Assembly (NCBI GenBank): GCA_002269645.1
Contig: NIVC01002737.1
Location: 80,217-144,216 of the forward strand
Reading direction: 5' to 3'
Length of the DNA stretch: 64,000 nt
Source: Macrostomum lignano
Lineage: Eukaryota
Position numbers and translations under genes: made by a program. This document shows positions 1 to 64,000 of this stretch, in pieces. The notes below the pieces were generated by a model that worked only from the letters and a program-made list of their open reading frames with translations, searched no databases and had not been told where the DNA came from. Positions within the stretch are counted from its first letter, which is position 1, and every line of letters begins with the position of its first letter.

Positions 1-259
1 TACTTTAAATTTTAAATGTCCTCCTAAGAAATGCGTATTTCCTTAATTGTTAGACTGATGCAGACTGCAGTGGAGCTGAAAATACACAAATTCCTTTCAG
101 GACTGCAAATTGGCAAGAAAAATGACGTGATCAAAGCATGAAAACAGCCATGAGAGTAGTACGTCCCACAAACTGCATGGCTTACCAAGCAGGAATGGGC
201 AGATATTCACTTCAAAAGCCAGATAAAGAATCCAGCTTATGTGCGGGCCAGATGAGAGT

Positions 260-1535
<1,276 letters not shown>

Positions 1536-1835
1536 GAAATTTTAAAGGATCCAAGGGACGTAGGGAGAGTCAGGGAGAGGCTAGAGTTTGCCAATACATG
1601 TTTTAGAGTCAGACAAACATTTTGCCTGACATTCTGTGCAGTACCCCAGCCAACAGTATCAATTTTTTCCTCAAACCCTAATTTTACACGAATGTGCTCC
1701 ATTTTATGTCTACCTCTATCCTACTAACTAATAACAAGTTTTTTTGTGTATGGCCTTAGATTTCAGAATACATGCGAAAGTAAAGTTCCGGGTATTGGAA
1801 TTCCCCGGGTTCAAAATCCGCGGGTTTCAACAGCT

Positions 1836-1837
<2 letters not shown>

Positions 1838-1904
<67 letters not shown>
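1838..1904. repeat. (TA)n microsatellite
   Basis: About 33 TA units visible directly. Confidence 0.97.
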
Positions 1905-1908
<4 letters not shown>

Positions 1909-2601
1909 AGCCTCTTACTAGACCTTGTTGCCAGATTGACTGTTGCCATTTTGACTGTTGCCAGATTGATTAGACACCATTTGTATAAAATCAAAAAGAA
2001 AAAATCAATAAATCATATTTAAAATTATCAAAAATTAATGTTTATAAAATAGGAAAATTTATAACAAAGCTTTAAATATGTATTTTACCAATTCTTTTGC
2101 AAATATATTATAAATATATAAAGGATAAAAAAGAGCTACATAAAGCTTTATAAAAATATTATAATTTTAATATAGCATTTCCCAGCCAATTTGGTCCTAG
2201 AATCACTTAATTTAATCTATAAAAGAGAAACCTAATTCATTCTGCCGTCACTGAAGATATGTCTATGGCCAAATATGCTGTTTTGTTCCACTCAATGTAA
2301 TCCTGGAAGCACTAATTTTGCGTATATATTTTAAAAGCTCTTACTTTTACTCTTACTTACCATTGGTATAGAGTCATTGGTGGAGATGGAACTTTTGAGT
2401 TGACTTTGACTGTCAGAAGCGCCAGCTGCTGCTTGATTGTGGCTTTTAAACGGCTGTGAGCAGATTCCACTATGTTAAAAAATGGCAAGTAGGGTGGAAG
2501 CACTACAACCTACCAATTATGCTGGAACATCGCTGGAATTTTAACCCCATTGTAAAATCTGGCCCCATCCATTACAATGTAGAACTGCTGCTAGTGATGT
2601 A

Positions 2602-3230
2602 CATCCCTATTGGAATAAATGTTGAAAACCCGCGGACGTGCGCTTTAGAATAGAGTCAAATTATTTTCCCACGCTTTAGGATTATCAGAGATGTCCTGAA
2701 AGAGCAGTTTCCTCGAAATCAAAATTCGTTAACTTTCCAAACTCAAAATTGAAATTTTCCGAAATCAAAACGCAGAAAAACAAAGTTTAGTATGACCAAT
2801 ACTCACTTTTTACATTCGATTTACTGCTTATGCAAAATGAAATACACGTAGATGTAGCAGAAATTACTGCTTTTTTAGTGATTTTTTTTGCGATATATTT
2901 AGCGATTTTTTAGACGCTTCCAAATTTTGACTTCTAATTTTATTCAAAATTGAAATTTGCTCTTAATAAAAATTCTAATTTTGGAAAATTCAAATTGAAA
3001 TTTCGGAACATCTCTAAGCTTTTTAAATTATAAGTGTATAGGCCCCTTCCACAGAGGTATTAGATGACCCCTTTCCATGCATATGTATTTGCTAGAGCAG
3101 CAGCCAGCAAGAAAAGGCAGCACGCACGCCGCGCAGGCGCTGCGCGCCTGTGCGCGCACCGCGCTTTAGAAAAATTTCAAAAGTGCGCCAGACGCCGTCC
3201 GCAGATTTACAACTTTTTCCTATAGGGATG
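2602..3230. mobile_element. Non-autonomous TIR element (MITE) inserted in the Tc1 transposase
   Basis: Termini CATCCCTATTGGAATAAATGTTGAAAACCCGCGGAC and the inverted GTCCGCAGATTTACAACTTTTTCCTATAGGGATG; TA on both flanks; splits the transposase between the first and second catalytic D. Confidence 0.75.
2686..3016. mobile_element. hAT-like MITE nested in the previous MITE
   Basis: Termini CAGAGATGTCCTGAAA and TTTCGGAACATCTCTA (Ac-like C/TAG.GATG ends); flanking 8-mers AGGATTAT/AGCTTTTT match only 5 of 8. Confidence 0.6.
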
Positions 3231-5662
3231 TACATCATGGTGAGCACTAACATTCGCGTCTTTGCGAGATATCAATTGATGCAGCCCTGAAACTTTTGAG
3301 CAATCATTGTCTCAGCAATAATCTCATGGTGCAGTAGGTCAGGGTGTGGGATATAGCTTGAAAAATGTTCACTTGGATACCACATTATGTATGAACAACT
3401 TGGCACACTTGTTGACCCCATCAGCTATGGCCTTGACCACGTGGCGTCCATAGATTAAAACTTGTTTCATTGACTTAAATCAAATGGCAATCAGCTGGTA
3501 GACCTAGCAGCCATTCATCATGCTCACATCTCCTTGCAATGTTTTTGGGGCTGTTCCTGGCTGCTGGCATATCTGTGTCCCTTACCAAGCACTTCATTAT
3601 AAACAATTGCTTGTCAAGCTTCCGAACAATAGTACTTTTGCTAACTTCCATTCCATGAGATTGTTAAAGATCATGTTGCATTTGACTCAGCATTAAAAGT
3701 AGATTTTCTTCCAACATTTGCAGCAGCCTGTTTGTGTGCATCTCTCCCAGTTATTCATATTGCAAGCCACCTCTGAGAAGAAAATCTTGGTGGCCAGTGG
3801 TTTCGTATCACCTTATTGAGTATACCATTTAAATTTTCATGTTTAGCCACTGAGAAATCGACAATAAAGTCTCTCCACACTTAAGAGCTTTCACAATGAG
3901 ACAGTACCTTTCATTCTTGACTTTTGCATATCAACTTTTCATGACTTTTCATCATTCTTGCATATTAATGGCTTTTAAAATAATTACACAAAATTAGTGC
4001 CCCTAGGATTAAATTGAATAGAATGAAACAGCATATTTGGCCATAGACATATCTCTAGTGACAGCAGAATGAATTAGAATTCTGTCTGGCAGATTAAATT
4101 GAATGATTCTAGAACCAAATTGACTGGGAAATACTATAATTTATATAAACATTTGTGTCAATGCTAGAGTAAGTTAGAGCTAGGAGATTTCAAACTCACT
4201 GCTAGCATAGCTTGTACATTCATATACTAGTGTATTTTGTCTAGTATACTTGGTGCACAATTGAAAATATTTTTCAGTAACTTCTAGTGTATACATTATA
4301 TGATCTTGACTATAGATGCACAAGTATATGTGCATATGTGTATTCCCTCTAGGAAAAATTTTATGAGGCAATGCTAAGTTAGTAGTTAGCAATTACTAAC
4401 TTTGCAGCAGCAGCTAACCAACAAGTAGAAAGTTTTGGTTTCATGTCTAAGCTGCTAAATAATAACTATTAGTTAATAGTAAGGTTGTGCCACCAAAACA
4501 TCTATGTGATAAGAATGTAGGCTCTCTCAAGGCAAGTAGGAAAATACTGAATATTAAGCAGCTTTTTGTGGCTTTGAATTAAAATGGCCTCCATTAAACA
4601 CAAGAAACTTTTCTGTCCCTAATGGGAGCTCACAAGTCAATGTTTGCAAGTTTTTCTGATGTTTCTAAGGCAAAGAGTAAGAAAAGAAAGGTGTGAGAGA
4701 AGATTAGATTTGCTATGGAGTCGAATGGACTGAGCAATTCAGTGTTTGCTCATGGGAAATCAGGTTTCTACTTCTCAGGGCATTGTATTCCAACTGTAGG
4801 CCAATACAATCTACTAGAAAATTAAATGTTTCTGGGTTCATTTAGAAGTATTGCTTAAAGTCATTACTAGCATTATAATTTATGTGGTCTTTGAACTCTC
4901 TTGGTCAACAATTTTCAACCAGGATATCAGCTTATTGAAGCTTGTCAAATAGTGGAATCTCCATTCTTAGCCACCTCTTGAGGATACTAAACTTTATCAG
5001 TTAAACTTGTTGTCCTTTTAGGCTTTAGCTGAACTGCTAAGGTCATGAAACTGCAAACTAGTGGTCTGCTAAAAACCTTTTGACCATAGACATTGCTCAG
5101 AAACCCCTTATCCAACTAATATGCTTATGAAGCCAAAAGTTAGTGTAGTAGACTGATAAAAATTAGAATGCAACTACTAGACTCAAGAAACCAAAGGATG
5201 ACTGCAAACTATATATAATTAAAATGTTTTGAGGCAAATTGATCCCTAATTTCTTCCTAGACAATGGCTATAAAATCTGATGGTTACACTATTATAATGC
5301 TAGAACTATTTTGTTTCCCTGAAAAATACAATTTAACAAAGTATTAATAATGGTTATACTTTAAATTTGTTTTGGAATTTCCAAAAAGTACTATATTACT
5401 CGTAATATTTTACCAATTACAAAAGAACAATTAACTTTTTATTGCTCCAAGCATGCATAAAGGATAATATATAAATACTCATTTCTTTGTTTAAAAAATA
5501 TTTGAGCTCCAAAAATAAGAAAAGCACTACTACTACTACTACCAGCACTACTGCTCTCATTTCATTCGGTCTCGCTTGGCAAGAGCAGCTGTCTAACCAG
5601 TCTGTGAAGCAGAAAAAAACAAAAGTCCAGCTAGCATATTTTCAATTGTACTTTATTACACA

Positions 5663-8600
5663 ATGGCCTGCGACCTGCTAATGCCATCATCGCAAGGCGG
5701 AGCCAACAATCCAGCCTTCTCGCCGCTGACCCTGTTCGAGTGCACCATCACCAACGCACAGATGCTCATCGACTCCATGGCCGACCGGGACCTGATGCAG
5801 GCCCTGAAGATCGCCGGCGGCCTCCACACCCACATTGTCGGCGTCATCGAGCCGCGCTACGATCGCGTCTGTCAGCGTAGCGACGAGCACGAAGCCTGCT
5901 GCCAGGCGGCTGCCGCGGCTGCAACATCAGCAACGCTGACTCCTTCCAAGTCAGCTGGCGCCGCCAACTCGGCCAGTTTCGGAGCCAATGGCAGCGGCGC
6001 CGATTTGAAATCTGCCGTAGCTGCCGCCGCCGCCGCGGCCGGCCTGAAGTCCGAGTCTACCGGCTCTGTGGCAGCTGGCGGCGTCAAGTCCGAGCTGCTG
6101 GACCCCGACGCGTTCCCCGAGGAAGACGAAGAGGACTGTCTGATCCTGGAGGAGGACTGCTCCTTCCCCGCCGCTGCTGCCGCAATGTCGCCGTCGGCCT
6201 CCAGCTCCGCCAGCCGAAAGCGCCACCGCCCGTTGTCGCCCTCGTCAAGTCTGCAGATGCCGGGCGGAGCCAGCGCGGGTTTTCCTGGCAGCGCCCAGCA
6301 ACTGGCCGAGTGCAAAAATGCGCTCAGGATGGCCTATAAAAATATTAAAGGCAACGGGCCGCACCTGTTTGACTTTGCGCTGTCGTGAGTTGCTCTGCAA
6401 TTCTTGCATCCCTTGTAGAGGGATTCGGTGGGGTATGCGCGGTTGAGGGATTCAGTGGGGTATGAGCGTGTGAGGGATTCAGTGGGGTATGAGCGTGTGA
6501 GGGATTCAGTGGGGTATGAGCGGGTGAGGGATTCAGTGGGGTATGAGCGTGTGAGGGATTCAGTGGGGTATGAGCGTGTGAGGGATTCAGTGGGGTATGA
6601 GCGTGTGAGGGATTCAGTGGGGTATGAGCGTGTGAGGGATTCAGTGGGGTATGAGCGGGTGAGGGATTCAGTGGGGTTGGGTATGAGCGGGTGAGGGATT
6701 CAGTGGCGTATAAGCGTGTGAGGGATTCAGTGGGGTATGAGCGTGTGAGGGATTCAGTGGGGTATGAGCGGGTGAGGGATTCAGTGGGGTATGAGCGTGT
6801 GAGGGATTCAGTGGGGTATGAGCGTGTGAGGGATTCAGTGGGGTATGAGCGTGTGAGGGATTCAGTGGGGTATGAGCGTGTGAGGGATTCAGTGGGGTAT
6901 GAGCGTGTGAGGGATTCAGTGGGGTATGAGCGGGTGAGGGATTCAGTGGGGTATGAGCGTGTGAGGGATTCAGTGGGGTATGAGCGTGTGAGGGATTCAG
7001 TGGGGTATGAGCGGGTGAGGGATTCAGTGGGGTATGAGCGTGTGAGGGATTCAGTGGGGTATGAGCGGGTGAGGGATTCAGTGGGGTATGAGCGTGTGAG
7101 GGATTCAGTGGGGTATGAGCGTGTGAGGGATTCAGTGGGGTATGAGCGGGTGAGGGATTCAGTGGGGTATGAGCGTGTGAGGGATTCAGTGGGGTATGAG
7201 CGGGTGAGGGATTCAGTGGGGTTGGGTATGAGCGGGTGAGGGATTCAGTGGCGTATAAGCGTGTGAGGGATTCAGTGGGGTATGAGCGTGTGAGGGATTC
7301 AGTGGGGTATGAGCGTGTGAGGGATTCAGTGGGGTATGAGCGGGTGAGGGATTCAGTGGGGTTGGGTATGAGCGGGTGAGGGATTCAGTGGCGTATAAGC
7401 GTGTGAGGGATTCAGTGGGGTATGAGCGTGTGAGGGATTCAGTGGGGTATGAGCGTGTGAGGGATTCAGTGGGGTATGAGCGTGTGAGGGATTCAGTGGG
7501 GTATGAGCGTGTGAGGGATTCAGTGGGGTATGAGCGTGTGAGGGATTCAGTGGGGTATGAGCGGGTGAGGGATTCAGTGGGGTATGAGCGGGTGAGGGAT
7601 TCAGTGGGGTATGAGCGGGTGAGGGATTCAGTGGGGTATGAGCGTGTGAGGGATTCAGTGGGGTATGAGCGTGTGAGGGATTCAGTGGGGTATGAGCGGG
7701 TGAGGGATTCAGTGGGGTTGGGTATGAGCGGGTGAGGGATTCAGTGGCGTATAAGCGTGTGAGGGATTCAGTGGGGTATGAGCGTGTGAGGGATTCAGTG
7801 GGGTATGAGCGTGTGAGGGATTCAGTGGGGTATGAGCGTGTGAGGGATTCAGTGGGGTATGAGCGGGTGAGGGATTCAGTTGGGTTGGGTATGAGCGGGT
7901 GAAGGATTCAGTGGCGTATAAGCGGGTGAGGGATTCAGTGGGGTTGGGTATGAGCGGGTGAAGGATTCAGTGGCGTATAAGCGGGTGAGGGATTCAGTGG
8001 GGTATGAGCGTGTGAGGGATTCAGTGGGGTATGAGCGTGTGAGGGATTCAGTGGGGTATGAGCGTGTGAGGGATTCAGTGGGGTATGAGCGGGTGAGGGA
8101 TTCAGTGGGGTTGGGTATGAGCGGGTGAGGGATTCAGTGGCGTATAAGCGTGTGAGGGATTCAGTGGGGTATGAGCGTGTGAGGGATTCAGTGGGGTATG
8201 AGCGTGTGAGGGATTCAGTGGGGTATGAGCGTGTGAGGGATTCAGTGGGGTATGAGCGGGTGAGGGATTCAGTGGGGTTGGGTATGAGCGGGTGAAGGAT
8301 TCAGTGGCGTATAAGCGGGTGAGGGATTCAGTGGGGTTGGGTATGAGCGGGTGAAGGATTCAGTGGCGTATAAGCGGGTGAGGGATTCAGTGGGGTATGA
8401 GCGGGTGAGGGATTCGGTGGGGTATGAGCGGCACAGTGAGGGATCCATTGGGGTCTGAGCAGCACAATGAGGGATTCAGTGGGATATGAGCAGCACAGTG
8501 AAGGATTCAGTGGGGTATGAGCAGCACAATGAGGGATTCAGTGGGGTATGAGCAACACAGTGAGGGATTCAGGGGTCTGAGCAGCACAGTGAGGGATTCA

Positions 8601-11600
8601 GTGGGGTATGAGCAACACAGTGAGGGATTCAGGGGTCTGAGCAGCACAGTGAGGGATTCAGTGGGGTATGAGCAACACAGTGAGGGATTCAGGGGTATGA
8701 GCAGCACAGTGAGGGATTCAGTGGGGTATGAGCAGCACAGTGAGGAATTCAGTGGGGTATGAGCAGCACAGTGAGGGATTCAGTGGGGTATGAGCAGCAC
8801 AGTGAGGGATTCAGTGGGGTATGAGCAGCACAGTGAGGGATTCAGTGGGGTATGAGCAGCACAGTGAGGGATTCAGTGGGGTATGAGCAGCACAGTGAGG
8901 GATTCAGTGGAGTATGAGCAGCACAGTGAGGGATTCAGTGGGGTATGAGCAGCACAGTGAGGGATTCAGTGGGGTATGAGCAGCACAGTGAGGGATTCAG
9001 TGGAGTATGAGCAGCACAGTGAGGGATTCAGTGGGGTGGTGAGGCAGTGCAAGAACCCAACCAATCGCATTACATTTCATTACAATTTCACCAACCAATC
9101 GCAACGCCGCCGCAGCTTCCACGACCCGTCCAATCAGAGAGTGTCCGAGCAGATTATCGCTGCGGCCCGCCAGCAGCTGAGCCACCTGCGCCTGCCTAAC
9201 GATGTCTGGTGGAGTGAGTTGGTTATTTAATAATTTAAACAAATGCATAAGTGACTACTCGCAACCAGTTAAAGTAATAGCATTAGCAAATGTATTAAGT
9301 GAATATTGATGTCGGCCCTCTCCTTGCATTTGGTGACTTCGCACCGTGATCCAGTTTGATTGCCAGCTACAATAAGAGTTTTCATATCTTACCTGAGTAT
9401 GGCTAGTAGCTCGTTCGTTTCCCATGGGACGGCAGCGCAACTGTCCCGTCATTAATTGATTCCGCCTCTATGAATTCATAATTAACTAATTATCTATGCT
9501 CTTCTTAACTGTTAGCAGTACAGTATGCATTTCAGTTTGTTGATTTTGCTTCCCACTATCTGAGGTGCAGGTTTTATTGGTTATTTAAACCGACTGCAGG
9601 GTCGCGTGCTGATTATTGATACAAGCTGTGCAATTAGTTGTACTTTTATTGCTGATCAGCTGCGTGCTGCCGTTCAACTGAAACTTTGTTTAGGCCAAGC
9701 CGGCAACCTGTGTAAGCGAATCAAAATCGAGCTGAACAATAACAAGCGGCGCAATCGGCAGTTTCGCTGCAGGCAGAAGGTTGTTCTCCAACTGATTATT
9801 CTATTGGCTACCTAGCTAGCGAATCCCTACCAGCTGCAATGCTGAGCAGCCAGCCTCCCACATCCCCTAATGAGCCAGCCTCCCACATCCTTAATGAGCC
9901 AGTCTACCTCACCCCTAATGAGCAGCCATCCTCCCACATCCCTAATGAACCAGTCTCCCACATCCCCTAATGAGCCAGTCTCCCTCACCCCCTAATAAGC
10001 AGCCAGCCTACCATATCCCCTAATGAGCCAGCCTCCCACATCCCTTAATGAGCAGCCAGCCTCCAACACCCCATAATGAGCAGCCAGCCTCCCACACTCC
10101 CTAATGATCCAGCCTCTCACATCCCTTAATGAGCAGCCAGCCTCCCACACTCCCTAATGATCCAGCCTCCCACACCCCCTAATGAGCAGCCAGCCTCCCA
10201 CACCCCTAATGATCCAGCCTCCCACACCCCCTAATGAGCAGCCAGCCTCCCACACCCCCTAATGATCCAGCCTCCCACATCCCTTAATGAGCAGCCAGCC
10301 TCCCACACTCCCTAATGAGCCAGCCTCCCACACCCCCTAATGAGCAGCCAGCCTCCCACACCCCCTAATGATCCAGCCTCCCACACCCCCTAATGAGCAG
10401 CCAGCCTCCCACACCCCCTAATGATCCAGCCTCCCACACCCCCTAATGAGCAGCCAGCCTCCCACACCCCCTAATGATCCAGCCTCCCACATCCCTTAAT
10501 GAGCAGCCAGCCTCCCACACTCCCTAATGAGCCAGCCTCCCACACCCCCTAATGAGCAGCCAGCCTCCCACACCCCCTAATGATCCAGCCTCCCACACCC
10601 CCTAATGAGCAGCCAGCCTCCCACACCCCCTAATGAGCAGCCAGCCTCCCACACCCCCTAATGAGCAGCCAGCCTCCCACACCCCCTAATGAGCAGCCAG
10701 CCTCCCACACCCCCTAATGAGCAGCCAGCCTCCCACACCCCTAATGAGCAGCCAGCCTCCCACACCCCTAATGAGCAGTCAGCCTCCCACACCCCCTAAT
10801 GAGCAGCTAGCCTCCCACACTCCATAATGAGCCAGCCTCCCACACCCCCTAATGAGCAGCCAGCCTCCCACATCCCCTAATGAGCAGCCATTGAGTCTTG
10901 TCTTCTTAGCTTAGTTTATTGTGGCAGTGATAACAATCGGGGAAAGTTCTCAATGCCCTTATGAAGTGAAGCGGATCAAACTGCGGTGAAGCGGTGAAGT
11001 CTCGGGCAGTTGCTTGCTCAGCTCCGACAGTCATACCGCAGAGCCAATCAAATGCGTTTTTTAGAATCGCTCAACAGCAGCGGCGTGTTCGGTCAAGCGA
11101 GGCACAATTACTTAGCCAAATTTCGAATGCTTAAAATTAAACGGAAAAGCAACGTAGGTTTATTTGAGACTGTGTGCTCACTGAGCTGCGTGTGTCTGCG
11201 AACTCTGCTAGGTCATGGTTATAACTAGGGGGACAGGCAAATAAACTGACTTGCTGTGCCAGCGCTGTTAACCTGTAACCAAGTGTTAACCCGTAAACAT
11301 AGAAAGGCATGCCACTCGCCTTGCAGACAATAAAGCTGCTCGAGCATTTTATGCCGAGGAGAAAAATCGCGTGCTCACTCGAGTCCGAATGCGCCGCGTT
11401 GCCGGGCAGAAGTCTGTAAGGAGTCGCATCTGCCTTCCCTTCCCATCTTGTTTTTCTGAGTTGCAGTTTTGTCGCTTCTAATAGTTGCTTGATCAGCTGT
11501 TGCCACGGGCGTCTGGAGTTCCCGCTGGACTGGACTGGGGCGAGCATGGGGGGGGGGGGTTAGTCAAATTGGGTATATATTCAAAAGGTATTCATGACGA

Positions 11601-14600
11601 CACTCAAAGATCCCAGTGTCCAGTCCAGATAAGCTCCAGTGGTCCCTGGCCCATTCGCCCATTGTTCATCATGTTAATCGTTGTTATACGCTTTTATAAA
11701 AATTCGTAGCGATTCGGTGGCAAAGAGTTGGCCCATATCGACTAGAGTGCAGCTAGGCAGTATCTATGCAATAATAGCACACTGGATTGGACCGCTTACT
11801 GACCTTATTGCAGAGCACTGCTTCCCCAGCTTGTACGATGAGTTAACCAAATATGACAAGCATAGGGAGCGAATGAAGCACAGAATGCGAGCTCGCAGGC
11901 TTATGAACAGCGTACGTATTATAAATAACTATAACTATTTGGCAGTGCAAGCCTGCTTGTTTCATAAATCACTGCCTAATCGCGCATCAAACGCAAGGTC
12001 CGCGGCTAACACTTCCCATGGTTTCTTAGCGCAATCTTAATCCTCTTTGGGGTTGGGGATTTCTTTTTAAACTGTTTCAGGCCTGTCCAGTGCTGCGTTT
12101 GCTGATCTGCAGCACAGCATATTGGAGAAGCGGCACTATACTAAGCATTCTGTGCGGAAATTCCGCAGCAAACTCAAGGTAAACACTGCCCTGGTCCGGA
12201 TTGGGTCTTTGATATTAGCTTTTGCTTCTGCAGTCCTGTGTGTTCACCGTGTGTTCCGTGTTTGTTCTGGGCTATTAAAAGAGCAAGCTTTAATAGCCAA
12301 GATCTGGTCTGACAGTCGAATCCCACTGTCAAGTCCCAATCCCATAGTCAGAAGTCCCAATCCCGCAGTCAGAAGTCCCAATCCCATAGTCAGAAGTCCC
12401 AATCCCGCAGTCAGAAGTCCCAATCCCATAGTCAGAAGTCCCAATCCCGCAGTCAGAAGTCCCAATCCCATAGTCAGAAGTCCTAATCCCGCAGTCAGAA
12501 GTCCCAATCCCATAGTCAGAAGTCCCAATCCCGCAGTCAGAAGTCCCAATCCCATAGTCAGAAGTCCCAATCCCGCAGTCAGAAGTCCCAATCCCGCAGT
12601 CAGAAGTCCCAATCCCGCAGTCAGAAGTCCCAATCCCATAGTCAGAAGTCCCAATCCCGCAGTCAGAAGTCCCAATCCCATAGTCAGAAGTCCCAAATCC
12701 AATGTCAAGTCCCAATCCCATAGTCAGAAGTCCGAATCCCGCAGTCAGAAGTCCCAATCCCACAGTCAAAAGTCCCAATCTCACAGTGGGAAGTCACAAT
12801 CTCACAGTCAGAAGTCACAATCTCACAGTCGTAAGTCACAATCCCACTGTCAGAAGTCCCAATCTCACAATCAGAAGTCCCAATCCCACAGTCAAATCCC
12901 AAGCCCATAGTCAGAAGTCACAATCCCATAGTCAGAAGTCACAATCCCATAGTCAGAAGTCACAATCCCACAGTCAGAAGTCACAATCACACAGTCGGAA
13001 ATCAATCCCGCAGTCAGAAGTCCCAATCTCACAGTCAGAAGTCACAATCCCATAGTCAGAAGTCACAATCCCATAGTCAGAAGTCACAATCCCACAGTCA
13101 GAAGTCACAATCACGCAGTCGGAAATCACAATCCCGCAGTCAGAAGTCCCAATCACACAGTCGGAAATCACAATCCCGCAGTCAGAAGTCCCAATCACAC
13201 AGTCGGAAATCACAATCCCGCAGTCAGAAGTCCCAATCACACAGTCGGAAATCACAATCCCGCAGTCAGAAGTCCCAATCACACAGTCGGAAATCACAAT
13301 CCCGCAGTCAGAAGTCCCAATCGCACAGTCGGAAATCACAATCCCGCAGTCAGAAGTCCCAATCACACAGTCGGAAATCACAATCCCGCAGTCAGAAGTC
13401 CCAATCACACAGTCGGAAATCACAATCCCGCAGTCAGAAGTCCCAATCGCACAGTCGGAAATCACAATCCCGCAGTCAAAAGTCCTAGCCCTACTAATTT
13501 CAAGTTAATCTCTACTGACTAATCCCTATTAAATTTATTCTGATAAATTAATAGGTTGCATGCCTGTTGGAGGTGCATAGCAACCCGGTACGATGGTAAC
13601 AAATTTCACGCAGCATCAAAAGCAAGGCCCGGCCGCCCCAGTTTAGCCAGCTCCGTTAGAGATTGAATCCAGTGTTTCAGGACCGCCCGGCAGTAACACC
13701 TGCGCCGTGCGCTGCATTGCAGGCTGCGCTGAGGAATTGTGGCTGCTATTGAAGAAAGCTGTGGCGCACAAGCGCGAAAGAGACGTCTTCTATCAGCGCA
13801 AGGGGCGCCTGAAAAATAAAGTAAAACCATGCAATCTATGCTCATTTGCTTACTTTTTCCACCGGGTTTTATCCTTTGTTGTAAATTAACCAATTGGGTC
13901 GGTAAGACGCATATAGGCTTTTAGGAAGTAGGTGCTAATCAGGGACTTTTCTGCTCTCATTTATACGACTGACATGATGCCTCATCTTTAACATTGATTG
14001 GGCTGCGTGATATTACACCTCGCTGCCTCCCGCTCTCCGTCTCCCCTTTCCAACCTCCATCTCCCCCTCCCAGCCTCCCTCTCTACCCCCTCCCAGCCTC
14101 TCTACCCCCTCCCAACCTCTCTCTCTACCCCCTCCCAGCCTCTCTCTCTACCCCCTCCCAGCCTCCCTCTCTACCCCCTCCCAGCCTCCCTCTATCTCCC
14201 GCTCCCAACCTCCATCTCTACCCCCCTCCGAACCTCCCTCTCCATCTCCCTCTCCCGACCTACCTCTCCATCTCCCTCTCCGTGTCCCACACGCCACATA
14301 CAGCTCCTGTTTTCTGACCCATCAGAAACTGGCCAGACGGCAGAAGAGCTTCGAACTGCTAGCAACCAGTTTATCCACCGACAAGTTCGACAAGTACCGC
14401 ATCATTTTGTCCCGGGACTACACTTCGTCTGACGAGGAAGCCGATGTTGGCAGCGGCGGTGCCAGCGCGAGCGGCGATGACGGAGGAGGCGGCGGAGGCG
14501 TCCTTCGAGTCCGCGAGCTGCCCTGGGAATCTGCGGAGCTGCGCGAGATGAAGCAGCAGCTGGACTCTATCTATCTGGAGAATTGCGCAACTCAGAAGCA

Positions 14601-14703
14601 GGCGCAGCAGTTGCGCAGCACAGTGCGCGACTCCGGCTGCGTCAGCGGCAGGACTCCACCTGCCAACTGCCCGTCCTGGGCGCTGTCTAATGAGTACCGC
14701 TAA
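5663..14703 (+). CDS. Gene A: uncharacterized basic, probably nuclear protein with a mutually exclusive exon cluster (427-431 aa)
   Basis: Exon 5663-6384 (phase 2, GTGAGT), exon 9116-9213 (cag|CTTC, ends A|GTGAGT, phase 1), one variant exon from 9694-13820, last exon 14326-14703 (cag|AAACTG, KLARRQKSFELL..YTSSDEE..LRVRELPWES..LD..PSWAL). Phases join; every constitutive exon aligns with gene B. C-terminal motif recalls C14orf93-like proteins (from memory, not searched). Confidence 0.85.
6421..9035. repeat. Intronic minisatellite, 27-bp unit changing to a 31-bp unit
   Basis: GAGGGATTCAGTGGGGTATGAGCGTGT to about 8420, then GAGGGATTCAGTGGGGTATGAGCAGCACAGT; fills intron 1 of gene A. Confidence 0.97.
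9312..9367 (+). promoter_or_regulatory. Putative docking site for the gene A exon cluster
   Basis: CCTTGCATTTGGTG (9322-9335) and GACTTCGCACCGTGATCCAGTTTGATTGCC (9335-9364) are reverse-complementary to segments upstream of five variant exons. Confidence 0.7.
9694..9779 (+). CDS. Gene A variant exon A1 (86 nt, weak donor)
   Basis: ttag|GC..AAG|gttgtt; (S)QAGNLCKRIKIELNNNKRRNRQFRCRQK; partly aligns with A6 (A..L....K....KR....F..R); no convincing selector. Confidence 0.5.
9845..10890. repeat. Minisatellite of about 25-29 bp inside the gene A exon cluster
   Basis: CCTAATGAGCAGCCAGCCTCCCACACCC variants. Confidence 0.95.
11065..11153 (+). CDS. Gene A variant exon A2 (89 nt)
   Basis: ttttttag|AA..AAC|gtaggt; (K)SLNSSGVFGQARHNYLAKFRMLKIKRKSN; selector at 10975-11001. 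Confidence 0.75.
11327..11415 (+). CDS. Gene A variant exon A3 (89 nt)
   Basis: ttgcag|AC..TCT|gtaagg; (N)NKAARAFYAEEKNRVLTRVRMRRVAGQKS; selector GGCAAATAAACTG at 11236-11248. Confidence 0.75.
11814..11911 (+). CDS. Gene A variant exon A4 (98 nt)
   Basis: ttgcag|AG..AGC|gtacgt; (K)HCFPSLYDELTKYDKHRERMKHRMRARRLMNS; weaker selector at 11768-11787. Confidence 0.75.
12081..12178 (+). CDS. Gene A variant exon A5 (98 nt)
   Basis: tttcag|GC..AAG|gtaaac; (S)LSSAAFADLQHSILEKRHYTKHSVRKFRSKLK; selector CATCAAACGCAAGG at 11985-11998. Confidence 0.8.
12330..13480. repeat. 21-bp minisatellite inside the gene A exon cluster
   Basis: CAGAAGTCCCAATCCCATAGT and variants. Confidence 0.96.
13723..13820 (+). 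CDS. Gene A variant exon A6 (98 nt)
   Basis: ttgcag|GC..AAA|gtaaaa; (S)CAEELWLLLKKAVAHKRERDVFYQRKGRLKNK; selector CATCAAAAGCAAGG at 13614-13627. Confidence 0.8.
14030..14280. repeat. CT-rich degenerate repeat before the last exon of gene A
   Basis: CTCTCTACCCCCTCCCAGCCTC units. Confidence 0.85.
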
Positions 14704-14854
14704 TGCTTGCCAGACTGATTAGGTGGCGAGCTGGTTGACTATTCGCGAACTATAGGGTTACTCGCGCCGTTTACCCAACTAACTGTGACGAATTTAGGGC
14801 CAACCATTCTTTACTGCAATTGTTTCTGACACCCAGTTTTGTTCGTGTTCTCTT

Positions 14855-15265
14855 CCATCCATGGGATACCCGCCACACCTGGTCTCTCCCATCCATGGGA
14901 TACCGCCACACCTGGTCTCTCCCATCCATGGGATACCGCCACACCTGGTCTCTCCCATCCATGGGGTACCCGGCACACCTGGTCTCTCCCATCCATGGGG
15001 TACCCGGCACACCTGGTCTCTCCCATCCATGGGGAACCCGGCACACCTGGTCACTCCCATCCATGGGGAACCCGGCACACCTGGTCTCTCACATCCATGG
15101 GGAACCCGGCACACCTGGTCTCTCCCATCCATGGGGAACCCGGCACACCTGGTCTCTCCCATCCATGGGGAACCCGGCACACCTGGTCTCTCCCATCCAT
15201 GGGGTACCCGGCACACCTGGTCTCTCCCATCCATTGGGAACCCGGCACACCTGGTCTCTCCCATC
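14855..15265. repeat. Minisatellite of about 34 bp downstream of gene A
   Basis: CATCCATGGGGAACCCGGCACACCTGGTCTCTCC, about 12 copies. Confidence 0.95.
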
Positions 15266-15854
15266 GAGTTCGTCATACTGTCAATGTTGACTTTTCGAAT
15301 CAAAATTTGAATAGCTCTCCAATGCTGGCACAGAGGCTCCATGCGATTTCAATACCTGGGGAAAAGTATTTGCTGCATTTAAGCTTCAATATTTGCACTG
15401 CGAGTAGTTGCGCAATGTGTCTCTTATCTATAATATTTTACTTGTTGCTGCTATCCCAGTCAGTAAATATTATTGCAATTAGCGAACTTTCATAAACCCC
15501 ACATTGTCACATGTCTCTGTTCACTTGTTAATCTGTAATAAGTTTGCCTGTATTCTGTTTTCATGTGTTTATTATTTTTTGCTGTTGTTTAACTGCCCCC
15601 AGTCATTTCCGCAGCTTTGCTTTTGCGTTAACACACTGTCTCGTTCTGTACATGCTATAAAATACGATAATTACATAACAATATGATAATAATAAATTTA
15701 TTTGCTAAAGAATTTTTCATTCTTTTTCTGTTGTTGCCGATTCATTATCGGAAAAATGCAGTTGTATTACTGTTCTGAAGCTTTGCTCATGTAGTGAAAT
15801 AGACCAGGCTTTATTATTATAGCATAGTGTAGTGCATAGTGCATGTTTAGTTCC

Positions 15855-16280
15855 TGGGATTCCCCTCCAGCACCCATCCCCCTGACTGCCTACCCCACAG
15901 CGTACATTGAATGTCTGGGATTCCCCTCCAGCACCCACCCCTCACTGCTTACCCCACTGCGTACATTGAGGGCCTGAGATTCCCCTCCAGCACCCACCCC
16001 TCACTGCCTACCCCACTGCGTACATTGAGTGTCTGAGATCCCCCTCAAGCACCCACCCCTCACTGCCTACCCCACTGCGTACATTGAATGTCTGGAATTC
16101 CTCTCCAGCACCCACCCCTCACTGCCTACCCCACTGCGTACATTGAATGTCTGGAATTCCTCTCCAGCACCCACCCCTCACTGCCTACCCCACTGCGTAC
16201 ATTGAATGTCTGGAATTCCTCTCCAGCACCCACCCCTCACTGCCTAACCCACTGCGTACATTAAATGTCTGGGATTCCCT
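15855..16280. repeat. 59-bp minisatellite upstream of gene B
   Basis: About 7 copies of CATTGAATGTCTGGAATTCCTCTCCAGCACCCACCCCTCACTGCCTACCCCACTGCGTA. Confidence 0.95.
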
Positions 16281-16341
16281 TCTAGCGCAATGAGTCAAGT
16301 CTGCAATTACGCTTTTGCATGTAGCCTTTCACCACCAAACA

Positions 16342-19300
16342 ATGACGGACATTCTGCCTAGCCACTCCATCACCGGGGGCGTTTTTTCACCCCTGACCCT
16401 GTTCGAGTCCACCATCACCAACGCGCAGATGCTGGTGGAGTCCATGGCCGAGCGGGAGCTGTTCTCCGCCCTGCGCATCATCGGCGGCCTGCACAGCCAC
16501 GTTGTCCAGGTCATGGAGCCGCGCTACGGCCGCCTGTGTGAGCGCAGCGACCACCTCGCCGAGCTGGAGGCCGCCGGCCTGGATCAAAGCCACGGCTCCG
16601 CTGCCGAGGCTGCCGAAGCCACTTCATCCTCGTCGGCTGCTGCCGCTTCTAGCAGACGCTTCGCTAAGGAGGAGAAACTGCTAGGCGACACCGACACGGA
16701 GCAGCAGTGCACCTCAGTGCTGCGCTCCGCCCTTGGCACCATCAAGGTATTTCCTATTCACCGCGTTGTGATGTCGGCGCCTTTCCTATTATATTTGATG
16801 TCGCGGACTTTCCCATCTCCTCTGATGTCGCCGCCTTTCCCATCTCCTCTGATGTCGCCGCCTTTCCCATCTCCTCTGATGTCGCCGACTTTCCCATCTC
16901 CTCTGATGTCGCCGCCTTTCCCATCTCCTCTGATGTCGCCGACTTTCCCATCTCCTCTGATGTCGCCGACTTTCCCCACTCCTTTGATGTCGCCGCCTTT
17001 CCCCACTCCTTTGATGTCGCCGCCTTTCCCGTCTCTTTGATGTCGCCGTCATTCTCTTCTCTTCTGGTGCTCAACAGATGGAGAACTTTGACGCGGCCGG
17101 CGCTTCCGCCCTGCCATCCGCCGCTAACGCAAACTTCGGCGAACAGCTGGAGCCGCCGGAGATCTTGGAAGAGGACGCCGATGATGAAGACGAGGATGAC
17201 GATTGCGTCATCACCGACTACTTCGACGACAGCAGCTTTGGCGCTAGCGGCATCGGCGCCTTCGGTGGCGTCGGCCCGTCGCCCGCCAAAATGCCGCGAC
17301 TCGGCGGGGTCGGCGGCGGCGCAGGCGACAGCTCGATGCCGGCCGAGTGCAAGACCATCATGCGCCGGGCTTACAAAGCTCTCAAGGGCAACGGGCCGCA
17401 TCTGTTTGACTTCAGCCTGCCGTGAGTCTCCTTAGCTGGCACGCCGGTTACCAGTCCCGGCCTCAGTCTGGAAACGCCTCTAGAAATCTTCGACCTTACA
17501 TCAGCCAAAATGCAAACCCTGGTTAGGCTACCCTGAACAAACCCTGAGCCACCCCTGAACAAACCCTGAGCCACCCCTGAACTCAAGTCTGAGCCATTCC
17601 CTGAACTCAACCCTGAGCCACCCCTTGAACTCAACCCTGAGCCACCCCCTGAACTTAACCCTGAGCCACCCCCTGAGCTCAATCCTGAGCCACCCCCTGA
17701 ACTCAACTCTGAGCCACCCCCTGAACTCAACTCTGAGCCACCCCCTGAACTCAACTCTGAGCCACCCCCTGATCTCAACCCTGAGCCAGCCCCTGAACTC
17801 AACCCTGAGCCACCCCTTGAACTCAACCCTGAGCCAGCCCTGATCTCTGTGGACTCAAGAGCGCCGCCTCCCCCACCGCCGGCCCCACAGCTTCTCTTCG
17901 GAGCACAACCAGCGAGTTGCCACCCGCGTCACCGCCAAAGCCAAGGAGATGGCCCAGGGCAAGGGCTGGCCGAGGACATTTGGCTGAGTGAGAATCAGTG
18001 CCGCTTTTTGTGCATTTAGATATAAAGTTTGATAAGTTGATAAATGATGTGTAGAATACAACTCTTAATTAAGATTACACTGCGTATGAAGTAGTTAATA
18101 GAATAGATTAATCGTAAAATCTTATCTTAGTTATATTCTATTAATACTACTCGCACAGACTAGCCAAGTAGTATCTATAGGCTGCGCTAATGTGCTAATT
18201 TTACCTGCCCTCAAGTCTGGAAACGTCGCAAGTAATTTGGGTACAAGAAATATTTAATAACTAATTTTAATCTCCTTTCAACTTGGGCTGCTTCTAATAG
18301 GTTCATGTCTGACTATTTGAGACACAATCAGAGACTTAATTATGCATTAATTATCTAATTAATTATTTGCATTATTTCTATTGCCGAACTGCCTACAGTT
18401 AGCAGGTGGTAAAGCGATGTAATGCTACTGAGACTGTTGCCTATTCGACGTTTCTTATTGGCCATTTAGAATGAGTTTTGAATAAAGCTGAACTGCTCAA
18501 CTCACACTTAGAACTGCCCTACGGCTCAAGGCTAGTCTACCTGTACCTGGATTTTCGGCAAAAGATGAGGTTTAAGCATCGATGCGTTGTAAGCTTTGCT
18601 GGTCATCTCTGTTTCTATCGGTTTTTTGTGTCACACCAGCCTCCACTGTCCTGCTTGCGATGTTCGCCCAGACTCGCGTCTTTATAACAGGCTTTGCTCA
18701 AAACAGTTTTGCCAATATGTTTCTGGCCTCCAATTTGCCCAGGGCTGCCCAAAGAGTCCAGAGTAAATCGGATTCACTGCACCTATGGAGCCCGTCTGCG
18801 CGCCAAGCACAGGCAGATTGTGAGTTCCCTCCCCCTGTGCCCTCCCCTGTACCTTGATGAGCCGCCTCTCCCCCTGTGCCTTTGATGAGCCGCCTCTCCC
18901 CTTGTGCCTTTGATAAGCCGCCTCCCTCCCCCTGTGCCTTTGATAAGCCGCCTCCCTCCCCCTGAGCCTTTGATGAGCCGCCTCTCCCCCATGTGCCTTT
19001 GATCAGCCGCCTCTGCCCCTGTGCCTTTGATGAGCGGCCTCCCTTCCCCTGAGCCTTTGATAAGCCGCCTCTCCCCTGAGCCTTTGATGAGCCGCCTCTC
19101 CCCTTGTGCCTTTGATAAGCCGCCTCCCTCCCCTGAGCCTTTGATAAGCCGCCTCTCCCCTTGTGCCTTTGATAAGCCGCCTCCCTCCCCTGAGCCTTTG
19201 ATGAGCCGCCTCTCCCCCATGTGCCTTTGATCAGCCGCCTCTGCCCCTGTGCCTTTGATGAGCGGCCTCCCTTCCCCTGAGCCTTTGATAAGCCGCCTCT

Positions 19301-22239
19301 CCCCTGAGCCTTTGATGAGCCGCCTCTCCCCTTGTGCCTTTGATAAGCCGCCTCCCTCCCCCTGTGCCTTTGATAAGCCGCCCCCCTCCCCTGAGCCTTT
19401 GATGAGCCGCCTCTCCCCATGTGCCTTTGATCAGCCGCCTCTGCCCCTGTGCCTTTGATGAGCGGCCTCCCTTCCCCTGAGCCTTTGATAAGCCGCCTCT
19501 CCCCTGAGCCTTTGATGAGCCGCCTCTCCCCTTGTGCCTTTGATAAGCCGCCTCTCCCCCCTGTGCCTTTGATAAGCCGCCTCCCTCCCCCTGAGCCTTT
19601 GATGAGCCGCCTCTCCCCCATGTGCCTTTGATCAGCCGCCTCTGCCCCTGTGCCTTTGATGAGCGGCCTCCCTTCCCCTGAGCCTTTGATAAGCCGCCTC
19701 TCCCCTGAGCCTTTGATGAGCCGCCTCTCCCCTTGTGCCTTTGATAAGCCGCCTCCCTCCCCTGAGCCTTTGATAAGCCGCCTCTCCCCTTGTGCCTTTG
19801 ATAAGCCGCCTCCCTCCCCCTGAGCCTTTGATAAGCCGCCTCTCCCCTTGTGCCTTTGATGAGCCGCCTCTCCCCTTGTGCCTTTGATAAGCCGCCTCCC
19901 TCCCCTGAGCCTTTGATAAGCCGCCTCTCCCCTTGTGCCTTTGATCAGCCGCCTCTCCCCCTGTGCCTTTGATAAGCCGCCTCCCTCCCCCCTGAGCCTT
20001 TGATGTCCGCCTGTCTTTGCGCTGGGTTAAGCAAGTCAGTGATAAATAAGTCTACAATTTTACAATCAATTCGACGTTTCCCGTCTGGACAGTTGGCTAA
20101 AAACTCTCGCCTATAAGTGCACCCAGAGTCTGAGGCGATTTTCCCGCAGGACTGCCGAAAGTCGGCCGCCTGTCCGAGATTTTCTTTGTTTTCAGAAGTC
20201 AAATCCGAAACAAGCTGCGACTCGTTGTACGCAATTGTCACAGTTCCGCACTTTCTCTGTTGTGTTGGGAATTTTTCTGTCAAAAATTTTCTACGATGCA
20301 TATCGGCGTTTCCTGACTAAAGTTGAGCAGATTTGGCTTTGCGTAGCAAATTTCTACCAAAGTCGCTATCGTCTACTCACGCCAGTCAGTAGTGTATTGA
20401 GGAGTGCTCGGCTCACTTTTTACATCTATTTTTAGATCTGCCTTCCAGCGGCAAAATCAGGAAGATATTCACCGATTTTAGGCAGAAGATGCGCGCTAGG
20501 CTGGTGCTTGGCGTGCGTGCCCGATTTTCTCTGTTTAGGTTTTTATTTAATTTTTTGACGTTTCCCGGCTGCCTGTAAGCTCACTGCTGTGTGAGGCTTG
20601 TGCTTGCTAACACTTGACCTGACTGCCCCGCTGTTGCAGGGCTGCCACACACCGGCCGGCCGACCGCCATATTCAACGATTTTAGAAAGAAAATGCGCAC
20701 CAGGTTTCGGATGGATGTTAGTGATAATTGCTTTAGGTGTTTCTATGGGGCTCTGCGAATTCCGCTTCAGTGCTGAGACGTTTCCTGACAATGGCCGGGT
20801 GCTGCAATTGTGCGAACCCCCCCGTGTCCGTCACGCCACCGACTGCCGCTTGCAGATCTGCCGCCCAAGGCCCGCCTGCTCGCCATTTTTGGCGACTTTA
20901 AAAAGAAAAGGCGATTCAAGTCCCGCTCTGATGTCAGTGCAGCTGGGTGGCTTTTCGCCTCATCTGTGTTGTTTGTTTTTCCCCATTTTTGATTGCTCTG
21001 CCTTGGCGGGGTAGGCAGGGTAGCTAGATTGGTAGACAGACAAATTGATTGATTGACAGACAGGCCGGCAGGCAAACAAACACTAAGATAGGCAAACAGA
21101 CAGACACAGATACGCTAGCAGACCAACGTAATTGCGCGGTGCACCGTGGGGGGGTGTGAGGCTGTACATTGCTGGCACTGTGGGGCCCCGGGCCAGCAAC
21201 CTTTACCCGCTGTAACTTATCGCTCAGCCTGTTACAATGCCAGACGTTTCCTGACAACTCAGACTGTGAATTGTACAGCACACAGAATTGCCAGCAAACA
21301 GTTACCCATCGCGCGCGTTGCAGAGCTGCCCATGAACAGCCGATTGATCTGCATATTCGCCGACTTTAGAAAGAAGATGCGCAACAGATTTCGTTCAGAT
21401 GTTGGTCCGGGTTCAAAACTCGATTTCAGAGCTTTCAGGCTGCGATATGAAAATATTTGTTACATGCTATTGGAACTACTGTACTGACTGCTGATCAGTA
21501 GTCAATGCCATCATGATATGAAAAATGATTCCTCTCTGATTTGCTTCTGTTTAAACTGTACTGAGCTGTCGAAAAGCCACTGCATGACCTGAGCTATGAC
21601 TGAAAAGCCACTGCATGACCTGATCTATGACTGAAAAGCCACTGCATGACCTGATCTATGACTGAAAAGCCACTGCATGACCTGAGCTATGACTGAACAG
21701 CCGCTGTATGAGATCTGAGCTATGACTGAAAAGCCACCACTCTATGACCTGAGCTATGACTGAAAAGCCACTGTATGAAGGCTATGACTGAAATGAATCT
21801 CAAAGCAGCCAGCTCTCGCAGTCTTGCCTCGCTTCCCCCGAACTTGCAGAAGCTGAACCGCCGTCAGAAAAGTTTCGAACTCGTGGCCACCAGCCTGACC
21901 TCCGACGAGCTGGAGAAGTTCCGCGTGATCCTCACCAGGGAGTACACCAGCTCGGATGAGGAGTGCGGCTCCGGCGGCGCCGACCAGCTGCGGGTCCGCG
22001 AGCTGTCCTGGGAGTCCGACGAGGTGAAGCGGCTGAAGCGGCAGCTGGACCAGGTTTACGCGGACAACTGCGCCACCACCAAGCAGAAGCAGCAGCTGGC
22101 CAGGTGCATCCGCGACCCCGTCCGATCGCGGTCGCAGCGGCCGCCGCCCGAGGCTGCGCCAAGCTGGGCTTTGAAGGCGCCGCTGCAGAAGAACCGGCCG
22201 GGAGACGGCGCTCCGCCGCCCGCCTCCGGCACAGCCTGA
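16342..22239 (+). CDS. Gene B: paralog of gene A with seven 77-nt mutually exclusive exons (437 aa if one missing base in exon 3 is restored)
   Basis: Exons 16342-16746, 17078-17421, 17891-17987, one 77-nt variant exon, 21850-22239. Shares FSPLTLFE.TITNAQML..SMA.R.L..AL.I.GGLH, ECK..R.AYK..KGNGPHLFDF.L, F....NQRV and KL.RRQKSFEL.ATSL..YTSSDEE..LRVREL.WES with gene A. Exon 3 is 97 nt vs 98 nt in gene A. Confidence 0.8.
16790..17045. repeat. 27-bp minisatellite in gene B intron 1
   Basis: TGATGTCGCCGCCTTTCCCATCTCCTC. Confidence 0.95.
17530..17840. repeat. 24-bp minisatellite in gene B intron 2
   Basis: CTGAACTCAACCCTGAGCCACCCC. Confidence 0.95.
18212..18232 (+). promoter_or_regulatory. Putative docking site for the gene B exon cluster
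   Basis: CAAGTCTGGAAACGTCGCAAG, between the constitutive donor (17988) and the first variant exon; reverse complement of the GACGTTTCC(TGAC) motif seen before all seven variant exons. Confidence 0.85.
18512..18588 (+). CDS. Gene B variant exon B1 (77 nt)
   Basis: cttag|AA..GTT|gtaagc; (K)LPYGSRLVYLYLDFRQKMRFKHRCV; selector CGACGTTTC at 18446-18454. Confidence 0.85.
18743..18819 (+). CDS. Gene B variant exon B2 (77 nt)
   Basis: cccag|GG..ATT|gtgagt; (R)LPKESRVNRIHCTYGARLRAKHRQI; selector CTTGCGATGTTCGCCCAGACT from 18654. Confidence 0.85.
18825..20000. repeat. Minisatellite of about 28-30 bp inside the gene B exon cluster
   Basis: GCCTTTGATAAGCCGCCTCTCCCC(TT)GT/GA variants. Confidence 0.96.
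20150..20226 (+). CDS. Gene B variant exon B3 (77 nt)
   Basis: cgcag|GA..GTT|gtacgc; (R)LPKVGRLSEIFFVFRSQIRNKLRLV; selector CGACGTTTCC at 20072-20081. Confidence 0.85.
20436..20512 (+). CDS. Gene B variant exon B4 (77 nt)
   Basis: ttttag|AT..GGC|gtgcgt; (N)LPSSGKIRKIFTDFRQKMRARLVLG; selector CGGCGTTTCCTGACT at 20304-20318. Confidence 0.85.
20640..20716 (+). CDS. Gene B variant exon B5 (77 nt)
   Basis: ttgcag|GG..GAT|gttagt; (R)LPHTGRPTAIFNDFRKKMRTRFRMD; selector GACGTTTCCCGGCT at 20557-20570. Confidence 0.85.
20856..20932 (+). CDS. Gene B variant exon B6 (77 nt)
   Basis: ttgcag|AT..GAT|gtcagt; (N)LPPKARLLAIFGDFKKKRRFKSRSD; selector GACGTTTCCTGAC at 20777-20789. Confidence 0.85.
21324..21400 (+). 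CDS. Gene B variant exon B7 (77 nt)
   Basis: ttgcag|AG..GAT|gttggt; (K)LPMNSRLICIFADFRKKMRNRFRSD; selector GACGTTTCCTGAC at 21243-21255. Confidence 0.85.
21575..21795. repeat. Short tandem repeat (about 31 bp) before the last exon of gene B
   Basis: ATGACCTGAGCTATGACTGAAAAGCCACTGC variants. Confidence 0.9.
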
Positions 22240-22264
22240 CCGCCTTCGCGAGTTACTCCTGCTT

Positions 22265-22630
22265 GACCTGACTTCATCTGCCCTTCTCCGTTATCCGCTC
22301 CCATACGCCCTTACCCTCCGTTATTCGCCCCTTCATCCGCCCTTACCCTCCTTTATTCAACCCCATTCGCCCTTATTTTCCGTTATCCGCCACCTCATCC
22401 GCCCTTACCCTCCGTTATCCGCCCCCTCATCCGCCCCCTCATCCGCCCTTACCCTCTGTTATTCGCCCCTTCATCCGCCCTTACCCTCCTTTATTCGCCC
22501 TTACCCTCCGTTATTCGCCCTTACCCTCCGTTATCCGCCCTTACTCTCCGTTATTTGCCCCTCCAGCCGCCCTTTCTCTTTATCCGCCCCCTTTCTTGCC
22601 CTTGCTCTCACAGTCTCTGTTATCCGCCCC
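22265..22630. repeat. Degenerate C/T-rich repeat 3' of gene B
   Basis: CCGCCCTTACCCTCCGTTAT units. Confidence 0.85.
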
Positions 22631-23169
22631 GCCTCCGCTCAGTCGCAGTTCGCAAGCGCGGACCAGTATTCGAACCCGGGGCAACGAGTTATTGAACTGT
22701 TATTAAAAGCCGCTCTGTGCCCTCCTGTTTGCGCGTCTGCAATCCCCTGTGCCGCTGTTCAATGTACATTGACTTGTGTTTTATTGAATATTTTCTGTTC
22801 GTGGCAGACTTTGCATTTTTATTTTTGTAAACTATTTGAGTATCAATATATTTGCTTTGTCAATCACCCATCAGTTAGCATGGACTGTTTTATTTTTCAT
22901 TAATATGCACCCGCGTTTAATCACAATGTCCAGGCTCTGTTGAACTGCAATTGAATGTCTTTAACCAGGCAAATACAGAACCGCCAACGCATTAACAACT
23001 GCTTATTCAATTATCAATTGCTGTTGCGAAATGATCGAATTCTTATCGATAAATATCTTGATGAGCTGGCTGCTTTTTTTTCAATTGCAAAAGACATTTT
23101 TGCAATTGCATTATAAAAAATATCAGGTTAGTTTGTGGACTCAGATATCATTGGGAATCACCAAAATGA

Positions 23170-25505
23170 GATCTGCAATCGTGGTGGATCCTCGAAGTGA
23201 GACCTGCAATCATGGGGGGGGGATCCTCACAGTGAGATCTGCTATCATGGGGGATCCTCACAGTGAGATCTGCAATCATGGGGGATCCTCACAGTGAGAT
23301 CTGCAATCATGGGGGATCCTCACAGTGAGATCTGCTATCATGGGGGATCCTCACAGTGAGATCTGCAACCATGGGGGGATCCTCACAGTGAGATCTGCAA
23401 TCATGGGGGATCCTCACAGTGAGATCTGCAATCATGGGGGATCCTCACAGTGAGATCTGCAATCATGGGGATCCTCACAGTGAGATCTGCAATCATGGGG
23501 GATCCTCACAGTGAGATCTGCAATCATGGGGGATCCTCACAGTGAGATCTGCAATCACGGGGGGATCCTCACAGTGAGATCTGCAATCATGGGGGATCCT
23601 CACAGTGAGATCTGCAATCATGGGGGATCCTCACAGTGAGATCTGCAATCATGGGGATCCTCACAGTGAGATCTGCAATCACGGGGGATCCTCACAGTGA
23701 GATCTGCAATCATGGGGGATCCTCACAGTGAGATCTGCAATCATGGGGGATCCTCACAGTGAGATCTGCAATCATGGGGGATCCTCACAGTGAGATCTGC
23801 AATCATGGGGGATCCTCACAGTGAGATCTGCAATCATGGGGGGATCCTCACAGTGAGATCTGCAATCATGGGGGATCCTCACAGTGAGATCTGCAATCAT
23901 GGGGGATCCTCACAGTGAGATCTGCAATCACGGGGGGATCCTCACAGTGAGATCTGCAATCATGGGGGATCCTCACAGTGAGATCTGCAATCATGGGGGA
24001 TCCTCACAGTGAGATCTGCAATCATGGGGGATCCTCACAGTGAGATCTGCAATCATGGGGGATCCTCACAGTGAGATCTGCAATCATGGGGGATCCTCAC
24101 AGTGAGATCTGCAATCATGGGGGATCCTCACAGTGAGATCTGCAATCATGGGGGATCCTCACAGTGAGATCTGCAATCACGGGGGGATCCTCACAGTGAG
24201 ATCTGCAATCATGGGGGATCCTCACAGTGAGATCTGCAATCATGGGGGATCCTCACAGTGAGATCTGCAATCATGGGGGATCCTCACAGTGAGATCTGCA
24301 ATCATGGGGGATCCTCACAGTGAGATCTGCAATCATGGGGGGATCCTCGAAGTGAGATCTGCAATCACGGGGGGATCCTCATAGTGAGATCTGCAATCAC
24401 GGGGGATCCTCGAAGTGAGATCTGCAATCACGGCGGATCCTCACAGTGAGATCTGCAATCACGGCGGATCCTCACAGTGAGATCTGCAATCATGGGGGAT
24501 CCTCACAGTGAGATCTGCAATCATGGGGGATCCTCACAGTGAGATCTGCAATCATGGGGGATCCTCACAGTGAGATCTGCAATCATGGGGGATCCTCACA
24601 GTGAGATCTGCAATCATGGGGATCCTCACAGTGAGATCTGCAATCATGGGGGATCCTCACAGTGAGATCTGCAATCACGGGGGATCCTCACAGTGAGATC
24701 TGCAATCATGGGGGATCCTCACAGTGAGATCTGCAATCATGGGGGATCCTCACAGTGAGATCTGCAATCATGGGGGATCCTCACAGTGAGATCTGCAATC
24801 ATGGGGGATCCTCACAGTGAGATCTGCAATCATGGGGGATCCTCACAGTGAGATCTGCAATCATGGGGGATCCTCACAGTGAGATCTGCAATCACGGGGG
24901 GGATCCTCACAGTGAGATCTGCAATCATGGGGGATCCTCACAGTGAGATCTGCAATCATGGGGGATCCTCACAGTGAGATCTGCAATCATGGGGGATCCT
25001 CACAGTGAGATCTGCAATCATGGGGGATCCTCACAGTGAGATCTGCAATCATGGGGGGATCCTCGAAGTGAGATCTGCAATCACGGGGGGATCCTCATAG
25101 TGAGATCTGCAATCACGGGGGATCCTCGAAGTGAGATCTGCAATCACGGCGGATCCTCACAGTGAGATCTGCAATCACGGCGGATCCTCACAGTGAGATC
25201 TGCAATAATGGGGGATCCTCACAGTGAGATCTGCAATCATGGGGATCCTCACAGTGAGATCTGCAATCATGGGGATCCTCACAGTGAGATCTGCAATCAT
25301 GGGGGATCCTCACAGTGAGATCTGCAATCACGGGGGGGATCCTCACAGTGAGATCTGCAATCATGGGGGATCCTCACAGTGAGATCTGCAATCACGGCGG
25401 ATCCTCACAGTGAGATCTGCAATCACGGCGGATCCTCACAGTGAGATCTGCAATCACGGGGGATCCCCAGAGTAAAATCTACAATCATGGGGGATCCCAA
25501 AGTGA
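23170..25505. repeat. 31-bp minisatellite, about 75 copies
   Basis: ATCCTCACAGTGAGATCTGCAATCATGGGGG. Confidence 0.97.
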
Positions 25506-25985
25506 GATCTTTCGGCCTCATCAATCGCCATTGGACATTCGAACTTCTGAGAACATTGAGAAGTCAGTCCTACGTTACACAATTTTAAGCGGCCCACATA
25601 CAGGTTAGACACCCCAAAGACTGTTTGCGAGCCCTGTTTGTCCAATGCTGTTTATTTAACTTTCTTCGCGCGGACTGCGAGCCCAGAGCGCTGAGTTGCG
25701 CTGCTGGGTAACTGCTGAGATGAATTTTGGCTTTGCTTGCTCACGGCTCAGCAGCGCTCAGCTTCTGCATGCGATGCAGAAGGCAAATATAATTTCTTAA
25801 TTCATAGCAGCAGAGAATTGAGTACAAGCTCGAGATTTGAGCCGAGCAAATTCAAGTGTCTTCGGTGTTGCCGAGCCCCATGGCAACCTCGGAATACACA
25901 ATTCGGAGTTTGAGTTTGAGTTGAAAAATACTGCGCACTGCACGGCAGCGACGGCAGAGCATAGAAGCAGAGCAGAAGCAGCAAG

Positions 25986-26858
25986 ATGCCGATCTCTTCC
26001 GGAGCGGGTGGCAAGCCCAACTCCTACTTCAATCCCGGCAACGCCCTCTCCCGTCGGCCCTCGGTCAGCAGCGCCGCCAACAGCGGCAACTACGGCGGTG
26101 GCGGCAGTCCCGGCTATTACTACGGCAGCTACGGCGGCGAGCCCGTTGCTATGGCAACAGGCGCGGCCGCTACGCCCAGGGGAGTTCAGGTGGGTCCGTA
26201 TGATTATGGCTAATAGGCCTGCATGTGCTCCGCTGTGGCGGGATCCCGGATCACTCGTGCCATACCGGCACTCTATTCGTCACATTATGGCACTCCAACT
26301 TCACACCCCGAATCCCAGGTTGTGGACATTTCCAGCGGCCGGGTCCCCCAGAACGCGCAGGCCTCGGTGACCCGTGACGCCCCGGCCGGCCGGCGCTGCT
26401 GCCCCTGCCCGGCCCGCGGGCGGCCGGAGATGAAGATGCCGGCCATGCCGAAGAGCAAAATGGCCACCGCGGGCGGCGCCGTCACCCGGCACGGCTGCTG
26501 CATCTTCCTGATCGGCCTGCTGGCCCTGGCCACCGCCGCCGGCCTCATCGCCGGCCTGTACTTCCTGTGCACCGGCCTCAGCGGCATCCGGTCCGACAGG
26601 GGCGCCTTCTACCTCATCCCGGGCAGGCGGCCCGGCGACCTCATGTGGGTCATCTACGGCACCCTGCAGGAGTGCGAACCCGTGACCACCAGCTCGTCCA
26701 CCACCAGCACCACCACCACCACGAGCACCACCACCACCGCCACCACCGCGGCCACCAGCGGGACCACCGAGTCAACGACTCCTACCACCACGGCTGCGGC
26801 CACCACCTCGGGCACCACTCTAATCTCCTGCGCCAGCACCACCTACCGATACCAGCAG
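25986..26858 (+). CDS. Single-pass (type II-like) membrane protein with a Thr-rich mucin-like tract; 3' exons unresolved
   Basis: Exon 25986-26189 (CAG|gtgggt) and exon 26319-26858 (cccag|GTT..CAG|gtgaga), both phase 0; hydrophobic GCCIFLIGLLALATAAGLIAGLYFLC then TTSSSTTSTTTTTSTTT; GC3-rich codons. Confidence 0.7.
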
Positions 26859-26934
26859 GTGAGATTGATGTGTTTCAGGTGTGCAATTCAAATTGGAGGG
26901 ATAGGATATGGTAAGATACATAAAAGGCATATAA

Positions 26935-27170
26935 TTATCAGGTGAAAATGGAGTGGGGTGGTTGGCTTATAGTTATCAGGTGAGAATGGAGTGGGGTGGT
27001 TGGCTTTAATTATCAGGTGAGAATGGAGTGGGGTGGTTGGCTTGAATTATCAGGTGAGAATGGAGTGGGGTGTTTGGCTTTAATTATCAGGTGAGAATGG
27101 AGTGGGGTGGTTGGCCCTTAATTATCAGGTGAGAATGGAGTGGGGTGGTTGGCTTATAATTATCTGGTGA
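26935..27170. repeat. 37-38-bp intronic repeat containing CAG|GTGAGA
   Basis: About 6 copies of TTATCAGGTGAGAATGGAGTGGGGTGGTTGGC. Confidence 0.9.
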
Positions 27171-27949
27171 AATTGTCATCAGGTGTTTATGGCTTCACGC
27201 GCAGTAACTGATAATTAAAAGCAAACCTTCCCTGTTTCATTCTCACCTGCAAATATCTGGTAAATGGAAAGTGTGAGGCTTCTGTTATCGCTAATTGTAC
27301 CTACCTCATATAGTCAAAGCTTCCATTCAGATAATATTAGATTTTGGCACACCACACGCAGGTAACACTGGCAGGTGGCAGGTCCGGACCCGATCCGATC
27401 ATTGTTGCGGCCTCCGCCGCTGCGGCCATCGTCTGTCAGCTGCTGATGATGCCGAGCCTGCCAGCCGGATTCTGGGGTCACGTGACAGGCTGATGCTGAA
27501 AATTGGCTGGTAGAGGCGACGGGCCAGCAGCATGGAACTGAAGTTTTTCTTGCAGCGAGCCGCAGAATTTAATCGATGCTCAAACCGCACTACTGTCTTA
27601 AGTAGAGTAGCCAGCTTCCTCTTAAAAAAATTTTCTTCTATAAAACAAAAATCCGGTATGTATCGAAAAAATAGTAAGCCTGTCTTTTCAAAAAATGCTT
27701 AAATTTTTTTACCGCTATTTCTGTGCAGTCCATTTTCTGAAATCTGAAATGAAGCCCAACTATATCAGATATTTACAGTGCTCTGTGTACTTTAAGTGTT
27801 CTTTGGCTATCAACGTTGCAAAAATAAAGCTTATCCAGAGCTATTATTTACTAAAAATGTTAATCTTTTATAAAATAAATACGCAGCTTTTCAGATTTTA
27901 TAGTTAAAAAGGCACACAGACAGACAGAAAAAACAGTCAGTCAGAAAGA

Positions 27950-29035
27950 GAGACACTGGGACATTAAAAGACTGGGGGCATTAAGAGACTGGAGCATCAA
28001 GACACAGAGACATTAAGACACTGAGACATTTAAGACACTGATACATTTAGACACTAGGAAATTTAAGACAATGAGACATTTAAGACAATGGGACTTTTAA
28101 GACAATGGGACATTAATTAGACACGGGGAAATTAAGACACTGGGACATTAAGACACTGGGAAATAAGGACACTAAGACATAAAGAAACTGGGACATTTAA
28201 GACAATGGAACATTAATTAAAAACTGGGACATTTAAGACACTGGGACATTTAAGACAATGGAACATTAATTAAAAACTGGGACATTTAAGACAATGGGAT
28301 ATTAATTAGACACGGATAATTAAGACCCTGGGACATAAGGACACTGGGACATTAAGACACTGGGACATTAAGACACTGAGAGATTTAGGACACTGGGGCA
28401 TTTAAGACACTGGGGCATTTAAGACACTGGGCCGCGTGTCTAATTAATGTCTGAAGTGTCTTAATGTTTCTGTGTCTTAATTCCTCCGTGTCTAATTAAC
28501 ACGACATGAAGACACTGGGACATTTAAGACAATGGGACATTAATTAGACACGGGAAAACTAAGACACTGGGACATTTAAGACAATGGGACAGTAATTAGA
28601 CACTGAGAATTAAGACCCTGGGACATAAGGACACTGGGACATTAAGACACTGGGACATTAAGACACTGGGAGATTTAAGACACTGGGACATTAAGACACT
28701 GAGAGATTTAGGACACTGGGGCATTTAAGACAATGGGGCATTTAAGACAATGGGACAGTAATTAGACACTGAGAATTAAGACCCTGGGACATTAAGACAC
28801 TGGGAGATTTAAGACACTGGGACATTAAGACACTGAGAGATTTAGGACACTGGGGCATTTAAGACAATGGGGCATTTAAGACAATGGGGCATTTAAGACA
28901 ATGGGGCATTTAAGACAATGGGACATTTAAGACACTGGGCCGCGTGTCTAATTAATGTCCCAGTGTCTTAATTTCTCCGTGTCTAATTAACACGACATGA
29001 AGACACTGGGACATTTAGGACAATAGATCATTGAG
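27950..29035. repeat. Complex satellite based on AAGACACTGGGACATT with internal inverted segments
   Basis: 15-17-bp units; reverse-oriented blocks at about 28435-28500 and 28945-28990. Confidence 0.85.
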
Positions 29036-29264
29036 ACATTCAGATATAAAGATATTAACACACACATCAAGACGATCAAGATGAGGTTTTTACTGAAAGC
29101 ATAAAAGGAAACGGTATATTAGAAACAGCTGTAATCGAATAATTAAATCTCTCTTCAGAGTCAGCGCGAATTCGTCTACTTACAGTAGAAAACAAAGAAA
29201 ATAAACGCCTAAATCTACACTGCAAGCTTTAGCTTAATAATCCGCTGCAAAAAGTAAAAAACTT

Positions 29265-29678
29265 CTATTTAAGGACGATTTCATAGACTGAGTTCACCCC
29301 CTCGCCGCCGCAGATCTCCTCGGCGTAGCCGCGGCAGTTCTGGTCACAGCTGGACTCGTCCACAGAGCCGTACCTGCCGTAGGAATCGCCGCAGAAGCAG
29401 CTGCCGCCGCCCTGCAGACCAAAGTACCGGTTGCCCGAGCCGCGGCACAGGAAGTCGCACAACTTCCGGTTGACCCGCCCGGTGCCCAGGCCGTCACCGC
29501 CAGCCAGCCGTTCGAGATCCGGGCTGCCCTCTTTGTCCTGGTAGCAGCCGATGTAGCGCGGCTTCAGCGCCTCGGGGCTCGCTGACAATTTTTGGGGAGT
29601 CAGGGGTCAGGGACAGCCTCCGGGTTTGGAGCTTCAGTTCAGATGCCCAGATTCGGACAGACAGGCAGAAAGGCAGGC

Positions 29679-29755
<77 letters not shown>

Positions 29756-29856
29756 CAGACAGACAGAGACAGGCAGACAGACAGACAGACAGACAGACAC
29801 AGACAGACAGAGACAGGCAGACAGACAGACAGACAGACACACAGACAGAGACAGGC

Positions 29857-29953
<97 letters not shown>

Positions 29954-30010
29954 CAGACAGACAGAGACAGGCAGACAGACAGACAGACAGACACACAGAC
30001 AGAGACAGGC

Positions 30011-30051
<41 letters not shown>

Positions 30052-30102
30052 GGCAGACAGACAGACAGACAGACAGAGACAGGCAGACAGACAGAGACAG
30101 GC

Positions 30103-30179
<77 letters not shown>

Positions 30180-30280
30180 CAGACAGACAGAGACAGGCAG
30201 ACAGACAGACAGACAGACAGACACAGACAGACAGAGACAGGCAGACAGACAGACAGACAGACACACAGACAGAGACAGGC

Positions 30281-30317
<37 letters not shown>

Positions 30318-30632
30318 GGCAGACAGACAGACAGACAGACAGAGACAGGCAGACAGACAGAGACAGGCAGACAGACAGACAGACAGACACACAGACAGAC
30401 AGGCAGACAGACAGACAGACACACAGAGACAGGCAGACAGACAGACAGACAGACAGAGACAGACAGACAGACACAGAGACAGGCAGACAGGTAGGTAGGT
30501 AGGCAGGCACTGTAGGCTAGACAGACAGGCAACTGCATGCACGGCAGACTTACATTTGCATGCGGCGATTTCTGAGCAGGAGCAGCAGAAGCAGACCAGT
30601 AAAAGGATAAGATTTCCGGATGCGGGCTTCAT
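29265..30632 (-). CDS. Small secreted WSC-domain protein (131 aa, 2 exons)
   Basis: Exon 30632-30554 (signal peptide [20 protein letters not shown]|gtaagt) and exon 29581-29265 (gtcag|CG), phase 1 join; [27 protein letters not shown]...C.G...EICGG..NSVY is the WSC pattern. Confidence 0.9.
29655..30490. repeat. (CAGA)n microsatellite in the WSC gene intron
   Basis: Visible directly; source of the SVCL/RQTD ORFs. Confidence 0.97.
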
Positions 30633-30869
30633 TGTGTTTACAAGCGGAGCAGCGTGGTGTCTAACCAGTCTGGGCTGCCGGAACAGCCGCTGTTGTCAAG
30701 CCATGCAAGGTATGCTGCGCTGTGTGGCATGAGGAAGCTGCCTTCACAGACGGACCATAGACTGGCGAGCCGCAGTTAAAAATAGCCTAGCGTACGCCAG
30801 CACGTGAGCAGACCCTGGGCCTAAGCTAGATTTTTATTGATGATAAAGTTGGTGTCGGTGTCAGCTGAG

Positions 30870-31870
30870 GCGCCACATTTTGAGTTAGTGTCAGCTAGGG
30901 CGCCACTTTAGTGTCAGCTAGGGCGCCATGACTCGGTGTCAACAAGGGCGCCATGACTCGGTGTCAACTAGGGCGCCATGACTCGGTGTCAACTAGGGCG
31001 CCATGACTCGGTGTCAACTAGGGTGCTAAATTTAGTGTCAGAGTTAGCTAGAGCGCCACATTTAGTGTCAGCCAGGGCACCATATTTAGTGTCAGGTAGG
31101 GCACCACATTTAGTGTCAGGTAGGGCACCACATTTAGTGTCAGCCAGGGCACCACATTTAGTGTCAGCTAGGGCACCACATTTAGTGTCAGCTAGGGCAC
31201 CACATTTAGTGTCAGCTAGGGCACCACATTTAGTGTCAGCCAGGGCACCACATTTAGTGTCAGGTAGGGCACCACATTTAGTGTCAGCCAGGGCACCACA
31301 TTTAGTGTCAGGTAGGGCACCACATTTAGTGTCAGAGGGCACCATATTTAGTGTCAGCTAGGGCGCCACATTTAGTGTCAGCTAGGGCGCCACATTTAGT
31401 GTCAGAGGGCACCATATTTAGTGTCAGCTAGGGTGCCACATTTAGTGTCAGCTAGGGCACCACATTTAGTGTCAGCTAGGGCGCCACATTTAGTGTCAGC
31501 TAGGGCACCACATTTAGTGTCAGCTAGGGCACCACATTTAGTGTCAGCTAGGGCGCCACATTTAGTGTCAGCTAGGGCACCACATTTAGTGTCAGCTAGG
31601 GTGCCACATTTAGTGTCAGCTAGGGTGCCACATTTAGTGTCAGCTAGGGCACCACATTTAGTGTCAGCTAGGGCGCCACATTTAGTGTCAGCTAGGGCAC
31701 CACATTTAGTGTCAGCTAGGGCACCACATTTAGTGTCAGCTAGGGCGCCACATTTAGTGTCAGCTAGGGCACCACATTTAGTGTCAGCTAGGGCACCACA
31801 TTTAGTGTCAGCTAGGGTGCCACATTTAGTGTCAGCTAGGGTGCCACATTTAGTGTCAGCTAGGGCGCCA
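30870..31870. repeat. 24-bp minisatellite
   Basis: TTTAGTGTCAGCTAGGGCACCACA. Confidence 0.96.
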
Positions 31871-32571
31871 AAAGGGCGCACCTAAATTCCATGCCAATAA
31901 AGAGTTGGAAGTCGGCACCATCAAAAAGGTTTAATTACTCTTATTAAAAGCCAGTGAGCGGCAAGCAGACTGCGGACACTCCAGTCTGATGCAGAGATTT
32001 TATTTACAATCGTGAGCACCTGTCAAAGTGCAAAGGCGCTGCAGATGCGAATCCAGGCAATTAAAAAAGCACACAGGCTTCAATTACAAAAGTAGATTAG
32101 TAATGCAGCAGCGAAGCCCGCCGCTCTGCAGCTTCTATTGCTCAATAAATTACAATAAAAATGTTCGCATTAATCCATATTGTACAATCGCCGAATACTA
32201 CTCTCAGTAGCTAATCAATGCCTGCAACCAGTTAAAAAAATTTGCCTCGTTGATCAGGTCGGGTCAATAAATAAAAAAACACGCACAAATGTTACAAGCT
32301 GGAAAATGCACGGAGAAGCACATTGTGTGTGTGTGTGTGAGACGCGAGTTAAAATTGATTGTACAGCCACAGGCACACAGGCGCATGCACACTAGTGTAG
32401 GATTATAGCACCTTATAGCTAGCTATACTGAGATCTCCGAGACCGGAAAAACATGATTATTATCAAATAAAAAAGCAATCAATAAACACGACGGGTTAAA
32501 CTGGATTGGCATCGAATAAAATTTTGGCCACTTCCTATGCGGTAAAGTTGAATGTTTACTGCCATTCACAG

Positions 32572-34125
32572 CTTCCGGAGTGAACTAGGAGTGACTTACA
32601 GATTCAGGAATGAGTAAGATTTGACTGAAGGCTTCACTACCAGGTTTTGGAGTGAATTGGGAGTCACTACCAGGTTCCGGAGTGAATTGGGAGTCACTAC
32701 CAGGTTCCGGAGTGAATTGGGAGTCACTATCAGGTTCAGGAGTGAATTAGGAGTCACTATCAGGTTCCGGAGTGAATTAGGAGTCACTATCAGGTTCCGG
32801 AGTGAATTAGGAGTCACATCAGGTTCCGGAGTGAATTAGGAGTCACTATCAGGTTCCGGAGTGAATTAGGAGTCACTATCAGGTTCCGGAGTGAATTAGG
32901 AGTGCCTATCAGGTTTTGGAGTGAATTGGGAGTCACTATCAGGTTCCGGAGTGAATTAGGAGTCACTATCAGGTTCCGGAGTGAATTGGGAGTCACTATC
33001 AGGTTCCGGAGTGAATTAGGAGTCACTATCAGGTTCCGGAGTGAATTAGGAGTCACTATCAGGTTCCGGAGTGAATTAGGAGTGCCTATCAGGTTTTGGA
33101 GTGAATTAGGAGTCACGATCAGGTTCCGGAGAAAATTAGGAGTCACATCAGGTTCCGGAGTGAATTAGGAGTCACTATCAGGTTCCGGAGTGAATTAGGA
33201 GTGCCTATCAGGTTCCGGAGTGAATTAGGAGTGCCTATCAGGTTCCAGAGTGAATTAGGAGTCACTATCAGGTTCCGGAGTGAATCAGGAGTCACTATCA
33301 GGTTCCGGAGTGAATTAGGAGTCACTATCAGGTTCCGGAGTGAATTAGGAGTCACTATCAGGTTCCGGAGTGAATTAGGAGTCACTATCAGGTTCCGGAG
33401 TGAATTATGAGTCACTATCAGGTTCCGGAGTGAATTATGAGTCACTATCAGGTTCCGGAGTGAATTGGGAGTCACTATCAGGTTCCGGAGTGAATTATGA
33501 GTCACTATCAGGTTCCGGAGTGAATTGGGAGTCACTATCAGGTTTCGGAGTGAATTGGGAGTCACTATCAGGTTCCGGAGTGAATTATGAGTCACTATCA
33601 GGTTCCGGAGTGAATTGGGAGTCATTATCAGGTTTCGGAGTGAATTAGGAGTCACTATCAGGTTCCGGAGTGAATTAGGAGTCACTATCAGGTTCCGGAG
33701 TGAATTAGGAGTCACTATCAGGTTCCGGAGTGAATCAGGAGTCACTATCAGGTTCAGGAGTGAATTATGAGTGCCTATCAGGTTCCGGAGTGAATTAGGA
33801 GTCACATCAGGTTCCGGAGTGAATCAGGAGTCACTATCAGGTTCAGGAGTGAATTATGAGTGCCTATCAGGTTCCGGAGTGAATTAGGAGTCACTATCAG
33901 GTTCCGGAGTGAATTGGGAGTCACTATCAGGTTTCGGAGTGAATTAGGAGTCACTATCAGGTTCCGGAGTGAATTAGGAGTCACTATCAGGTTTCGGAGT
34001 GAATTAGGAGTCACTATCAGGTTCCGGAGTGAATTAGGAGTCACTATCAGGTTCCGGAGTGAATTAGGAGTCACTATCAGGTTCCGGAGTGAATTAGGAG
34101 TCACTATCAGGTTCCGGAGTGAATC
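32572..34125. repeat. 30-bp minisatellite 3' of PTEN
   Basis: GGAGTGAATTAGGAGTCACTATCAGGTTCC, about 50 copies. Confidence 0.97.
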
Positions 34126-34235
34126 GGGAGGGACTGAAAGAGACAGTTCACAATTAAAAAGGCAGTCTGATTAGACAGCAAAACAGGAAGCAGGCAATCA
34201 GCCGCTATTTGGCGAGCACCCAGACGTCCTCCGGG

Positions 34236-37200
34236 CTACAGCGCTGTCGTGACAATCTCTGCCGTCTCCTCCTCCGGCACCGACTGGTGGAGCGCAGCTG
34301 CTGGCACCGGGGAGGGGGAGTTGGAGGCCCGGCAGTGATGTCGGTGGCCGTGCCGATGCCGCTGCTGTTGGGGTCGGGGTGCCGAGGCGGTAACTGTCGC
34401 GGCGGGAGAGCCGTTCACCCGTGCGGGCGCGGGAGAGTCGCCGAAGGAGGCGGAAGGTGCGGCGGCCGGCACGTAGGGGAACTCGCAGCAGTCGGAGTCG
34501 TCCGTGATGGACGAGCAGGACGAGGACGAGGAGGCCGAAGATGCAACGGAGGCGGTGGCGACCGCCCCGGAGACGCCGTCGACAAATTCGATGCAAGTCG
34601 GCAGCGCAAAGTACACGGTGATCTGCGATAAGCAGGGGTAGGCGGGGCTGGTATTAGATGATTAGCACACACTGATTAGATGATTAGCACACACTGATTA
34701 GATGATTAGCACACACTGATTATATGATTAGCACACTGATTAGATGATTAGCACACACGGATTAGATGATTAGCACACACGGATTAGATGATTAGCACAC
34801 ACGGATTAGATAATTAGCACACTGATTAGATGATTAGCACACTGATTAGATGATTAGCACACACGGATTAGATGATTAGCACACACGGATTAGATAATTA
34901 GCACACTGATTAGATGATTAGCACACTGATTAGATGATTAGCACACTGATTAGATGATTAGCACACACTGATTAGATGATTAGCACACACTGATTAGATG
35001 ATTAGCACACTGATTAGATGATTAGCACACACTGATTAGATGATTAGCACACTGATTAGATGATTAGCACACACTGATTCGATGGTTAGCACACTGATTT
35101 GATGATTAGCAAACTGCTTAGATGATTAGCATACTGATTAGATGATTAGCACACACTGATTAGATGATTAGCACACTGATTAGATGATTAGCACACACTG
35201 ATTAGATGATTAGCACACTGATTAGATGATTAGCACACTGATTAGATGATTAGCACACACTGATTAGATGATTAGCACACTGATTAGATGATTAGCACAC
35301 ACTGATTAGATGATTAGCACACACTGATTAGATAATTTGAACACACCGATTAGATTATTAGCACACACTGATTAGATGATTAGCACACTGATTAGATGAT
35401 TAGCACACACTAATTAGATGATTAGCACACACTGATTAGATAATTAAAACACACTGATTAGATAATTTGAACACACTGATTAGATGATTAGCACACACTG
35501 ATTAGATGATTAGCACACTGATTAGATGATTAGCACACACTGATTAGATAATTAGCACACACTGATTAGATGATTAGCACACACTGATTAGATGATTAGC
35601 ACACTGATTAGATGATTAGCACACACTGATTGGATGATTAGCACACACTGATTAGATGATTAGCACACTGATTAGATAATTAAAACACACTGATTAGATG
35701 ATTAGCACATGGATCAGAGATTATGATAGATACATTTAGAATCGATCAGAGAGCTCACAGCGAACCCCTCGGGAAACACCCGGTGCTGAGTGTCCTTGCA
35801 CGCCCTGTCAAGCTCTCCTTTCGTCAGCGTGACGCACAGGCCGGCCCGGTCCGGACACCTGAGGGCTCCGGGCGTGTCCGGCGGCTGGTTGACAACAAAG
35901 AAAGTGTTGAGCCAGCAGTGGAACAGCTTGTCCAGCCTGGCCAGCAGCTTGCCTCGGTTGTAGAATACGAGTTTAAAATCGCCGCAGACTGGGATGGGCG
36001 CTGGCGGCCGGATGCAGAACCCCAGGCTGGACTGGGCGCGCCGGGGCTCCCCGCACTCCGCCTCGCCAATTGTGACGTACTTGCTCTTGCCGTCCTGCTC
36101 GGGGGGGGGGCTTACTGAGTGAGTTGGCTGGGCTGGAGCAGGTCAGGCTTAAAACGAGTTAGGTGACAAATGCCTTAATAGGTCAGACACAAAGACACTG
36201 ACGCAGGTCAGACAGACACTGATGCAGGTCAGACAGACACTGATGCAGGTCAGACAGACACTGATGCAGGTCAGACAGACACTGATGCAGGTCAGACACA
36301 AAGACACTGATGCAGGTCAGACACAAAGACACTGATGCAGGTCAGACACTGATGCAGGTCAGACAGACACTGATGCAGGTCAGACAGACACTGATGCAGG
36401 TCAGACACTGATGCAGGTCAGACAGACACTGATGCAGGTCAGACACTGATGCAGGTCAGACAGACACTGATGCAGGTCAGACAGACACTGATGCAGGTCA
36501 GACAGACACTGATGCAGGTCAGACAGACACTGATGCAGGTCAGACAGACACTGATGCAGGTCAGACAGACACTGATGCAGGTCAGACAGACACTGATGCA
36601 GGTCAGACAGACACTGATGCAGGTCAGACAGACACTGATGCAGGTCAGACAGACACTGATGCAGGTCAGACAGACACTGATGCAGGTCAGACAGACACTG
36701 ATAAGCCAAGAACAAATCATTGAACGGGGCAGGAAGCACAGGCAGAGCAGCTCACAGCGCTTACCTGGCAGTTGGCCATCTGCCTGCACTTGAACAGCAT
36801 GCAGCAGCCCGACTGGATGGCTGGTAAGCCGTTTTCGACCAGAACGGAGGTGAGCAGCAGGCGACACGGCTTCAGGCTCAGCTGCTTGTGCAGCATGTGG
36901 GCGTAGTAGAACACGTACCGGCGCTGGGAGGGGATCGTCACACCCTGAGGATGGCATTGGGGGCATGAGTCACACCCTGAGGATGGCATTAGGGGCATGA
37001 GTCACACCCTGAGGATGGCATTGGGGGCATGAGTCACACCCTGAGGATGGCATTAGGGGCATGAGTCACACCCTGAGGCTGGCATTGGGGGCATGAGTCA
37101 CACCCTGAGGATGGCATTGGGGGCATGAGTCACACCCTGAGGATGGCATTGGGGGCATGAGTCACACCCTGAGGATGGCATTGGGGGCATGAGTCACACC

Positions 37201-38632
37201 CTGAGGATGGCATTGGGGGCATGAGTCACACCTTGAGGATGGCATTGAGGGCATGAGTCACACCTTGAGGATGGCATTGGGGGCATGAGTCACACCCTGA
37301 GGATGGCATTGGGGGCATGAGTCACACCCTGAAGATGGCATTAGGGGCATGAGTCACACCCTGAGGATGGCATTAGGGGCATGAGTCACACCCTGAGGAT
37401 GGCATTAGGGCATGAGTCACACCCTGAAGATGGCATTAGGGCATGAGTCACACCTTGAGGATGGCATTAGGGGCATGAGTCACACCCTGAGGATGGCATT
37501 GGGGGCATGAGTCACACCCTGAGGATTGCATTGGGGGCATGAGTCACACCTTGAGGATGGCATTGGGGGCATGAGTCACACCTTGAGGATGGCATTGGGG
37601 GCATGAGTCACACCCTGAAGATGGCATTAGGGCATGAGTCACACCTTGAGGATGGCATTGGGGGCATGAGTCACACCTTGAGGATGGCATTGGGGGCATG
37701 AGTCACTCTAAGTGTTGCATTGGAGCTATTATCACACTCTGACCCACCTTTTTATCGTGGGTCCGCTTCTCCCCATAGAGCTGCATGACCTCCTCCGCTG
37801 TTAAAAACTTCGGTTGCTGGCCGTGCAACCCGTGAAAGCTTTCGAACAGCAGATAGCAGCAGACCATGGCTCCCGTGCGGCCCTGGCGTGCCAATGGTGA
37901 CAGAAATTATTTATAAACTGGGCAGGTTTGCACCAAAAGTTAAAATGTTGCTACTCTATTCGTATAAAATCTAACACTACTGCTGAATCTCACCCTTGAG
38001 TTTCAAATCTCACCATTGAATAACAAATCTCACCATTGAATATCAAGTCTCATCATTTAATATCAAATCTCACCACTAGTATGAAATCTCAGCCTTGAAT
38101 ATCAAATTTGAACTGTATGTATCAAATCTGACTGTTGGACACCAAATCTCACCCTTACGAACCAAATCTCACTCTTAAATATCAAATCTGACTCTTAGAT
38201 ATGAATTTTCACACTTGTGTATCAAGTCTCTACCTGAGGTTTAGCAATTATCTAAGTGCACCCTACCCCAGTCCCATTTCAACTCGAGTCCCAAAGGCTC
38301 ACTTTTCCCGCCTTGCAATGAATCGCAGCCACATAATCCGTGCCCTTCTTCAGCCAATTGTAAACGGATTCGCAGAAGCTGGGAATGATGTGAATAGGCG
38401 GCGGATTGTGATCCCGCATGGGGAACTGCTCCACCCGGCCTTGAAACTTCGCCGAATCGTAAGTTCGCTCCACGCATCTGGAGGGGCGGAAAGTGGCGGC
38501 GAATGCCTGTACGAGTACACTACTTTGCTGTCTCAATATGTCTGTCTGTGTCTTTCTGTCTGTCTGTCTGTCTGTCTTGGTTTCTGTCTGTCTGTCTGTC
38601 TGTCTGCCTGCCTGCCTGCCTGCCTGTGTCTT

Positions 38633-38679
<47 letters not shown>

Positions 38680-38684
38680 TTGTA

Positions 38685-38735
<51 letters not shown>

Positions 38736-38796
38736 TTGTATCTGTCTGTCTGTCTGTCTGTCTGTCTGTATGTCTGTCTGTCTGTCTATCTGTGTA

Positions 38797-38835
<39 letters not shown>

Positions 38836-38838
38836 TTA

Positions 38839-38876
<38 letters not shown>

Positions 38877-39303
38877 CTGTCTGTCTGTCTGTCTGTCTGT
38901 CTGCCTGCCTGCCTGTCTGTCTTTCTATCTGCCTGTCTGTCTGTCTTATTGTCTGTCTGTCCGTCTGTACAACAGCCCCTAGTTACGGGAGTAACTCACA
39001 GATTATATACGCAGTACTTCTTGGCGTGCCTCTCCTCCAGAAGTCTGAAGTGCAGAAACCAGTGCAGATAAATTAAACATTTATACAGGTGGTCTAAATT
39101 CAGGGCACTGATTGCACAAGTTTCGAATTGGTAACGGACCTGACAACTTCATCAATATTGTTCCGAAATAGCCGCTCCAGAGTGTCGGCGGGGACGCCCA
39201 TCGCGATGATTTGCGGAGTGATGTAGGACAGGTCCAAGTTGAAGTCGTCCTCTGTGAACCGCTTCTTTTTCTTAGAAACCATCTGGCGCAGAGCTCTGGC
39301 CAT
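34236..39303 (-). CDS. PTEN: Phosphatidylinositol 3,4,5-trisphosphate 3-phosphatase PTEN homolog (484 aa, 7 exons)
   Basis: Exons 39303-39140, 39044-39000, 38477-38303, 37882-37748, 36944-36765, 36127-35759, 34622-34236 join in frame (1455 nt). [33 protein letters not shown], catalytic [22 protein letters not shown]2 domain [18 protein letters not shown], ends TTAL. Several junctions match human PTEN (after c.164, the 45-nt exon, K|GVT, before the last exon). Confidence 0.96.
34655..35710. repeat. 20-22-bp minisatellite in PTEN intron 6
   Basis: GATTAGATGATTAGCACAC(AC)T. Confidence 0.96.
36185..36700. repeat. 21-bp minisatellite in PTEN intron 5
   Basis: GACAGACACTGATGCAGGTCA. Confidence 0.96.
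36938..37705. repeat. 32-bp minisatellite in PTEN intron 4 that includes the splice acceptor and exon start
   Basis: Minus-strand unit ..GCCATCCTCAG|GGTGTGAC.., about 24 copies. Confidence 0.95.
38540..38965. repeat. (TCTG)n microsatellite in PTEN intron 2
   Basis: Visible directly. Confidence 0.96.
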
Positions 39304-40462
39304 GGCGAGCCCTCAGGTTGGAGAACAGTCTGGTTCGCAGCCTTGCTACTGGACTCGCCAATGCAAGGGCTGGCAGGAGTCAAGGTGGGAACGCTGTACA
39401 TGTACTGTTGCTATGCGAACAGACAAAATTATATACTATTTTATATATTTAGTACAATAAGCAAACAAACTTAATATGCTTATAGTTTCCACCTTGATTG
39501 AGTTATAAATATAATTGTGGTTTATTTCTCTCTGAACTATTCAATTGATAATACCAAGTTGTTGCAGTGCTAATAGTTTTTATCTTACTATTAAGCCACC
39601 AAAGCTGTAACAAATGTGTTCATTCTGCCTTCTAAAATAATCCTCCAATTATCACCAAGCTAAAATACAAATAGGGTCTCTCTCAATTTATACATTTACT
39701 TCTAAAAATAAACTATAAAATGTATCTTAATACATTTCTAGTAGTTCTAATATATTCTAGTATGAGCCATCTTATTAGTACATATACAATTTATAATCTT
39801 GCTTGGGCATTATTGAAATTATTATCTCATGGCATTATTCTTAATAATTATATTTCTTTGTATGGACTTTGTATGAACTCTCTCTCTCTTTCTATGTGTG
39901 TGTGTAAATCTCTTCAAATTATTCTAGAATTCTCTTACTCAAAATAAACTATACTATAGGCCTAACTATAAATAACTTGTTTCAACCCCAAGGTTAACTA
40001 GGCCCTAGGCAAGTTTGCAATTTGAACTAGCAAATGACTGAAGAGTTTAAAACCCAAGGGCCTACTTAAGGTTTTATCAAAGTTAATTTAATTAATCAAA
40101 ATATGCTCTTGTTTATAGCCATTTCCCTAATTTATTTATAACAAAAAATAATTCATTGATATATTTGGCATATAAAAACAAAAACTATAGTCTAGTGTCT
40201 GTCTTGCACAATTTCAAGAATTCAACTTGATTAAAATGAAATACTATAATTGATTACCATTGCATCATAACATTAGGACTTTTATATTCAAACAAAAATA
40301 AGTCAATAAATAAAGTGTAAGCCTAAGTTGGCCATACACCAAGATGGCCACAATATTGAATCTCTATTATATCTATTCTCTTTCTACTATTAATTAGCAA
40401 TATAACAGCTATTGTTATATTAATTAATTGTTTAATCAATCATATTAATAAATACTAATGCA

Positions 40463-40830
40463 ATTTTATTTATTAGAGGCAGGGGGTTGTGTGCACCTTA
40501 GTGCACTTTAGGCAACATAGGCACACAACCAGTGAGAGGCATTACTGCCCATTCCACTGACTCCCCTGAGCAGGCATACAAGCGCGCAGATATGTACACA
40601 GGCACACACTCAGACAGGAGTGTACAGCGACCCTAACTTTATCAATTGTTAGGCATGTACACTTCACTGTGCCTTGGGGGGGGGGGGGTTGGCTTCCAAG
40701 GCCGTTAATTGCACGAGCAGAGCCAAGCCGAGATTCCAATTCAGCCCCAAATTAATGTGACTGCACTTGGAATCGAGCCTGGGTTGCTGGCACACCAGAG
40801 CAGCTGTGCTACCGCTGGGCTACGGCCCCC
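40463..40830 (-). mobile_element. tRNA-derived SINE (about 370 bp)
   Basis: Minus strand begins GGGGCCGTAGCCCAGCGG (A box) ..GGCTCGATTCC (B box), then a unique body and an AATAAATAAAA tail. Confidence 0.7.
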
Positions 40831-40994
40831 CCCCCTATACTGATGCAATAATTAGAAATTAACTAGCAATCTTTGCCCCCCGTTGGGGGACATCTGGATA
40901 GAATCTCTGTTCTCTACAAGTAACAAAAAGACAGCCAAATAAAGCCTTCACAAAGACAACAGAAGAACTGCTCAAATAAAGTGTAATGCAAAAA

Positions 40995-41110
40995 GAAATC
41001 ATCCCCCAGATAGCAAGTATCCCCCAGATAGAAAGCATCCCCCAGATAGCAAGCATCCCCCAAAAAGCAAGCATCCCCCAGATAGCAAGCATCCCCCAAA
41101 TAGTAAGCAT
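40995..41110. repeat. Short 18-19-bp tandem repeat
   Basis: CCCCAGATAGCAAGCATC. Confidence 0.85.
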
Positions 41111-41194
41111 CCACCAGACAATAAGTAGCTAGTGCAACAATTTCCTAAGCTCTATAGTGGCTCCTTTAAAATTGGCATGACGCTTACTTTTATG

Positions 41195-43000
41195 TTTGAA
41201 ATTGTGTATCTTTTATGTTTGACATGGCGGCTCTTTAATGTTTGACATGGTGGCTCTTTAATGTTCGACATGGTGGCTCCTTTATGTTTGACATGGTGGC
41301 TCTTTAATGTTCAACATGGTGGTTCTTTTACGTTTGACATGGTGGCTCTTTAATGTTCGACATGGTGGCTCTTTAATGTTTGACATGGTGGCTCTTTAAT
41401 GTTCGATGTGGTGGCTCCTTTATGTTTGACAAGGTGGCTCTTTAATGTTCGACATGGTGGCTCCTTTATTTTTGACATGGTGGCTCTTTATTGTTTGACA
41501 TGGTGGCTCTTTAGTGTTCGACATGGTGGCTCTTTAATGTTCGACATGGTGGCTCTTTATTGTTCGAAATTGTGGCTCTTTAATGTTCTACATGGTGGCT
41601 CTTTAATGCTCTACATTGTGGCTCTTTAATGTTCTACATTGTGGCTCTTTAATGTTCTACATTGTGGCTCTTTAATGTTCTACATTGTGGCTCTTTAACG
41701 TTCGACAGGGTGGCTCTTAATGTTTGACATGGAGTCACATATGTGTTAGACATGGGGTCATGTATATATTTGGCATGGAGTCACATATATGCTTTACATG
41801 GTCTATATGCTTTACTCTTTAATGTTTGACATGTTGGCTCTTTAATGTGTGACATAGTGGCTCTTTAATGTTTGACATGGAGTCATGTATATATTTGGCA
41901 TGGAGTCACGTATATGTTTGACATGGTGGCTCTTTAATGTTTGACATAGTGGCTCTTTAATGTTTGACATAATGGCTCTGGTGGCTCTTTTATGTTTGAC
42001 ATGATGGCTCTTTAATGTTCGACATGGTGGCTGTTTAATGTTTGTTATGGAGTCATATGTATATGTTTTACATGTTGGCTCTTTAATGTGTGACATAGTG
42101 GCTCTTTTATGTGTGACATGGAGTCACGTATATATTTGACATAGAGTCACATATATGTTTGACATGTTGGCTCTTTAATGTGTGACATAGTGGCTCTTTA
42201 ATGTTTGACATGGAGTCATGTATATATTTGGCATGGAGTCACATATATGTTTGACATGTTGGCTCTTTAATGTGTGACATAGTGGCTCTTTTATGTGTGA
42301 CATGGAGTCACGTATATATTTGACATGGAGTCACATATGTTTGACATGTTGGCTCTTTAATGTGTGACATAGTGGCTCTTTAATGTTTGACATGGAGTCA
42401 TGTATATATTTGGCATGGAGTCACATATATGTTTGACATGGTGGCTCTTTAATGTTTGACATAGTGGCTCTTTAATGTTTGACATAGTGGCTCTTTAAGG
42501 TTTGACATAATGGCTCTTTAATGTTTGACATGATGGCTCTTTAATGTTCGACATGGTGGCTGTTTAATGTTTGTTATGGAGTCATATGTATATGTTTTAC
42601 ATGGTAGCTCTTTTATGTGTGACATGGAGTCACGTATATATTTGACATGGAGTCACATATATATTTGACATGGTGGCTCTTTAGTGTTTGATATGGTGGC
42701 TCTTTAATGTTTGACATGGTGGCTCTTTAATGTTTGACATAGTGGCTCTTAATTTTTTACTTGGTGGCTCTTTAATGTTTGACATGGAGTCACGTATGTG
42801 TTTGACATGGAGTCACGTATATGTTTGACATGGAGTCACATATATGTTTGACATGGTGGCTTTTTAATGTTTGACATGGTGGCTCTTTAATGTTTGACAT
42901 GGTGGCTCTTTTATGCTTGACATGGTGGCTCTTTTATGTTCGACATGGTGGCTCTTTAATGTTCAACATGGTGGCTCTTCTATGTTTGACATTGTGCTTC
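41195..43000. repeat. 23-bp minisatellite with interleaved subfamilies
   Basis: TTGACATGGTGGCTCTTTAATGT and TTGACATGGAGTCACATATATGT variants. Confidence 0.96.
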
Positions 43001-43057
43001 TTTTATGTGTAGCAGTTTTGTGTTTTTAATGTGTTTTAATAAAAAAATCTTTTGCAC

Positions 43058-43118
43058 TACTAAGATTCGAACCCAGGTCACTACATTAGCATCCCAGTCT
43101 GTTTGCATCTGGGCTATC
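43058..43118 (-). other. tRNA-like A/B-box fragment (SINE head or tRNA pseudogene)
   Basis: Minus strand TAGCCCAGATGC..GGGTTCGAATC; no complete cloverleaf. Confidence 0.45.
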
Positions 43119-44487
43119 TCTTTTCATTTGGAGAACATGAATTGTGGCCCTTATAATTCAATTCTTACAGCAAGTCAATTGGAGTAGAAAGTTATGACAT
43201 AAGAAATTTCTTAGTCAGCCAGTATCAGTCTCAATTCAAGTTAGCAATATGGTTACGCAATTTCAATCAAGTCTTGTGTGCGTTTCTGTGGCACTGTTTT
43301 CAACTTGTTGTGATGCAATCTTTATCACAATCGTAATTCAGCCAGTCAGTTTTTTCTCTAGCATTCTTACAATGCATTTTAAGTCAAAAATTTGGCTTGA
43401 CCTTTGCAAAAAAGCATGTTTTTCGAATATTTAATCCCTTTAACATTGAGCAATTTCTTAGCCAAGATGCATGTACCGTCCCAGGAAAATTTCTGATCGA
43501 ATGGTGCAAGTTTGAAGAAAATCAGTTGAGCCATTTTTTCTGAAATCTATCGCATAGCTAGTTAGTTACAGACATTTCATTTTTAGTATATAGGATTTGA
43601 AACAATATTTGAAACTAATTACCTATAATATAAAAACTGTATTTTTTTCTGTTTTTGCTATTGCTAATGTAGCAATAATGCTAGCAGTTTCAACCCATTT
43701 CAGCAAAATAATCAATAGTCAATAGTCAATAGTCAATAGTCAATAGGCAATAGTCAATAATGACAAAATATACTTTCACAATTTTGTCTAAAGCTGACTA
43801 TTTGGCAAAAGATTTGTTCTAAGCTTTAGTGAAGGGTTTTGTTGTTTTAAAAGAAAGTTAAAAAGAAAAATGACAAACTTTATAAAGACAATTTTTATTG
43901 TGATATGTTTTTGTTCTGTTGCAGTTTATTTCAATTGTTTTATTAGTAGGTGCCTAGCGCCATTCTATTACAGCAGGATTTCAAAGCACAATTTTAGGAA
44001 CTAGAAGTCTAGAACTAAAAAAACACATTGTCATCATCAGTCATCACTAATCTATCAATTGCATATTGATAGATTGCATATACATAACATAGCTACTAGC
44101 AAAGTTCATGAGTTATTTAATTTTCTAATTGCAAATAATTTGAAAAACAATTTGCAAAAATGAATAATTTATTAAAAGCTTCAATCACCAAAGTGATAAG
44201 CCTATATTTGCAATTATATACATAGCTGATCTTTTTACCAAACTGGTCACTTTCTTTTACCGAAATATAGGCCTATATCTATTTAAACTAAAAATTCACT
44301 TTTGCCAAAGTATCTTTCACCAAAATTTCTTTCATTGAAATGGGCTGCACCTATGCTAGCTATACAAAAAATGTGATAAATATACAACAAAATATTTATT
44401 TTGTACTAGGTTACTTGCTTTATATAGGCCTATTTATCCAATAGGCCTATCTATAAGCCCCTAGGTCAGGCAGGCTAGGCCTACAAT

Positions 44488-45286
44488 CAGTGGTGTGATT
44501 GGCAAAAGGCCATTTTTTTCGCGCCTCACAAAAAAATTCGCGCCATTGTTTACTAGTTTAAATAACATGCTAACTACATAAATGTACATGTAGAAAAACC
44601 CATATTTTTATGGTTTTTGCTTCTTTTTTCCAGCACTAAGGATCAATCCTTGCTGTGGCAGTACTTTACCACTTATAAAAGTTTGGCCTGCACAACTAAA
44701 AAGCGAGCAGCAAATGTCCTTGCACAAAAATGGGTGTCAAAACTTCATAGTATTTGATTTCTAAACTTTTTTGAAGGACACTCTGGGGTAGGCAATGGCT
44801 ATTCCTAACTTCCTGCTCAACAGCCTTCCATTTCAGCACTTGCTTAGCAATTCTTTCAGCTTCCTTCAATTTCTTCTGCTGGAGCTTGCATTTCTCCTGT
44901 CAAAGCTGTTTCAACTCTTGATCCTTCTCCTTGTTACGAGTCAGCTCCAGCAGCAGTCGTTGGAGCTCTCTTCAGTCTGCTTCCATTTTGACTGGATCTC
45001 ATCTTCTTTCATTTTAATCTGCTGCTCTAGTCTAGATTAAAAATCTGTTCATTAGAGTCTAGATCCAATTTGCATGTATTGTACACCATAACATAAAGTA
45101 TAAATTTGAATAAGCCTAAAGCGTGCGTGAATAGACTAAACGTGATCAGTTCATCAGTAAAAAATGAAAATTCAAAAATTGAAAAACTGCGCCTCTGCTT
45201 GACGAAAATCTGCGCCTGCCCTCAGAAATCGCGTATTCGCGCCTTTTTTGCACCTGGCGCGAATTCGCACCTCAATCACACCACTG
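44488..45286. mobile_element. Non-autonomous hAT-type element
   Basis: Perfect 14-bp TIR CAGTGGTGTGATTG / CAATCACACCACTG; perfect 8-bp TSD CCTACAAT at 44480-44487 and 45287-45294. Confidence 0.9.
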
Positions 45287-46865
45287 CCTACAATAAAAGC
45301 TACAGCCAAAGCCAAAGGGAATGATTATAATGTAATACAATTTATTTATTTATAGCATCTATCTCACTAATTACTACCAATAGGAAATGAATGAAATATA
45401 TAGACCTGGGCTTATTATTTTCTATTTAGACATTTAGAGCTGTGGCTAGGCCTATCTAGGTATGTGGCTATCTTGGTCATGCACCATAAATAATTGTGTC
45501 AATCACTTCCCATGAAAATGGGAATTTGGTTTCATGATGAAATAAACTTATAATGACCAAATCTTAGGCCTAATCATTTAAAACCCATTTATACCCTCTC
45601 CCTCTGGCCTGCCTACATCAAAAAGGAAAGAAAAGTAGGCAGGCAGGCAAAGGATAACGATCCTTGTCTCTTTGAAAAATAGACTAGAAAAGACGACTAG
45701 GAAAAATAGACTAGAAATTGAATGATTAATTTTAGGCCTACTTGCATACTTGGTAGGCCTATACTGCGGCTATAGCAAAAATTCAAAGTCAAGTTTTATG
45801 ACATCTTAACTATTTTTATCATTGACTTCAACTTGTTGATGAAGTTTATTTATGCAGTTTTTAGAATTTTAATATCACTTAAAAAACCCATAGTTGGTCA
45901 TTCTTTGTTTCTATTTTAAGGTGTATCTGTAATTTTAATCAGTTCTATTTAAACTGTCGATTACCAAAACAGCAAAATAAACTGATATTCTTTAACGCTC
46001 GGCTCATGTGCCATAGCATTGCGCATTTGCGCACATTGCATTAAGGCCAAACTAGCTGGCTAAGAAATAAATATTAAATAGGTCCGTGATAGCATAGTCG
46101 TCGATTGTTCATTATCAATGTGGTCGTGGAACTCACGAGCACGGTCGATCGTAATTTCCAGGAGAGTGGATGGTTTTTAAATCTGATCACTGAGTCATAA
46201 AGTTGGTCTATTAAAGAAGTAACTATTAAATTAGGTGAGCTCTGAATCAGCCTTAATTTAATTTACTACCTATAGCTTCTGTCGACAGAAAACTCAGTGG
46301 CTTTTTTAAATAAGAATCTACGTTGTACTTGTTTTAATCTACAGATTCACAAAGACCTTGAGACTTTTCATATTACCAATTCCAGAATCAGAGAATAGGT
46401 TCGGATCTTCCAAGAAAAACAGCAGCATAACTATTTAATTCTGTTGAATGTTTGACATGCCTTAACAACCTCACTTAGCACAATTTTTCACAATTTCTTC
46501 TTGGCGATTGTCATTCAATAATAAAAACATTATAGCATGTATCTCCCTCTAGTTATGGAGACAAAAAGTTTTGTTACTTCACAAATTGGTTCTGTTTCTG
46601 GAACCAGAACAAGCAATATGAAAAGGCCCCTTGACTAACTATGAATCGTGATGTGTTGATTTTTTGCGCTAAAGAATTGCCTATGGCAATGTTTGAGTTC
46701 ATATTTTTATAGTGTAAGTGCTGCGTCTCATTTTAAGTTTCACAAAATATACAAGTCTGAGGTGCGATTCATCTGTTATTCAATTGCGAACCTCCGCAAT
46801 GCAACTCGCGGAGACAATCAACTCTTCTGACTGTTCGTCCACTACATGTACTCGTATGGTATACC

Positions 46866-46935
46866 AGTCGTTTCGGTGACAAGTCGTTTCGGTGACAGAC
46901 GTTTCGGTGACAAATAGTCGTTTCGGTGACAAGTT
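46866..46935. repeat. Four copies of GTTTCGGTGACA
   Basis: Visible directly; resembles sub-terminal repeats of a TIR element end. Confidence 0.75.
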
Positions 46936-47299
46936 GCTTTTGTGATGGTCACACATCATTTTTATGAAAAATTAAAGATTTCATGAGTATTGACATTTTA
47001 GTGATAAGAGGCACTTCAGTATTAGCTTGTAGTTATTTATTTCCTCAGTGCCACCACGCGGCCCCGCGACTAGCTGGCACCCCCAACATCGTGATTTTTC
47101 TATCAAGGCACCAAACCAGGCATGTCTACATATTATACAATGCTTTTGCACCGTGTTAAATTGGAGAGTTACAGATTTAACTCGCGACTGAATAATATAA
47201 AATATATTTAATTTGTCAAAAATGATATTACAGCAAATTCAAAGCAGAAGGATCTGAACACTGACACATACACAATTAGGCTGAGTCAATTGTCACTAT

Positions 47300-47898
47300 T
47301 TAATTTGGTGCACAACGTAGGCAGTAATGGTGACTCACTGTCTTTTCCATTGCAGTGTGTCTTCGGCAAATTCCTTCGTCACACATGCAACACTTCCTTG
47401 TTGTTGCACTCAAAGCTTCTCGTCCTTTGACTTTTGTCTCGCGCATGTTGCACAGCGCTTTCTGCCACCAACTGACACCACAGCCGCCGCTTTGCGTGCC
47501 TGTTCCTTCAGTTGCTCGCCGTTGATTCGACAACCTGCGAGCTGGAACATCAGCCTGTGATGATTGGACAGATTCTGAAGAAGAGCGGCCGATTGCGAGC
47601 GCTCCTCGATCAGAGGTTGCAGAAGTTGCGCAGCTGCCTTGGGCTGGAACTCGTTGCAATAGTTCGGCGAGGCGCAGAGCTCCGGGTGCGCCAGTCTCCA
47701 GATAGCAGCGGCATTCACAGCTGCTATGTTGAGTATGCCGCCGGAGAAGATTGCCTTCTCACATGAGTCGGACTTTCGCTTGCAGTCGGATGTGCAGAAC
47801 ATCCTGTTGCAGGTGTCCGTGCCACTCCTGGTAGAATTGTAAATACGCCAAGCAGCGTACGCCAACTCGCTAAAGTTAATATTAACAATTGTTGGCAT
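47300..47898 (-). pseudogene. piggyBac transposase C-terminal fragment
   Basis: IYNSTRSGTDT..RKS..IF..ILNIAAVNAAAIW matches piggyBac YNxTKGGVD..RK..W..F..LNIA..NA; Cys-rich tail RKRCATC..(frameshift)..KCCMCDEGICRRH..HHYCLRC. Confidence 0.85.
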
Positions 47899-48966
47899 AA
47901 CGCCGTAACCTCAGACTCTTATTATAAAATCATAAAAACCGTAAAACTCGATTCGTAAGATGAAAGTTCATAACTATGATCGTGATTTATAAAAATTTAA
48001 AATTTCACGCAAACTAATCGTGTAATTTTCTAAAAAAAACTTAAACAAAAAATTGATTTTTGTTGGCATTATCTGTAAGCCAATTTACTTTAAATGAAAA
48101 CCACACATTTGATAAATAATTTATAAAAAAAATTTGTCGCAAAGCCTAGAAAACCTGGCGTAAGTTCCTAGGACCTTGGCGCACGTTTCAGTATGAAGTG
48201 GCGTAGATTTTTTAGGGGACTTTTTATTCCGGCGTATACCATGACATGATCCTGACTATGCGGTCATATTGGCTCGTAGATGAAGCAAGCGATCGTGACA
48301 ACATACTGGTATATATTGACGTCAGCCAGTTCCAGCACCAGCGTAAGCGGATATGGAAATTGTATTATATTGCGAGTTGGAGGGGGCCGATCGACCTGAT
48401 GAGGCAGGACTCTCATATCGGAACAACTGAATCGTACCTGCAACTGATTGCAGGTATACATGTAAATATACATGTAAATGCGAATTACTCGTAATTCTGC
48501 ACGATTCCGATTTTAAACTGGAGACCTGCAACTGCAGCCCAACATATCCATTTCTATCACTTTTGTTCACCTTCTTAACTCCGGCGGCAATCAATATACG
48601 AGCAAGATTAAATGGAACAAAATTTTACCAGGATAGATGGACTGCGGATTGTTTGAATCAAAAAGGAACAATCCATCACAGTAATGAGGCCCAGTAATAA
48701 TGAATAAACAAGTGGCCAAATTTTATGTATATTTTAGAGAATTTTTACTAAATTTTCGTTCTCGGGGAAACTTGAGCCTCAAAAGTTTCTTAGAAATGAA
48801 GAATCGCCATCCTGTGGTCCAAGTGGTCGAAGCAAAATAGAGTAGCTAATTTTTCAACAATATAAATGCTCAAATGAAAGTACAGTAAGAACAACTAATC
48901 CAAAGTGATACAAAGCTACTCATTTTTCTCTGCTTTCACTCGCAGTTACCACGGATTTCAAGCTCG

Positions 48967-51900
48967 TCAAACGGCGTTGTCGGTTCGCAATCCGAGTTGC
49001 CAAGAGTCCAGCGGAATGCCGTACTTTGAGCACAGATGCTGGAAGCACTTCTCGTAGCGCTGGTTCAGGCGAACGGCCTGGTCTAGGGCGAACTTGATGT
49101 CCTCGATTTCGTTGAAGAAGTCCTGCGGAACGCGGCAGAGTGGAGTTTTGAACTCGCCATGACCTTTCATTTGGCCAAGCTTTCCCTCTATGACCTTTCA
49201 TTTGGCCAAGCTTTCCCTCCATGACCTTTCATTTGGCCAAGCTTTCCCTCCATGACCTTTCATTTGGCCAAGCTTTCCCTCCATGACCTTTCATTTGGCC
49301 AAGCTTTCCCTCCATGACCTTTCATTTGGCCAAGCTTTCCCTCCATGACCTTTCATTTGGCCAAGCTTTGCCCTCCATGACCCTTCATTTGGCCAAGCTC
49401 TGCCCTCCATGACCCTTCATTTGGCCAAGCATTAATTGCTCTCCATGACCCTTTATTTGGCCAAGCATTGCCCTCCATGACCCTTCATTTGGCCCTCCAT
49501 GACCCTTCATTTGGGCAAGAATTAATAAGTCTGTCTAAACTGACAAAACATTTTGTTTAACTTCTATTTGAAACAATACACGGCGGCAATTCAAACAGAG
49601 CTCGTGCTCACGCTGTCCAGACCGCGCAGCTCAGACCGGAGGTTTGCATTCTCTTCTTTCAGCGCGTCGATCTTTCGTTGCAAGCTTTGAACTCGGTAGT
49701 CTGAAATGAGAAGCAAATAGCGGCTATCCGAATTTGGAAATTGCATAACACAGACTACAGGCCTACGGTATAGTGCTCTTCTGCAGATTGCAAGCATCTC
49801 GGTTTATTCGCCTCTGGAAGCCTATGGGGCGCTCGTGGGGACATGCGGCCACACTACTCTGCTATATTTTATATAGGGTCTACGAGAATTTCCCGCAGGA
49901 GATTTTCCCGCCGAGATTTCCCCGCAGGGTTATTCCTGCCGGAATTTCAAGTCAAATCCAATCGGATTTCAAATCTATTCTAGTCTAGTTCTAATCTAGT
50001 CTAGTTCTAATCTAGTCTAGTTTTTAATCTAGTCTAGTTCTAATCTAGTCTAGTTCTAATCTAGTCTAGTTCTAATCTAGTCTAGTTCTAATCTAGTCTA
50101 GTTCTAATCTAGTCTAGTTGTTAATCTAGTCTAGTTGTTAATCTAGTCTAGTTGTTAATCTAGTCTAGTTCGAATCTAGTCTAGTTTTTTATCTAGTCTA
50201 GTTTTTAATCTAGTCTAGTTGTTAATCTACTCTAGTTTTTTATCTAGTCTAGTTCTAATCTAGTCTAGTTCTAATCTAGTCTAGTTCTAATCTAGTCTAG
50301 TTCTAATCTGCTCTAGTTTTTTTATCTAGTCTAGTTCTAATCTAGTCTAGTTCTAATCTAGTCTAGTTCTAATCTAGTCTAGTTCTAATCTAGTCTAGTT
50401 CGAATCTAGTCTAGTTGTTAATCTAGTCTAGTTCTAATCTAGCCTAGTTCTAATCTAGTCTAGTTCGAATCTAGTCTAGTTCTAATCTAGTCTAGTTCTA
50501 ATCTAGTCTAGTTCTAATCTAGTCTAGTTCTAATCTAGTCTAGTTCTAATCTAGTCTAGTTCTAATCTAGTCTAGTTGTTAATCTAGTCTAGTTGTTAAT
50601 ATAGTCTAGTTCTAATCTAGTCTAGTTTTTAATCTAGTCTAGTTCTAATCTAGTCTAGTTCTAATCTAGTCTAGTTCTAATCTAGTCTAGTTCGAATCTA
50701 GTCTAGTTGTTAATCTAGTCTAGTTCTAATCTAGTCTAGTTCTAATCTAGTCTAGTTCGAATCTAGTCTAGTTGTTAATCTAGTCTAGTTCTAATCTAGT
50801 CTAGTTCTAATCTAGTCTAGTTCTAATCTAGTCTAGTTCTAATCTAGTCTAGTTCTAATCTAGTCTAGTTCTAATCTAGTCTAGTTCTAATCTAGTCTAG
50901 TTCTAATCTAGTCTAGTTCTAATCTAGTCTAGTTCTAATCTAGTCTAGTTCTAATCTAGTCTAGTTCGAATCTAGTCTAGTTCTAATCTAGTCTAGTTTT
51001 TTTATCTAGTCTAGTTCTAATCTAGTCTAGTTCTAATCTACTCTAGTTTTTAATCTAGTCTAGTTCTAATCTAGTCTAGTTCTAATCTAGTCTAGTTCTA
51101 ATCTAGTCTAGTTCGAATCTAGTCTAGTTGTTAATCTAGTCTAGTTCTAATCTAGTCTAGTTCTAATCTAGTCTAGTTCGAATCTAGTCTAGTTGTTAAT
51201 CTAGTCTAGTTCTAATCTAGTCTAGTTCTAATCTAGTCTAGTTCTAATCTAGTCTAGTTCTAATCTAGTCTAGTTCTAATCTAGTCTAGTTCTAATCTAG
51301 TCTAGTTCTAATCTAGTCTAGTTCGAATCTAGTCTAGTTCTAATCTAGTCTAGTTTTTTTATCTAGTCTAGTTCTAATCTAGTCTAGTTCTAATCTACTC
51401 TAGTTTTTAATCTAGTCTAGTTTTTAATCTACTCTAGTTTTTAATCTAGTCTAGTTTTTAATCTACTCTAGTTTTTAATCTAGTCTAGTTTTTAATCTAG
51501 TCTAGTTCGAATCTAGTCTACTCGTAGTTGTTAATCTAGTCTAGTTGTTACTCTAGTCTAGTTTTTAATCTAGTCTAGTTTTTAATCTAGTCTAGTTTAC
51601 GTCGTCTAGTCTAGCCTAGCCTAGTTCTAATCTAGTCCAGCATTGTCTATAGACTGGAGTTGACTTAGAATTCCGACAGGAAAAACCCTGTGAGAAAAAC
51701 CTCGGCGGGAAACCTCGCTGTGGGAAATCTCGGCGGGAAACCTCGCTGTGGGAAAAGCTCGCGCGGGCAAATCTCGGCGGGAAACCTCGCTGTGGGAAAA
51801 TCTCCTGTGGGAAAACCTCGCCGCGGGAAAAGCTCGCGCGGGCAAACCTCGACGGGAAAACTTGCGGTGGGAAAATCTCGTGCTCCCTTTATATTTCAGT

Positions 51901-52881
51901 AGCTGCAATGTAGTGCAAGTTTCATTTTCATATTGTTTTTTTCCCATCTCCGCAGTGTATTTTTTCAGGAAATAGGCCTTAAAATTTGCACGACCTGTTA
52001 TGCTACAGAGGTCCTTGGCCTGACGATGAGCAATCCAGAGCAGCTAGTACTATTGCGGAATACGTCGCTCAAAATGTCACAATTTCGAACATCTAAAAGT
52101 TTATGCTTGTAAAGTTTTGCTGCAGCGCAAATTTGACAACACAAACTGTCAGCTGACCTGAAACTGCGGACAGCTGCTTCTTCAGCTTCAGCTTGTCATT
52201 CTCCAGCTGCTTAACCTGTCGCTCAGCTTTTGTGAGCTCCTTTTGTAGTTCGAGAATTTTGCCCTGGAAAAAGATTTAAGATTTCATTTTTGTTACTTTT
52301 TGACATTCAGGCACTGTTAAAAATGGTACATAACTGGAGGTTCCCAAAATGTGAGAGAAGCGTGCTTTTACCACTAACTTACTGGTATGCACGAATAAGA
52401 AAAGAACTGATCAGTTGCGGCATCAAAGCCTCTAGCAGCTCACATTCTGAGCAGTGATCATCTGCACATGATCTGCTCCTTTTTTCAACTCCTTCTCGTA
52501 CAGAATCCTGGCCTGCTGCTGCATCGTCAGCAGCTTCTCGACCACCTCGCTCTCGGAGGCTCGCTTGCCGCGCCGACCTCCGCCGAGGTGCCCACCGTCC
52601 AGATCGCAAGGCTCAGTCTGAGTCATTGAGCTGTAGAAGGCCGTGCAAAAGGCGATACATGTAGTTTTGCTTTTTCTCAGGAGTTGAATTAAGACTTTGC
52701 ACTAAATTATTGGCCGCAATACCAGCGAAACTATCTCTTACGTTCTTTTCCGCACATGCCCTTCGAGAATGTCTTCAATGCGCTGTCGCTCTCGAAACCC
52801 GGCCAACTCGCGCTCAAGCTCAGTCCGCTCCACCCTGAGTTGTTGAATGCGCTTTTTTAGTCGCTCATTCTCCTCGTGGAG
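48967..52881 (-). CDS. 3' part of a coiled-coil protein with a CEP290-like C-terminal motif; 5' exons not found
   Basis: Exons 52881-52742, 52630-52444, 52263-52158, 49700-49612, 49122-48967 join in frame (phases 2,0,1,0). Ends LKEENANLRSELRGLDS|DFFNEIEDIKFALDQAVRLN, resembling the EL..FD..FFEEIEDLK motif of CEP290 C-termini. Confidence 0.75.
49160..49515. repeat. 31-bp minisatellite in the last intron of the coiled-coil gene
   Basis: ATGACCTTTCATTTGGCCAAGCTTTCCCTCC. Confidence 0.95.
49876..51887. mobile_element. TIR element (MITE-like) whose interior is a 16-bp satellite
   Basis: Left GGGTCTACGAGAATTTCCC..GGAATTTCAAGTCAA is inverted relative to right TTGACTTAGAATTCC..GGGAAAATCTCGTGCTCCC; flanks TTTATATA / TTTATATT. 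Confidence 0.7.
49975..51635. repeat. 16-bp CTAG-rich satellite, about 100 copies
   Basis: TCTAGTCTAGTTCTAA. Confidence 0.97.
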
Positions 52882-55384
52882 CTGAAGTAAATATTATTCT
52901 TGTTCTATTAAACTTCATGAAGGTAAAAAATTAAAAGAAAGACTACGATATTTTCGTTCAAGGGTTTTTTACTTTTGAAAAAATACACTATTGCTGAATG
53001 AGTTTACGGTTTAGTTGACTAAATCTTCTAATGGCACGGCAGGTTGCAAAAACTGTTCAATCCAAAAAGACACAATAGCACATTAGCAATAAGGTAAGCA
53101 GGCTGCATAAGTTGTGAAAAGTATAAGGGTAGCATACCCGAGTACAGTCATGAATTCCAACCAAAGCCATGACTTCCAATTTTCAGAAAGAATGGAGCTT
53201 TCGTTATGGATGGAAACTTCAGCGATAGTTTACTTGCTTTAAAGTTATTATAAAGAAGCAAAATATAGTCAAGTCAAATTCAAATAATTTAATGTGGAGC
53301 TCAACTCAAGATTCGGATGACAAAAATCTTGTGAAAAAATGACATTAAAATATGCGCAAAGTTTATAACAGACATACAAGAACCACGACAAAAATAACTC
53401 TACGACCTGCTTTTAAACCTACACTTTATAATAAATAAATGCACCAAAAAAAGCGTGTTTCCAGCAAAGTCCTATTATAATTTGTTTATAATTAATACAG
53501 TTCTAAGAAAAAGTTGGCCCTTTAGTTCTAAATCCATTTATGGAAACCCGTGAATTAAACCGTAGGACTGGCCACTATCGATGGTATTAGTCATTAATAA
53601 AACCTAAAGGATTTAATTATATCAGAAGATATGCCCAAAAGAGGTTGGTAGCATGTATGAAATTATTCAACCGCTAGATAATTAAACCAATAAAATTGCA
53701 GTTGTTCGTATTGTATTGTTATTGTATATGTTAATGTCATTGTTATTTAGTAATATAATATGACAAATAAATTTAGTTAGGCCCCTACTAGGCCTAGAAC
53801 TGCTGTAGAACTCAAATCCCAATGAAAAAAATAGGTCTGTTACTGTTAGTAATAGGCCTACAAAGCCAACCTAAATTTTTACTAAGCCAACAGTCAATGT
53901 CAAGCAATACTTAGCCTAACCCTAATGTTCCATTTATGATTGGGCCTAGCCTCACATGTCGATGTCTGATGTCAATTCAATAGCAATTACATCAATAGGC
54001 CCTATTTATTGCTTTTTGACACATTTCAACTAAATTTAGTCATCATTGTGGCAAACTACTTATTTGCATATAATTTGCAATTGATTAGGCCTATGCCTAT
54101 TGAGATTTGAGATTAGGCCTAGGTTTGTGTTTTTATGTATAGGCCTATCTATTCTAGTATTCTTAATCTAATTCTAAAGTAGCCTAAGAAAGACTAGCAG
54201 TGATAAAAAATCTTATAGTCTATTTGTTTACTGTCACAACACTTTGTCTTTGCAAACTAACAAATGGTCTTAAATAGCAGATCATTTTATGCCTAATCAA
54301 TGCTCGTTTATCCTAGACAGACCTAGTATGTAGGTATCTCTGTTTTTTTCAATGTAAGTAATGTTCTGTTCAATGCAACAATGTAAATTTATAAATATAA
54401 ATAAGACCTATAGATAAGGTATGTTAGATATTTGATTTAAATCTATTAATGTATTGGCCAATTTAATAGAACAAAATGAAAACTTTAGTCCTAATGTTAT
54501 ACCATTTATAAAAGGTTTTTAAGACATTAAAAGAATTACTATAAAATAGGACCTAGCAAAACCATAATTAGATGATTAAGATTATATTGATTTTGTTAAC
54601 AACTTTGTTAGTGACAAAACTATTCATTTTTTGCTAATACTTTTGGACTTGGGATATTCATTTGTATTGATTTTTATGGTCTTAACCTTCTTATTGAATA
54701 TAGTAAGGTAGGGGCAAAGAAGAAATTTAGAGGTGGTCAGTTTTGCTAACACTAATGATGGCTTTAAACTTTGAATTCGCGCTAGAATTGCATTTGCATA
54801 AAAAAATCTAGAAAATTGCGCAGTTGAATCACAACAAAATTTTCTCCTCTTTTACTCCAGCTGCTGGGGTCCTAAAATTCCTGGGGGAGGATAGTTGCAG
54901 TTATAGGCAAGCAGTCATTTAGTAGCATGGTTGTTCGATTAATAGAAACATGACACCAAAGAATTGACACCATAGTTAATGTATGTCAATTTGTTAAGCT
55001 GATTACTATCAGTAGAGTAGAGTTGCCACCACCATAATTTTTGTATTATGGAACAAATGAGTCCCAAAGCTTTTTTGAGATAAGAACTGTTTGGTTGTTT
55101 TATGCCCCATAGGCAAATAATTCAAGATAGGGTATGGCTTGTTGGTCAACAAATAAATGCTTGGTATATCTTATTATTATTAAAATTATTACTGAGCAAT
55201 CAAAGATAATGGGATAAATATTAGCAGGTTAGTTTAATTGATTTTACCCAACTTTTGACACTAATTTATTAAGTTTAGCTTGTAGCCAATTTTGTTTGAT
55301 AAGCAACAGTTAGCCTTTGTGTCTTGGCACCTGTGAATTAATATCTTTTGTATAATTTTAGCAGTTAGCAAGTACTAAAGCACG

Positions 55385-55390
55385 AGAGAA

Positions 55391-55465
<75 letters not shown>
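55385..55465. repeat. (GA)n microsatellite
   Basis: Visible directly. Confidence 0.95.
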
Positions 55466-55470
<5 letters not shown>

Positions 55471-56173
55471 CAGGAAAAGAAAAAGAGAGAGAGGAGAAAG
55501 AGAGCCAAAAATAGTAGATTAAATAGCATGAACCCAGTGGGGATTTTCTGTGCGCCCCAATGTTCGCCAGATCCTACGCCCAGCAGTTGGGCACCTTGCG
55601 CCTGGGCGCATTCTGTGTCCAACCGCCACGATGGCGCCCCGGATAGCGCCAGGCGCTTTCTAGAAAAAAAATGAAGATAAATTCCCTTTACTCTACTATA
55701 AGTAGGGTGTGCCGTATGTTGTTCGTCATTCGCGTTTAAATATTTTATGCTGTAGAAATTCCCACCAGCAGCTCGCCATCCTGCTCCATTCCCCACCCAT
55801 GCACTTCAAGTTAGTATATACTCGTACAAATTAAGCGTCCATCCTTTCAATATATGAATTTCATATCAAAGATAGACAAAAATATAAACTATTTCTTAGC
55901 TTCCAATCTCTGTGTAGATATAAATTTAGCTTCATATTTATTGGTCTGAATTAGTTTGCTGATGAATTCATGTAAATTATCATTAAAAACATTATCGTAT
56001 AACATACATAGTATGCACTGCAATGCAAATGCAAGATAGCAACCGAAATGATTTGATAAATAGTATAATGTTGTTGCTGTACAAATTTCAAAATTTCAAT
56101 GGAAATAAAAATAAGCAAAAAAATAGTCGAACAAATATAGAGATATTTACATAAAGGAAGAGAATGCTGGCTT

Positions 56174-59100
56174 TTAAAGACCACTAAATTCGTTCATAAT
56201 GTCCAAAGCCTTGTCATCCGACAACTCCATCAGTTCATATTCACTTCGGTGAGGTCGGTGCAAAGAAAGTCTTTTTTGCGGCGGACAACTGGCGAGCTGT
56301 GAGCCAGGTCTCTTCGGCTGTGTGTGTGAAGCGGAGCCAACTGGCGAACTTGTGTTGGCTAGCATCACTGAAGCCGTCGGAGAGGCAGACGCCGCGACAG
56401 CCATCAAGCAATTAGCAGCCGGCGAATTCGTCTTGCTTAGCAGACGCAGGCGGCTGATGGATGAACTTCCGACATTTGAACTGGAAGCAGTCGCAGATGC
56501 AGAGGGACCGTCAGTTGGATTGTCGGACTGCCGTCAATGGGACTTCTTTGACAATCAGTCAACGCCTCGATGCAGAATCTTGCGGCAGGCATTGCTCACG
56601 AAAAGCAGTGTCAAAGTGCCTGCCTCCATCGAGACGCCGTAAATGCTCGTGGCAACATCTGAGTGATTTTTATGTGAAAGAATAACTTGAACAAGTTGTT
56701 GCTACTGCTAATAGTAGACTATTTCGGTTAGGATTTCCTACACGTCAAACTTTGGCGAAATTCAGTATTTTTTAATATTGTTCATTCAATAAATCCTAGC
56801 TGAGTACCTGATTTAATTACACTAAATAAAACTATTTTGAAGAAATTCAATAACAAAAGTAACAGAATTCGGGCCGCTTCTTACCTTGAACATGTTGCAG
56901 CATAACGAACTTGAACCCAAGGGCTGAGTCGGACAGCTCAGTCAGCACGCCAGCCTCCCTGCACTTAGCCCGCAGGCCTTGTCCGCTGAAATTGACTGCA
57001 GCCTGCATCTCCGCAGTCGCATCGTATCGTATCGTATCTGCGGCAGTCCTCATTTTTCGGCTCGGCAGCACTTTTTTCTGTTGGTTTTGAGTGGTTGATT
57101 TCTGATGAAGTACGAAACGGAATTAAAATTTATTACTTTATAAGTAATGTACTCACCAACTCTAACGTCCACTCTGCAGGCGCATTCTGAGCGTACTGAA
57201 CATATGCTTCCCATGAAGCGATGGGCCAGAACTTTATTTCCTCTTCTGTTGGCTGCTGGCCCCGGGTTATAGTCAGCCGCAGCAGCTGCAGCTCTTCTTT
57301 GACAGTGGACAGCTCGGCTAAACATCGGTTCTGCCGGGCTTCCATCTGTTGGAACTTCAGGGCAGTCTCGCGAAGGACTGACAGAGCAACAAACAAGATG
57401 CCGCGATTGCTTTCCAGTGGAAAATCTAGTAGGGACTGAATTTGCTGTTCAAGGCCTTTGACGGCCTTACCAGAGAAGCGCCCAAAGTTCACTGGCGCCG
57501 CCGCAGCCGTGCCATCTTGAGCTGCCGCTGCTGCTTCCGCTTCCGCTGCCATTTCCGCTTCCACTTCTGCTGCTGCTTTCGCTACTGCTGCTTCTTCTTC
57601 TTCTTCTTCAGGGCTCGTCTGGGTCGGGGTTAGCCGAAATGGACGGGGGCATGCGCCCCATGCTACGCAGGAGGCCGAAAAGGGCGGTTGGGGACTCCAA
57701 CAAGTCCTCGGCCGCGCGGATGCCGTGCAGGGCGCGGTAGCGGTCCCCGCGAGGGCAGGCGAGCAGGATGTGCCTGACTGTGTCGAGTTCGCCGCAGTCA
57801 GGGCAGTTGGCTGTCTCGGTGAGGCCCATCTGATGGAGTGAGCTGTTGTTGATGGTGCTGGCTCCGGCTTGCAGCTGATTGAGGAGGACTTGGCGCTGCC
57901 GGGTCATGGTGGCGGGTGGCTGCTTAAAGGCGCCCACGACCGCAAGATCGAGGGACCTGCGGCTGCGCCGGGCGGCGGCTTTGGCGGTGCTGAGTGGAAG
58001 CTCGACGTGGCGTTGGTCTAGTTGGGCGGCACGGGAAGCCGCCTGATCCGCCGCCTCGTTGCCGGCGATTCCGCAATGTGCGGGGACCCAGGCGAAGGAG
58101 GGGGGGCGACCGTCGGCCTTCAGGCTCATGATCGAGTCCCAGCAAGCTGCTGCAGTCGGATCGGTCTGGTCGATGGGACCGGCGAGCAGGGCGGTGAGGG
58201 TGCTGAGGCTGTCGGTGGCAATCCAGTGCGGCTCGGCAGCGCGGTCAGCTTGCAGGTATTTGAGCGCCTCGTGGATGGCAACGAGTTCGGCGGTGTAACT
58301 GCTGCAGAGGGCGCCTGCGGCGGCCGGAAGTTCGACGTTGTTGTTCTCGTTGCGCACAATGATAGCGGCCCCGCCACCATTCTTTTAGCCTTCCGTTACG
58401 GAACCGTCGGTCCAGATCGTGTTGGACTCGCAGAGAGTCGCGATGATGTCAGTCGCGTGGTGGGCTCTGATGTCTGGCGGCATGTCGCGGTGGGTCCTGA
58501 GGCTGGCTCGAAGGTCGAAGATGATGTCGCTGGCGCCGGTGGTTCTCCAGGGCTCAACGCCGAGAGGCGGCAGGGCGCGTGGGAACTGGTCCAGGGCGGC
58601 GGCGCACTCAAGCTCGAAGGCGGCGCGGCGCGCCAGCAGCCACGGTGCGGGCGAAGGGCGTCTTTCTGGCATCCAGGTTGGTTGACGGCGGGCGTGGCAT
58701 CCGGCTGTTGCGGGTTTGGCGCTGCAGGGCTTCGTAACTGCGGTTCTTGAGGTGTGGTCGTGTGACACATTCGGTAGTTTCGCGGCTACTGCTGCTGCTG
58801 CAGCCGCTGCAATGGCTGCCGCCTTAGCTGCCGCCAATTTTGCGAGCGCTGCTCCTGCTACTGATGCATTGTTAGCAGGTTTCGGGATGGTGGATGCAGC
58901 TGGTGATGTTGCAGCAGCTGGCAGTGGACAAAGTTTTGCTACCGTCTCAGGCATAGCTTGGTCAGGTAGCTGCAACGGAAGCAACTGTACGGCTGCTTCT
59001 TTCCGACCATTGAAGAAGTGATCCATGTCGAAAGCGGAACCGAAGGACATGTCCTGTTAATTTAGATAAAATTAGAGAATAAAGTGCACTAGCTTTTCAG

Positions 59101-59688
59101 TCTGCAGACTGCAACACAGCACTGCAATATCTTTAACTTCTTGTCTCTGAGAGGGAGAGCTGAAGAGGGTCAGAGTGAGGGAGGTTTACAAATTAAGAAA
59201 AAATGTATTAACTCACTGCACATTGAAAGCTATGTCATGCTTGTTGCATGTCATCAGCCGAGAATATTCTTGGTCTAATATGGCGGATGACTTCGGCGAT
59301 TGTCCGCTTTCTGGACATGAGGTCTCGGGCAAAGCGTAGGCTCGGAGGCTCCAGATAGTTGTGCAGAATCACCTGTAAGTTTTTCATTTAAAAAAATAAA
59401 TTTCTGACTGACTGCTGTCTGATAAGATGGAGATGATATGAGACAGATATCAACAAACTGTGATGAGGAGATGAAATTGAAAGTAAAAAAGCAACTGACC
59501 TGACGGACTTCAGCTGTGAAGAACTTTCCCTCGTACTTCGCTTCGCAGTGCCACCTCTCTTCACTGTCCTTCAAGAGTAGCAATTCGGCTACCAATAGAT
59601 TTTTTAATACACAAGGAAGTAGCTGTACCTCTGCTTCTGTCACTTCAATAACCTGCCTGTCGGCTTCGAAAATTACTAGAAATTTCAT
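56174..59688 (-). pseudogene. Multi-exon accessory ORF divergent from the EnSpm-type transposase; interrupted and decayed
   Basis: Exon-like segments at 59688-59500 (RQ|gtcag), about 59374-59240, 59055-58785 plus 57592-57153 (Ala-rich, then coiled coil ..WPIASWE..EL|gtgagt), 57105-56885 (NFSG..K, DUF4806-like) and a stop-containing tail at 56640-56174. Confidence 0.55.
57593..58784 (-). mobile_element. 5'-truncated non-LTR retrotransposon with RNase H (I-group-like)
   Basis: IWTDGS, SSYTAELVAI, IATDSLS, WVPAHCGIAGNEAAD (RNase H D-E-D-D), CPDCGELDTVRHILLAC zinc knuckle, (GAA)n 3' tail, 12-bp TSD AGCAGCAGTAGC at 58785-58796 and 57581-57592; one in-frame TAA at 58385-58387. Confidence 0.9.
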
Positions 59689-60024
59689 GAGGCAAATTTT
59701 GAAAAAATCTGATTATGGAAATATAAAATTTTAAACGCCTATTTGCGACTCAGTGAACAACATGAAAATCAAAGCTTACTATTTGGTGTGGAGTGGGACT
59801 GAAAATATATTTTGCTAGGGGGAGAATTGGGAAGCGAATTCTTCTGCCCTCTCATTGGTCGGTTGTGAATATTCCGCAACCAATGCCAATGAATAATTCT
59901 TGAGAGTTAGCTTGACCGTTAGATAGTTGTAGTTGATTTATAGTTGATTGCTTGATTGCATTTTTACTAAAGCCATAATTTACTTTCACTTAATTTATCA
60001 TTCGATTTTGGCCACATCATTGAT

Positions 60025-61968
60025 GGCTTCTTGGAAAGTGAGACGATTGACGAGCAAGCGTTTGCTAGCATTATTTAAAGATGATGACTGCGATGACTGT
60101 GACGTAGACTGCAAAACACTAGAGGATGCCTCTATTGAGCCCAGTGTCCAGGAAGTTAAAGGAGACAATGAAGAAGATTTCGGTGGTGTAGAGTTCGACG
60201 ACTTGCAGTCGATAAGTGAAAGTGACAAAGACATGGAGAACGACAAGGATGAGGATAATTGGCCATTGGAAGAGAAGCTGGAGGCACTGCTTGTGCTTTT
60301 CTTCACGACCTACAACATTTCTCGTGATGCCATGGCTTTTCTGTTAGCCGGATTATGCGACATTGGTTTGCCTATCTCAAAGTCCGTAACCAAGATCAAA
60401 CGACTGGCTAGAGAAGACTGTCCTACTGGGGACTTGTTGGCCATGGGAGATGGGCACTTTCGCTATGTGTCCATTCTAGAGAATCTGCAACTGCTGCTTT
60501 CAAAAAATTTGTTGACCCTTCGACCAGAAAATTTGCAGCATCAAGGTCCAACAAAGGTGTACAAATTCGACGCATTTTTAAACAGTGATGGAATTCCACT
60601 ATATAGATCTAGTCTCTTTGGTCTGTGGCCATTGCTTATGAAGATTCCATCCGCATTCGCAAAGCCGTTTCCAGTGGCTGTATGGGCCGGCTCTGGAAAG
60701 CCTCCATTACAAGAGTACCTGCAACAGTTTTGCAAAGAAGCAAAAAGATTTCTATCTGGTCCAGTGAAAATCAACGAGAAAGTCAGCATAATGTTCTCCA
60801 CAATTTATTTTGTTGTTGATACACCTGCGCGTAGCTTTTTGATGTGTACAATGGGTCACACAAGCTACTCGGGGTGTAGTTATTGTCAAGCTGTGGGTTC
60901 TCGTGCTGAAGGGAGAGTAACTTTTTCTGTAACCGTTAATCAGAGTAGATGCAGAAAAGATTATCGCTCCCTATTAGAGGACAATCTAAAAAGAGATGCT
61001 ACAGGTGCAATCCTCAAATCACCACTTCTGTGCTTGCCCAACATAGACTTCGTCAACTGTTTTCCGTTAGACTTCAACATGCTGTTTGTCTGGGAGCAGT
61101 AAGAAAGCTAATGCACTATTACTTTGGAGAAGGAGGCTGTCGCTTCGGTCGCAGGCATATGAAGCCTTTGTCTGACTACATTGCCGCAATTGCCAGCTGG
61201 ACGCCATCAAACTTCCAGAGAAGACCACGCCGTATTGATAAGTGCTTAATTGGCGACGGAGTTTAGACAATTTATCCTATATTTAGGCCCTGTGATATTC
61301 AAGGGATATCTTAAAGAAAAATTCTACAACAATTTTCTCCTCCTGCACTTCGCCGTATACTGCTATTCAACGGAAAGACATGCAAATATGTGGGATTCTG
61401 CAAAAAGCTGCATCGAGGTATTTGTTGAGCAGATGTCGAAACTGTTTGGACAGAAGTCAATTAGTTATAACATCCACGCACTTCTTCATCTTGACCAGTT
61501 TGTTAGAAGACTGGGTAATTTAAACAATTTCAGTACTTTTGCATATGAAAACTTTTTGGGAGCCATCAAGCGAAAGGTCAAAGTCACCAGGCATCTTGCT
61601 GCTCATTCAGTCCGGCAAGTTTTAAAAGTACGGAACATGTATCTCAGAGAGCCTACTAAAACGACTCTGGAATTTAGCACGAAGAAGGGAAACAATTGTT
61701 GCATCATTGGGACAACTTTTATTCTTATCGATGAAGTAAAATCCGATGGCATGGTGACTGGCGAGTGCTTCAGGCATGCGATAATCTGTACACCTATCCC
61801 TTCAATTCACTGGAACTTGGGATTGGGATTTATCAGGTTACATCCGAAATCGCAACTGGCCGTCCAGAGCGGAAATGTTGGTTGCTTCCGAAGAATATTA
61901 CACTAGCGGCTTCTGAAGCTGACGGCGAATTCTATAACGTCATTCCCATGACAGGGCAAGACGATTAG
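60025..61968 (+). pseudogene. CACTA/EnSpm (CMC)-type transposase, frameshifted
   Basis: LNSDGIPLYRSS..LWPLL..PFPVAVWAGSGKP..YL..F..E, VVDTPARSF..GHTSYSGCSYC..G, then in shifted frames HAVCLGAVRKL and ATEFRQFILYLGP..NFLLLH..YNIHALLHL..STFAYENFLG; frameshifts near 61075, 61250 and 61780. Confidence 0.85.
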
Positions 61969-63794
61969 CCGTTTCTGTGCTTTATGTAAGTCTCTCTAAT
62001 TCATATTTTTCTGTAAATAGAGCGTTAGTTAAAAAAGATAATAAATCTAGAAAGAAAGAAATAATATATACTATATATTAGGCTATAGTTTTAGACTTAT
62101 AGCCTATAGACTTTTGCTCCTTATCCATCTACAGGTCGCTTCTTCAATCGGCAGAGTGTTCAGGATTGCTAAAGCTGCGAGCGCTGCGATCCCGTCCAGC
62201 AAGTCTAGCGACCTGACCGAAGCCGCTGTCTCAATAAACTCTAACTACATGTTTTTTATCTATCAATCCTGTAAGCATTTCTACGTAGGTTATTTTCTGT
62301 ATGTTATTTGTGTCTGGCTATTAAGGTAGCTAGTACTACTGCATTTGAATTGACCATGCTCCATGCATCTTCTATTCACAAATACTCCAGGTTTAAACTT
62401 GCTGGGTTGTTTGCTCCTGCACGTTTCAAAAGAAAAAATTACGAAAAGAAAAAGCTATAGTTTCGTATAGCATATGCAAATGCAGCATAGCTAGTCGGTG
62501 CATTGCCTTTTCCTCAACCCGCATCCCTTCCCACAGTTTGCCAGGCCCCAGCTTGAGGAAAAAGCCCACTCAGAATTTGGTTGCAAGTCCAGATTGACTA
62601 GGATATTTCAAGAGACCGCGCGCATTGCCAGAGCTTGCCTGGCTGACGCCCGCGGCAGCTATAAACAGAAAAAAAAGAAAATGACGAATGGTCTGTGGCT
62701 ATAAACCATAGACCATTATAGCCACATAAACCATATGTACATATGGTTTATGTACATAAACCATATGTACATATATTCTATATGGTCTGTGGCTATAAAC
62801 CAAAAAATGCGGGTCCGCCGCTCAGGTCACGATATAATCAGTCAAAGAAATCTTGAACTAGAAAAAACTTATATATTTAGATCTCCTTGAATCAGTCTCC
62901 CGCTCTCCATATATCATATTTGGAACAAAGACCTACAACTCTTCAGTTTATGAGGCAAAGAACTCCCAGAAGCTTTAGGACCAGATGGCCTGTAGCACAA
63001 ACAGCGCTAACGAAAATGAGAATTATATTTTTATACACAAATGTATGCAGATTTGCTGTGCTAAAAAAGTCTCATTGATGTGATGTATCAATGTTGCTTT
63101 CAAATAGCTGTCTATATGGAAGAGAAATAGAATGAGTGAACAAGAGTGAGTGAGTAAGTGAGTTGTTTCGCTTTGTTGAATCGCTGCCTCAATTCTACTA
63201 CACAACAGACATGGCGTACCTATTTGACTATTGAATCCATTCGATCCATGCGTAAATATGTAGAAATGTTTCCACAAACTTCTTTATTTAGAAGTGATTT
63301 ATTGCCCATGTGGGCCAGGCCAGAAACGTTACAGTGTGGAGTCTGGCTCCCAAATAACGAATATAAGCCTTGTCAATGTCCAGGCGTTCGCAGTGACTGT
63401 GCACTGGAGTCGTTCGCTGTGTTTCTTACTAGCCCCCCGAAATCTGCTACTGAGTCATTGTTCATTTGAAGGAATCTAGCTTGCTTTGTTTGTGCTTTTG
63501 CTTATCTTATTTTACTTTTTGTACGCTTCAAATAAATATACAAAAACTTGGTAAAAACCAAATCAGGTACATCTAAATTAAATGAGAGTAGCTACTAAGG
63601 CTTTTGATGGACATATGAAGCAATTTTAAACGTGACAAATATAATGTCCTAATGCAAATCAGTACAATTTTCAGATGACATGTTTTGGTTTAGTTCATGG
63701 TTTGCATTGTGATTTTAGTCTTCATCTGTCTATTTTCTGTCCGTCTTTCTATAGATTTTTATCTGCGGGTTTACTGCTGTACACAAAAGGGGTA

Positions 63795-64000
63795 GAGAGA
63801 AAACAGCGAGAACAGAGTGAACAGAGTGAGAGAGACCAGAGTGAGAGTGAACAGAGTGAGAGGAACAGCGAGAACAGAGTGAACAGAGTGATGAGAGAAC
63901 AGCGAGAACAGAGTGAACAGAGTGAGAGAGACCAGAGTGAGAGTGAACAGAGTGAGAGAGAACAGCGAGAACAGAGTGAACAGAGTGAGAGAGACCAGAG
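63795..64000. repeat. GA-rich tandem repeat running off the window end
   Basis: GAGAACAGAGTGAACAGAGTGAGA variants. Confidence 0.9.

What the first reader, a model, noticed from the sequence alone, without database searches (positions are those of the whole stretch)
9312..13820. A second exon array with its own docking site in the upstream paralog (gene A)
Six phase 1-to-0 exons (86, 89, 89, 98, 98, 98 nt at 9694, 11065, 11327, 11814, 12081, 13723) encode alignable basic helices, for example NSSGVFGQARHNYLAK vs LSSAAFADLQHSILEK. A docking region of about 55 nt pairs with selectors through overlapping sub-segments. CCTTGCATTTGGTG pairs at 13 of 14 positions with both 11985-11998 and 13614-13627. 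CAGTTTGATTGCC pairs at 12 of 13 with 11236-11248. GACTTC..CAGTTTGAT pairs in two stems with 10975-11001. 11768-11787 pairs more weakly. Overlapping use of a long docking site is also a feature of Dscam1 exon 6. The longest pairing would span about 4.3 kb across two minisatellites.
Basis: partly seen in the sequence, partly recalled or inferred. Interest (0 to 1): 0.9.

Follow-up and report, generated by a model that had tools for sequence, protein, structure and literature searches.

The report
Flatworm alternative-exon array with RNA docking site
A gene of the flatworm Macrostomum lignano carries six alternative exons of which one is used per transcript, and a conserved intron element that can base-pair upstream of these exons suggests the exon-choice mechanism known from insect Dscam1, not reported for flatworms in the papers I could search.

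Summary
The window is Macrostomum lignano DNA. All six exons exist as described: AG/GT borders, lengths 3n+2, open in the required frame. Public gene models contain v1, v5 or v6, each as the only variant; the v6 model is full length.

Singly, each pairing is no better than chance. Together they are: region 9300-9365 beats all 1,885 control regions.

The decisive evidence is comparative. The docking core CTTGCATTTGGTGAC (9323-9337) is identical, at the same offset (+109), in the diverged intron of paralogue A''. The v5 and v6 selectors are a conserved island (17/20), although their exons are only 36% identical. Paralogues B, B', D and E have clean docking/selector systems with different sequences at equivalent positions.

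Weak points:
- The 3' half of the docking region (9341-9366, serving v2 and v3) is not conserved.
- The v4 selector is ambiguous.
- The upstream introns share no common selector motif.
- v2-v4 have no transcript evidence, and no RNA experiment was possible.

Verdict: the exon array is real. Docking-selector control is probable for v5/v6, and likely for v1/v4. It is a new member of a known mechanism, in a flatworm gene family of unknown function.

The parts
5663..6384 (+). Gene A, first coding exon (start ATG at 5663; 5' splice site GTGAGT at 6385)
   Evidence: ORF. Matches the N-terminus of P0039 and P0005. Exon end read.
9116..9213 (+). Constitutive exon upstream of the array. It ends one nucleotide into a codon; the 5' splice site GTGAGT is at 9214.
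   Evidence: Present in P0005, P0039, P0040 and P0041.
9308..9340 (+). Docking site, alpha part. The core CTTGCATTTGGTGAC at 9323-9337 is conserved in paralogue A'' at the same offset from the 5' splice site.
   Evidence: The longest exact match between the two introns is this 15-mer, at position 110 in both (0 of 300 shuffles reach 15; maximum 12).
9341..9366 (+). Docking site, beta part (CCAGTTTGATTGCC). Specific to gene A and putative.
   Evidence: Pairs with sequence upstream of v2 (-25.5 kcal/mol, p=0.02) and v3 (-24.3, p=0.03). Not conserved in A''.
9588..9614 (+). Putative selector for v1 (weak), 106 to 80 nt upstream of the 3' splice site
   Evidence: -24.9 kcal/mol with alpha, p=0.05; z=-2.7.
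9694..9779 (+). Variant exon v1 (86 nt; weak 5' splice site GTTGTT)
   Evidence: Present in model P0005, which then reads into the intron. Resembles A''1, also 86 nt.
10970..11001 (+). Selector for v2 (pairs with beta and with GACTTC), 95 to 64 nt upstream
11065..11153 (+). Variant exon v2 (89 nt). No transcript evidence found.
   Evidence: Peptide resembles A'2 (p=0.002) and B5 (p=0.005).
11235..11260 (+). Selector for v3 (pairs with beta), 92 to 67 nt upstream
11327..11415 (+). Variant exon v3 (89 nt). No transcript evidence found.
   Evidence: Peptide resembles A4 (p=0.005).
11713..11740 (+). Best-placed candidate selector for v4 (pairs with alpha), 101 to 74 nt upstream.
   Evidence: p=0.13. 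The poly-G tract varies in length between gene copies.
11814..11911 (+). Variant exon v4 (98 nt). No transcript evidence found.
   Evidence: Peptide resembles A'2 (p=0.006).
11984..12012 (+). Selector for v5 (core 11985-11998, CATCAAACGCAAGG), 97 to 69 nt upstream
12081..12178 (+). Variant exon v5 (98 nt)
   Evidence: Present directly after the constitutive exon in model P0040.
13593..13636 (+). Selector region for v6. 13614-13627 plus 13631-13635 pair with alpha. 13594-13606 can pair with beta in the same order as the docking site.
   Evidence: (-41.7 kcal/mol over the whole docking region, p=0.04).
13723..13820 (+). Variant exon v6 (98 nt). An in-frame alternative 3' splice site at 13681 has the same sequence context as the v5 site.
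   Evidence: Full-length model P0039 joins 9213 to 13723 and 13820 to 14326.
14326..14703 (+). Last coding exon (stop codon TAA at 14701-14703)

Best explanation
Gene A belongs to a multigene family found so far only in Macrostomum lignano. Six tandem alternative exons lie between a constitutive exon (9116-9213) and the last exon (14326-14703). They encode part of a long basic alpha-helix.

Only transcripts with exactly one variant keep the reading frame, because every variant is 3n+2 nt long and the upstream exon leaves one nucleotide over. This part is shown.

The choice of exon is probably steered by competing long-range RNA pairing. A docking site about 95-150 nt into the intron after the constitutive exon pairs with one of several selectors. 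Each selector lies about 45-117 nt upstream of a variant's 3' splice site. Pairing loops out the exons in between and brings the chosen 3' splice site close to the constitutive 5' splice site.

The conserved alpha half of the docking site (core CTTGCATTTGGTGAC) serves v5 and v6, and probably v1 and v4. The gene-specific beta half may serve v2 and v3.

Shown: exon structure, single inclusion of v1, v5 and v6, conservation of the docking core, and complementarity. Inferred: that pairing actually drives the choice, the role of beta, and how the downstream variants are skipped.
For: 1. Single-variant isoforms in public models: P0039 (v6, full length), P0040 (v5) and P0005 (v1). The Mlig_3_7 annotation behind P0039 and P0005 was assembled from RNA-seq (PMC5730564); P0040 is a UniRef-only model of unstated origin.
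2. Frame logic: skipping all variants, or including two, gives an early stop codon.
3. The docking core is identical in paralogue A'' at the same offset (+109), in an intron otherwise diverged. Longest common substring is 15; the maximum over 300 shuffles is 12. The 15-mer occurs nowhere else in the window or in the fetched loci.
4. The v5 and v6 selectors are 17/20 identical (p=0.003), while their exons are 35/98 identical.
5. Region 9300-9365 exceeds all 1,885 control regions for complementarity to the stretch 120-40 nt upstream of v2-v6.
6. Tests free of selection bias. The A'' docking site was chosen by homology only, and scores mean z -1.72 against the A'' variants and -0.81 against the A variants. 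The A docking site scores -1.29 against the A'' variants.
7. Sister genes have clean systems at the same positions, each with its own matching sequence pair:
   - B and B': GGAAACGTC with GACGTTTCC.
   - D: GCATTTGCAGAGG with CCTCTGCAAA.
   - E: AACGTTGCAGAGGT with GCCTCTGCAACGTT, 14/14.
   - The docking-by-gene matrix is strongest on its diagonal.
8. All best partners in gene A lie 117-45 nt upstream of the 3' splice site.
9. The docking region is not locally structured.
Against: - Each single pairing is within chance.
- Gene A's upstream introns share no common motif, whereas gene B's do.
- Beta is not conserved in A''.
- Alpha and beta do not overlap, so competition for one site cannot by itself exclude a double choice such as v2 plus v5.
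- Rival regions in intron 1 (9474-9540 and 9612-9653) also score fairly well.
- The v4 selector is ambiguous.
- No transcript evidence was found for v2-v4.
- The near-identical gene copies L001 and L002 are too similar to test covariation.
- No RNA-level data were available.
Confidence: 0.6

Rival explanations
1. There is no RNA docking mechanism in gene A. Exon choice results from splice-site competition and protein regulators. The one-variant rule is enforced only afterwards, by the reading frame and nonsense-mediated decay. On this view the conserved 15-mer and the island shared upstream of v5 and v6 are protein-binding intronic splicing elements, and their complementarity is incidental.
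For: - Single pairings are within chance.
- The upstream introns share no common selector motif.
- A 13/14 match with G-U allowed, between a roughly 24-nt island and a 480-nt intron, is not rare by my own estimate.
- The frame rule alone already accounts for productive mRNAs carrying one variant.
Against: - Five sister genes (B, B', D, E, A') each show a different docking sequence matched by complementary selectors at the same positions. A shared protein-binding motif does not explain that.
- The A'' selectors differ in sequence from the A selectors, yet still complement the same conserved core.
- The region-level control test is exceeded.
Confidence: 0.2
2. Only a three-exon system is functional: v1, v5 and v6, the counterparts of the three variants of A'', served by docking site alpha. 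On this view v2, v3 and v4 are unused or decaying duplicates, and the beta pairings are chance.
For: - Only v1, v5 and v6 appear in public models.
- A'' has just three convincing variants, of 86, 98 and 98 nt.
- Beta is not conserved.
- Alpha does not pair with the v2 or v3 upstream regions (z +0.4 and -0.3).
Against: - v2-v4 have good splice sites and are open in the right frame.
- Their peptides resemble variants of other paralogues (A2-A'2 p=0.002, A4-A'2 p=0.006, A2-B5 p=0.005).
- Between gene copies, the variant exons carry about one third as many substitutions as the introns: 2 changes in 558 nt against about 1.2% (low power).
- The beta partners of v2 and v3 sit at the usual position, 95 to 67 nt upstream.
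- Few public models exist, so absence from them is weak evidence.
Confidence: 0.25

Closest known systems
Drosophila Dscam1 exon 6 cluster (docking site and selector sequences; Graveley 2005, as summarised in PMC11802352)
   Same: - A tandem array of alternative exons with one used per mRNA.
- A conserved docking site in the intron just downstream of the constitutive exon.
- A complementary selector upstream of each variant.
- Different selectors using different parts of a long docking site.
- Pairing that spans kilobases.
   Different: - Six exons rather than 48.
- No common selector consensus.
- The docking site is split into two adjacent, non-overlapping halves used by different exon subsets.
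- Variants are 3n+2 nt long, so the reading frame also enforces single inclusion.
- Flatworm rather than arthropod, in an unrelated protein of unknown function.
- No experimental test, and no known repressor equivalent to hrp36.
Gene B in the same window (docking 18214-18234; seven 77-nt variants) and paralogues B', D and E
   Same: - Same gene family and same exon position in the protein.
- Docking site about 70-250 nt into the same intron.
- Selectors about 65-130 nt upstream of each variant.
   Different: - B, B', D and E have one compact docking core and a clear selector consensus (summed z -6.5 for B).
- Gene A is much weaker (mean z -1.5), bipartite, and uses a different sequence.
Other structure-controlled mutually exclusive exon clusters: 14-3-3xi, Mhc, srp, MRP1 and RIC-3 in insects (PMC4691838); ATE1 and DNM1 in mammals (PMC7797038, PMC11802352)
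   Same: Competing intronic RNA pairings that select one exon of a tandem set. Selectors are thought to arise when intron sequence is duplicated together with the exon (PMC6071210).
   Different: - Most of these clusters have two or three exons.
- Some have the docking site downstream, or act in both directions.
- None is reported from flatworms in the papers I could search.

Membership tests
Docking-site/selector mutually exclusive exon cluster (Dscam1 exon 6 type) | Tandem array of related alternative exons, with exactly one included per mRNA | tested here: met
   - Six AG/GT exons of 3n+2 nt.
- Public models each carry a single variant: v1, v5 or v6.
- Zero, two or three variants break the frame.
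- Sequence relatedness is significant only among v2-v5.
- No transcript evidence for v2-v4.
Docking-site/selector mutually exclusive exon cluster (Dscam1 exon 6 type) | One evolutionarily conserved docking site in the intron next to the constitutive exon | tested here: met
   - The 15-mer 9323-9337 is identical in paralogue A'' at the same offset (+109); 0 of 300 shuffles reach this length.
- It is unique in the window and in the fetched loci.
- Only the alpha half is conserved.
Docking-site/selector mutually exclusive exon cluster (Dscam1 exon 6 type) | A selector complementary to the docking site upstream of every variant exon | tested here: inconclusive
   - v5 and v6: clear (13/14, conserved island).
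- v2 and v3: pair with the unconserved beta half (p 0.02-0.03).
- v1: p=0.05. v4: p=0.13 and ambiguous.
- No shared selector motif.
- At the level of the whole region, the signal exceeds all 1,885 controls.
Docking-site/selector mutually exclusive exon cluster (Dscam1 exon 6 type) | Selectors compete for the same docking nucleotides, so only one duplex forms at a time | tested here: not met
   - The alpha users (v1, v4, v5, v6) overlap with one another, and so do the beta users (v2, v3).
- Alpha (9308-9340) and beta (9341-9366) are adjacent, not overlapping.
- Competition alone therefore cannot exclude one alpha duplex plus one beta duplex.
Docking-site/selector mutually exclusive exon cluster (Dscam1 exon 6 type) | Exon inclusion depends on the pairing (disruptive and compensatory mutations) | not testable with these tools
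   Needs minigenes, transgenes or antisense blocking in M. lignano. The only substitute available here is natural covariation between paralogues.
Docking-site/selector mutually exclusive exon cluster (Dscam1 exon 6 type) | A general repressor keeps unselected variants silent (hrp36 in Drosophila) | not testable with these tools
   No data.
M. lignano protein family with N-terminal motif FSPLTLFE.T..NA.ML and C-terminal motif KLSRRQKSFE...LRVR.L.WES (no Pfam entry) | Conserved N-terminal and C-terminal domains flanking a variable basic segment of about 30 residues encoded by the alternative exon | tested here: met
   - Alignment of 10 paralogues.
- 30 relatives found in 1.84 billion representative proteins. 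All those I checked for source are M. lignano.
- No Pfam match.
- AlphaFold model: the variant lies inside a long helix, residues 269-321, with pLDDT about 88-97.
- No structural match in the PDB.

The most novel reading that the evidence does not exclude
A flatworm-specific gene family may carry a docking-selector splicing system of the Dscam type in at least six paralogues. Each paralogue would have re-written the docking and selector sequences in a matching way, which amounts to natural compensatory evolution. Gene A would be an intermediate state in which the docking site has split into two adjacent sub-sites that address different exon subsets. This would be the first multi-exon docking-selector system outside arthropods that I know of. 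It would also be a natural series for studying how such RNA codes evolve after gene duplication.
Probability: 0.35. Interest if true: 0.8.

Novelty: new member of a known kind. Interest (0 to 1): 0.62.

Why it matters
Arrays of mutually exclusive exons controlled by competing RNA structures are best documented in arthropods; the mammalian cases cited here, such as ATE1, are small clusters. A family of flatworm genes that each pair a different docking sequence with matching selectors would show that the mechanism is either older or more easily evolved than thought. The paralogues would also supply natural compensatory changes as evidence for pairing. M. lignano can be made transgenic (PMC5730564), so docking and selector mutations could be tested directly. 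The protein has no known domain. The alternative exon changes a basic stretch of a long helix, so the array probably diversifies an interaction surface.

Tried and rejected
- Raw 25-nt duplex-energy scan of intron 1. It mostly tracks G+C content, so I replaced it with z-scores against shuffles.
- RNAduplex of the 67-nt docking region 9300-9366 against each 81-nt upstream region. Not significant for v1-v4, because long sloppy duplexes in the shuffles score as well.
- Search for a shared selector motif without reference to the docking site. It recovers gene B's ACGTTTCCTGAC but finds nothing significant in gene A.
- Profile built from the B and B' variant peptides, searched against all reading frames of the gene A array. 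No significant hit, so A-type and B-type variants are not demonstrably related by that test.
- Near-identical gene copies L001 and L002. The docking site and core selectors are unchanged, but divergence is only about 1.2%, so this says little.
- Multiple alignment of intron 1 of A against A'. The shared CTCTCCTTG was not aligned, so homology of the A' docking site remains a suggestion.
- First control scan timed out. I re-ran it in parts.
- Protein function: Pfam, Foldseek against the PDB and Rfam on 5000-23000 gave nothing.
- Literature searches found no report of this system in Macrostomum or other flatworms. Yue et al. 2017 (RNA Biol 14:1399) could not be read.


Full report
**Source and gene.** The window is genomic DNA of the flatworm Macrostomum lignano.
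- Protein models from that species match gene A almost perfectly: P0005 = BOX15_Mlig028241g1, and P0039 = BOX15_Mlig000635g2.
- Gene A consists of a first coding exon (5663-6384), a constitutive exon (9116-9213), the candidate array, and a last exon (14326-14703).
- Minisatellites fill much of the introns: 6418-9037, 9843-10890 and 12319-13485.
- A paralogue, gene B, follows at about 16.3-22.2 kb.

**The exons.**
- All six candidate exons have AG and GT borders, lengths of 86, 89, 89, 98, 98 and 98 nt (each 3n+2), and an open frame once the single nucleotide carried over from exon 9116-9213 is added.
- Skipping all variants, or including two, shifts the last exon into frames that stop within a few dozen codons. 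Only one variant (or four) gives a full protein.
- Three public models carry exactly one variant directly after the constitutive exon:
  - P0039 (431 aa, full length) joins 9213 to 13723 and 13820 to 14326, so it uses v6.
  - P0040 uses v5.
  - P0005 uses v1 and then reads through v1's weak GTTGTT 5' splice site.
- The Mlig_3_7 annotation, which includes P0039 and P0005, was assembled from RNA-seq (PMC5730564); P0040 is a UniRef-only model.
- I found no model with v2, v3 or v4.
- Peptide similarity, corrected for composition, links A2, A3, A4 and A5 to one another and to variants of other paralogues (p 0.002-0.025). A1 and A6 match nothing significantly.
- An AlphaFold model places the variant segment inside a long, confidently predicted helix, residues 269-321.

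**The pairings.**
Taken one at a time they are unremarkable:
  - Stems of equal strength occur elsewhere in intron 1.
  - A raw energy scan mainly follows G+C content.
  - The 67-nt docking region 9300-9366 scored against each upstream region gives z of only -0.3 to -2.0.
- Taken together they are not chance:
  - Against dinucleotide shuffles the 55-nt site has a summed z of -4.3. Gene B's 27-nt docking site has -6.5.
  - It is the best 55-nt window of intron 1.
  - With targets limited to 120-40 nt upstream of each 3' splice site, region 9300-9365 exceeds all 1,885 control regions drawn from 11.5 kb of other non-coding DNA. This holds both for the worst-served variant and for the summed score.
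- The site divides into two halves:
  - Alpha (9308-9340) pairs upstream of v1, v4, v5 and v6.
  - Beta (9341-9366) pairs upstream of v2 and v3.
  - All best partners lie 117-45 nt upstream of the 3' splice site.

**Comparative evidence.** This is what moves the case. I fetched paralogous loci from the Mlig_3_7 assembly.
- L001 and L002 are 98.5-99.4% identical copies of gene A and carry too few differences to be informative.
- L007 holds paralogue A'' (P0054, about 50% protein identity). Its intron after the constitutive exon is otherwise diverged.
  - It contains CTTGCATTTGGTGAC at +109 from the 5' splice site. The identical 15-mer sits at the identical offset in gene A (9323-9337).
  - This is the longest exact match between the two introns: 15, against a mean of 9.3 and a maximum of 12 in 300 shuffles.
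  - The 15-mer occurs nowhere else in the window or in the other loci.
- In A'', different selector sequences complement the same core:
  - TCCCCAAGTGCA lies 75-64 nt upstream of A''2.
  - GTCACCGAAATGC lies 126-114 nt upstream of A''3.
- Within gene A, the v5 and v6 selectors form a conserved island: 17/20 ungapped and 22/24 with one gap, p=0.003. Their exons are only 35/98 identical.

**The family pattern.** Other family members show the same architecture far more cleanly, each with its own matching pair of sequences.
- Gene B: docking site 18214-18234 is complemented upstream of all six downstream variants, with consensus ACGTTTCCTGAC. The core GGAAACGTC recurs in B'.
- Gene D: GCATTTGCAGAGGTTT pairs with CCTCTGC(A/G)AA upstream of D2-D5.
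- Gene E: AACGTTGCAGAGGT pairs 14/14 upstream of E1.
- Gene A': TCTCTCTCCTTG pairs with CAAGGAGAGAGA upstream of its second variant.
- A matrix of docking sites against variant-upstream regions is strongest on its diagonal. Gene A is the weakest array on the diagonal, with mean z -1.5.
- The tests that are free of selection bias are also negative. The A'' docking site, chosen by homology alone, scores -1.72 against its own variants and -0.81 against those of A. The A docking site scores -1.29 against the A'' variants.
- For B, D, E and A' I chose the docking windows from their own pairings, so those diagonal values are partly circular.

**What remains weak.**
- Beta is not conserved in A''.
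- Alpha and beta do not overlap, so one docking site cannot by itself forbid an alpha duplex and a beta duplex forming together.
- The upstream introns share no common motif.
- The v4 selector is ambiguous. One candidate is a poly-G tract whose length varies between gene copies.
- Two other stretches of intron 1 score fairly well. One of them, 9527-9549, resembles the docking site itself.
- None of the tools gives spliced reads or structure probing, so pairing-dependent splicing is an inference.

**Comparison with known systems.**
- The layout matches the Dscam1 exon 6 model: a docking site after the constitutive exon, and selectors upstream of each variant (PMC11802352). It also fits the idea that selectors arise when intron sequence is duplicated together with the exon (PMC6071210).
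- Searches of the paper library found no report of such a system in Macrostomum or any other flatworm.
- The protein family has no Pfam domain, no structural match in the PDB, and has so far been seen only in M. lignano.

**Verdict.**
- The exon array is real.
- The docking-selector reading is well supported for the conserved alpha core with v5 and v6, plausible for v1 and v4, and tentative for beta with v2 and v3.
- It is a new member of a known mechanism, in an unexpected phylum.

Noticed in passing
window 17988-21400: Gene B has seven 77-nt variant exons (18512, 18743, 20150, 20436, 20640, 20856 and 21324; all begin xLP...). Its docking site is very clean: 18214-18234, AGTCTGGAAACGTCGCAAGTA. 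Selectors of the form GACGTTTCC..GAC lie about 65-131 nt upstream of the variants. The core is conserved in paralogue B' (L003, 15887).
   Followed up: yes
window 9409-9433: TCGTTCGTTTCCCATGGGACGG in gene A's intron 1 resembles the selector type of gene B (compare B3, TTCGACGTTTCCCGTCTGGAC). Gene A has no matching GGAAACG docking site. It may be a relic of an older code.
   Followed up: partly
window 9527-9549: GCATTTCAGTTTGTTGATTTTGC looks like a fused second copy of the alpha and beta docking cores, and it shares GCATTT.CAG with gene D's docking site. The surrounding region scores second best in the control test. It could be a second docking site or a decoy.
   Followed up: partly
window 9648-9662, 11008-11023, 11483-11498: A shared element, TTGCT(T)GATCAGCTG, lies upstream of v1, v2 and v4. 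It is partly conserved in A'' (ATGCTGATTAACT). It is partly palindromic. Its role is unknown.
   Followed up: no
window 13681: A second, in-frame 3' splice site for v6 lies 42 nt upstream of the one used in P0039. Its sequence context (TGTTTCAG|G) is the one conserved with the v5 3' splice site. It may be an alternative acceptor that adds 14 residues.
   Followed up: partly
L003 (NIVC01000521), 4991-20504: The whole A-B gene pair exists a second time as a diverged pair, A'-B'. Near-identical copies of gene A also exist (L001, L002). This fits the known redundancy of the Mlig_3_7 assembly.
   Followed up: yes
L004 3300-6403; L005 4195-6883; L006 3554-4018: Paralogue D has about six 3n+2 variants. 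Paralogue E has two. Paralogue F has a single variant and short introns, so it has no array. Array size varies widely within the family.
   Followed up: partly
window 11546-11561: A poly-G tract in the v3-v4 intron differs in length between the three near-identical gene copies. It pairs promiscuously with pyrimidine-rich stretches through G-U pairs.
   Followed up: partly
window 57608-58357 (-), 59948-61906 (+): There is an RNase H domain ORF (Pfam PF00075, E=8e-9), probably part of a retroelement. Next to it are two long ORFs with no Pfam match, possibly a DNA-transposon remnant.
   Followed up: partly
window 29265-29588 (-): An ORF encodes a WSC domain (Pfam PF01822, E=6e-15). It sits next to a long GACA/GTCT-type microsatellite at 29.6-30.6 kb.
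   Followed up: no

What the first reader, a model, noticed from the sequence alone, without database searches (positions are those of the whole stretch)
9116..22239. The variable exon swaps a basic amphipathic helix, possibly giving interchangeable DNA-recognition helices
All 13 variant exons encode 26-33 aa with a hydrophobic i/i+3/i+4 pattern followed by Lys/Arg clusters (WLLLKKAVAHKRER, IFADFRKKMRNRFR). They are framed by constant F....NQRV...I.A.A......P.D.W and KL.RRQKSF..SSDEE..VREL.WES segments. This resembles the C-terminal recognition helix of BEN/MADF/SANT-like helical DNA-binding domains and the C14orf93-like family, judged from memory only. If correct, two genes would give up to 13 DNA-binding specificities, rather than the cell-surface diversity Dscam provides.
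Basis: inference. Interest (0 to 1): 0.8.

Follow-up and report, generated by a model that had tools for sequence, protein, structure and literature searches.

The report
Swappable basic-helix exons in flatworm genes
Two neighbouring genes of the flatworm Macrostomum lignano each carry a row of alternative small exons (6 and 7), one of which is spliced in per mRNA to supply the Arg/Lys-rich middle of a long helix in a conserved animal protein domain of unknown function; the exon swapping is real, but nothing supports the idea that the helix reads DNA.

Summary
The window is Macrostomum lignano DNA with two tandem paralogous genes, A (5663-14703) and B (16342-22239). Between a constant exon ending "P.D.W" and a last exon starting "KL.RRQKSF" lie 6 (A) and 7 (B) cassette exons. 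All have AG/GT boundaries, the same phases (1 to 0) and lengths of 3n+2 (77, 86/89 or 98 nt; 26-33 aa), and all are strongly basic (net +6 to +9).

Transcript-derived GenBank proteins use one variant each (A1, A6). Skipping all variants, or including two, gives a premature stop. Gene B also has a Dscam-exon-6-like docking site (18217-18233) complementary to a selector 66-134 nt upstream of each of its 7 variants. This site is conserved in a diverged paralogue.

AlphaFold2 (pLDDT 90.8) places the variable exon inside one long helix.

The helix, the basic charge and the interchangeability hold. No Pfam, PDB-sequence or Foldseek match to BEN, MADF, SANT or any DNA-binding fold was found. The only recurrent weak hit is Pfam DUF4616 (3 of 37 members, below threshold). 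The module belongs to an uncharacterised family seen in six other invertebrate genera. DNA binding is untested.

The parts
5663..6384 (+). Gene A exon 1: ATG, N-terminal two-helix domain, low-complexity acidic linker and the start of the conserved module (AECK...GNGPHLFDFAL). Donor TC|GTGAGT, phase 2.
   Evidence: identical to the N-terminus of PAA55553.1
9116..9213 (+). Gene A constant exon (98 nt): (S)FHDPSNQRVSEQIIAAARQQLSHLRLPNDVWW. Donor A|GTGAGT, phase 1.
9694..9782 (+). Variant exon A1 (86 or 89 nt; the donor could be at 9779 or 9782): SQAGNLCKRIKIELNNNKRRNRQFRCRQK(V).
   Evidence: used in the transcript-derived PAA80363.1 (P0004), which then reads into the intron
11065..11153 (+). Variant exon A2 (89 nt): KSLNSSGVFGQARHNYLAKFRMLKIKRKSN.
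   Evidence: conserved in L001 and L002
11327..11415 (+). Variant exon A3 (89 nt): NNKAARAFYAEEKNRVLTRVRMRRVAGQKS.
11814..11911 (+). Variant exon A4 (98 nt): KHCFPSLYDELTKYDKHRERMKHRMRARRLMNS.
12081..12178 (+). Variant exon A5 (98 nt): SLSSAAFADLQHSILEKRHYTKHSVRKFRSKLK.
   Evidence: used in UniProt model A0A1I8H8D8 (P0106)
13723..13820 (+). Variant exon A6 (98 nt): SCAEELWLLLKKAVAHKRERDVFYQRKGRLKNK.
   Evidence: used in the transcript-derived PAA55553.1 (P0105), which is identical to my splice
14326..14703 (+). Gene A last exon: KLARRQKSF...SSDEE...LRVRELPWES...PSWALSNEYR, then the stop codon.
16342..16746 (+). Gene B exon 1 (ATG; N-terminal helical domain).
17078..17421 (+). Gene B exon 2 (acidic linker; AECKTIMRRAYKALKGNGPHLFDFSL).
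17891..17987 (+). Gene B constant exon. It is 97 nt here, with one C missing in GGCTGGCC-GAGGAC at 17964-17977. It is 98 nt and intact (…GKGWPEDIWL) in L001 and L002.
18217..18233 (+). Docking site CTGGAAACGTCGCAAGT in the intron after the gene B constant exon.
   Evidence: the same 17 nt are conserved in the B-like paralogue (L005 near 15885-15901), where the introns are otherwise unalignable
18444..18461 (+). Selector for B1 (TTCGACGTTTCTTATTGG).
18512..18588 (+). Variant exon B1 (77 nt): KLPYGSRLVYLYLDFRQKMRFKHRCV.
18654..18674 (+). Selector for B2 (CTTGCGATGTTCGCCCAGACT).
18743..18819 (+). Variant exon B2 (77 nt): RLPKESRVNRIHCTYGARLRAKHRQI. It is the counterpart of the variant used in paralogue model A0A1I8JJF2.
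20070..20089 (+). Selector for B3 (TTCGACGTTTCCCGTCTGGA).
20150..20226 (+). Variant exon B3 (77 nt): RLPKVGRLSEIFFVFRSQIRNKLRLV.
20302..20318 (+). Selector for B4 (ATCGGCGTTTCCTGACT).
20436..20512 (+). Variant exon B4 (77 nt): NLPSSGKIRKIFTDFRQKMRARLVLG.
20554..20571 (+). Selector for B5 (TTTGACGTTTCCCGGCTG).
20640..20716 (+). Variant exon B5 (77 nt): RLPHTGRPTAIFNDFRKKMRTRFRMD.
20775..20791 (+). Selector for B6 (GAGACGTTTCCTGACAA).
20856..20932 (+). Variant exon B6 (77 nt): NLPPKARLLAIFGDFKKKRRFKSRSD.
21241..21257 (+). Selector for B7 (CAGACGTTTCCTGACAA).
21324..21400 (+). Variant exon B7 (77 nt): KLPMNSRLICIFADFRKKMRNRFRSD.
21850..22239 (+). Gene B last exon: KLNRRQKSF...SSDEE...LRVRELSWES...PSWALK..., then the stop codon.

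Best explanation
The region holds two tandem paralogous genes of Macrostomum lignano. They belong to an uncharacterised protein family with a C-terminal module of about 210 aa, also found in brachiopods, echinoderms, a hemichordate and an octocoral.

In the octocoral homologue one small exon, ending just before 'KL.RR', encodes a basic helix (shown). In Macrostomum this exon has been tandemly duplicated into arrays of 6 (gene A) and 7 (gene B) cassettes (inferred).

Exactly one cassette is spliced between the constant exon (phase 1) and the last exon (phase 0). Every cassette is 3n+2 nt long, so skipping all of them, or taking two, shifts the frame into an early stop (shown by translation). 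In gene B the choice is most likely made by competing RNA pairings. A single docking site downstream of the constant exon can pair with only one of seven selector sequences, each lying upstream of one cassette. This is the architecture of Dscam1 exon 6 (sequence shown; mechanism inferred).

At the protein level the cassette forms the middle of one long alpha-helix that runs on into the constant KL.RRQKSFEL. Its first half carries fixed hydrophobic positions on one face, probably packing on the domain. Lys/Arg sit at fixed positions in the second half. The residues that differ between cassettes lie mostly on the opposite face (inferred).

Splicing would therefore exchange the exposed surface of a basic helix and give up to 13 isoforms. 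These most plausibly differ in which polyanionic ligand (RNA or DNA) or acidic partner they bind. Which ligand it is remains unknown.
For: - **Gene models and reading frames:**
- **Species and transcripts:** PAA55553.1 is identical to the A6 isoform; PAA80363.1 uses A1; A0A1I8H8D8 uses A5; A0A1I8JJF2 (a B paralogue) uses a single xLP cassette. The GenBank annotation is RNA-seq-derived (PMC5730564).
- **Same break point in other paralogues:** other M. lignano paralogue models diverge from each other exactly after 'P.D.W'.
- **Frame rule:** skipping all cassettes, or including two, gives a stop 36-47 codons after the constant exon.
- **B cassettes are homologous while their flanks are not.** The flanks are unalignable except for the selector. 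Synonymous sites are saturated, with dN/dS about 0.2-0.45 among B1 and B4-B7.
- **Docking and selectors, motif counts:** ACGTTTCC occurs 5 times in the window against 1.0 expected. Four copies lie upstream of B cassettes and one, in the opposite orientation, lies in the first intron.
- **Docking and selectors, pairing:** the docking 9-mer pairs upstream of 6 of 7 cassettes, and a 10-mer with one mismatch pairs upstream of 7 of 7. The next best k-mer reaches 3-5. The summed duplex energy is -155 kcal/mol against -98 +/- 7 for shuffled docking sequences.
- **Conservation in a paralogue:** the same 17-nt docking core, and selectors 84-99 nt upstream of 77-nt cassettes, are present in the diverged B-like paralogue L005.
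- **Structure:** AlphaFold2 gives pLDDT 90.8 and pTM 0.76. The variable exon is residues 63-95 of helix 58-110. In the B-like paralogue it is helical apart from a two-residue break.
- **Position classes in B cassettes:** the framework positions and the variable face are shown.
- **Charge:** net +6 to +9.
- **Ancestral single exon:** in Dendronephthya the segment is one exon, with the same intron position before KLARR.
Against: - No read-level RNA evidence was available. Mutual exclusivity rests on gene models, the frame rule and the RNA-pairing architecture.
- Gene A has no detectable docking/selector system, and its six cassettes are barely alignable with one another.
- Only three of the 13 window cassettes (A1, A5, A6) are seen in public models of these two genes. 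Some cassettes could be unused.
- Gene B is frameshifted in this copy.
- Exposure of the variable face is inferred from helical geometry and conservation, because the model coordinates could not be inspected.
- Amphipathicity is statistically weak.
- The ligand is a guess based on charge alone.
Confidence: 0.72

Rival explanations
1. The module is a BEN/MADF/SANT-like helical DNA-binding domain, the cassette is its recognition helix, and each isoform reads a different DNA sequence.
For: The cassette is helical and basic. Residues that vary between B cassettes cluster on one helix face. The proteins have an N-terminal helical or coiled-coil part plus acidic linkers, as many nuclear factors do.
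Against: No Pfam match to BEN, MADF, Myb/SANT, bZIP or bHLH was found in any member, even at E up to 10. The PDB profile search gave a best E of 0.38. Foldseek against the PDB gave no hit below E = 0.48 and no DNA-binding fold among the listed matches. A 53-residue continuous helix is unlike the short third helix of SANT or MADF domains. The Lys/Arg positions are the conserved ones, which suits generic polyanion contact rather than base reading.
Confidence: 0.12
2. The cassette is an arginine-rich RNA-binding or nuclear/nucleolar-targeting segment. Isoforms would differ in RNA target or subnuclear address rather than in DNA sequence specificity.
For: Runs such as KRRNRQFRCRQKKLARRQK (A1) and KHRERMKHRMRARRL (A4), and the R.K.R.K.R pattern of the B cassettes, resemble arginine-rich motifs (the comparison rests on my own knowledge). 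Six of 13 cassette-plus-junction sequences match a classical mono- or bipartite NLS pattern.
Against: Seven of 13 match no NLS consensus. No RNA-binding domain was detected. The segment is predicted to be part of a folded helix with conserved hydrophobic positions, not a free peptide.
Confidence: 0.2
3. The arrays are largely redundant or decaying duplicates. One or two cassettes per gene carry the function, and the others are rarely used or are spliced only into nonsense-mediated-decay (NMD) substrates. The diversity would then have no specific role.
For: Only A1, A5 and A6 are seen in public models of these two genes. The gene A cassettes are highly diverged and lack selectors. The region is full of minisatellites and duplications.
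Against: All 13 cassettes keep open frames, AG/GT boundaries, the same phases and 3n+2 lengths, although synonymous sites are saturated. All 7 B cassettes keep a selector. The same array architecture persists in a diverged paralogue pair.
Confidence: 0.15
4. The 'exons' are chance open frames or gene-prediction artefacts in repeat-rich intron DNA.
For: Older models (P0021, P0001) string several cassettes together or read into introns.
Against: Transcript-derived CDSs match my splices exactly. The B cassettes are homologous to each other. The octocoral homologue shares the intron position immediately before 'KL.RR'.
Confidence: 0.02

Closest known systems
Drosophila Dscam1 exon 6 cluster (docking site / selector sequence model of mutually exclusive splicing)
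   Same: Both have a tandem array of homologous cassette exons of equal length, one docking site in the intron after the constant exon, and a complementary selector upstream of every cassette, so that only one pairing can form. In gene B this holds for 7 of 7 cassettes, and the docking site is conserved in a paralogue. Background on selector sequences comes from the abstracts of PMC6071210 and PMC4691838.
   Different: The host is a flatworm, not an arthropod. There are 7 cassettes rather than 48. The product is a 26-aa basic helix in a probably intracellular protein of unknown function, not an Ig half-domain of a surface receptor. Gene A has an array without a recognisable docking/selector system. 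No trans-acting factors are known.
Drosophila serpent (srp, GATA factor), whose mutually exclusive exons change a zinc finger
   Same: This is a precedent for mutually exclusive exons, governed by long-range RNA pairing, that change the nucleic-acid-binding part of a regulator (title and abstract of PMC4691838; details from my own knowledge).
   Different: srp has two alternatives and a known DNA-binding fold. Here there are 6-7 alternatives and no recognised DNA-binding fold.
Pfam DUF4616 (PF15394), the C14orf93/RTFC family
   Same: It is the only Pfam family hit by more than one member. P0062 residues 81-195 align to profile positions 316-424 of 524, a stretch that covers the Asn motif, the variable-equivalent region and the KL.RR start.
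   Different: The score is below threshold (18.6 bits against 27), and only 3 of 37 members hit. No Macrostomum member hits. C14orf93 has no known DNA-binding role (paper list).
Arginine-rich motif helices and bZIP/bHLH basic regions
   Same: They are basic alpha-helices that contact nucleic acid. The best, non-significant PDB sequence hit was the MITF HLH-zipper region (E = 0.38).
   Different: There is no leucine zipper or HLH after the basic stretch, no Pfam match, and the segment is embedded in a larger folded module.

Membership tests
Mutually exclusive exon cluster with competing RNA structures (Dscam1 exon 6 type) | Tandem array of homologous cassette exons with the same phase and length between two constant exons | tested here: met
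   Gene B has 7 exons of 77 nt, all starting xLP, in phase 1 to 0. Gene A has 6 exons of 86/89 or 98 nt in the same phases.
Mutually exclusive exon cluster with competing RNA structures (Dscam1 exon 6 type) | Exactly one cassette per mature mRNA | tested here: inconclusive
   Every well-formed public model has one cassette (A1, A5, A6; B paralogues). Zero or two cassettes give a premature stop. No read-level RNA data could be examined.
Mutually exclusive exon cluster with competing RNA structures (Dscam1 exon 6 type) | A single docking site next to the constant exon, conserved in evolution | tested here: met
   This holds for gene B only. CTGGAAACGTCGCAAGT at 18217-18233 is identical as a 17-nt core in the paralogue L005, within otherwise unalignable introns. 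It is not found for gene A.
Mutually exclusive exon cluster with competing RNA structures (Dscam1 exon 6 type) | A selector complementary to the docking site next to every cassette | tested here: met
   Gene B has selectors for 7 of 7 cassettes, 66-134 nt upstream. The summed duplex energy is -155 kcal/mol against -98 +/- 7 for shuffled docking sequences.
BEN domain (Pfam PF10523) | Match to the family HMM, or the BEN fold | tested here: not met
   There was no hit at E up to 10 in any scanned member. This includes P0111, which UniProt names 'BEN domain-containing'. Foldseek against the PDB gave nothing below E = 0.48.
MADF and Myb/SANT-like DNA-binding domains | Match to the family HMMs, or the three-helix SANT fold with its recognition helix | tested here: not met
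   No Pfam hit. No PDB sequence or fold match. The cassette lies in a 53-residue helix, not a short third helix.
DUF4616 / C14orf93 (Pfam PF15394) | Match to the family HMM above the gathering score | tested here: inconclusive
   3 of 37 members hit, best E = 8.5e-4, 18.6 bits against a cut-off of 27, and the match falls on the corresponding part of the module. A profile search recovered no protein annotated with this domain. A profile-profile test (HHpred) was not available.
bZIP / bHLH | Basic region directly followed by a leucine zipper or helix-loop-helix; HMM match | tested here: not met
   No Pfam match. MITF gave E = 0.38 in the PDB profile search. The helix ends about 15 residues after the basic stretch.
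The uncharacterised invertebrate 'ECK...N...W...KL.RRQK...SSDEE...WES...S.R.PP..P.WA' module family | Full-length alignment to the ~210-aa module with the invariant Asn, Ser-Ser, Trp, Ser.Arg, Pro and Trp | tested here: met
   phmmer found 104 relatives, and module profile alignments have E of 1e-38 to 1e-73. Named members come from Lingula, Acanthaster, Patiria, Apostichopus, Glandiceps and Dendronephthya, all labelled 'uncharacterized'.

The most novel reading that the evidence does not exclude
A flatworm-expanded family of nuclear regulators uses RNA-structure-guided, Dscam-like mutually exclusive splicing to exchange the ligand-contacting face of a basic helix in a previously undescribed fold. 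Each gene would then encode a small repertoire of factors with different DNA or RNA target specificities. This would amount to an isoform code for nucleic-acid recognition rather than for cell-surface recognition.
Probability: 0.15. Interest if true: 0.85.

Novelty: new variant of a known kind. Interest (0 to 1): 0.62.

Why it matters
Large arrays of mutually exclusive exons with a docking/selector RNA architecture are, to my knowledge, described almost only in arthropod genes. Here the same logic appears in a flatworm, in at least two paralogous genes, with the docking site conserved while the introns have diverged beyond alignment. This suggests either independent invention or a much wider distribution of the mechanism.

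The exchanged segment is a basic helix inside a conserved module that no database describes. The alternative exons therefore mark which part of this unknown domain is functionally tunable.

M. lignano is transgenic-tractable (PMC5730564). Docking-site mutations and tagged isoforms could therefore be tested directly.

Tried and rejected
- **Pfam on constant pieces, full-length paralogues and 37 module members:** no family reached its cut-off. The scattered coiled-coil hits lie in the N-terminal parts of non-flatworm members.
- **PDB sequence profile, Foldseek against the PDB for both models and against BFVD:** no significant match.
- **Profile search with a subgroup alignment to reach C14orf93 proteins:** it returned only unnamed relatives.
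- **dN/dS between assembly copies L001, L002 and the window:** the copies are about 99% identical, so there is no power.
- **dN/dS among B cassettes:** synonymous sites are saturated, so this gives only a rough sign of constraint.
- **Eisenberg hydrophobic-moment test:** not above shuffles.
- **Docking/selector search in gene A:** upstream and downstream models, G-U pairs allowed or not, and a search for conserved islands against the A-like paralogue found nothing convincing. The candidate at 9422-9450 is not better than GC-rich background.
- **Strand and phase control for chance basic open frames:** confounded by overlapping candidates, so it was not used.
- **Genomic context of two non-flatworm relatives:** uninformative.
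- **Literature searches for the gene identifiers and for Macrostomum mutually exclusive splicing:** nothing found.
- **UniProt names of family members ('BEN domain-containing' and others):** rejected as evidence, because they are mutually inconsistent and Pfam does not find any of them.
- **Structure prediction with the frame-repaired gene B isoform:** A natural B-like paralogue (P0008) was used instead.
Full report
**What the window is.** The last exon of the downstream gene matches Macrostomum lignano proteins (91% identity to A0A1I8J016). A full-length splice of the upstream gene is identical to GenBank PAA55553.1 (BOX15_Mlig000635g2). Two further copies of the locus in assembly GCA_002269645.1 (L001 and L002) are about 99% identical in unique sequence. 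This fits the known redundancy of that assembly (PMC5730564).

**Gene structure.**
- There are two tandem paralogues on the + strand.
- Gene A: exon 1 at 5663-6384, constant exon at 9116-9213, six cassettes, last exon at 14326-14703.
- Gene B: exons at 16342-16746 and 17078-17421, constant exon at 17891-17987, seven cassettes, last exon at 21850-22239.
- The finding's coordinates (9116-22239) run from the first base of the gene A constant exon to the stop of gene B.
- Every cassette has AG and GT boundaries, begins in phase 1, ends in phase 0 and is 3n+2 nt long: 77 nt seven times in B, and 86/89, 89, 89, 98, 98 and 98 nt in A.
- A scan of the gene B cluster finds these seven cassettes and no other of the type.
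- Each single-cassette splice of gene A is an open frame of 427-431 aa.
- Joining the constant exon directly to the last exon, or including two cassettes, gives a stop 36-47 codons later.

**One defect.** The gene B constant exon here lacks one C of a CCC run (17964-17977). It therefore reads ...GKGWPRTFG* instead of ...GKGWPEDIWL. Both other copies have the intact 98 nt. This is either a homopolymer assembly error or a dead allele.

**Are the cassettes real, alternative exons?**
- The GenBank annotation of this assembly was built from RNA-seq-guided transcript assemblies (PMC5730564).
- PAA55553.1 uses cassette A6 alone.
- PAA80363.1 uses A1 and then reads into the intron.
- UniProt A0A1I8H8D8 uses A5.
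- A0A1I8JJF2, a B paralogue, uses a single 'NLPKDSRINYLHSNFGTKIRAKYRIS' cassette.
- Models of other paralogues differ from each other exactly after the 'P.D.W' point: P0007/P0110 against P0111 and P0109, and P0010/P0112 against P0113.
- The seven B cassettes align with each other, while their flanks do not, apart from one upstream element.
- Synonymous sites between B cassettes are saturated, while non-synonymous divergence is lower (dN/dS about 0.2-0.45 among B1 and B4-B7).
- A second tandem pair, A-like plus B-like, lies on another contig (L005). It has arrays at the same place, including five 77-nt B-type cassettes.
- In the octocoral Dendronephthya the homologous segment is one small exon, and the intron just before 'KLARR' is at the same position.
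- The arrays therefore arose by duplication of an ancestral exon.

**Splicing control.**
- The element shared upstream of the B cassettes is (G)ACGTTTCC. It occurs five times in the 64-kb window against 1.0 expected. Four copies lie upstream of cassettes. The fifth is in the opposite orientation, in the intron after the constant exon.
- That site, CTGGAAACGTCGCAAGT at 18217-18233, can pair with a sequence 66-134 nt upstream of each of the seven cassettes.
- It is the clear outlier among all k-mers of that intron: 6 of 7 cassettes for a 9-mer, and 7 of 7 for a 10-mer with one mismatch.
- The summed duplex energy is -155 kcal/mol against -98 +/- 7 for shuffled docking sequences.
- The same 17-nt core sits about 77 nt after the constant-exon donor (at 15808) of the B-like paralogue in L005. 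There, selectors lie 84-99 nt upstream of two cassettes, and a third selector lies upstream of a further cassette. The introns are otherwise unalignable.
- This is the docking/selector architecture known from Dscam1 exon 6 (background in the abstracts of PMC6071210 and PMC4691838).
- Gene A shows no such system.

**The protein.**
- A phmmer search of 1.8 billion representatives found 104 relatives.
- The C-terminal ~210 aa form one conserved module: ECK..LR..YK.L...FDF......N..V........W [variable] KL.RRQK......SSDEE....RVR.L.WES...K..LD......S.R.PP..P.WA. It aligns end to end with proteins from Lingula, Acanthaster, Patiria, Apostichopus, Glandiceps and Dendronephthya, and with many unnamed metagenome and SRA-assembly proteins. 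All named members are labelled 'uncharacterized'.
- No Pfam family reaches its cut-off on any member.
- The only family hit more than once is DUF4616 (PF15394): 3 of 37 members, best E = 8.5e-4, 18.6 bits against 27, on the corresponding part of the module.
- From my own knowledge, PF15394 is the C14orf93 family. It is unproven, and it says nothing about DNA binding.
- The UniProt names of several members (BEN-, FATC-, Copine-, Rab-GAP-domain-containing and others) contradict each other, and Pfam confirms none of them.

**Structure.**
- AlphaFold2 on the gene A isoform A6 module, with a 37-sequence alignment, gives mean pLDDT 90.8 and pTM 0.76.
- The predicted elements are helices 2-18, 34-50, 58-110 and 113-122, a disordered acidic loop around the SSDEE region, and then a small alpha/beta part.
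- The cassette is residues 63-95. It lies wholly inside the 53-residue helix and continues into the constant KLARRQKSFELL.
- In the full-length B-like paralogue P0008 the cassette is helical too, with a break of two residues after its fifth residue and pLDDT 77-87.
- Foldseek finds no significant relative in the PDB or BFVD, and no DNA-binding fold is among the listed matches.
- A PDB sequence profile search has its best hit at E = 0.38.

**What varies.**
- All 13 cassettes have net charge +6 to +9, with Lys/Arg mostly in the C-terminal half.
- I compared ten B-type cassettes: seven from the window and three from paralogues.
- Positions 2 (Leu/Ile), 3 (Pro), 8, 11, 12, 15 and 19 (hydrophobic, all on one helical face) are conserved in class. 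So are positions 7, 16, 18, 20, 22 and 24 (Lys/Arg).
- The positions that change (4-6, 9, 10, 13, 17, 21, 23, 25, 26) lie mostly on the opposite face.
- This pattern suggests a fixed scaffold with a changeable exposed surface.
- Statistical support for amphipathicity is weak.
- Only 6 of 13 cassettes match a classical nuclear-localisation pattern.

**Verdict.**
- The mechanism best supported is mutually exclusive splicing that exchanges the middle of a basic helix in an undescribed conserved module. Gene B has a Dscam-like docking/selector system.
It remains a minority possibility.
- A role in binding some polyanion or acidic partner is plausible from charge alone.
- The feature is a new variant of a known kind of system.

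Noticed in passing
window 18217-18233, with selectors at 18444-18461, 18654-18674, 20070-20089, 20302-20318, 20554-20571, 20775-20791 and 21241-21257: Gene B has a Dscam-exon-6-like docking site and seven selector sequences. The 17-nt docking core is conserved in a diverged paralogue (L005, near 15885-15901). I found no literature describing such a system in flatworms.
   Followed up: yes
window 17964-17977: The gene B constant exon lacks one C of a CCC run, compared with the two other assembly copies. This gives a frameshift and an immediate TGA. It is either an assembly indel or a dead allele.
   Followed up: yes
window 9214-14325 (gene A cluster): Gene A has six cassettes but no detectable docking/selector pairing, and no intronic island is conserved with its A-like paralogue. 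How exclusivity is achieved here, beyond the frame rule, is unexplained.
   Followed up: partly
window 6418-9037, 9843-10890, 12319-13485, 14063-14268, 14849-15265, 15854-16286, 16796-17066, 17531-17847, 18854-20012, 21571-21793, 23167-25510: Most introns of both genes, and the intergenic DNA, hold a different minisatellite (periods 21-59 nt, up to 92 copies). Array lengths differ between the three assembly copies.
   Followed up: no
L005 (NIVC01000521.1), 4991-10504 and 12914 onwards: The tandem arrangement of an A-type gene followed by a B-type gene is itself duplicated elsewhere in the genome, with cassette arrays in both members. The pair therefore predates the duplication.
   Followed up: partly
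L004 (Dendronephthya gigantea RSEI01001087.1), 12430-12540 and 12698-13093: The octocoral homologue encodes the basic-helix segment as one small exon and has the same phase-0 intron immediately before 'KLARR'. This intron position is ancient, and the exon is single-copy there.
   Followed up: partly
cassette lengths, window genes A and B: Cassette lengths of 77, 89 and 98 nt differ by 4 and 7 codons, which is roughly one and two helical turns. This would keep the helical register between the constant flanks. Variable segments in other paralogues have other lengths, so this may be coincidence.
   Followed up: no
public protein records of the family (for example A0A1I8HGZ8, A0A1I8H8D8, A0A1I8I2Z3): The UniProt names ('BEN domain-containing', 'FATC domain-containing', 'Rab-GAP TBC domain-containing' and others) are mutually inconsistent, and Pfam scans of the same sequences find none of them. 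Older models (P0021, P0001) concatenate several cassettes or retain introns.
   Followed up: yes
window 57608-59050 (- strand) and 59948-61906 (+ strand): There are long ORFs that look like the RNase H/reverse-transcriptase part of a retroelement and like a DNA-transposase. They seem unrelated to the finding.
   Followed up: no

What the first reader, a model, noticed from the sequence alone, without database searches (positions are those of the whole stretch)
18212..21400. Dscam-style mutually exclusive exon array: seven 77-nt exons, one docking site, seven selectors (gene B)
Seen directly: seven homologous exons (18512, 18743, 20150, 20436, 20640, 20856, 21324), each exactly 77 nt, each AG/GT-bounded, phase 1 in and phase 0 out, stop-free, and alignable without gaps as xLP...R...IF.dFr.kmR.r.r. 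They lie between a constitutive exon ending in phase 1 and a last exon starting in phase 0, so exactly one must be used; two would frameshift. Each is preceded by a motif (GACGTTTCC(TGAC) or variant) ending about 58-70 nt upstream in six cases and 118 nt in one. The motif is the reverse complement of CAAGTCTGGAAACGTCGCAAG at 18212-18232, upstream of the whole array. B5 pairs at 13 of 14 positions and B6/B7 at 12 of 13; B2 forms two stems of 11 and 7 pairs. Established knowledge: competing docking-site/selector pairing is how the Drosophila Dscam1 exon 6 cluster picks one exon. Inference: this non-Dscam gene uses the same mechanism; I know of no such description for this gene family or an apparent flatworm.
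Basis: partly seen in the sequence, partly recalled or inferred. Interest (0 to 1): 0.96.

Follow-up and report, generated by a model that had tools for sequence, protein, structure and literature searches.

The report
Flatworm exon array with docking-selector RNA pairing
An uncharacterised gene of the flatworm Macrostomum lignano carries seven interchangeable 77-base exons, each preceded by a short intron sequence complementary to one shared upstream site, the layout that lets the fly Dscam1 gene pick a single exon, and two sister genes have the same layout.

Summary
Seven homologous 77-nt exons, all AG/GT-bounded and open in one frame, lie at the stated coordinates. Each is preceded by a complement of one upstream site at 18212-18236.

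The window is Macrostomum lignano, gene BOX15_Mlig032950g1, from a family without Pfam domains.

Two paralogous genes fetched from the same assembly carry arrays of 13 and 5 such exons. Their 17-nt docking core, CTGGAAACGTCGCAAGT, is identical although introns are unalignable and four-fold sites are only 46-59% identical. Selectors sit 58-94 nt upstream of 16 of 24 exons (about 0.05 expected) and tile different parts of the docking site. A paralog with a single 77-nt exon has neither element.

RNA-seq-based gene models of the paralogs include exactly one variable exon. A second, predicted UniRef model of one paralog uses a different exon. One model skips all variable exons and frameshifts.

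- The upstream constitutive exon is only 17891-17987; the PEPPPELN repeat is intronic.
- This copy lacks one C in that exon, which creates a stop codon.
- No transcript model yet joins this gene's own variable exons.

The splicing mechanism is inferred, not shown. I rate this a new member of a known kind. I found no earlier description of it in flatworms.

The parts
16342..16746 (+). Gene B exon 1, coding part (ATG at 16342)
   Evidence: Translation matches P0004 and P0138 (BOX15_Mlig032950g2/g1); GT donor at 16747.
17078..17421 (+). Gene B exon 2 (ends in phase 2, donor GTGAGT)
   Evidence: The spliced translation ...GTIK|MENFDAAG...FDFSLP| matches P0004/P0138.
17464..17478 (+). Second, docking-like site in intron 2 (CAGTCTGGAAACGCC)
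   Evidence: Shares AGTCTGGAAACG with the docking site. It forms the longest inverted repeat of the region with the B4 selector, 17465-17493 against 20290-20318. Its role is unknown.
17891..17987 (+). Gene B exon 3, the constitutive exon before the array. It is 97 nt here and 98 nt in the other copy; one C is missing in the run at 17970-17971, which gives TGA at 17985-17987.
   Evidence: P0004/P0139 read ...GKGWPEDIWL; P0138 (this copy) reads ...GKGWPRTFG*. Alignment with L003 shows the missing C. Donor GTGAG at 17988.
18212..18236 (+). Docking site; the conserved core CTGGAAACGTCGCAAGT is at 18217-18233
   Evidence: The 17-nt core is identical in the window, L003, L001, L002, L006 and L007, with unalignable flanks. 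It is complementary to all seven selectors.
18443..18461 (+). Selector B1 (ATTCGACGTTTCTTATTGG)
   Evidence: 9-nt exact complement at 18446-18454, 58 nt before the exon. Duplex -17.1 kcal/mol, the weakest of the seven.
18512..18588 (+). Variable exon B1 (77 nt)
   Evidence: Its exon type recurs as L001_14913 and L002_16142.
18653..18675 (+). Selector B2 (GCTTGCGATGTTCGCCCAGACTC)
   Evidence: 13+7 bp with the docking site, -30.5 kcal/mol, rank 1 of 12,775 windows. The block CTTGCGATGTT is shared with the selector of the same exon type in L001.
18743..18819 (+). Variable exon B2 (77 nt)
   Evidence: Its exon type recurs as L001_15159 (used in model P0009) and L002_16410.
20071..20091 (+). Selector B3 (TCGACGTTTCCCGTCTGGACA)
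   Evidence: 10-nt exact complement; duplex -19.2 kcal/mol; inverted repeat I3.
20150..20226 (+). Variable exon B3 (77 nt)
20303..20319 (+). Selector B4 (TCGGCGTTTCCTGACTA), 116 nt before the exon
   Evidence: Duplex -22.4 kcal/mol, 0 of 100 shuffles as good. Its GGCGTTTCC is the exact complement of the intron-2 docking-like site.
20436..20512 (+). Variable exon B4 (77 nt)
20555..20571 (+). Selector B5 (TTGACGTTTCCCGGCTG)
   Evidence: 14 pairs with one mismatch, -20.4 kcal/mol; inverted repeat I11.
20640..20716 (+). Variable exon B5 (77 nt)
20775..20790 (+). Selector B6 (GAGACGTTTCCTGACA)
   Evidence: 9+3 bp around a U.U mismatch, -23.1 kcal/mol; inverted repeat I4. The only selector difference between the two copies is T>C at 20786, the unpaired position.
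20856..20932 (+). Variable exon B6 (77 nt)
21241..21256 (+). Selector B7 (CAGACGTTTCCTGACA)
   Evidence: 12 of 13 pairs, -23.5 kcal/mol; inverted repeat I12.
21324..21400 (+). Variable exon B7 (77 nt)
21850..22239 (+). Last exon (phase 0, ends TGA), encoding the conserved C-terminal domain KLNRRQKSFEL...TSSDEE...LRVRELSWES...
   Evidence: 89% identical to P0001. 112 homologues at E<=0.001, mostly M. lignano plus one oyster protein.

Best explanation
Gene B (BOX15_Mlig032950g1 of Macrostomum lignano) has a cluster of seven tandemly duplicated 77-nt exons between exon 3 and the last exon.

Because 77 is not a multiple of three, only one exon (or four, or seven) keeps the reading frame. Shown: zero or two exons frameshift.

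Inferred mechanism. In the pre-mRNA, the docking site in the first intron of the cluster (18212-18236) pairs with one selector at a time. The selectors lie 50-116 nt upstream of each variable exon. All of them overlap the GGAAACG centre of the docking site, so their pairings exclude one another. The helix loops out the exons upstream of the chosen one. It also brings the chosen exon's 3' splice site next to the exon-3 donor, so that this exon is used, as in the exon 6 cluster of Drosophila Dscam1.

Transcripts with none or several variable exons are out of frame and presumably lost to nonsense-mediated decay.

The variable exon encodes the first ~25 residues of a long basic helix just before the conserved C-terminal domain. 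The array would therefore give seven versions of that helix. The arrays of the sister genes would give 13 and 5 versions.
For: Shown directly:
- Exon anatomy, frame and homology.
- The exons average only 51% nucleotide identity and the introns are unalignable. The longest strings shared between upstream introns are the selector motif.
- Complementarity of all seven selectors to one site.

Comparative evidence:
- Paralogous genes L001/L006 (13 exons: 12 of 77 nt and one of 71 nt) and L002/L007 (5 exons) have the same design.
- The docking core is 17/17 identical in all of them, while four-fold sites of the flanking coding exons are 46-59% identical. The chance estimate is about 2e-7.
- Exact complements of at least 8 nt to the core lie 58-94 nt upstream of 16 of 24 exons, against 0.05 expected from the background rate.
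- Selectors tile the docking site: ACTTGCGAC at one end and CGTTTCCAG at the other share almost nothing with each other.
- Selectors pair slightly better with their own gene's docking flanks than with the other genes' (17 of 24, Wilcoxon P=0.014).
- The single-exon paralog L004 has ~90-nt introns and no docking site or selector.

Transcript-derived GenBank models (annotation built from RNA-seq, PMC5730564):
- P0008/P0135 use only L002 exon 14543.
- P0145 uses only the exon equivalent to L001 15621.
- UniRef model P0009 (a predicted model, not RNA-seq-based) uses L001 15159.
- P0136 joins exon 3 directly to the last exon and frameshifts.

Other:
- Between near-identical assembly copies, variable exons carry 6 substitutions in 1919 nt against 52 in 4029 nt of adjacent intron (P=2e-4).
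- The AlphaFold2 model places the variable segment at the start of helix 307-344 of P0008.
Against: - No experiment or read-level data show that pairing governs exon choice.
- For gene B itself, all three GenBank models (P0004, P0138, P0139) end in the retained intron after exon 3. Use of B1-B7 is therefore not documented.
- This copy has a 1-nt deletion in exon 3 that puts TGA at the exon end.
- B3-B7 have weak donor sites (GTACG, GTGCG, GTTAG, GTCAG, GTTGG), unlike the paralog exons.
- By free energy alone, B1, B3 and B5 are not clearly better than shuffled docking sites, and GC-rich sequence elsewhere in the window reaches similar energies.
- Four of 13 exons in L001 and one of 5 in L002 have no convincing selector.
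- Between recent copies, selectors are not significantly more conserved than their immediate flanks: 1/504 against 7/1317, and 2/530 against 52/4029 for local intron, P=0.08.
- The docking core never varies, so classical compensatory covariation cannot be scored.
Confidence: 0.75

Rival explanations
1. The repeated motif is only a leftover of the tandem duplications that made the exons. Each duplicated unit carried one arm of an old intronic stem-loop, and it has no present function.
For: Ivanov and Pervouchine (PMC6071210) show that duplication of one arm of a stem-loop creates docking/selector patterns automatically. B6 and B7 share a 16-nt block. Between recent copies, selectors are no better conserved than their flanks.
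Against: The exons themselves have decayed to 39-70% identity and the rest of each intron is unalignable, yet the motif is kept. The docking core is 17/17 identical across three paralogs at a divergence where four-fold sites are 46-59% identical. Selectors that share almost no sequence with one another still complement the docking site. This model explains the origin of the pattern, not why it was retained.
Confidence: 0.05
2. The conserved intronic elements are binding sites for a splicing factor (an intronic enhancer or silencer centred on CGUUUC). They do not act through RNA-RNA pairing, and the inverted copy upstream is incidental.
For: Most selectors share the short core CGTTTC at a fairly fixed distance from the 3' splice site, as expected of a protein site.
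Against: The upstream element is the reverse complement, which is a different sequence in RNA. Complementarity extends from the core in different directions in different selectors, following the docking sequence (TTGCGACGTTT, ACTTGCGAC, CGTTTCCAG, CCAGACT). B2-type selectors have a diverged core but the longest helix. Flank pairing is gene-specific.
Confidence: 0.07
3. The system is real in the family, but this particular copy of gene B is a decaying duplicate. Exon 3 carries a frameshift that creates a stop codon, so the array in this window is no longer translated.
For: One C is missing at 17970-17971, and GenBank protein P0138 from this copy ends ...GWPRTFG*. The assembly contains redundant copies at least 95% identical, derived from extra chromosomes of the DV1 line (PMC5730564). 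B3-B7 have weak donors. No transcript model reaches the variable exons.
Against: The difference is a homopolymer length (CC against CCC) in a long-read assembly (long-read origin is from my own knowledge, not checked), so it may be an assembly error. The two other copies are intact. All seven exons and the last exon are open and nearly identical between copies: 2 differences in 539 nt.
Confidence: 0.25
4. Docking-selector helices form but do something other than select an exon. They might be general intron-bridging structures, or repress the exon next to the paired selector. Under this reading, single inclusion is enforced mainly by the reading frame plus mRNA decay and by splice-site strength.
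For: 77 nt gives a frameshift for 0, 2, 3, 5 or 6 exons. A model that skips all variable exons exists (P0136). Some exons lack selectors yet keep intact splice sites and frames.
Against: Decay alone cannot prevent in-frame inclusion of four exons and would waste most transcripts. The fixed position upstream of each 3' splice site and the single shared partner match the activating layout of Dscam exon 6 (PMC6071210, PMC11802352).
Confidence: 0.12

Closest known systems
Drosophila/arthropod Dscam1 exon 6 cluster (Graveley 2005; May et al. 2011, as summarised in PMC6071210 and PMC11802352)
   Same: The docking site lies in the intron just after the upstream constitutive exon. There is one selector upstream of each variable exon. 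Each selector complements an overlapping part of the docking site, so only one helix can form. The variable exons are tandem duplicates of equal length.
   Different: The gene is unrelated (no Ig or FN3 domains, no Pfam domain). It has 7 (or 13, or 5) exons of 77 nt instead of 48 exons of about 124 nt. The frame rule (77 nt) adds a second safeguard. No repressor such as hrp36, locus control region or balancer structure has been identified. The phylum is Platyhelminthes. Nothing has been tested experimentally.
Insect 14-3-3zeta, Mhc, MRP1, srp and Dscam exon 4/9 clusters (Yang et al. 2011; Yue et al. 2016-2017, as cited in PMC6071210)
   Same: Competing intronic RNA pairings are associated with mutually exclusive homologous exons in genes other than Dscam.
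   Different: Those docking sites lie downstream of the cluster or act bidirectionally (PMC6071210). Here the docking site is upstream.
Vertebrate two-exon cases (ATE1 exons 7a/7b, PMC7797038; dynamin 1, Suyama 2013)
   Same: Competing base pairings choose between duplicated exons outside arthropods.
   Different: Those cases have two exons only and long-range elements of another layout. Here there are arrays of 5-13 exons sharing one docking site.
Duplication model for the origin of docking/selector systems (Ivanov and Pervouchine 2018, PMC6071210)
   Same: An array of duplicated exons, each carrying one arm of a stem. The B2-type selector, which matches 20 of the docking bases, looks like the original partner.
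   Different: Here the elements have outlived the decay of the rest of the introns and the split of three paralogs. The single-exon paralog L004 shows no ancestral stem.
Mutually exclusive exons already reported in helminths (coq-2, mrp-1; PMC7434440, citing Yue et al. 2017)
   Same: [quoted passage not shown]
   Different: Those are two-exon events in conserved enzymes or transporters. I could not read Yue et al. 2017, so I cannot say whether RNA pairing was shown there for any flatworm.

Membership tests
Docking-site/selector (competing RNA structure) mutually exclusive exon cluster, Dscam exon 6 type | Tandem array of homologous alternative exons of equal length and phase between constitutive exons | tested here: met
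   Seven exons of 77 nt, AG/GT-bounded, same frame. Exon 3 ends in phase 1 in the intact copies and the last exon starts in phase 0.
Docking-site/selector (competing RNA structure) mutually exclusive exon cluster, Dscam exon 6 type | A single docking site in the intron between the upstream constitutive exon and the first variable exon, conserved in evolution | tested here: met
   Site at 18212-18236. The 17-nt core is identical in three paralogous genes with unalignable flanks.
Docking-site/selector (competing RNA structure) mutually exclusive exon cluster, Dscam exon 6 type | A selector upstream of each variable exon, complementary to an overlapping part of the docking site, so that the helices exclude one another | tested here: met
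   7 of 7 exons in the window (B1, B3 and B5 weak by energy alone); 9 of 13 in L001; 4 of 5 in L002. All helices include the GGAAACG centre.
Docking-site/selector (competing RNA structure) mutually exclusive exon cluster, Dscam exon 6 type | Exactly one variable exon in each mature mRNA, with different exons in different mRNAs | tested here: inconclusive
   RNA-seq-based models of the paralogs contain one exon (P0008, P0135, P0145). A further UniRef model uses another exon (P0009). One model skips all of them (P0136). No model covers B1-B7 of this gene, and no read counts are available.
Docking-site/selector (competing RNA structure) mutually exclusive exon cluster, Dscam exon 6 type | Compensatory covariation between docking site and selectors | tested here: inconclusive
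   The core is invariant, so it cannot covary. Flank pairing is better with a gene's own docking site in 17 of 24 cases, P=0.014. Orthologues from other species were not available.
Docking-site/selector (competing RNA structure) mutually exclusive exon cluster, Dscam exon 6 type | Disrupting the pairing changes exon choice, and compensatory mutation restores it | not testable with these tools
   This needs minigenes or transgenic animals.
Dscam gene family | Ig and fibronectin III domains, with the variable exons encoding Ig half-domains | tested here: not met
   No Pfam domain in any family member. No PDB sequence or fold match. The model is helical.

The most novel reading that the evidence does not exclude
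A docking-site/selector system of the Dscam exon 6 layout arose independently in a flatworm, in a lineage-expanded gene family of unknown function. It has been maintained in at least three paralogous genes with 5, 7 and 13 alternative exons. That would make Macrostomum lignano, which can be made transgenic, a second and much smaller experimental system for stochastic or regulated choice among many exons. The docking-like copies in intron 2, one of them amplified into a minisatellite in a paralog, might act as decoys or balancers.
Probability: 0.65. Interest if true: 0.85.

Novelty: new member of a known kind. Interest (0 to 1): 0.78.

Why it matters
Multi-exon clusters governed by one upstream docking site are so far textbook material from a single arthropod gene, Dscam1. 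An independent case in another phylum, in three small paralogous arrays, would show that this solution evolves repeatedly. It would also offer natural comparisons of how selectors and docking sites drift together.

The arrays are compact (3-7 kb) and sit in an animal with working transgenesis. That allows tests of how pairing strength, exon order and splice-site strength set exon frequencies.

The finding also flags a set of wrong automatic gene models that chain several variable exons together. And it points to a family of uncharacterised proteins in which one basic helix is deliberately diversified.

Tried and rejected
- Free-energy scanning of the docking site against the whole window and RNAduplex on long introns are poorly specific. 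GC-rich sequence gives similar energies through loopy structures. I relied on exact complements and position instead.
- My first copy-to-copy conservation test counted gap columns as differences and overstated intron divergence. Substitution-only counts against a local background still support constraint on the exons (P=2e-4) but not significantly on the selectors (P=0.08).
- A shared motif TCTCTGTT just downstream of B1, B3 and B4 looked like a second element, but it is absent from the paralogs.
- I first took part of model P0001 for intron read-through. It is a spurious 77-nt open segment at L001 13851.
- Gene A, the upstream neighbour, has no homologous array. A search for pairing between its two alternative exons was uninformative.
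- Pfam, PDB sequence search, Foldseek and Rfam gave nothing.
- Exact look-ups of P0001 and of the window's last-exon ORF found no contig.
- Paralog L005 showed no 77-nt exon.
- Yue et al. 2017 could not be read.
- No paper mentions these gene identifiers.
Full report
**What is in the sequence.**
The seven segments start at 18512, 18743, 20150, 20436, 20640, 20856 and 21324. Each is exactly 77 nt, is preceded by AG and followed by GT, and is open only in frame 2. They encode related peptides of the form LP..R...IF.DFRKKMR.RFR... A tblastn search with the seven peptides, and later an HMM scan of every AG-77nt-GT open segment, find these seven and nothing else in the 64 kb.

The exons average only 51% nucleotide identity (range 39-70%), so the duplications are old. 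The introns between them cannot be aligned. The longest strings shared by the upstream introns are pieces of one motif, GACGTTTCC(TGAC).

That 9-mer occurs exactly four times on the + strand (before B3, B5, B6, B7) and once on the - strand at 18219-18227, and nowhere else in the window. One-mismatch copies precede B1 and B4. The B2 intron has a diverged core, but it matches the reverse complement of 18213-18235 over 13+7 base pairs with a 3-nt bulge (-30.5 kcal/mol). That is the best of 12,775 windows scanned across the whole window. An independent inverted-repeat search recovers the docking pairs with B3, B5, B6 and B7.

**Organism and gene.**
The closest proteins are all from Macrostomum lignano. 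Exons 1-3 translate exactly to the GenBank proteins BOX15_Mlig032950g1/g2.

The gene model is:
- exon 1, coding part 16342-16746
- exon 2, 17078-17421
- exon 3, 17891-17987
- the seven variable exons
- a last exon, 21850-22239

That 24-nt minisatellite (17531-17847) lies in intron 2.

In this copy, exon 3 lacks one C (CC at 17970-17971 against CCC in the copy L003). This puts TGA at 17985-17987, and GenBank protein P0138 indeed ends ...GWPRTFG. The Mlig_3_7 assembly is known to hold redundant copies at least 95% identical (PMC5730564). Whether the missing C is an assembly error or a real lesion in one copy cannot be decided here.

**The protein family.**
The family has no Pfam domain, no PDB sequence match and no fold match. 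It is large in M. lignano. Its C-terminal domain has 112 homologues at E<=0.001, including one oyster protein. An AlphaFold2 model of paralog P0008 is confident over the C-terminal half. It places the variable 26 residues at the start of a long helix, residues 307-344.

**Comparative test.**
I fetched genomic DNA for paralogs from the same assembly:
- L003 is a 97%-identical second copy of this locus.
- L001/L006 is a sister gene with 12 variable exons of exactly 77 nt plus one of 71 nt.
- L002/L007 is another sister gene with five such exons.

Exon types are collinear between the genes. B1 corresponds to L001_14913 and L002_16142. B2 corresponds to L001_15159 and L002_16410. The array therefore predates the gene duplications.

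In each gene, the intron after exon 3 contains the identical 17-mer CTGGAAACGTCGCAAGT, with flanks that share nothing. Four-fold degenerate sites in the neighbouring coding exons are only 46-59% identical. A rough chance estimate for such an island is about 2e-7.

Exact complements of at least 8 nt to this core lie 58-94 nt upstream of 5 of 7, 8 of 12 and 3 of 5 variable exons. Six occur in the remaining ~149 kb examined. That is 16 observed against 0.05 expected in those zones. RNAduplex finds a selector for 9 of 13 exons in L001 and 4 of 5 in L002.

The selectors tile the docking site:
- Those of L002 mostly pair with GAAACGTCGCAAGTT.
- Those of the window mostly pair with GTCTGGAAACGTC.
- Two L001 selectors, ACTTGCGAC and CGTTTCCAG, share almost nothing with each other yet both complement the docking site.

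This tiling argues for RNA-RNA pairing rather than a common protein-binding motif. Selectors also pair somewhat better with their own gene's docking flanks than with the other genes' (17 of 24, P=0.014). This is suggestive co-evolution, not proof.

A more distant paralog, L004, has a single 77-nt exon between ~90-nt introns and has no docking or selector sequence. The elements therefore go with the arrays.

**Evidence on use.**
The GenBank annotation of this assembly comes from a genome-guided RNA-seq assembly (PMC5730564). These models bear on exon use:
- P0008 and P0135 contain exactly one variable exon (L002 14543 / L007 15133) and skip two upstream and two downstream exons.
- P0145 contains only the exon equivalent to L001 15621.
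- The UniRef model P0009 of the same gene uses L001 15159 instead.
- P0136 joins exon 3 directly to the last exon and runs out of frame, as the phase rule predicts.

For gene B itself, all three GenBank models stop in the retained intron after exon 3. Use of B1-B7 is therefore undocumented. Several UniRef ab initio models chain two or more variable exons in shifted frames. These are prediction artefacts.

**Constraint between recent copies.**
My first count treated gaps as differences and overstated intron divergence. I recounted substitutions only, against intron sequence within 140 nt of the exons, and pooled over the three copy pairs:

| Class | Substitutions | Sites | Test against local intron |
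|---|---|---|---|
| Variable exons | 6 | 1919 | P=2e-4 |
| Selectors | 2 | 530 | P=0.08 |
| Local intron | 52 | 4029 | - |

Selectors plus docking sites (1 in 504) are no better conserved than their ±30-nt flanks (7 in 1317). This test supports functional exons but has little power for the RNA elements. The one selector difference between the window and L003, T>C at 20786, falls on the unpaired U.U position of the B6 helix.

**Mechanism.**
Shown:
- the anatomy;
- the frame rule, by which 0 or 2 exons frameshift;
- conservation of the docking site;
- placement and complementarity of the selectors;
- overlap of all helices on the GGAAACG centre, so that only one can form at a time.

Inferred by analogy with Dscam1 exon 6 (PMC6071210, PMC11802352): the docking-selector helix loops out the upstream variable exons and activates the exon just downstream of the paired selector. 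Out-of-frame products are removed.

What silences the exons downstream of the chosen one is unknown. In this gene, B3-B7 have weak donor sites, which may contribute.

**Rivals.**
- A pure duplication relic is unlikely, given that the elements were retained through the decay of everything around them.
- A protein-binding motif is unlikely, given the tiling and the inverted orientation.
- Decay of this particular copy remains possible.
- A role of the helices other than exon selection cannot be excluded.

**Comparison and novelty.**
[quoted passage not shown] PMC6071210 describes this as the exception among known cases; the others have downstream docking sites. The gene is not a Dscam.

Full-text searches found no paper linking Macrostomum or flatworms with docking/selector splicing, and none naming these genes. 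Mutually exclusive exons are known in helminth coq-2 and mrp-1 (PMC7434440). I could not read Yue et al. 2017, so a prior flatworm example of competing pairing in MRP genes cannot be excluded.

I classify the finding as a new member of a known kind. I am about 0.9 confident that the conserved docking/selector architecture is real. I am about 0.75 confident that it directs mutually exclusive splicing.

Noticed in passing
window 17964-17987: Exon 3 of this copy lacks one C (CC at 17970-17971; the L003 copy has CCC). This shifts the frame and creates TGA at 17985-17987. GenBank protein P0138 ends there, while two other assembled copies are intact.
   Followed up: yes
window 17464-17478; L002 11460-11960: A second docking-like sequence (CAGTCTGGAAACGCC) lies in intron 2 of this gene. 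With the B4 selector region it forms the longest inverted repeat of the locus (29 nt, 72% complementary). In paralog L002, intron 2 holds a 25-nt minisatellite whose unit GTTTCCTGGAAACCGCTAGTCTC contains a docking-like CCTGGAAAC. L001 has nothing comparable.
   Followed up: partly
window 20946-20974 and 21553-21580 (repeat 21571-21793): The intron just downstream of B6 (GGTGGCTTTTC...) is complementary to the unit GAAAAGCCAC of the 31-nt minisatellite in the last intron (11 nt perfect; 28 nt at 71%). This could be chance, or a second pairing that brings B6 close to the last exon.
   Followed up: no
window 5663-14703 (gene A, BOX15_Mlig000635g2): The upstream neighbour is a paralog of the same family. 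It has two candidate alternative middle exons of unrelated sequence but the same phase class: 9694-9779 (86 nt) and 13723-13820 (98 nt). Model P0148 uses the second, and model P0010 runs through the first into the intron. The same A-type/B-type gene pair precedes the arrays in L001 and L002.
   Followed up: partly
window 15854-16286, 16796-17066, 17531-17847, 18854-20012, 21571-21793, 22286-22572: Almost every longer intron and flank of this gene holds a minisatellite (periods 59, 27, 24, 57, 31 and 32 nt). The 1.16-kb one sits between B2 and B3.
   Followed up: yes
window 20227, 20513, 20717, 20933, 21401: The donor sites of B3-B7 are GTACG, GTGCG, GTTAG, GTCAG and GTTGG. All 17 paralog variable exons examined have GTAAG, GTGAG or GTAAT.
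   Followed up: partly
window 18606, 20254, 20528: TCTCTGTT lies 16-28 nt downstream of the donors of B1, B3 and B4, with partial copies after B5 and B6. It is not conserved in the paralog arrays, so it is probably a duplication remnant.
   Followed up: yes
L001 12876-12946, 16702, 17902, 18147; L002 13004: The first exon of each paralog array and the last three of L001 lack a convincing selector. The first L001 exon is 71 nt (two codons shorter, same phase). L001 17902 has a degenerate selector, GCAACGCAGACCA.
   Followed up: partly
proteins P0005, P0006, P0015, P0140 (UniRef models of this locus): Automatic gene models chain two to four variable exons, partly in wrong frames, and even translate the B6 selector (TFPDNGRV...). 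They carry misleading names such as Exo70, Sec8 or WASH_WAHD.
   Followed up: yes
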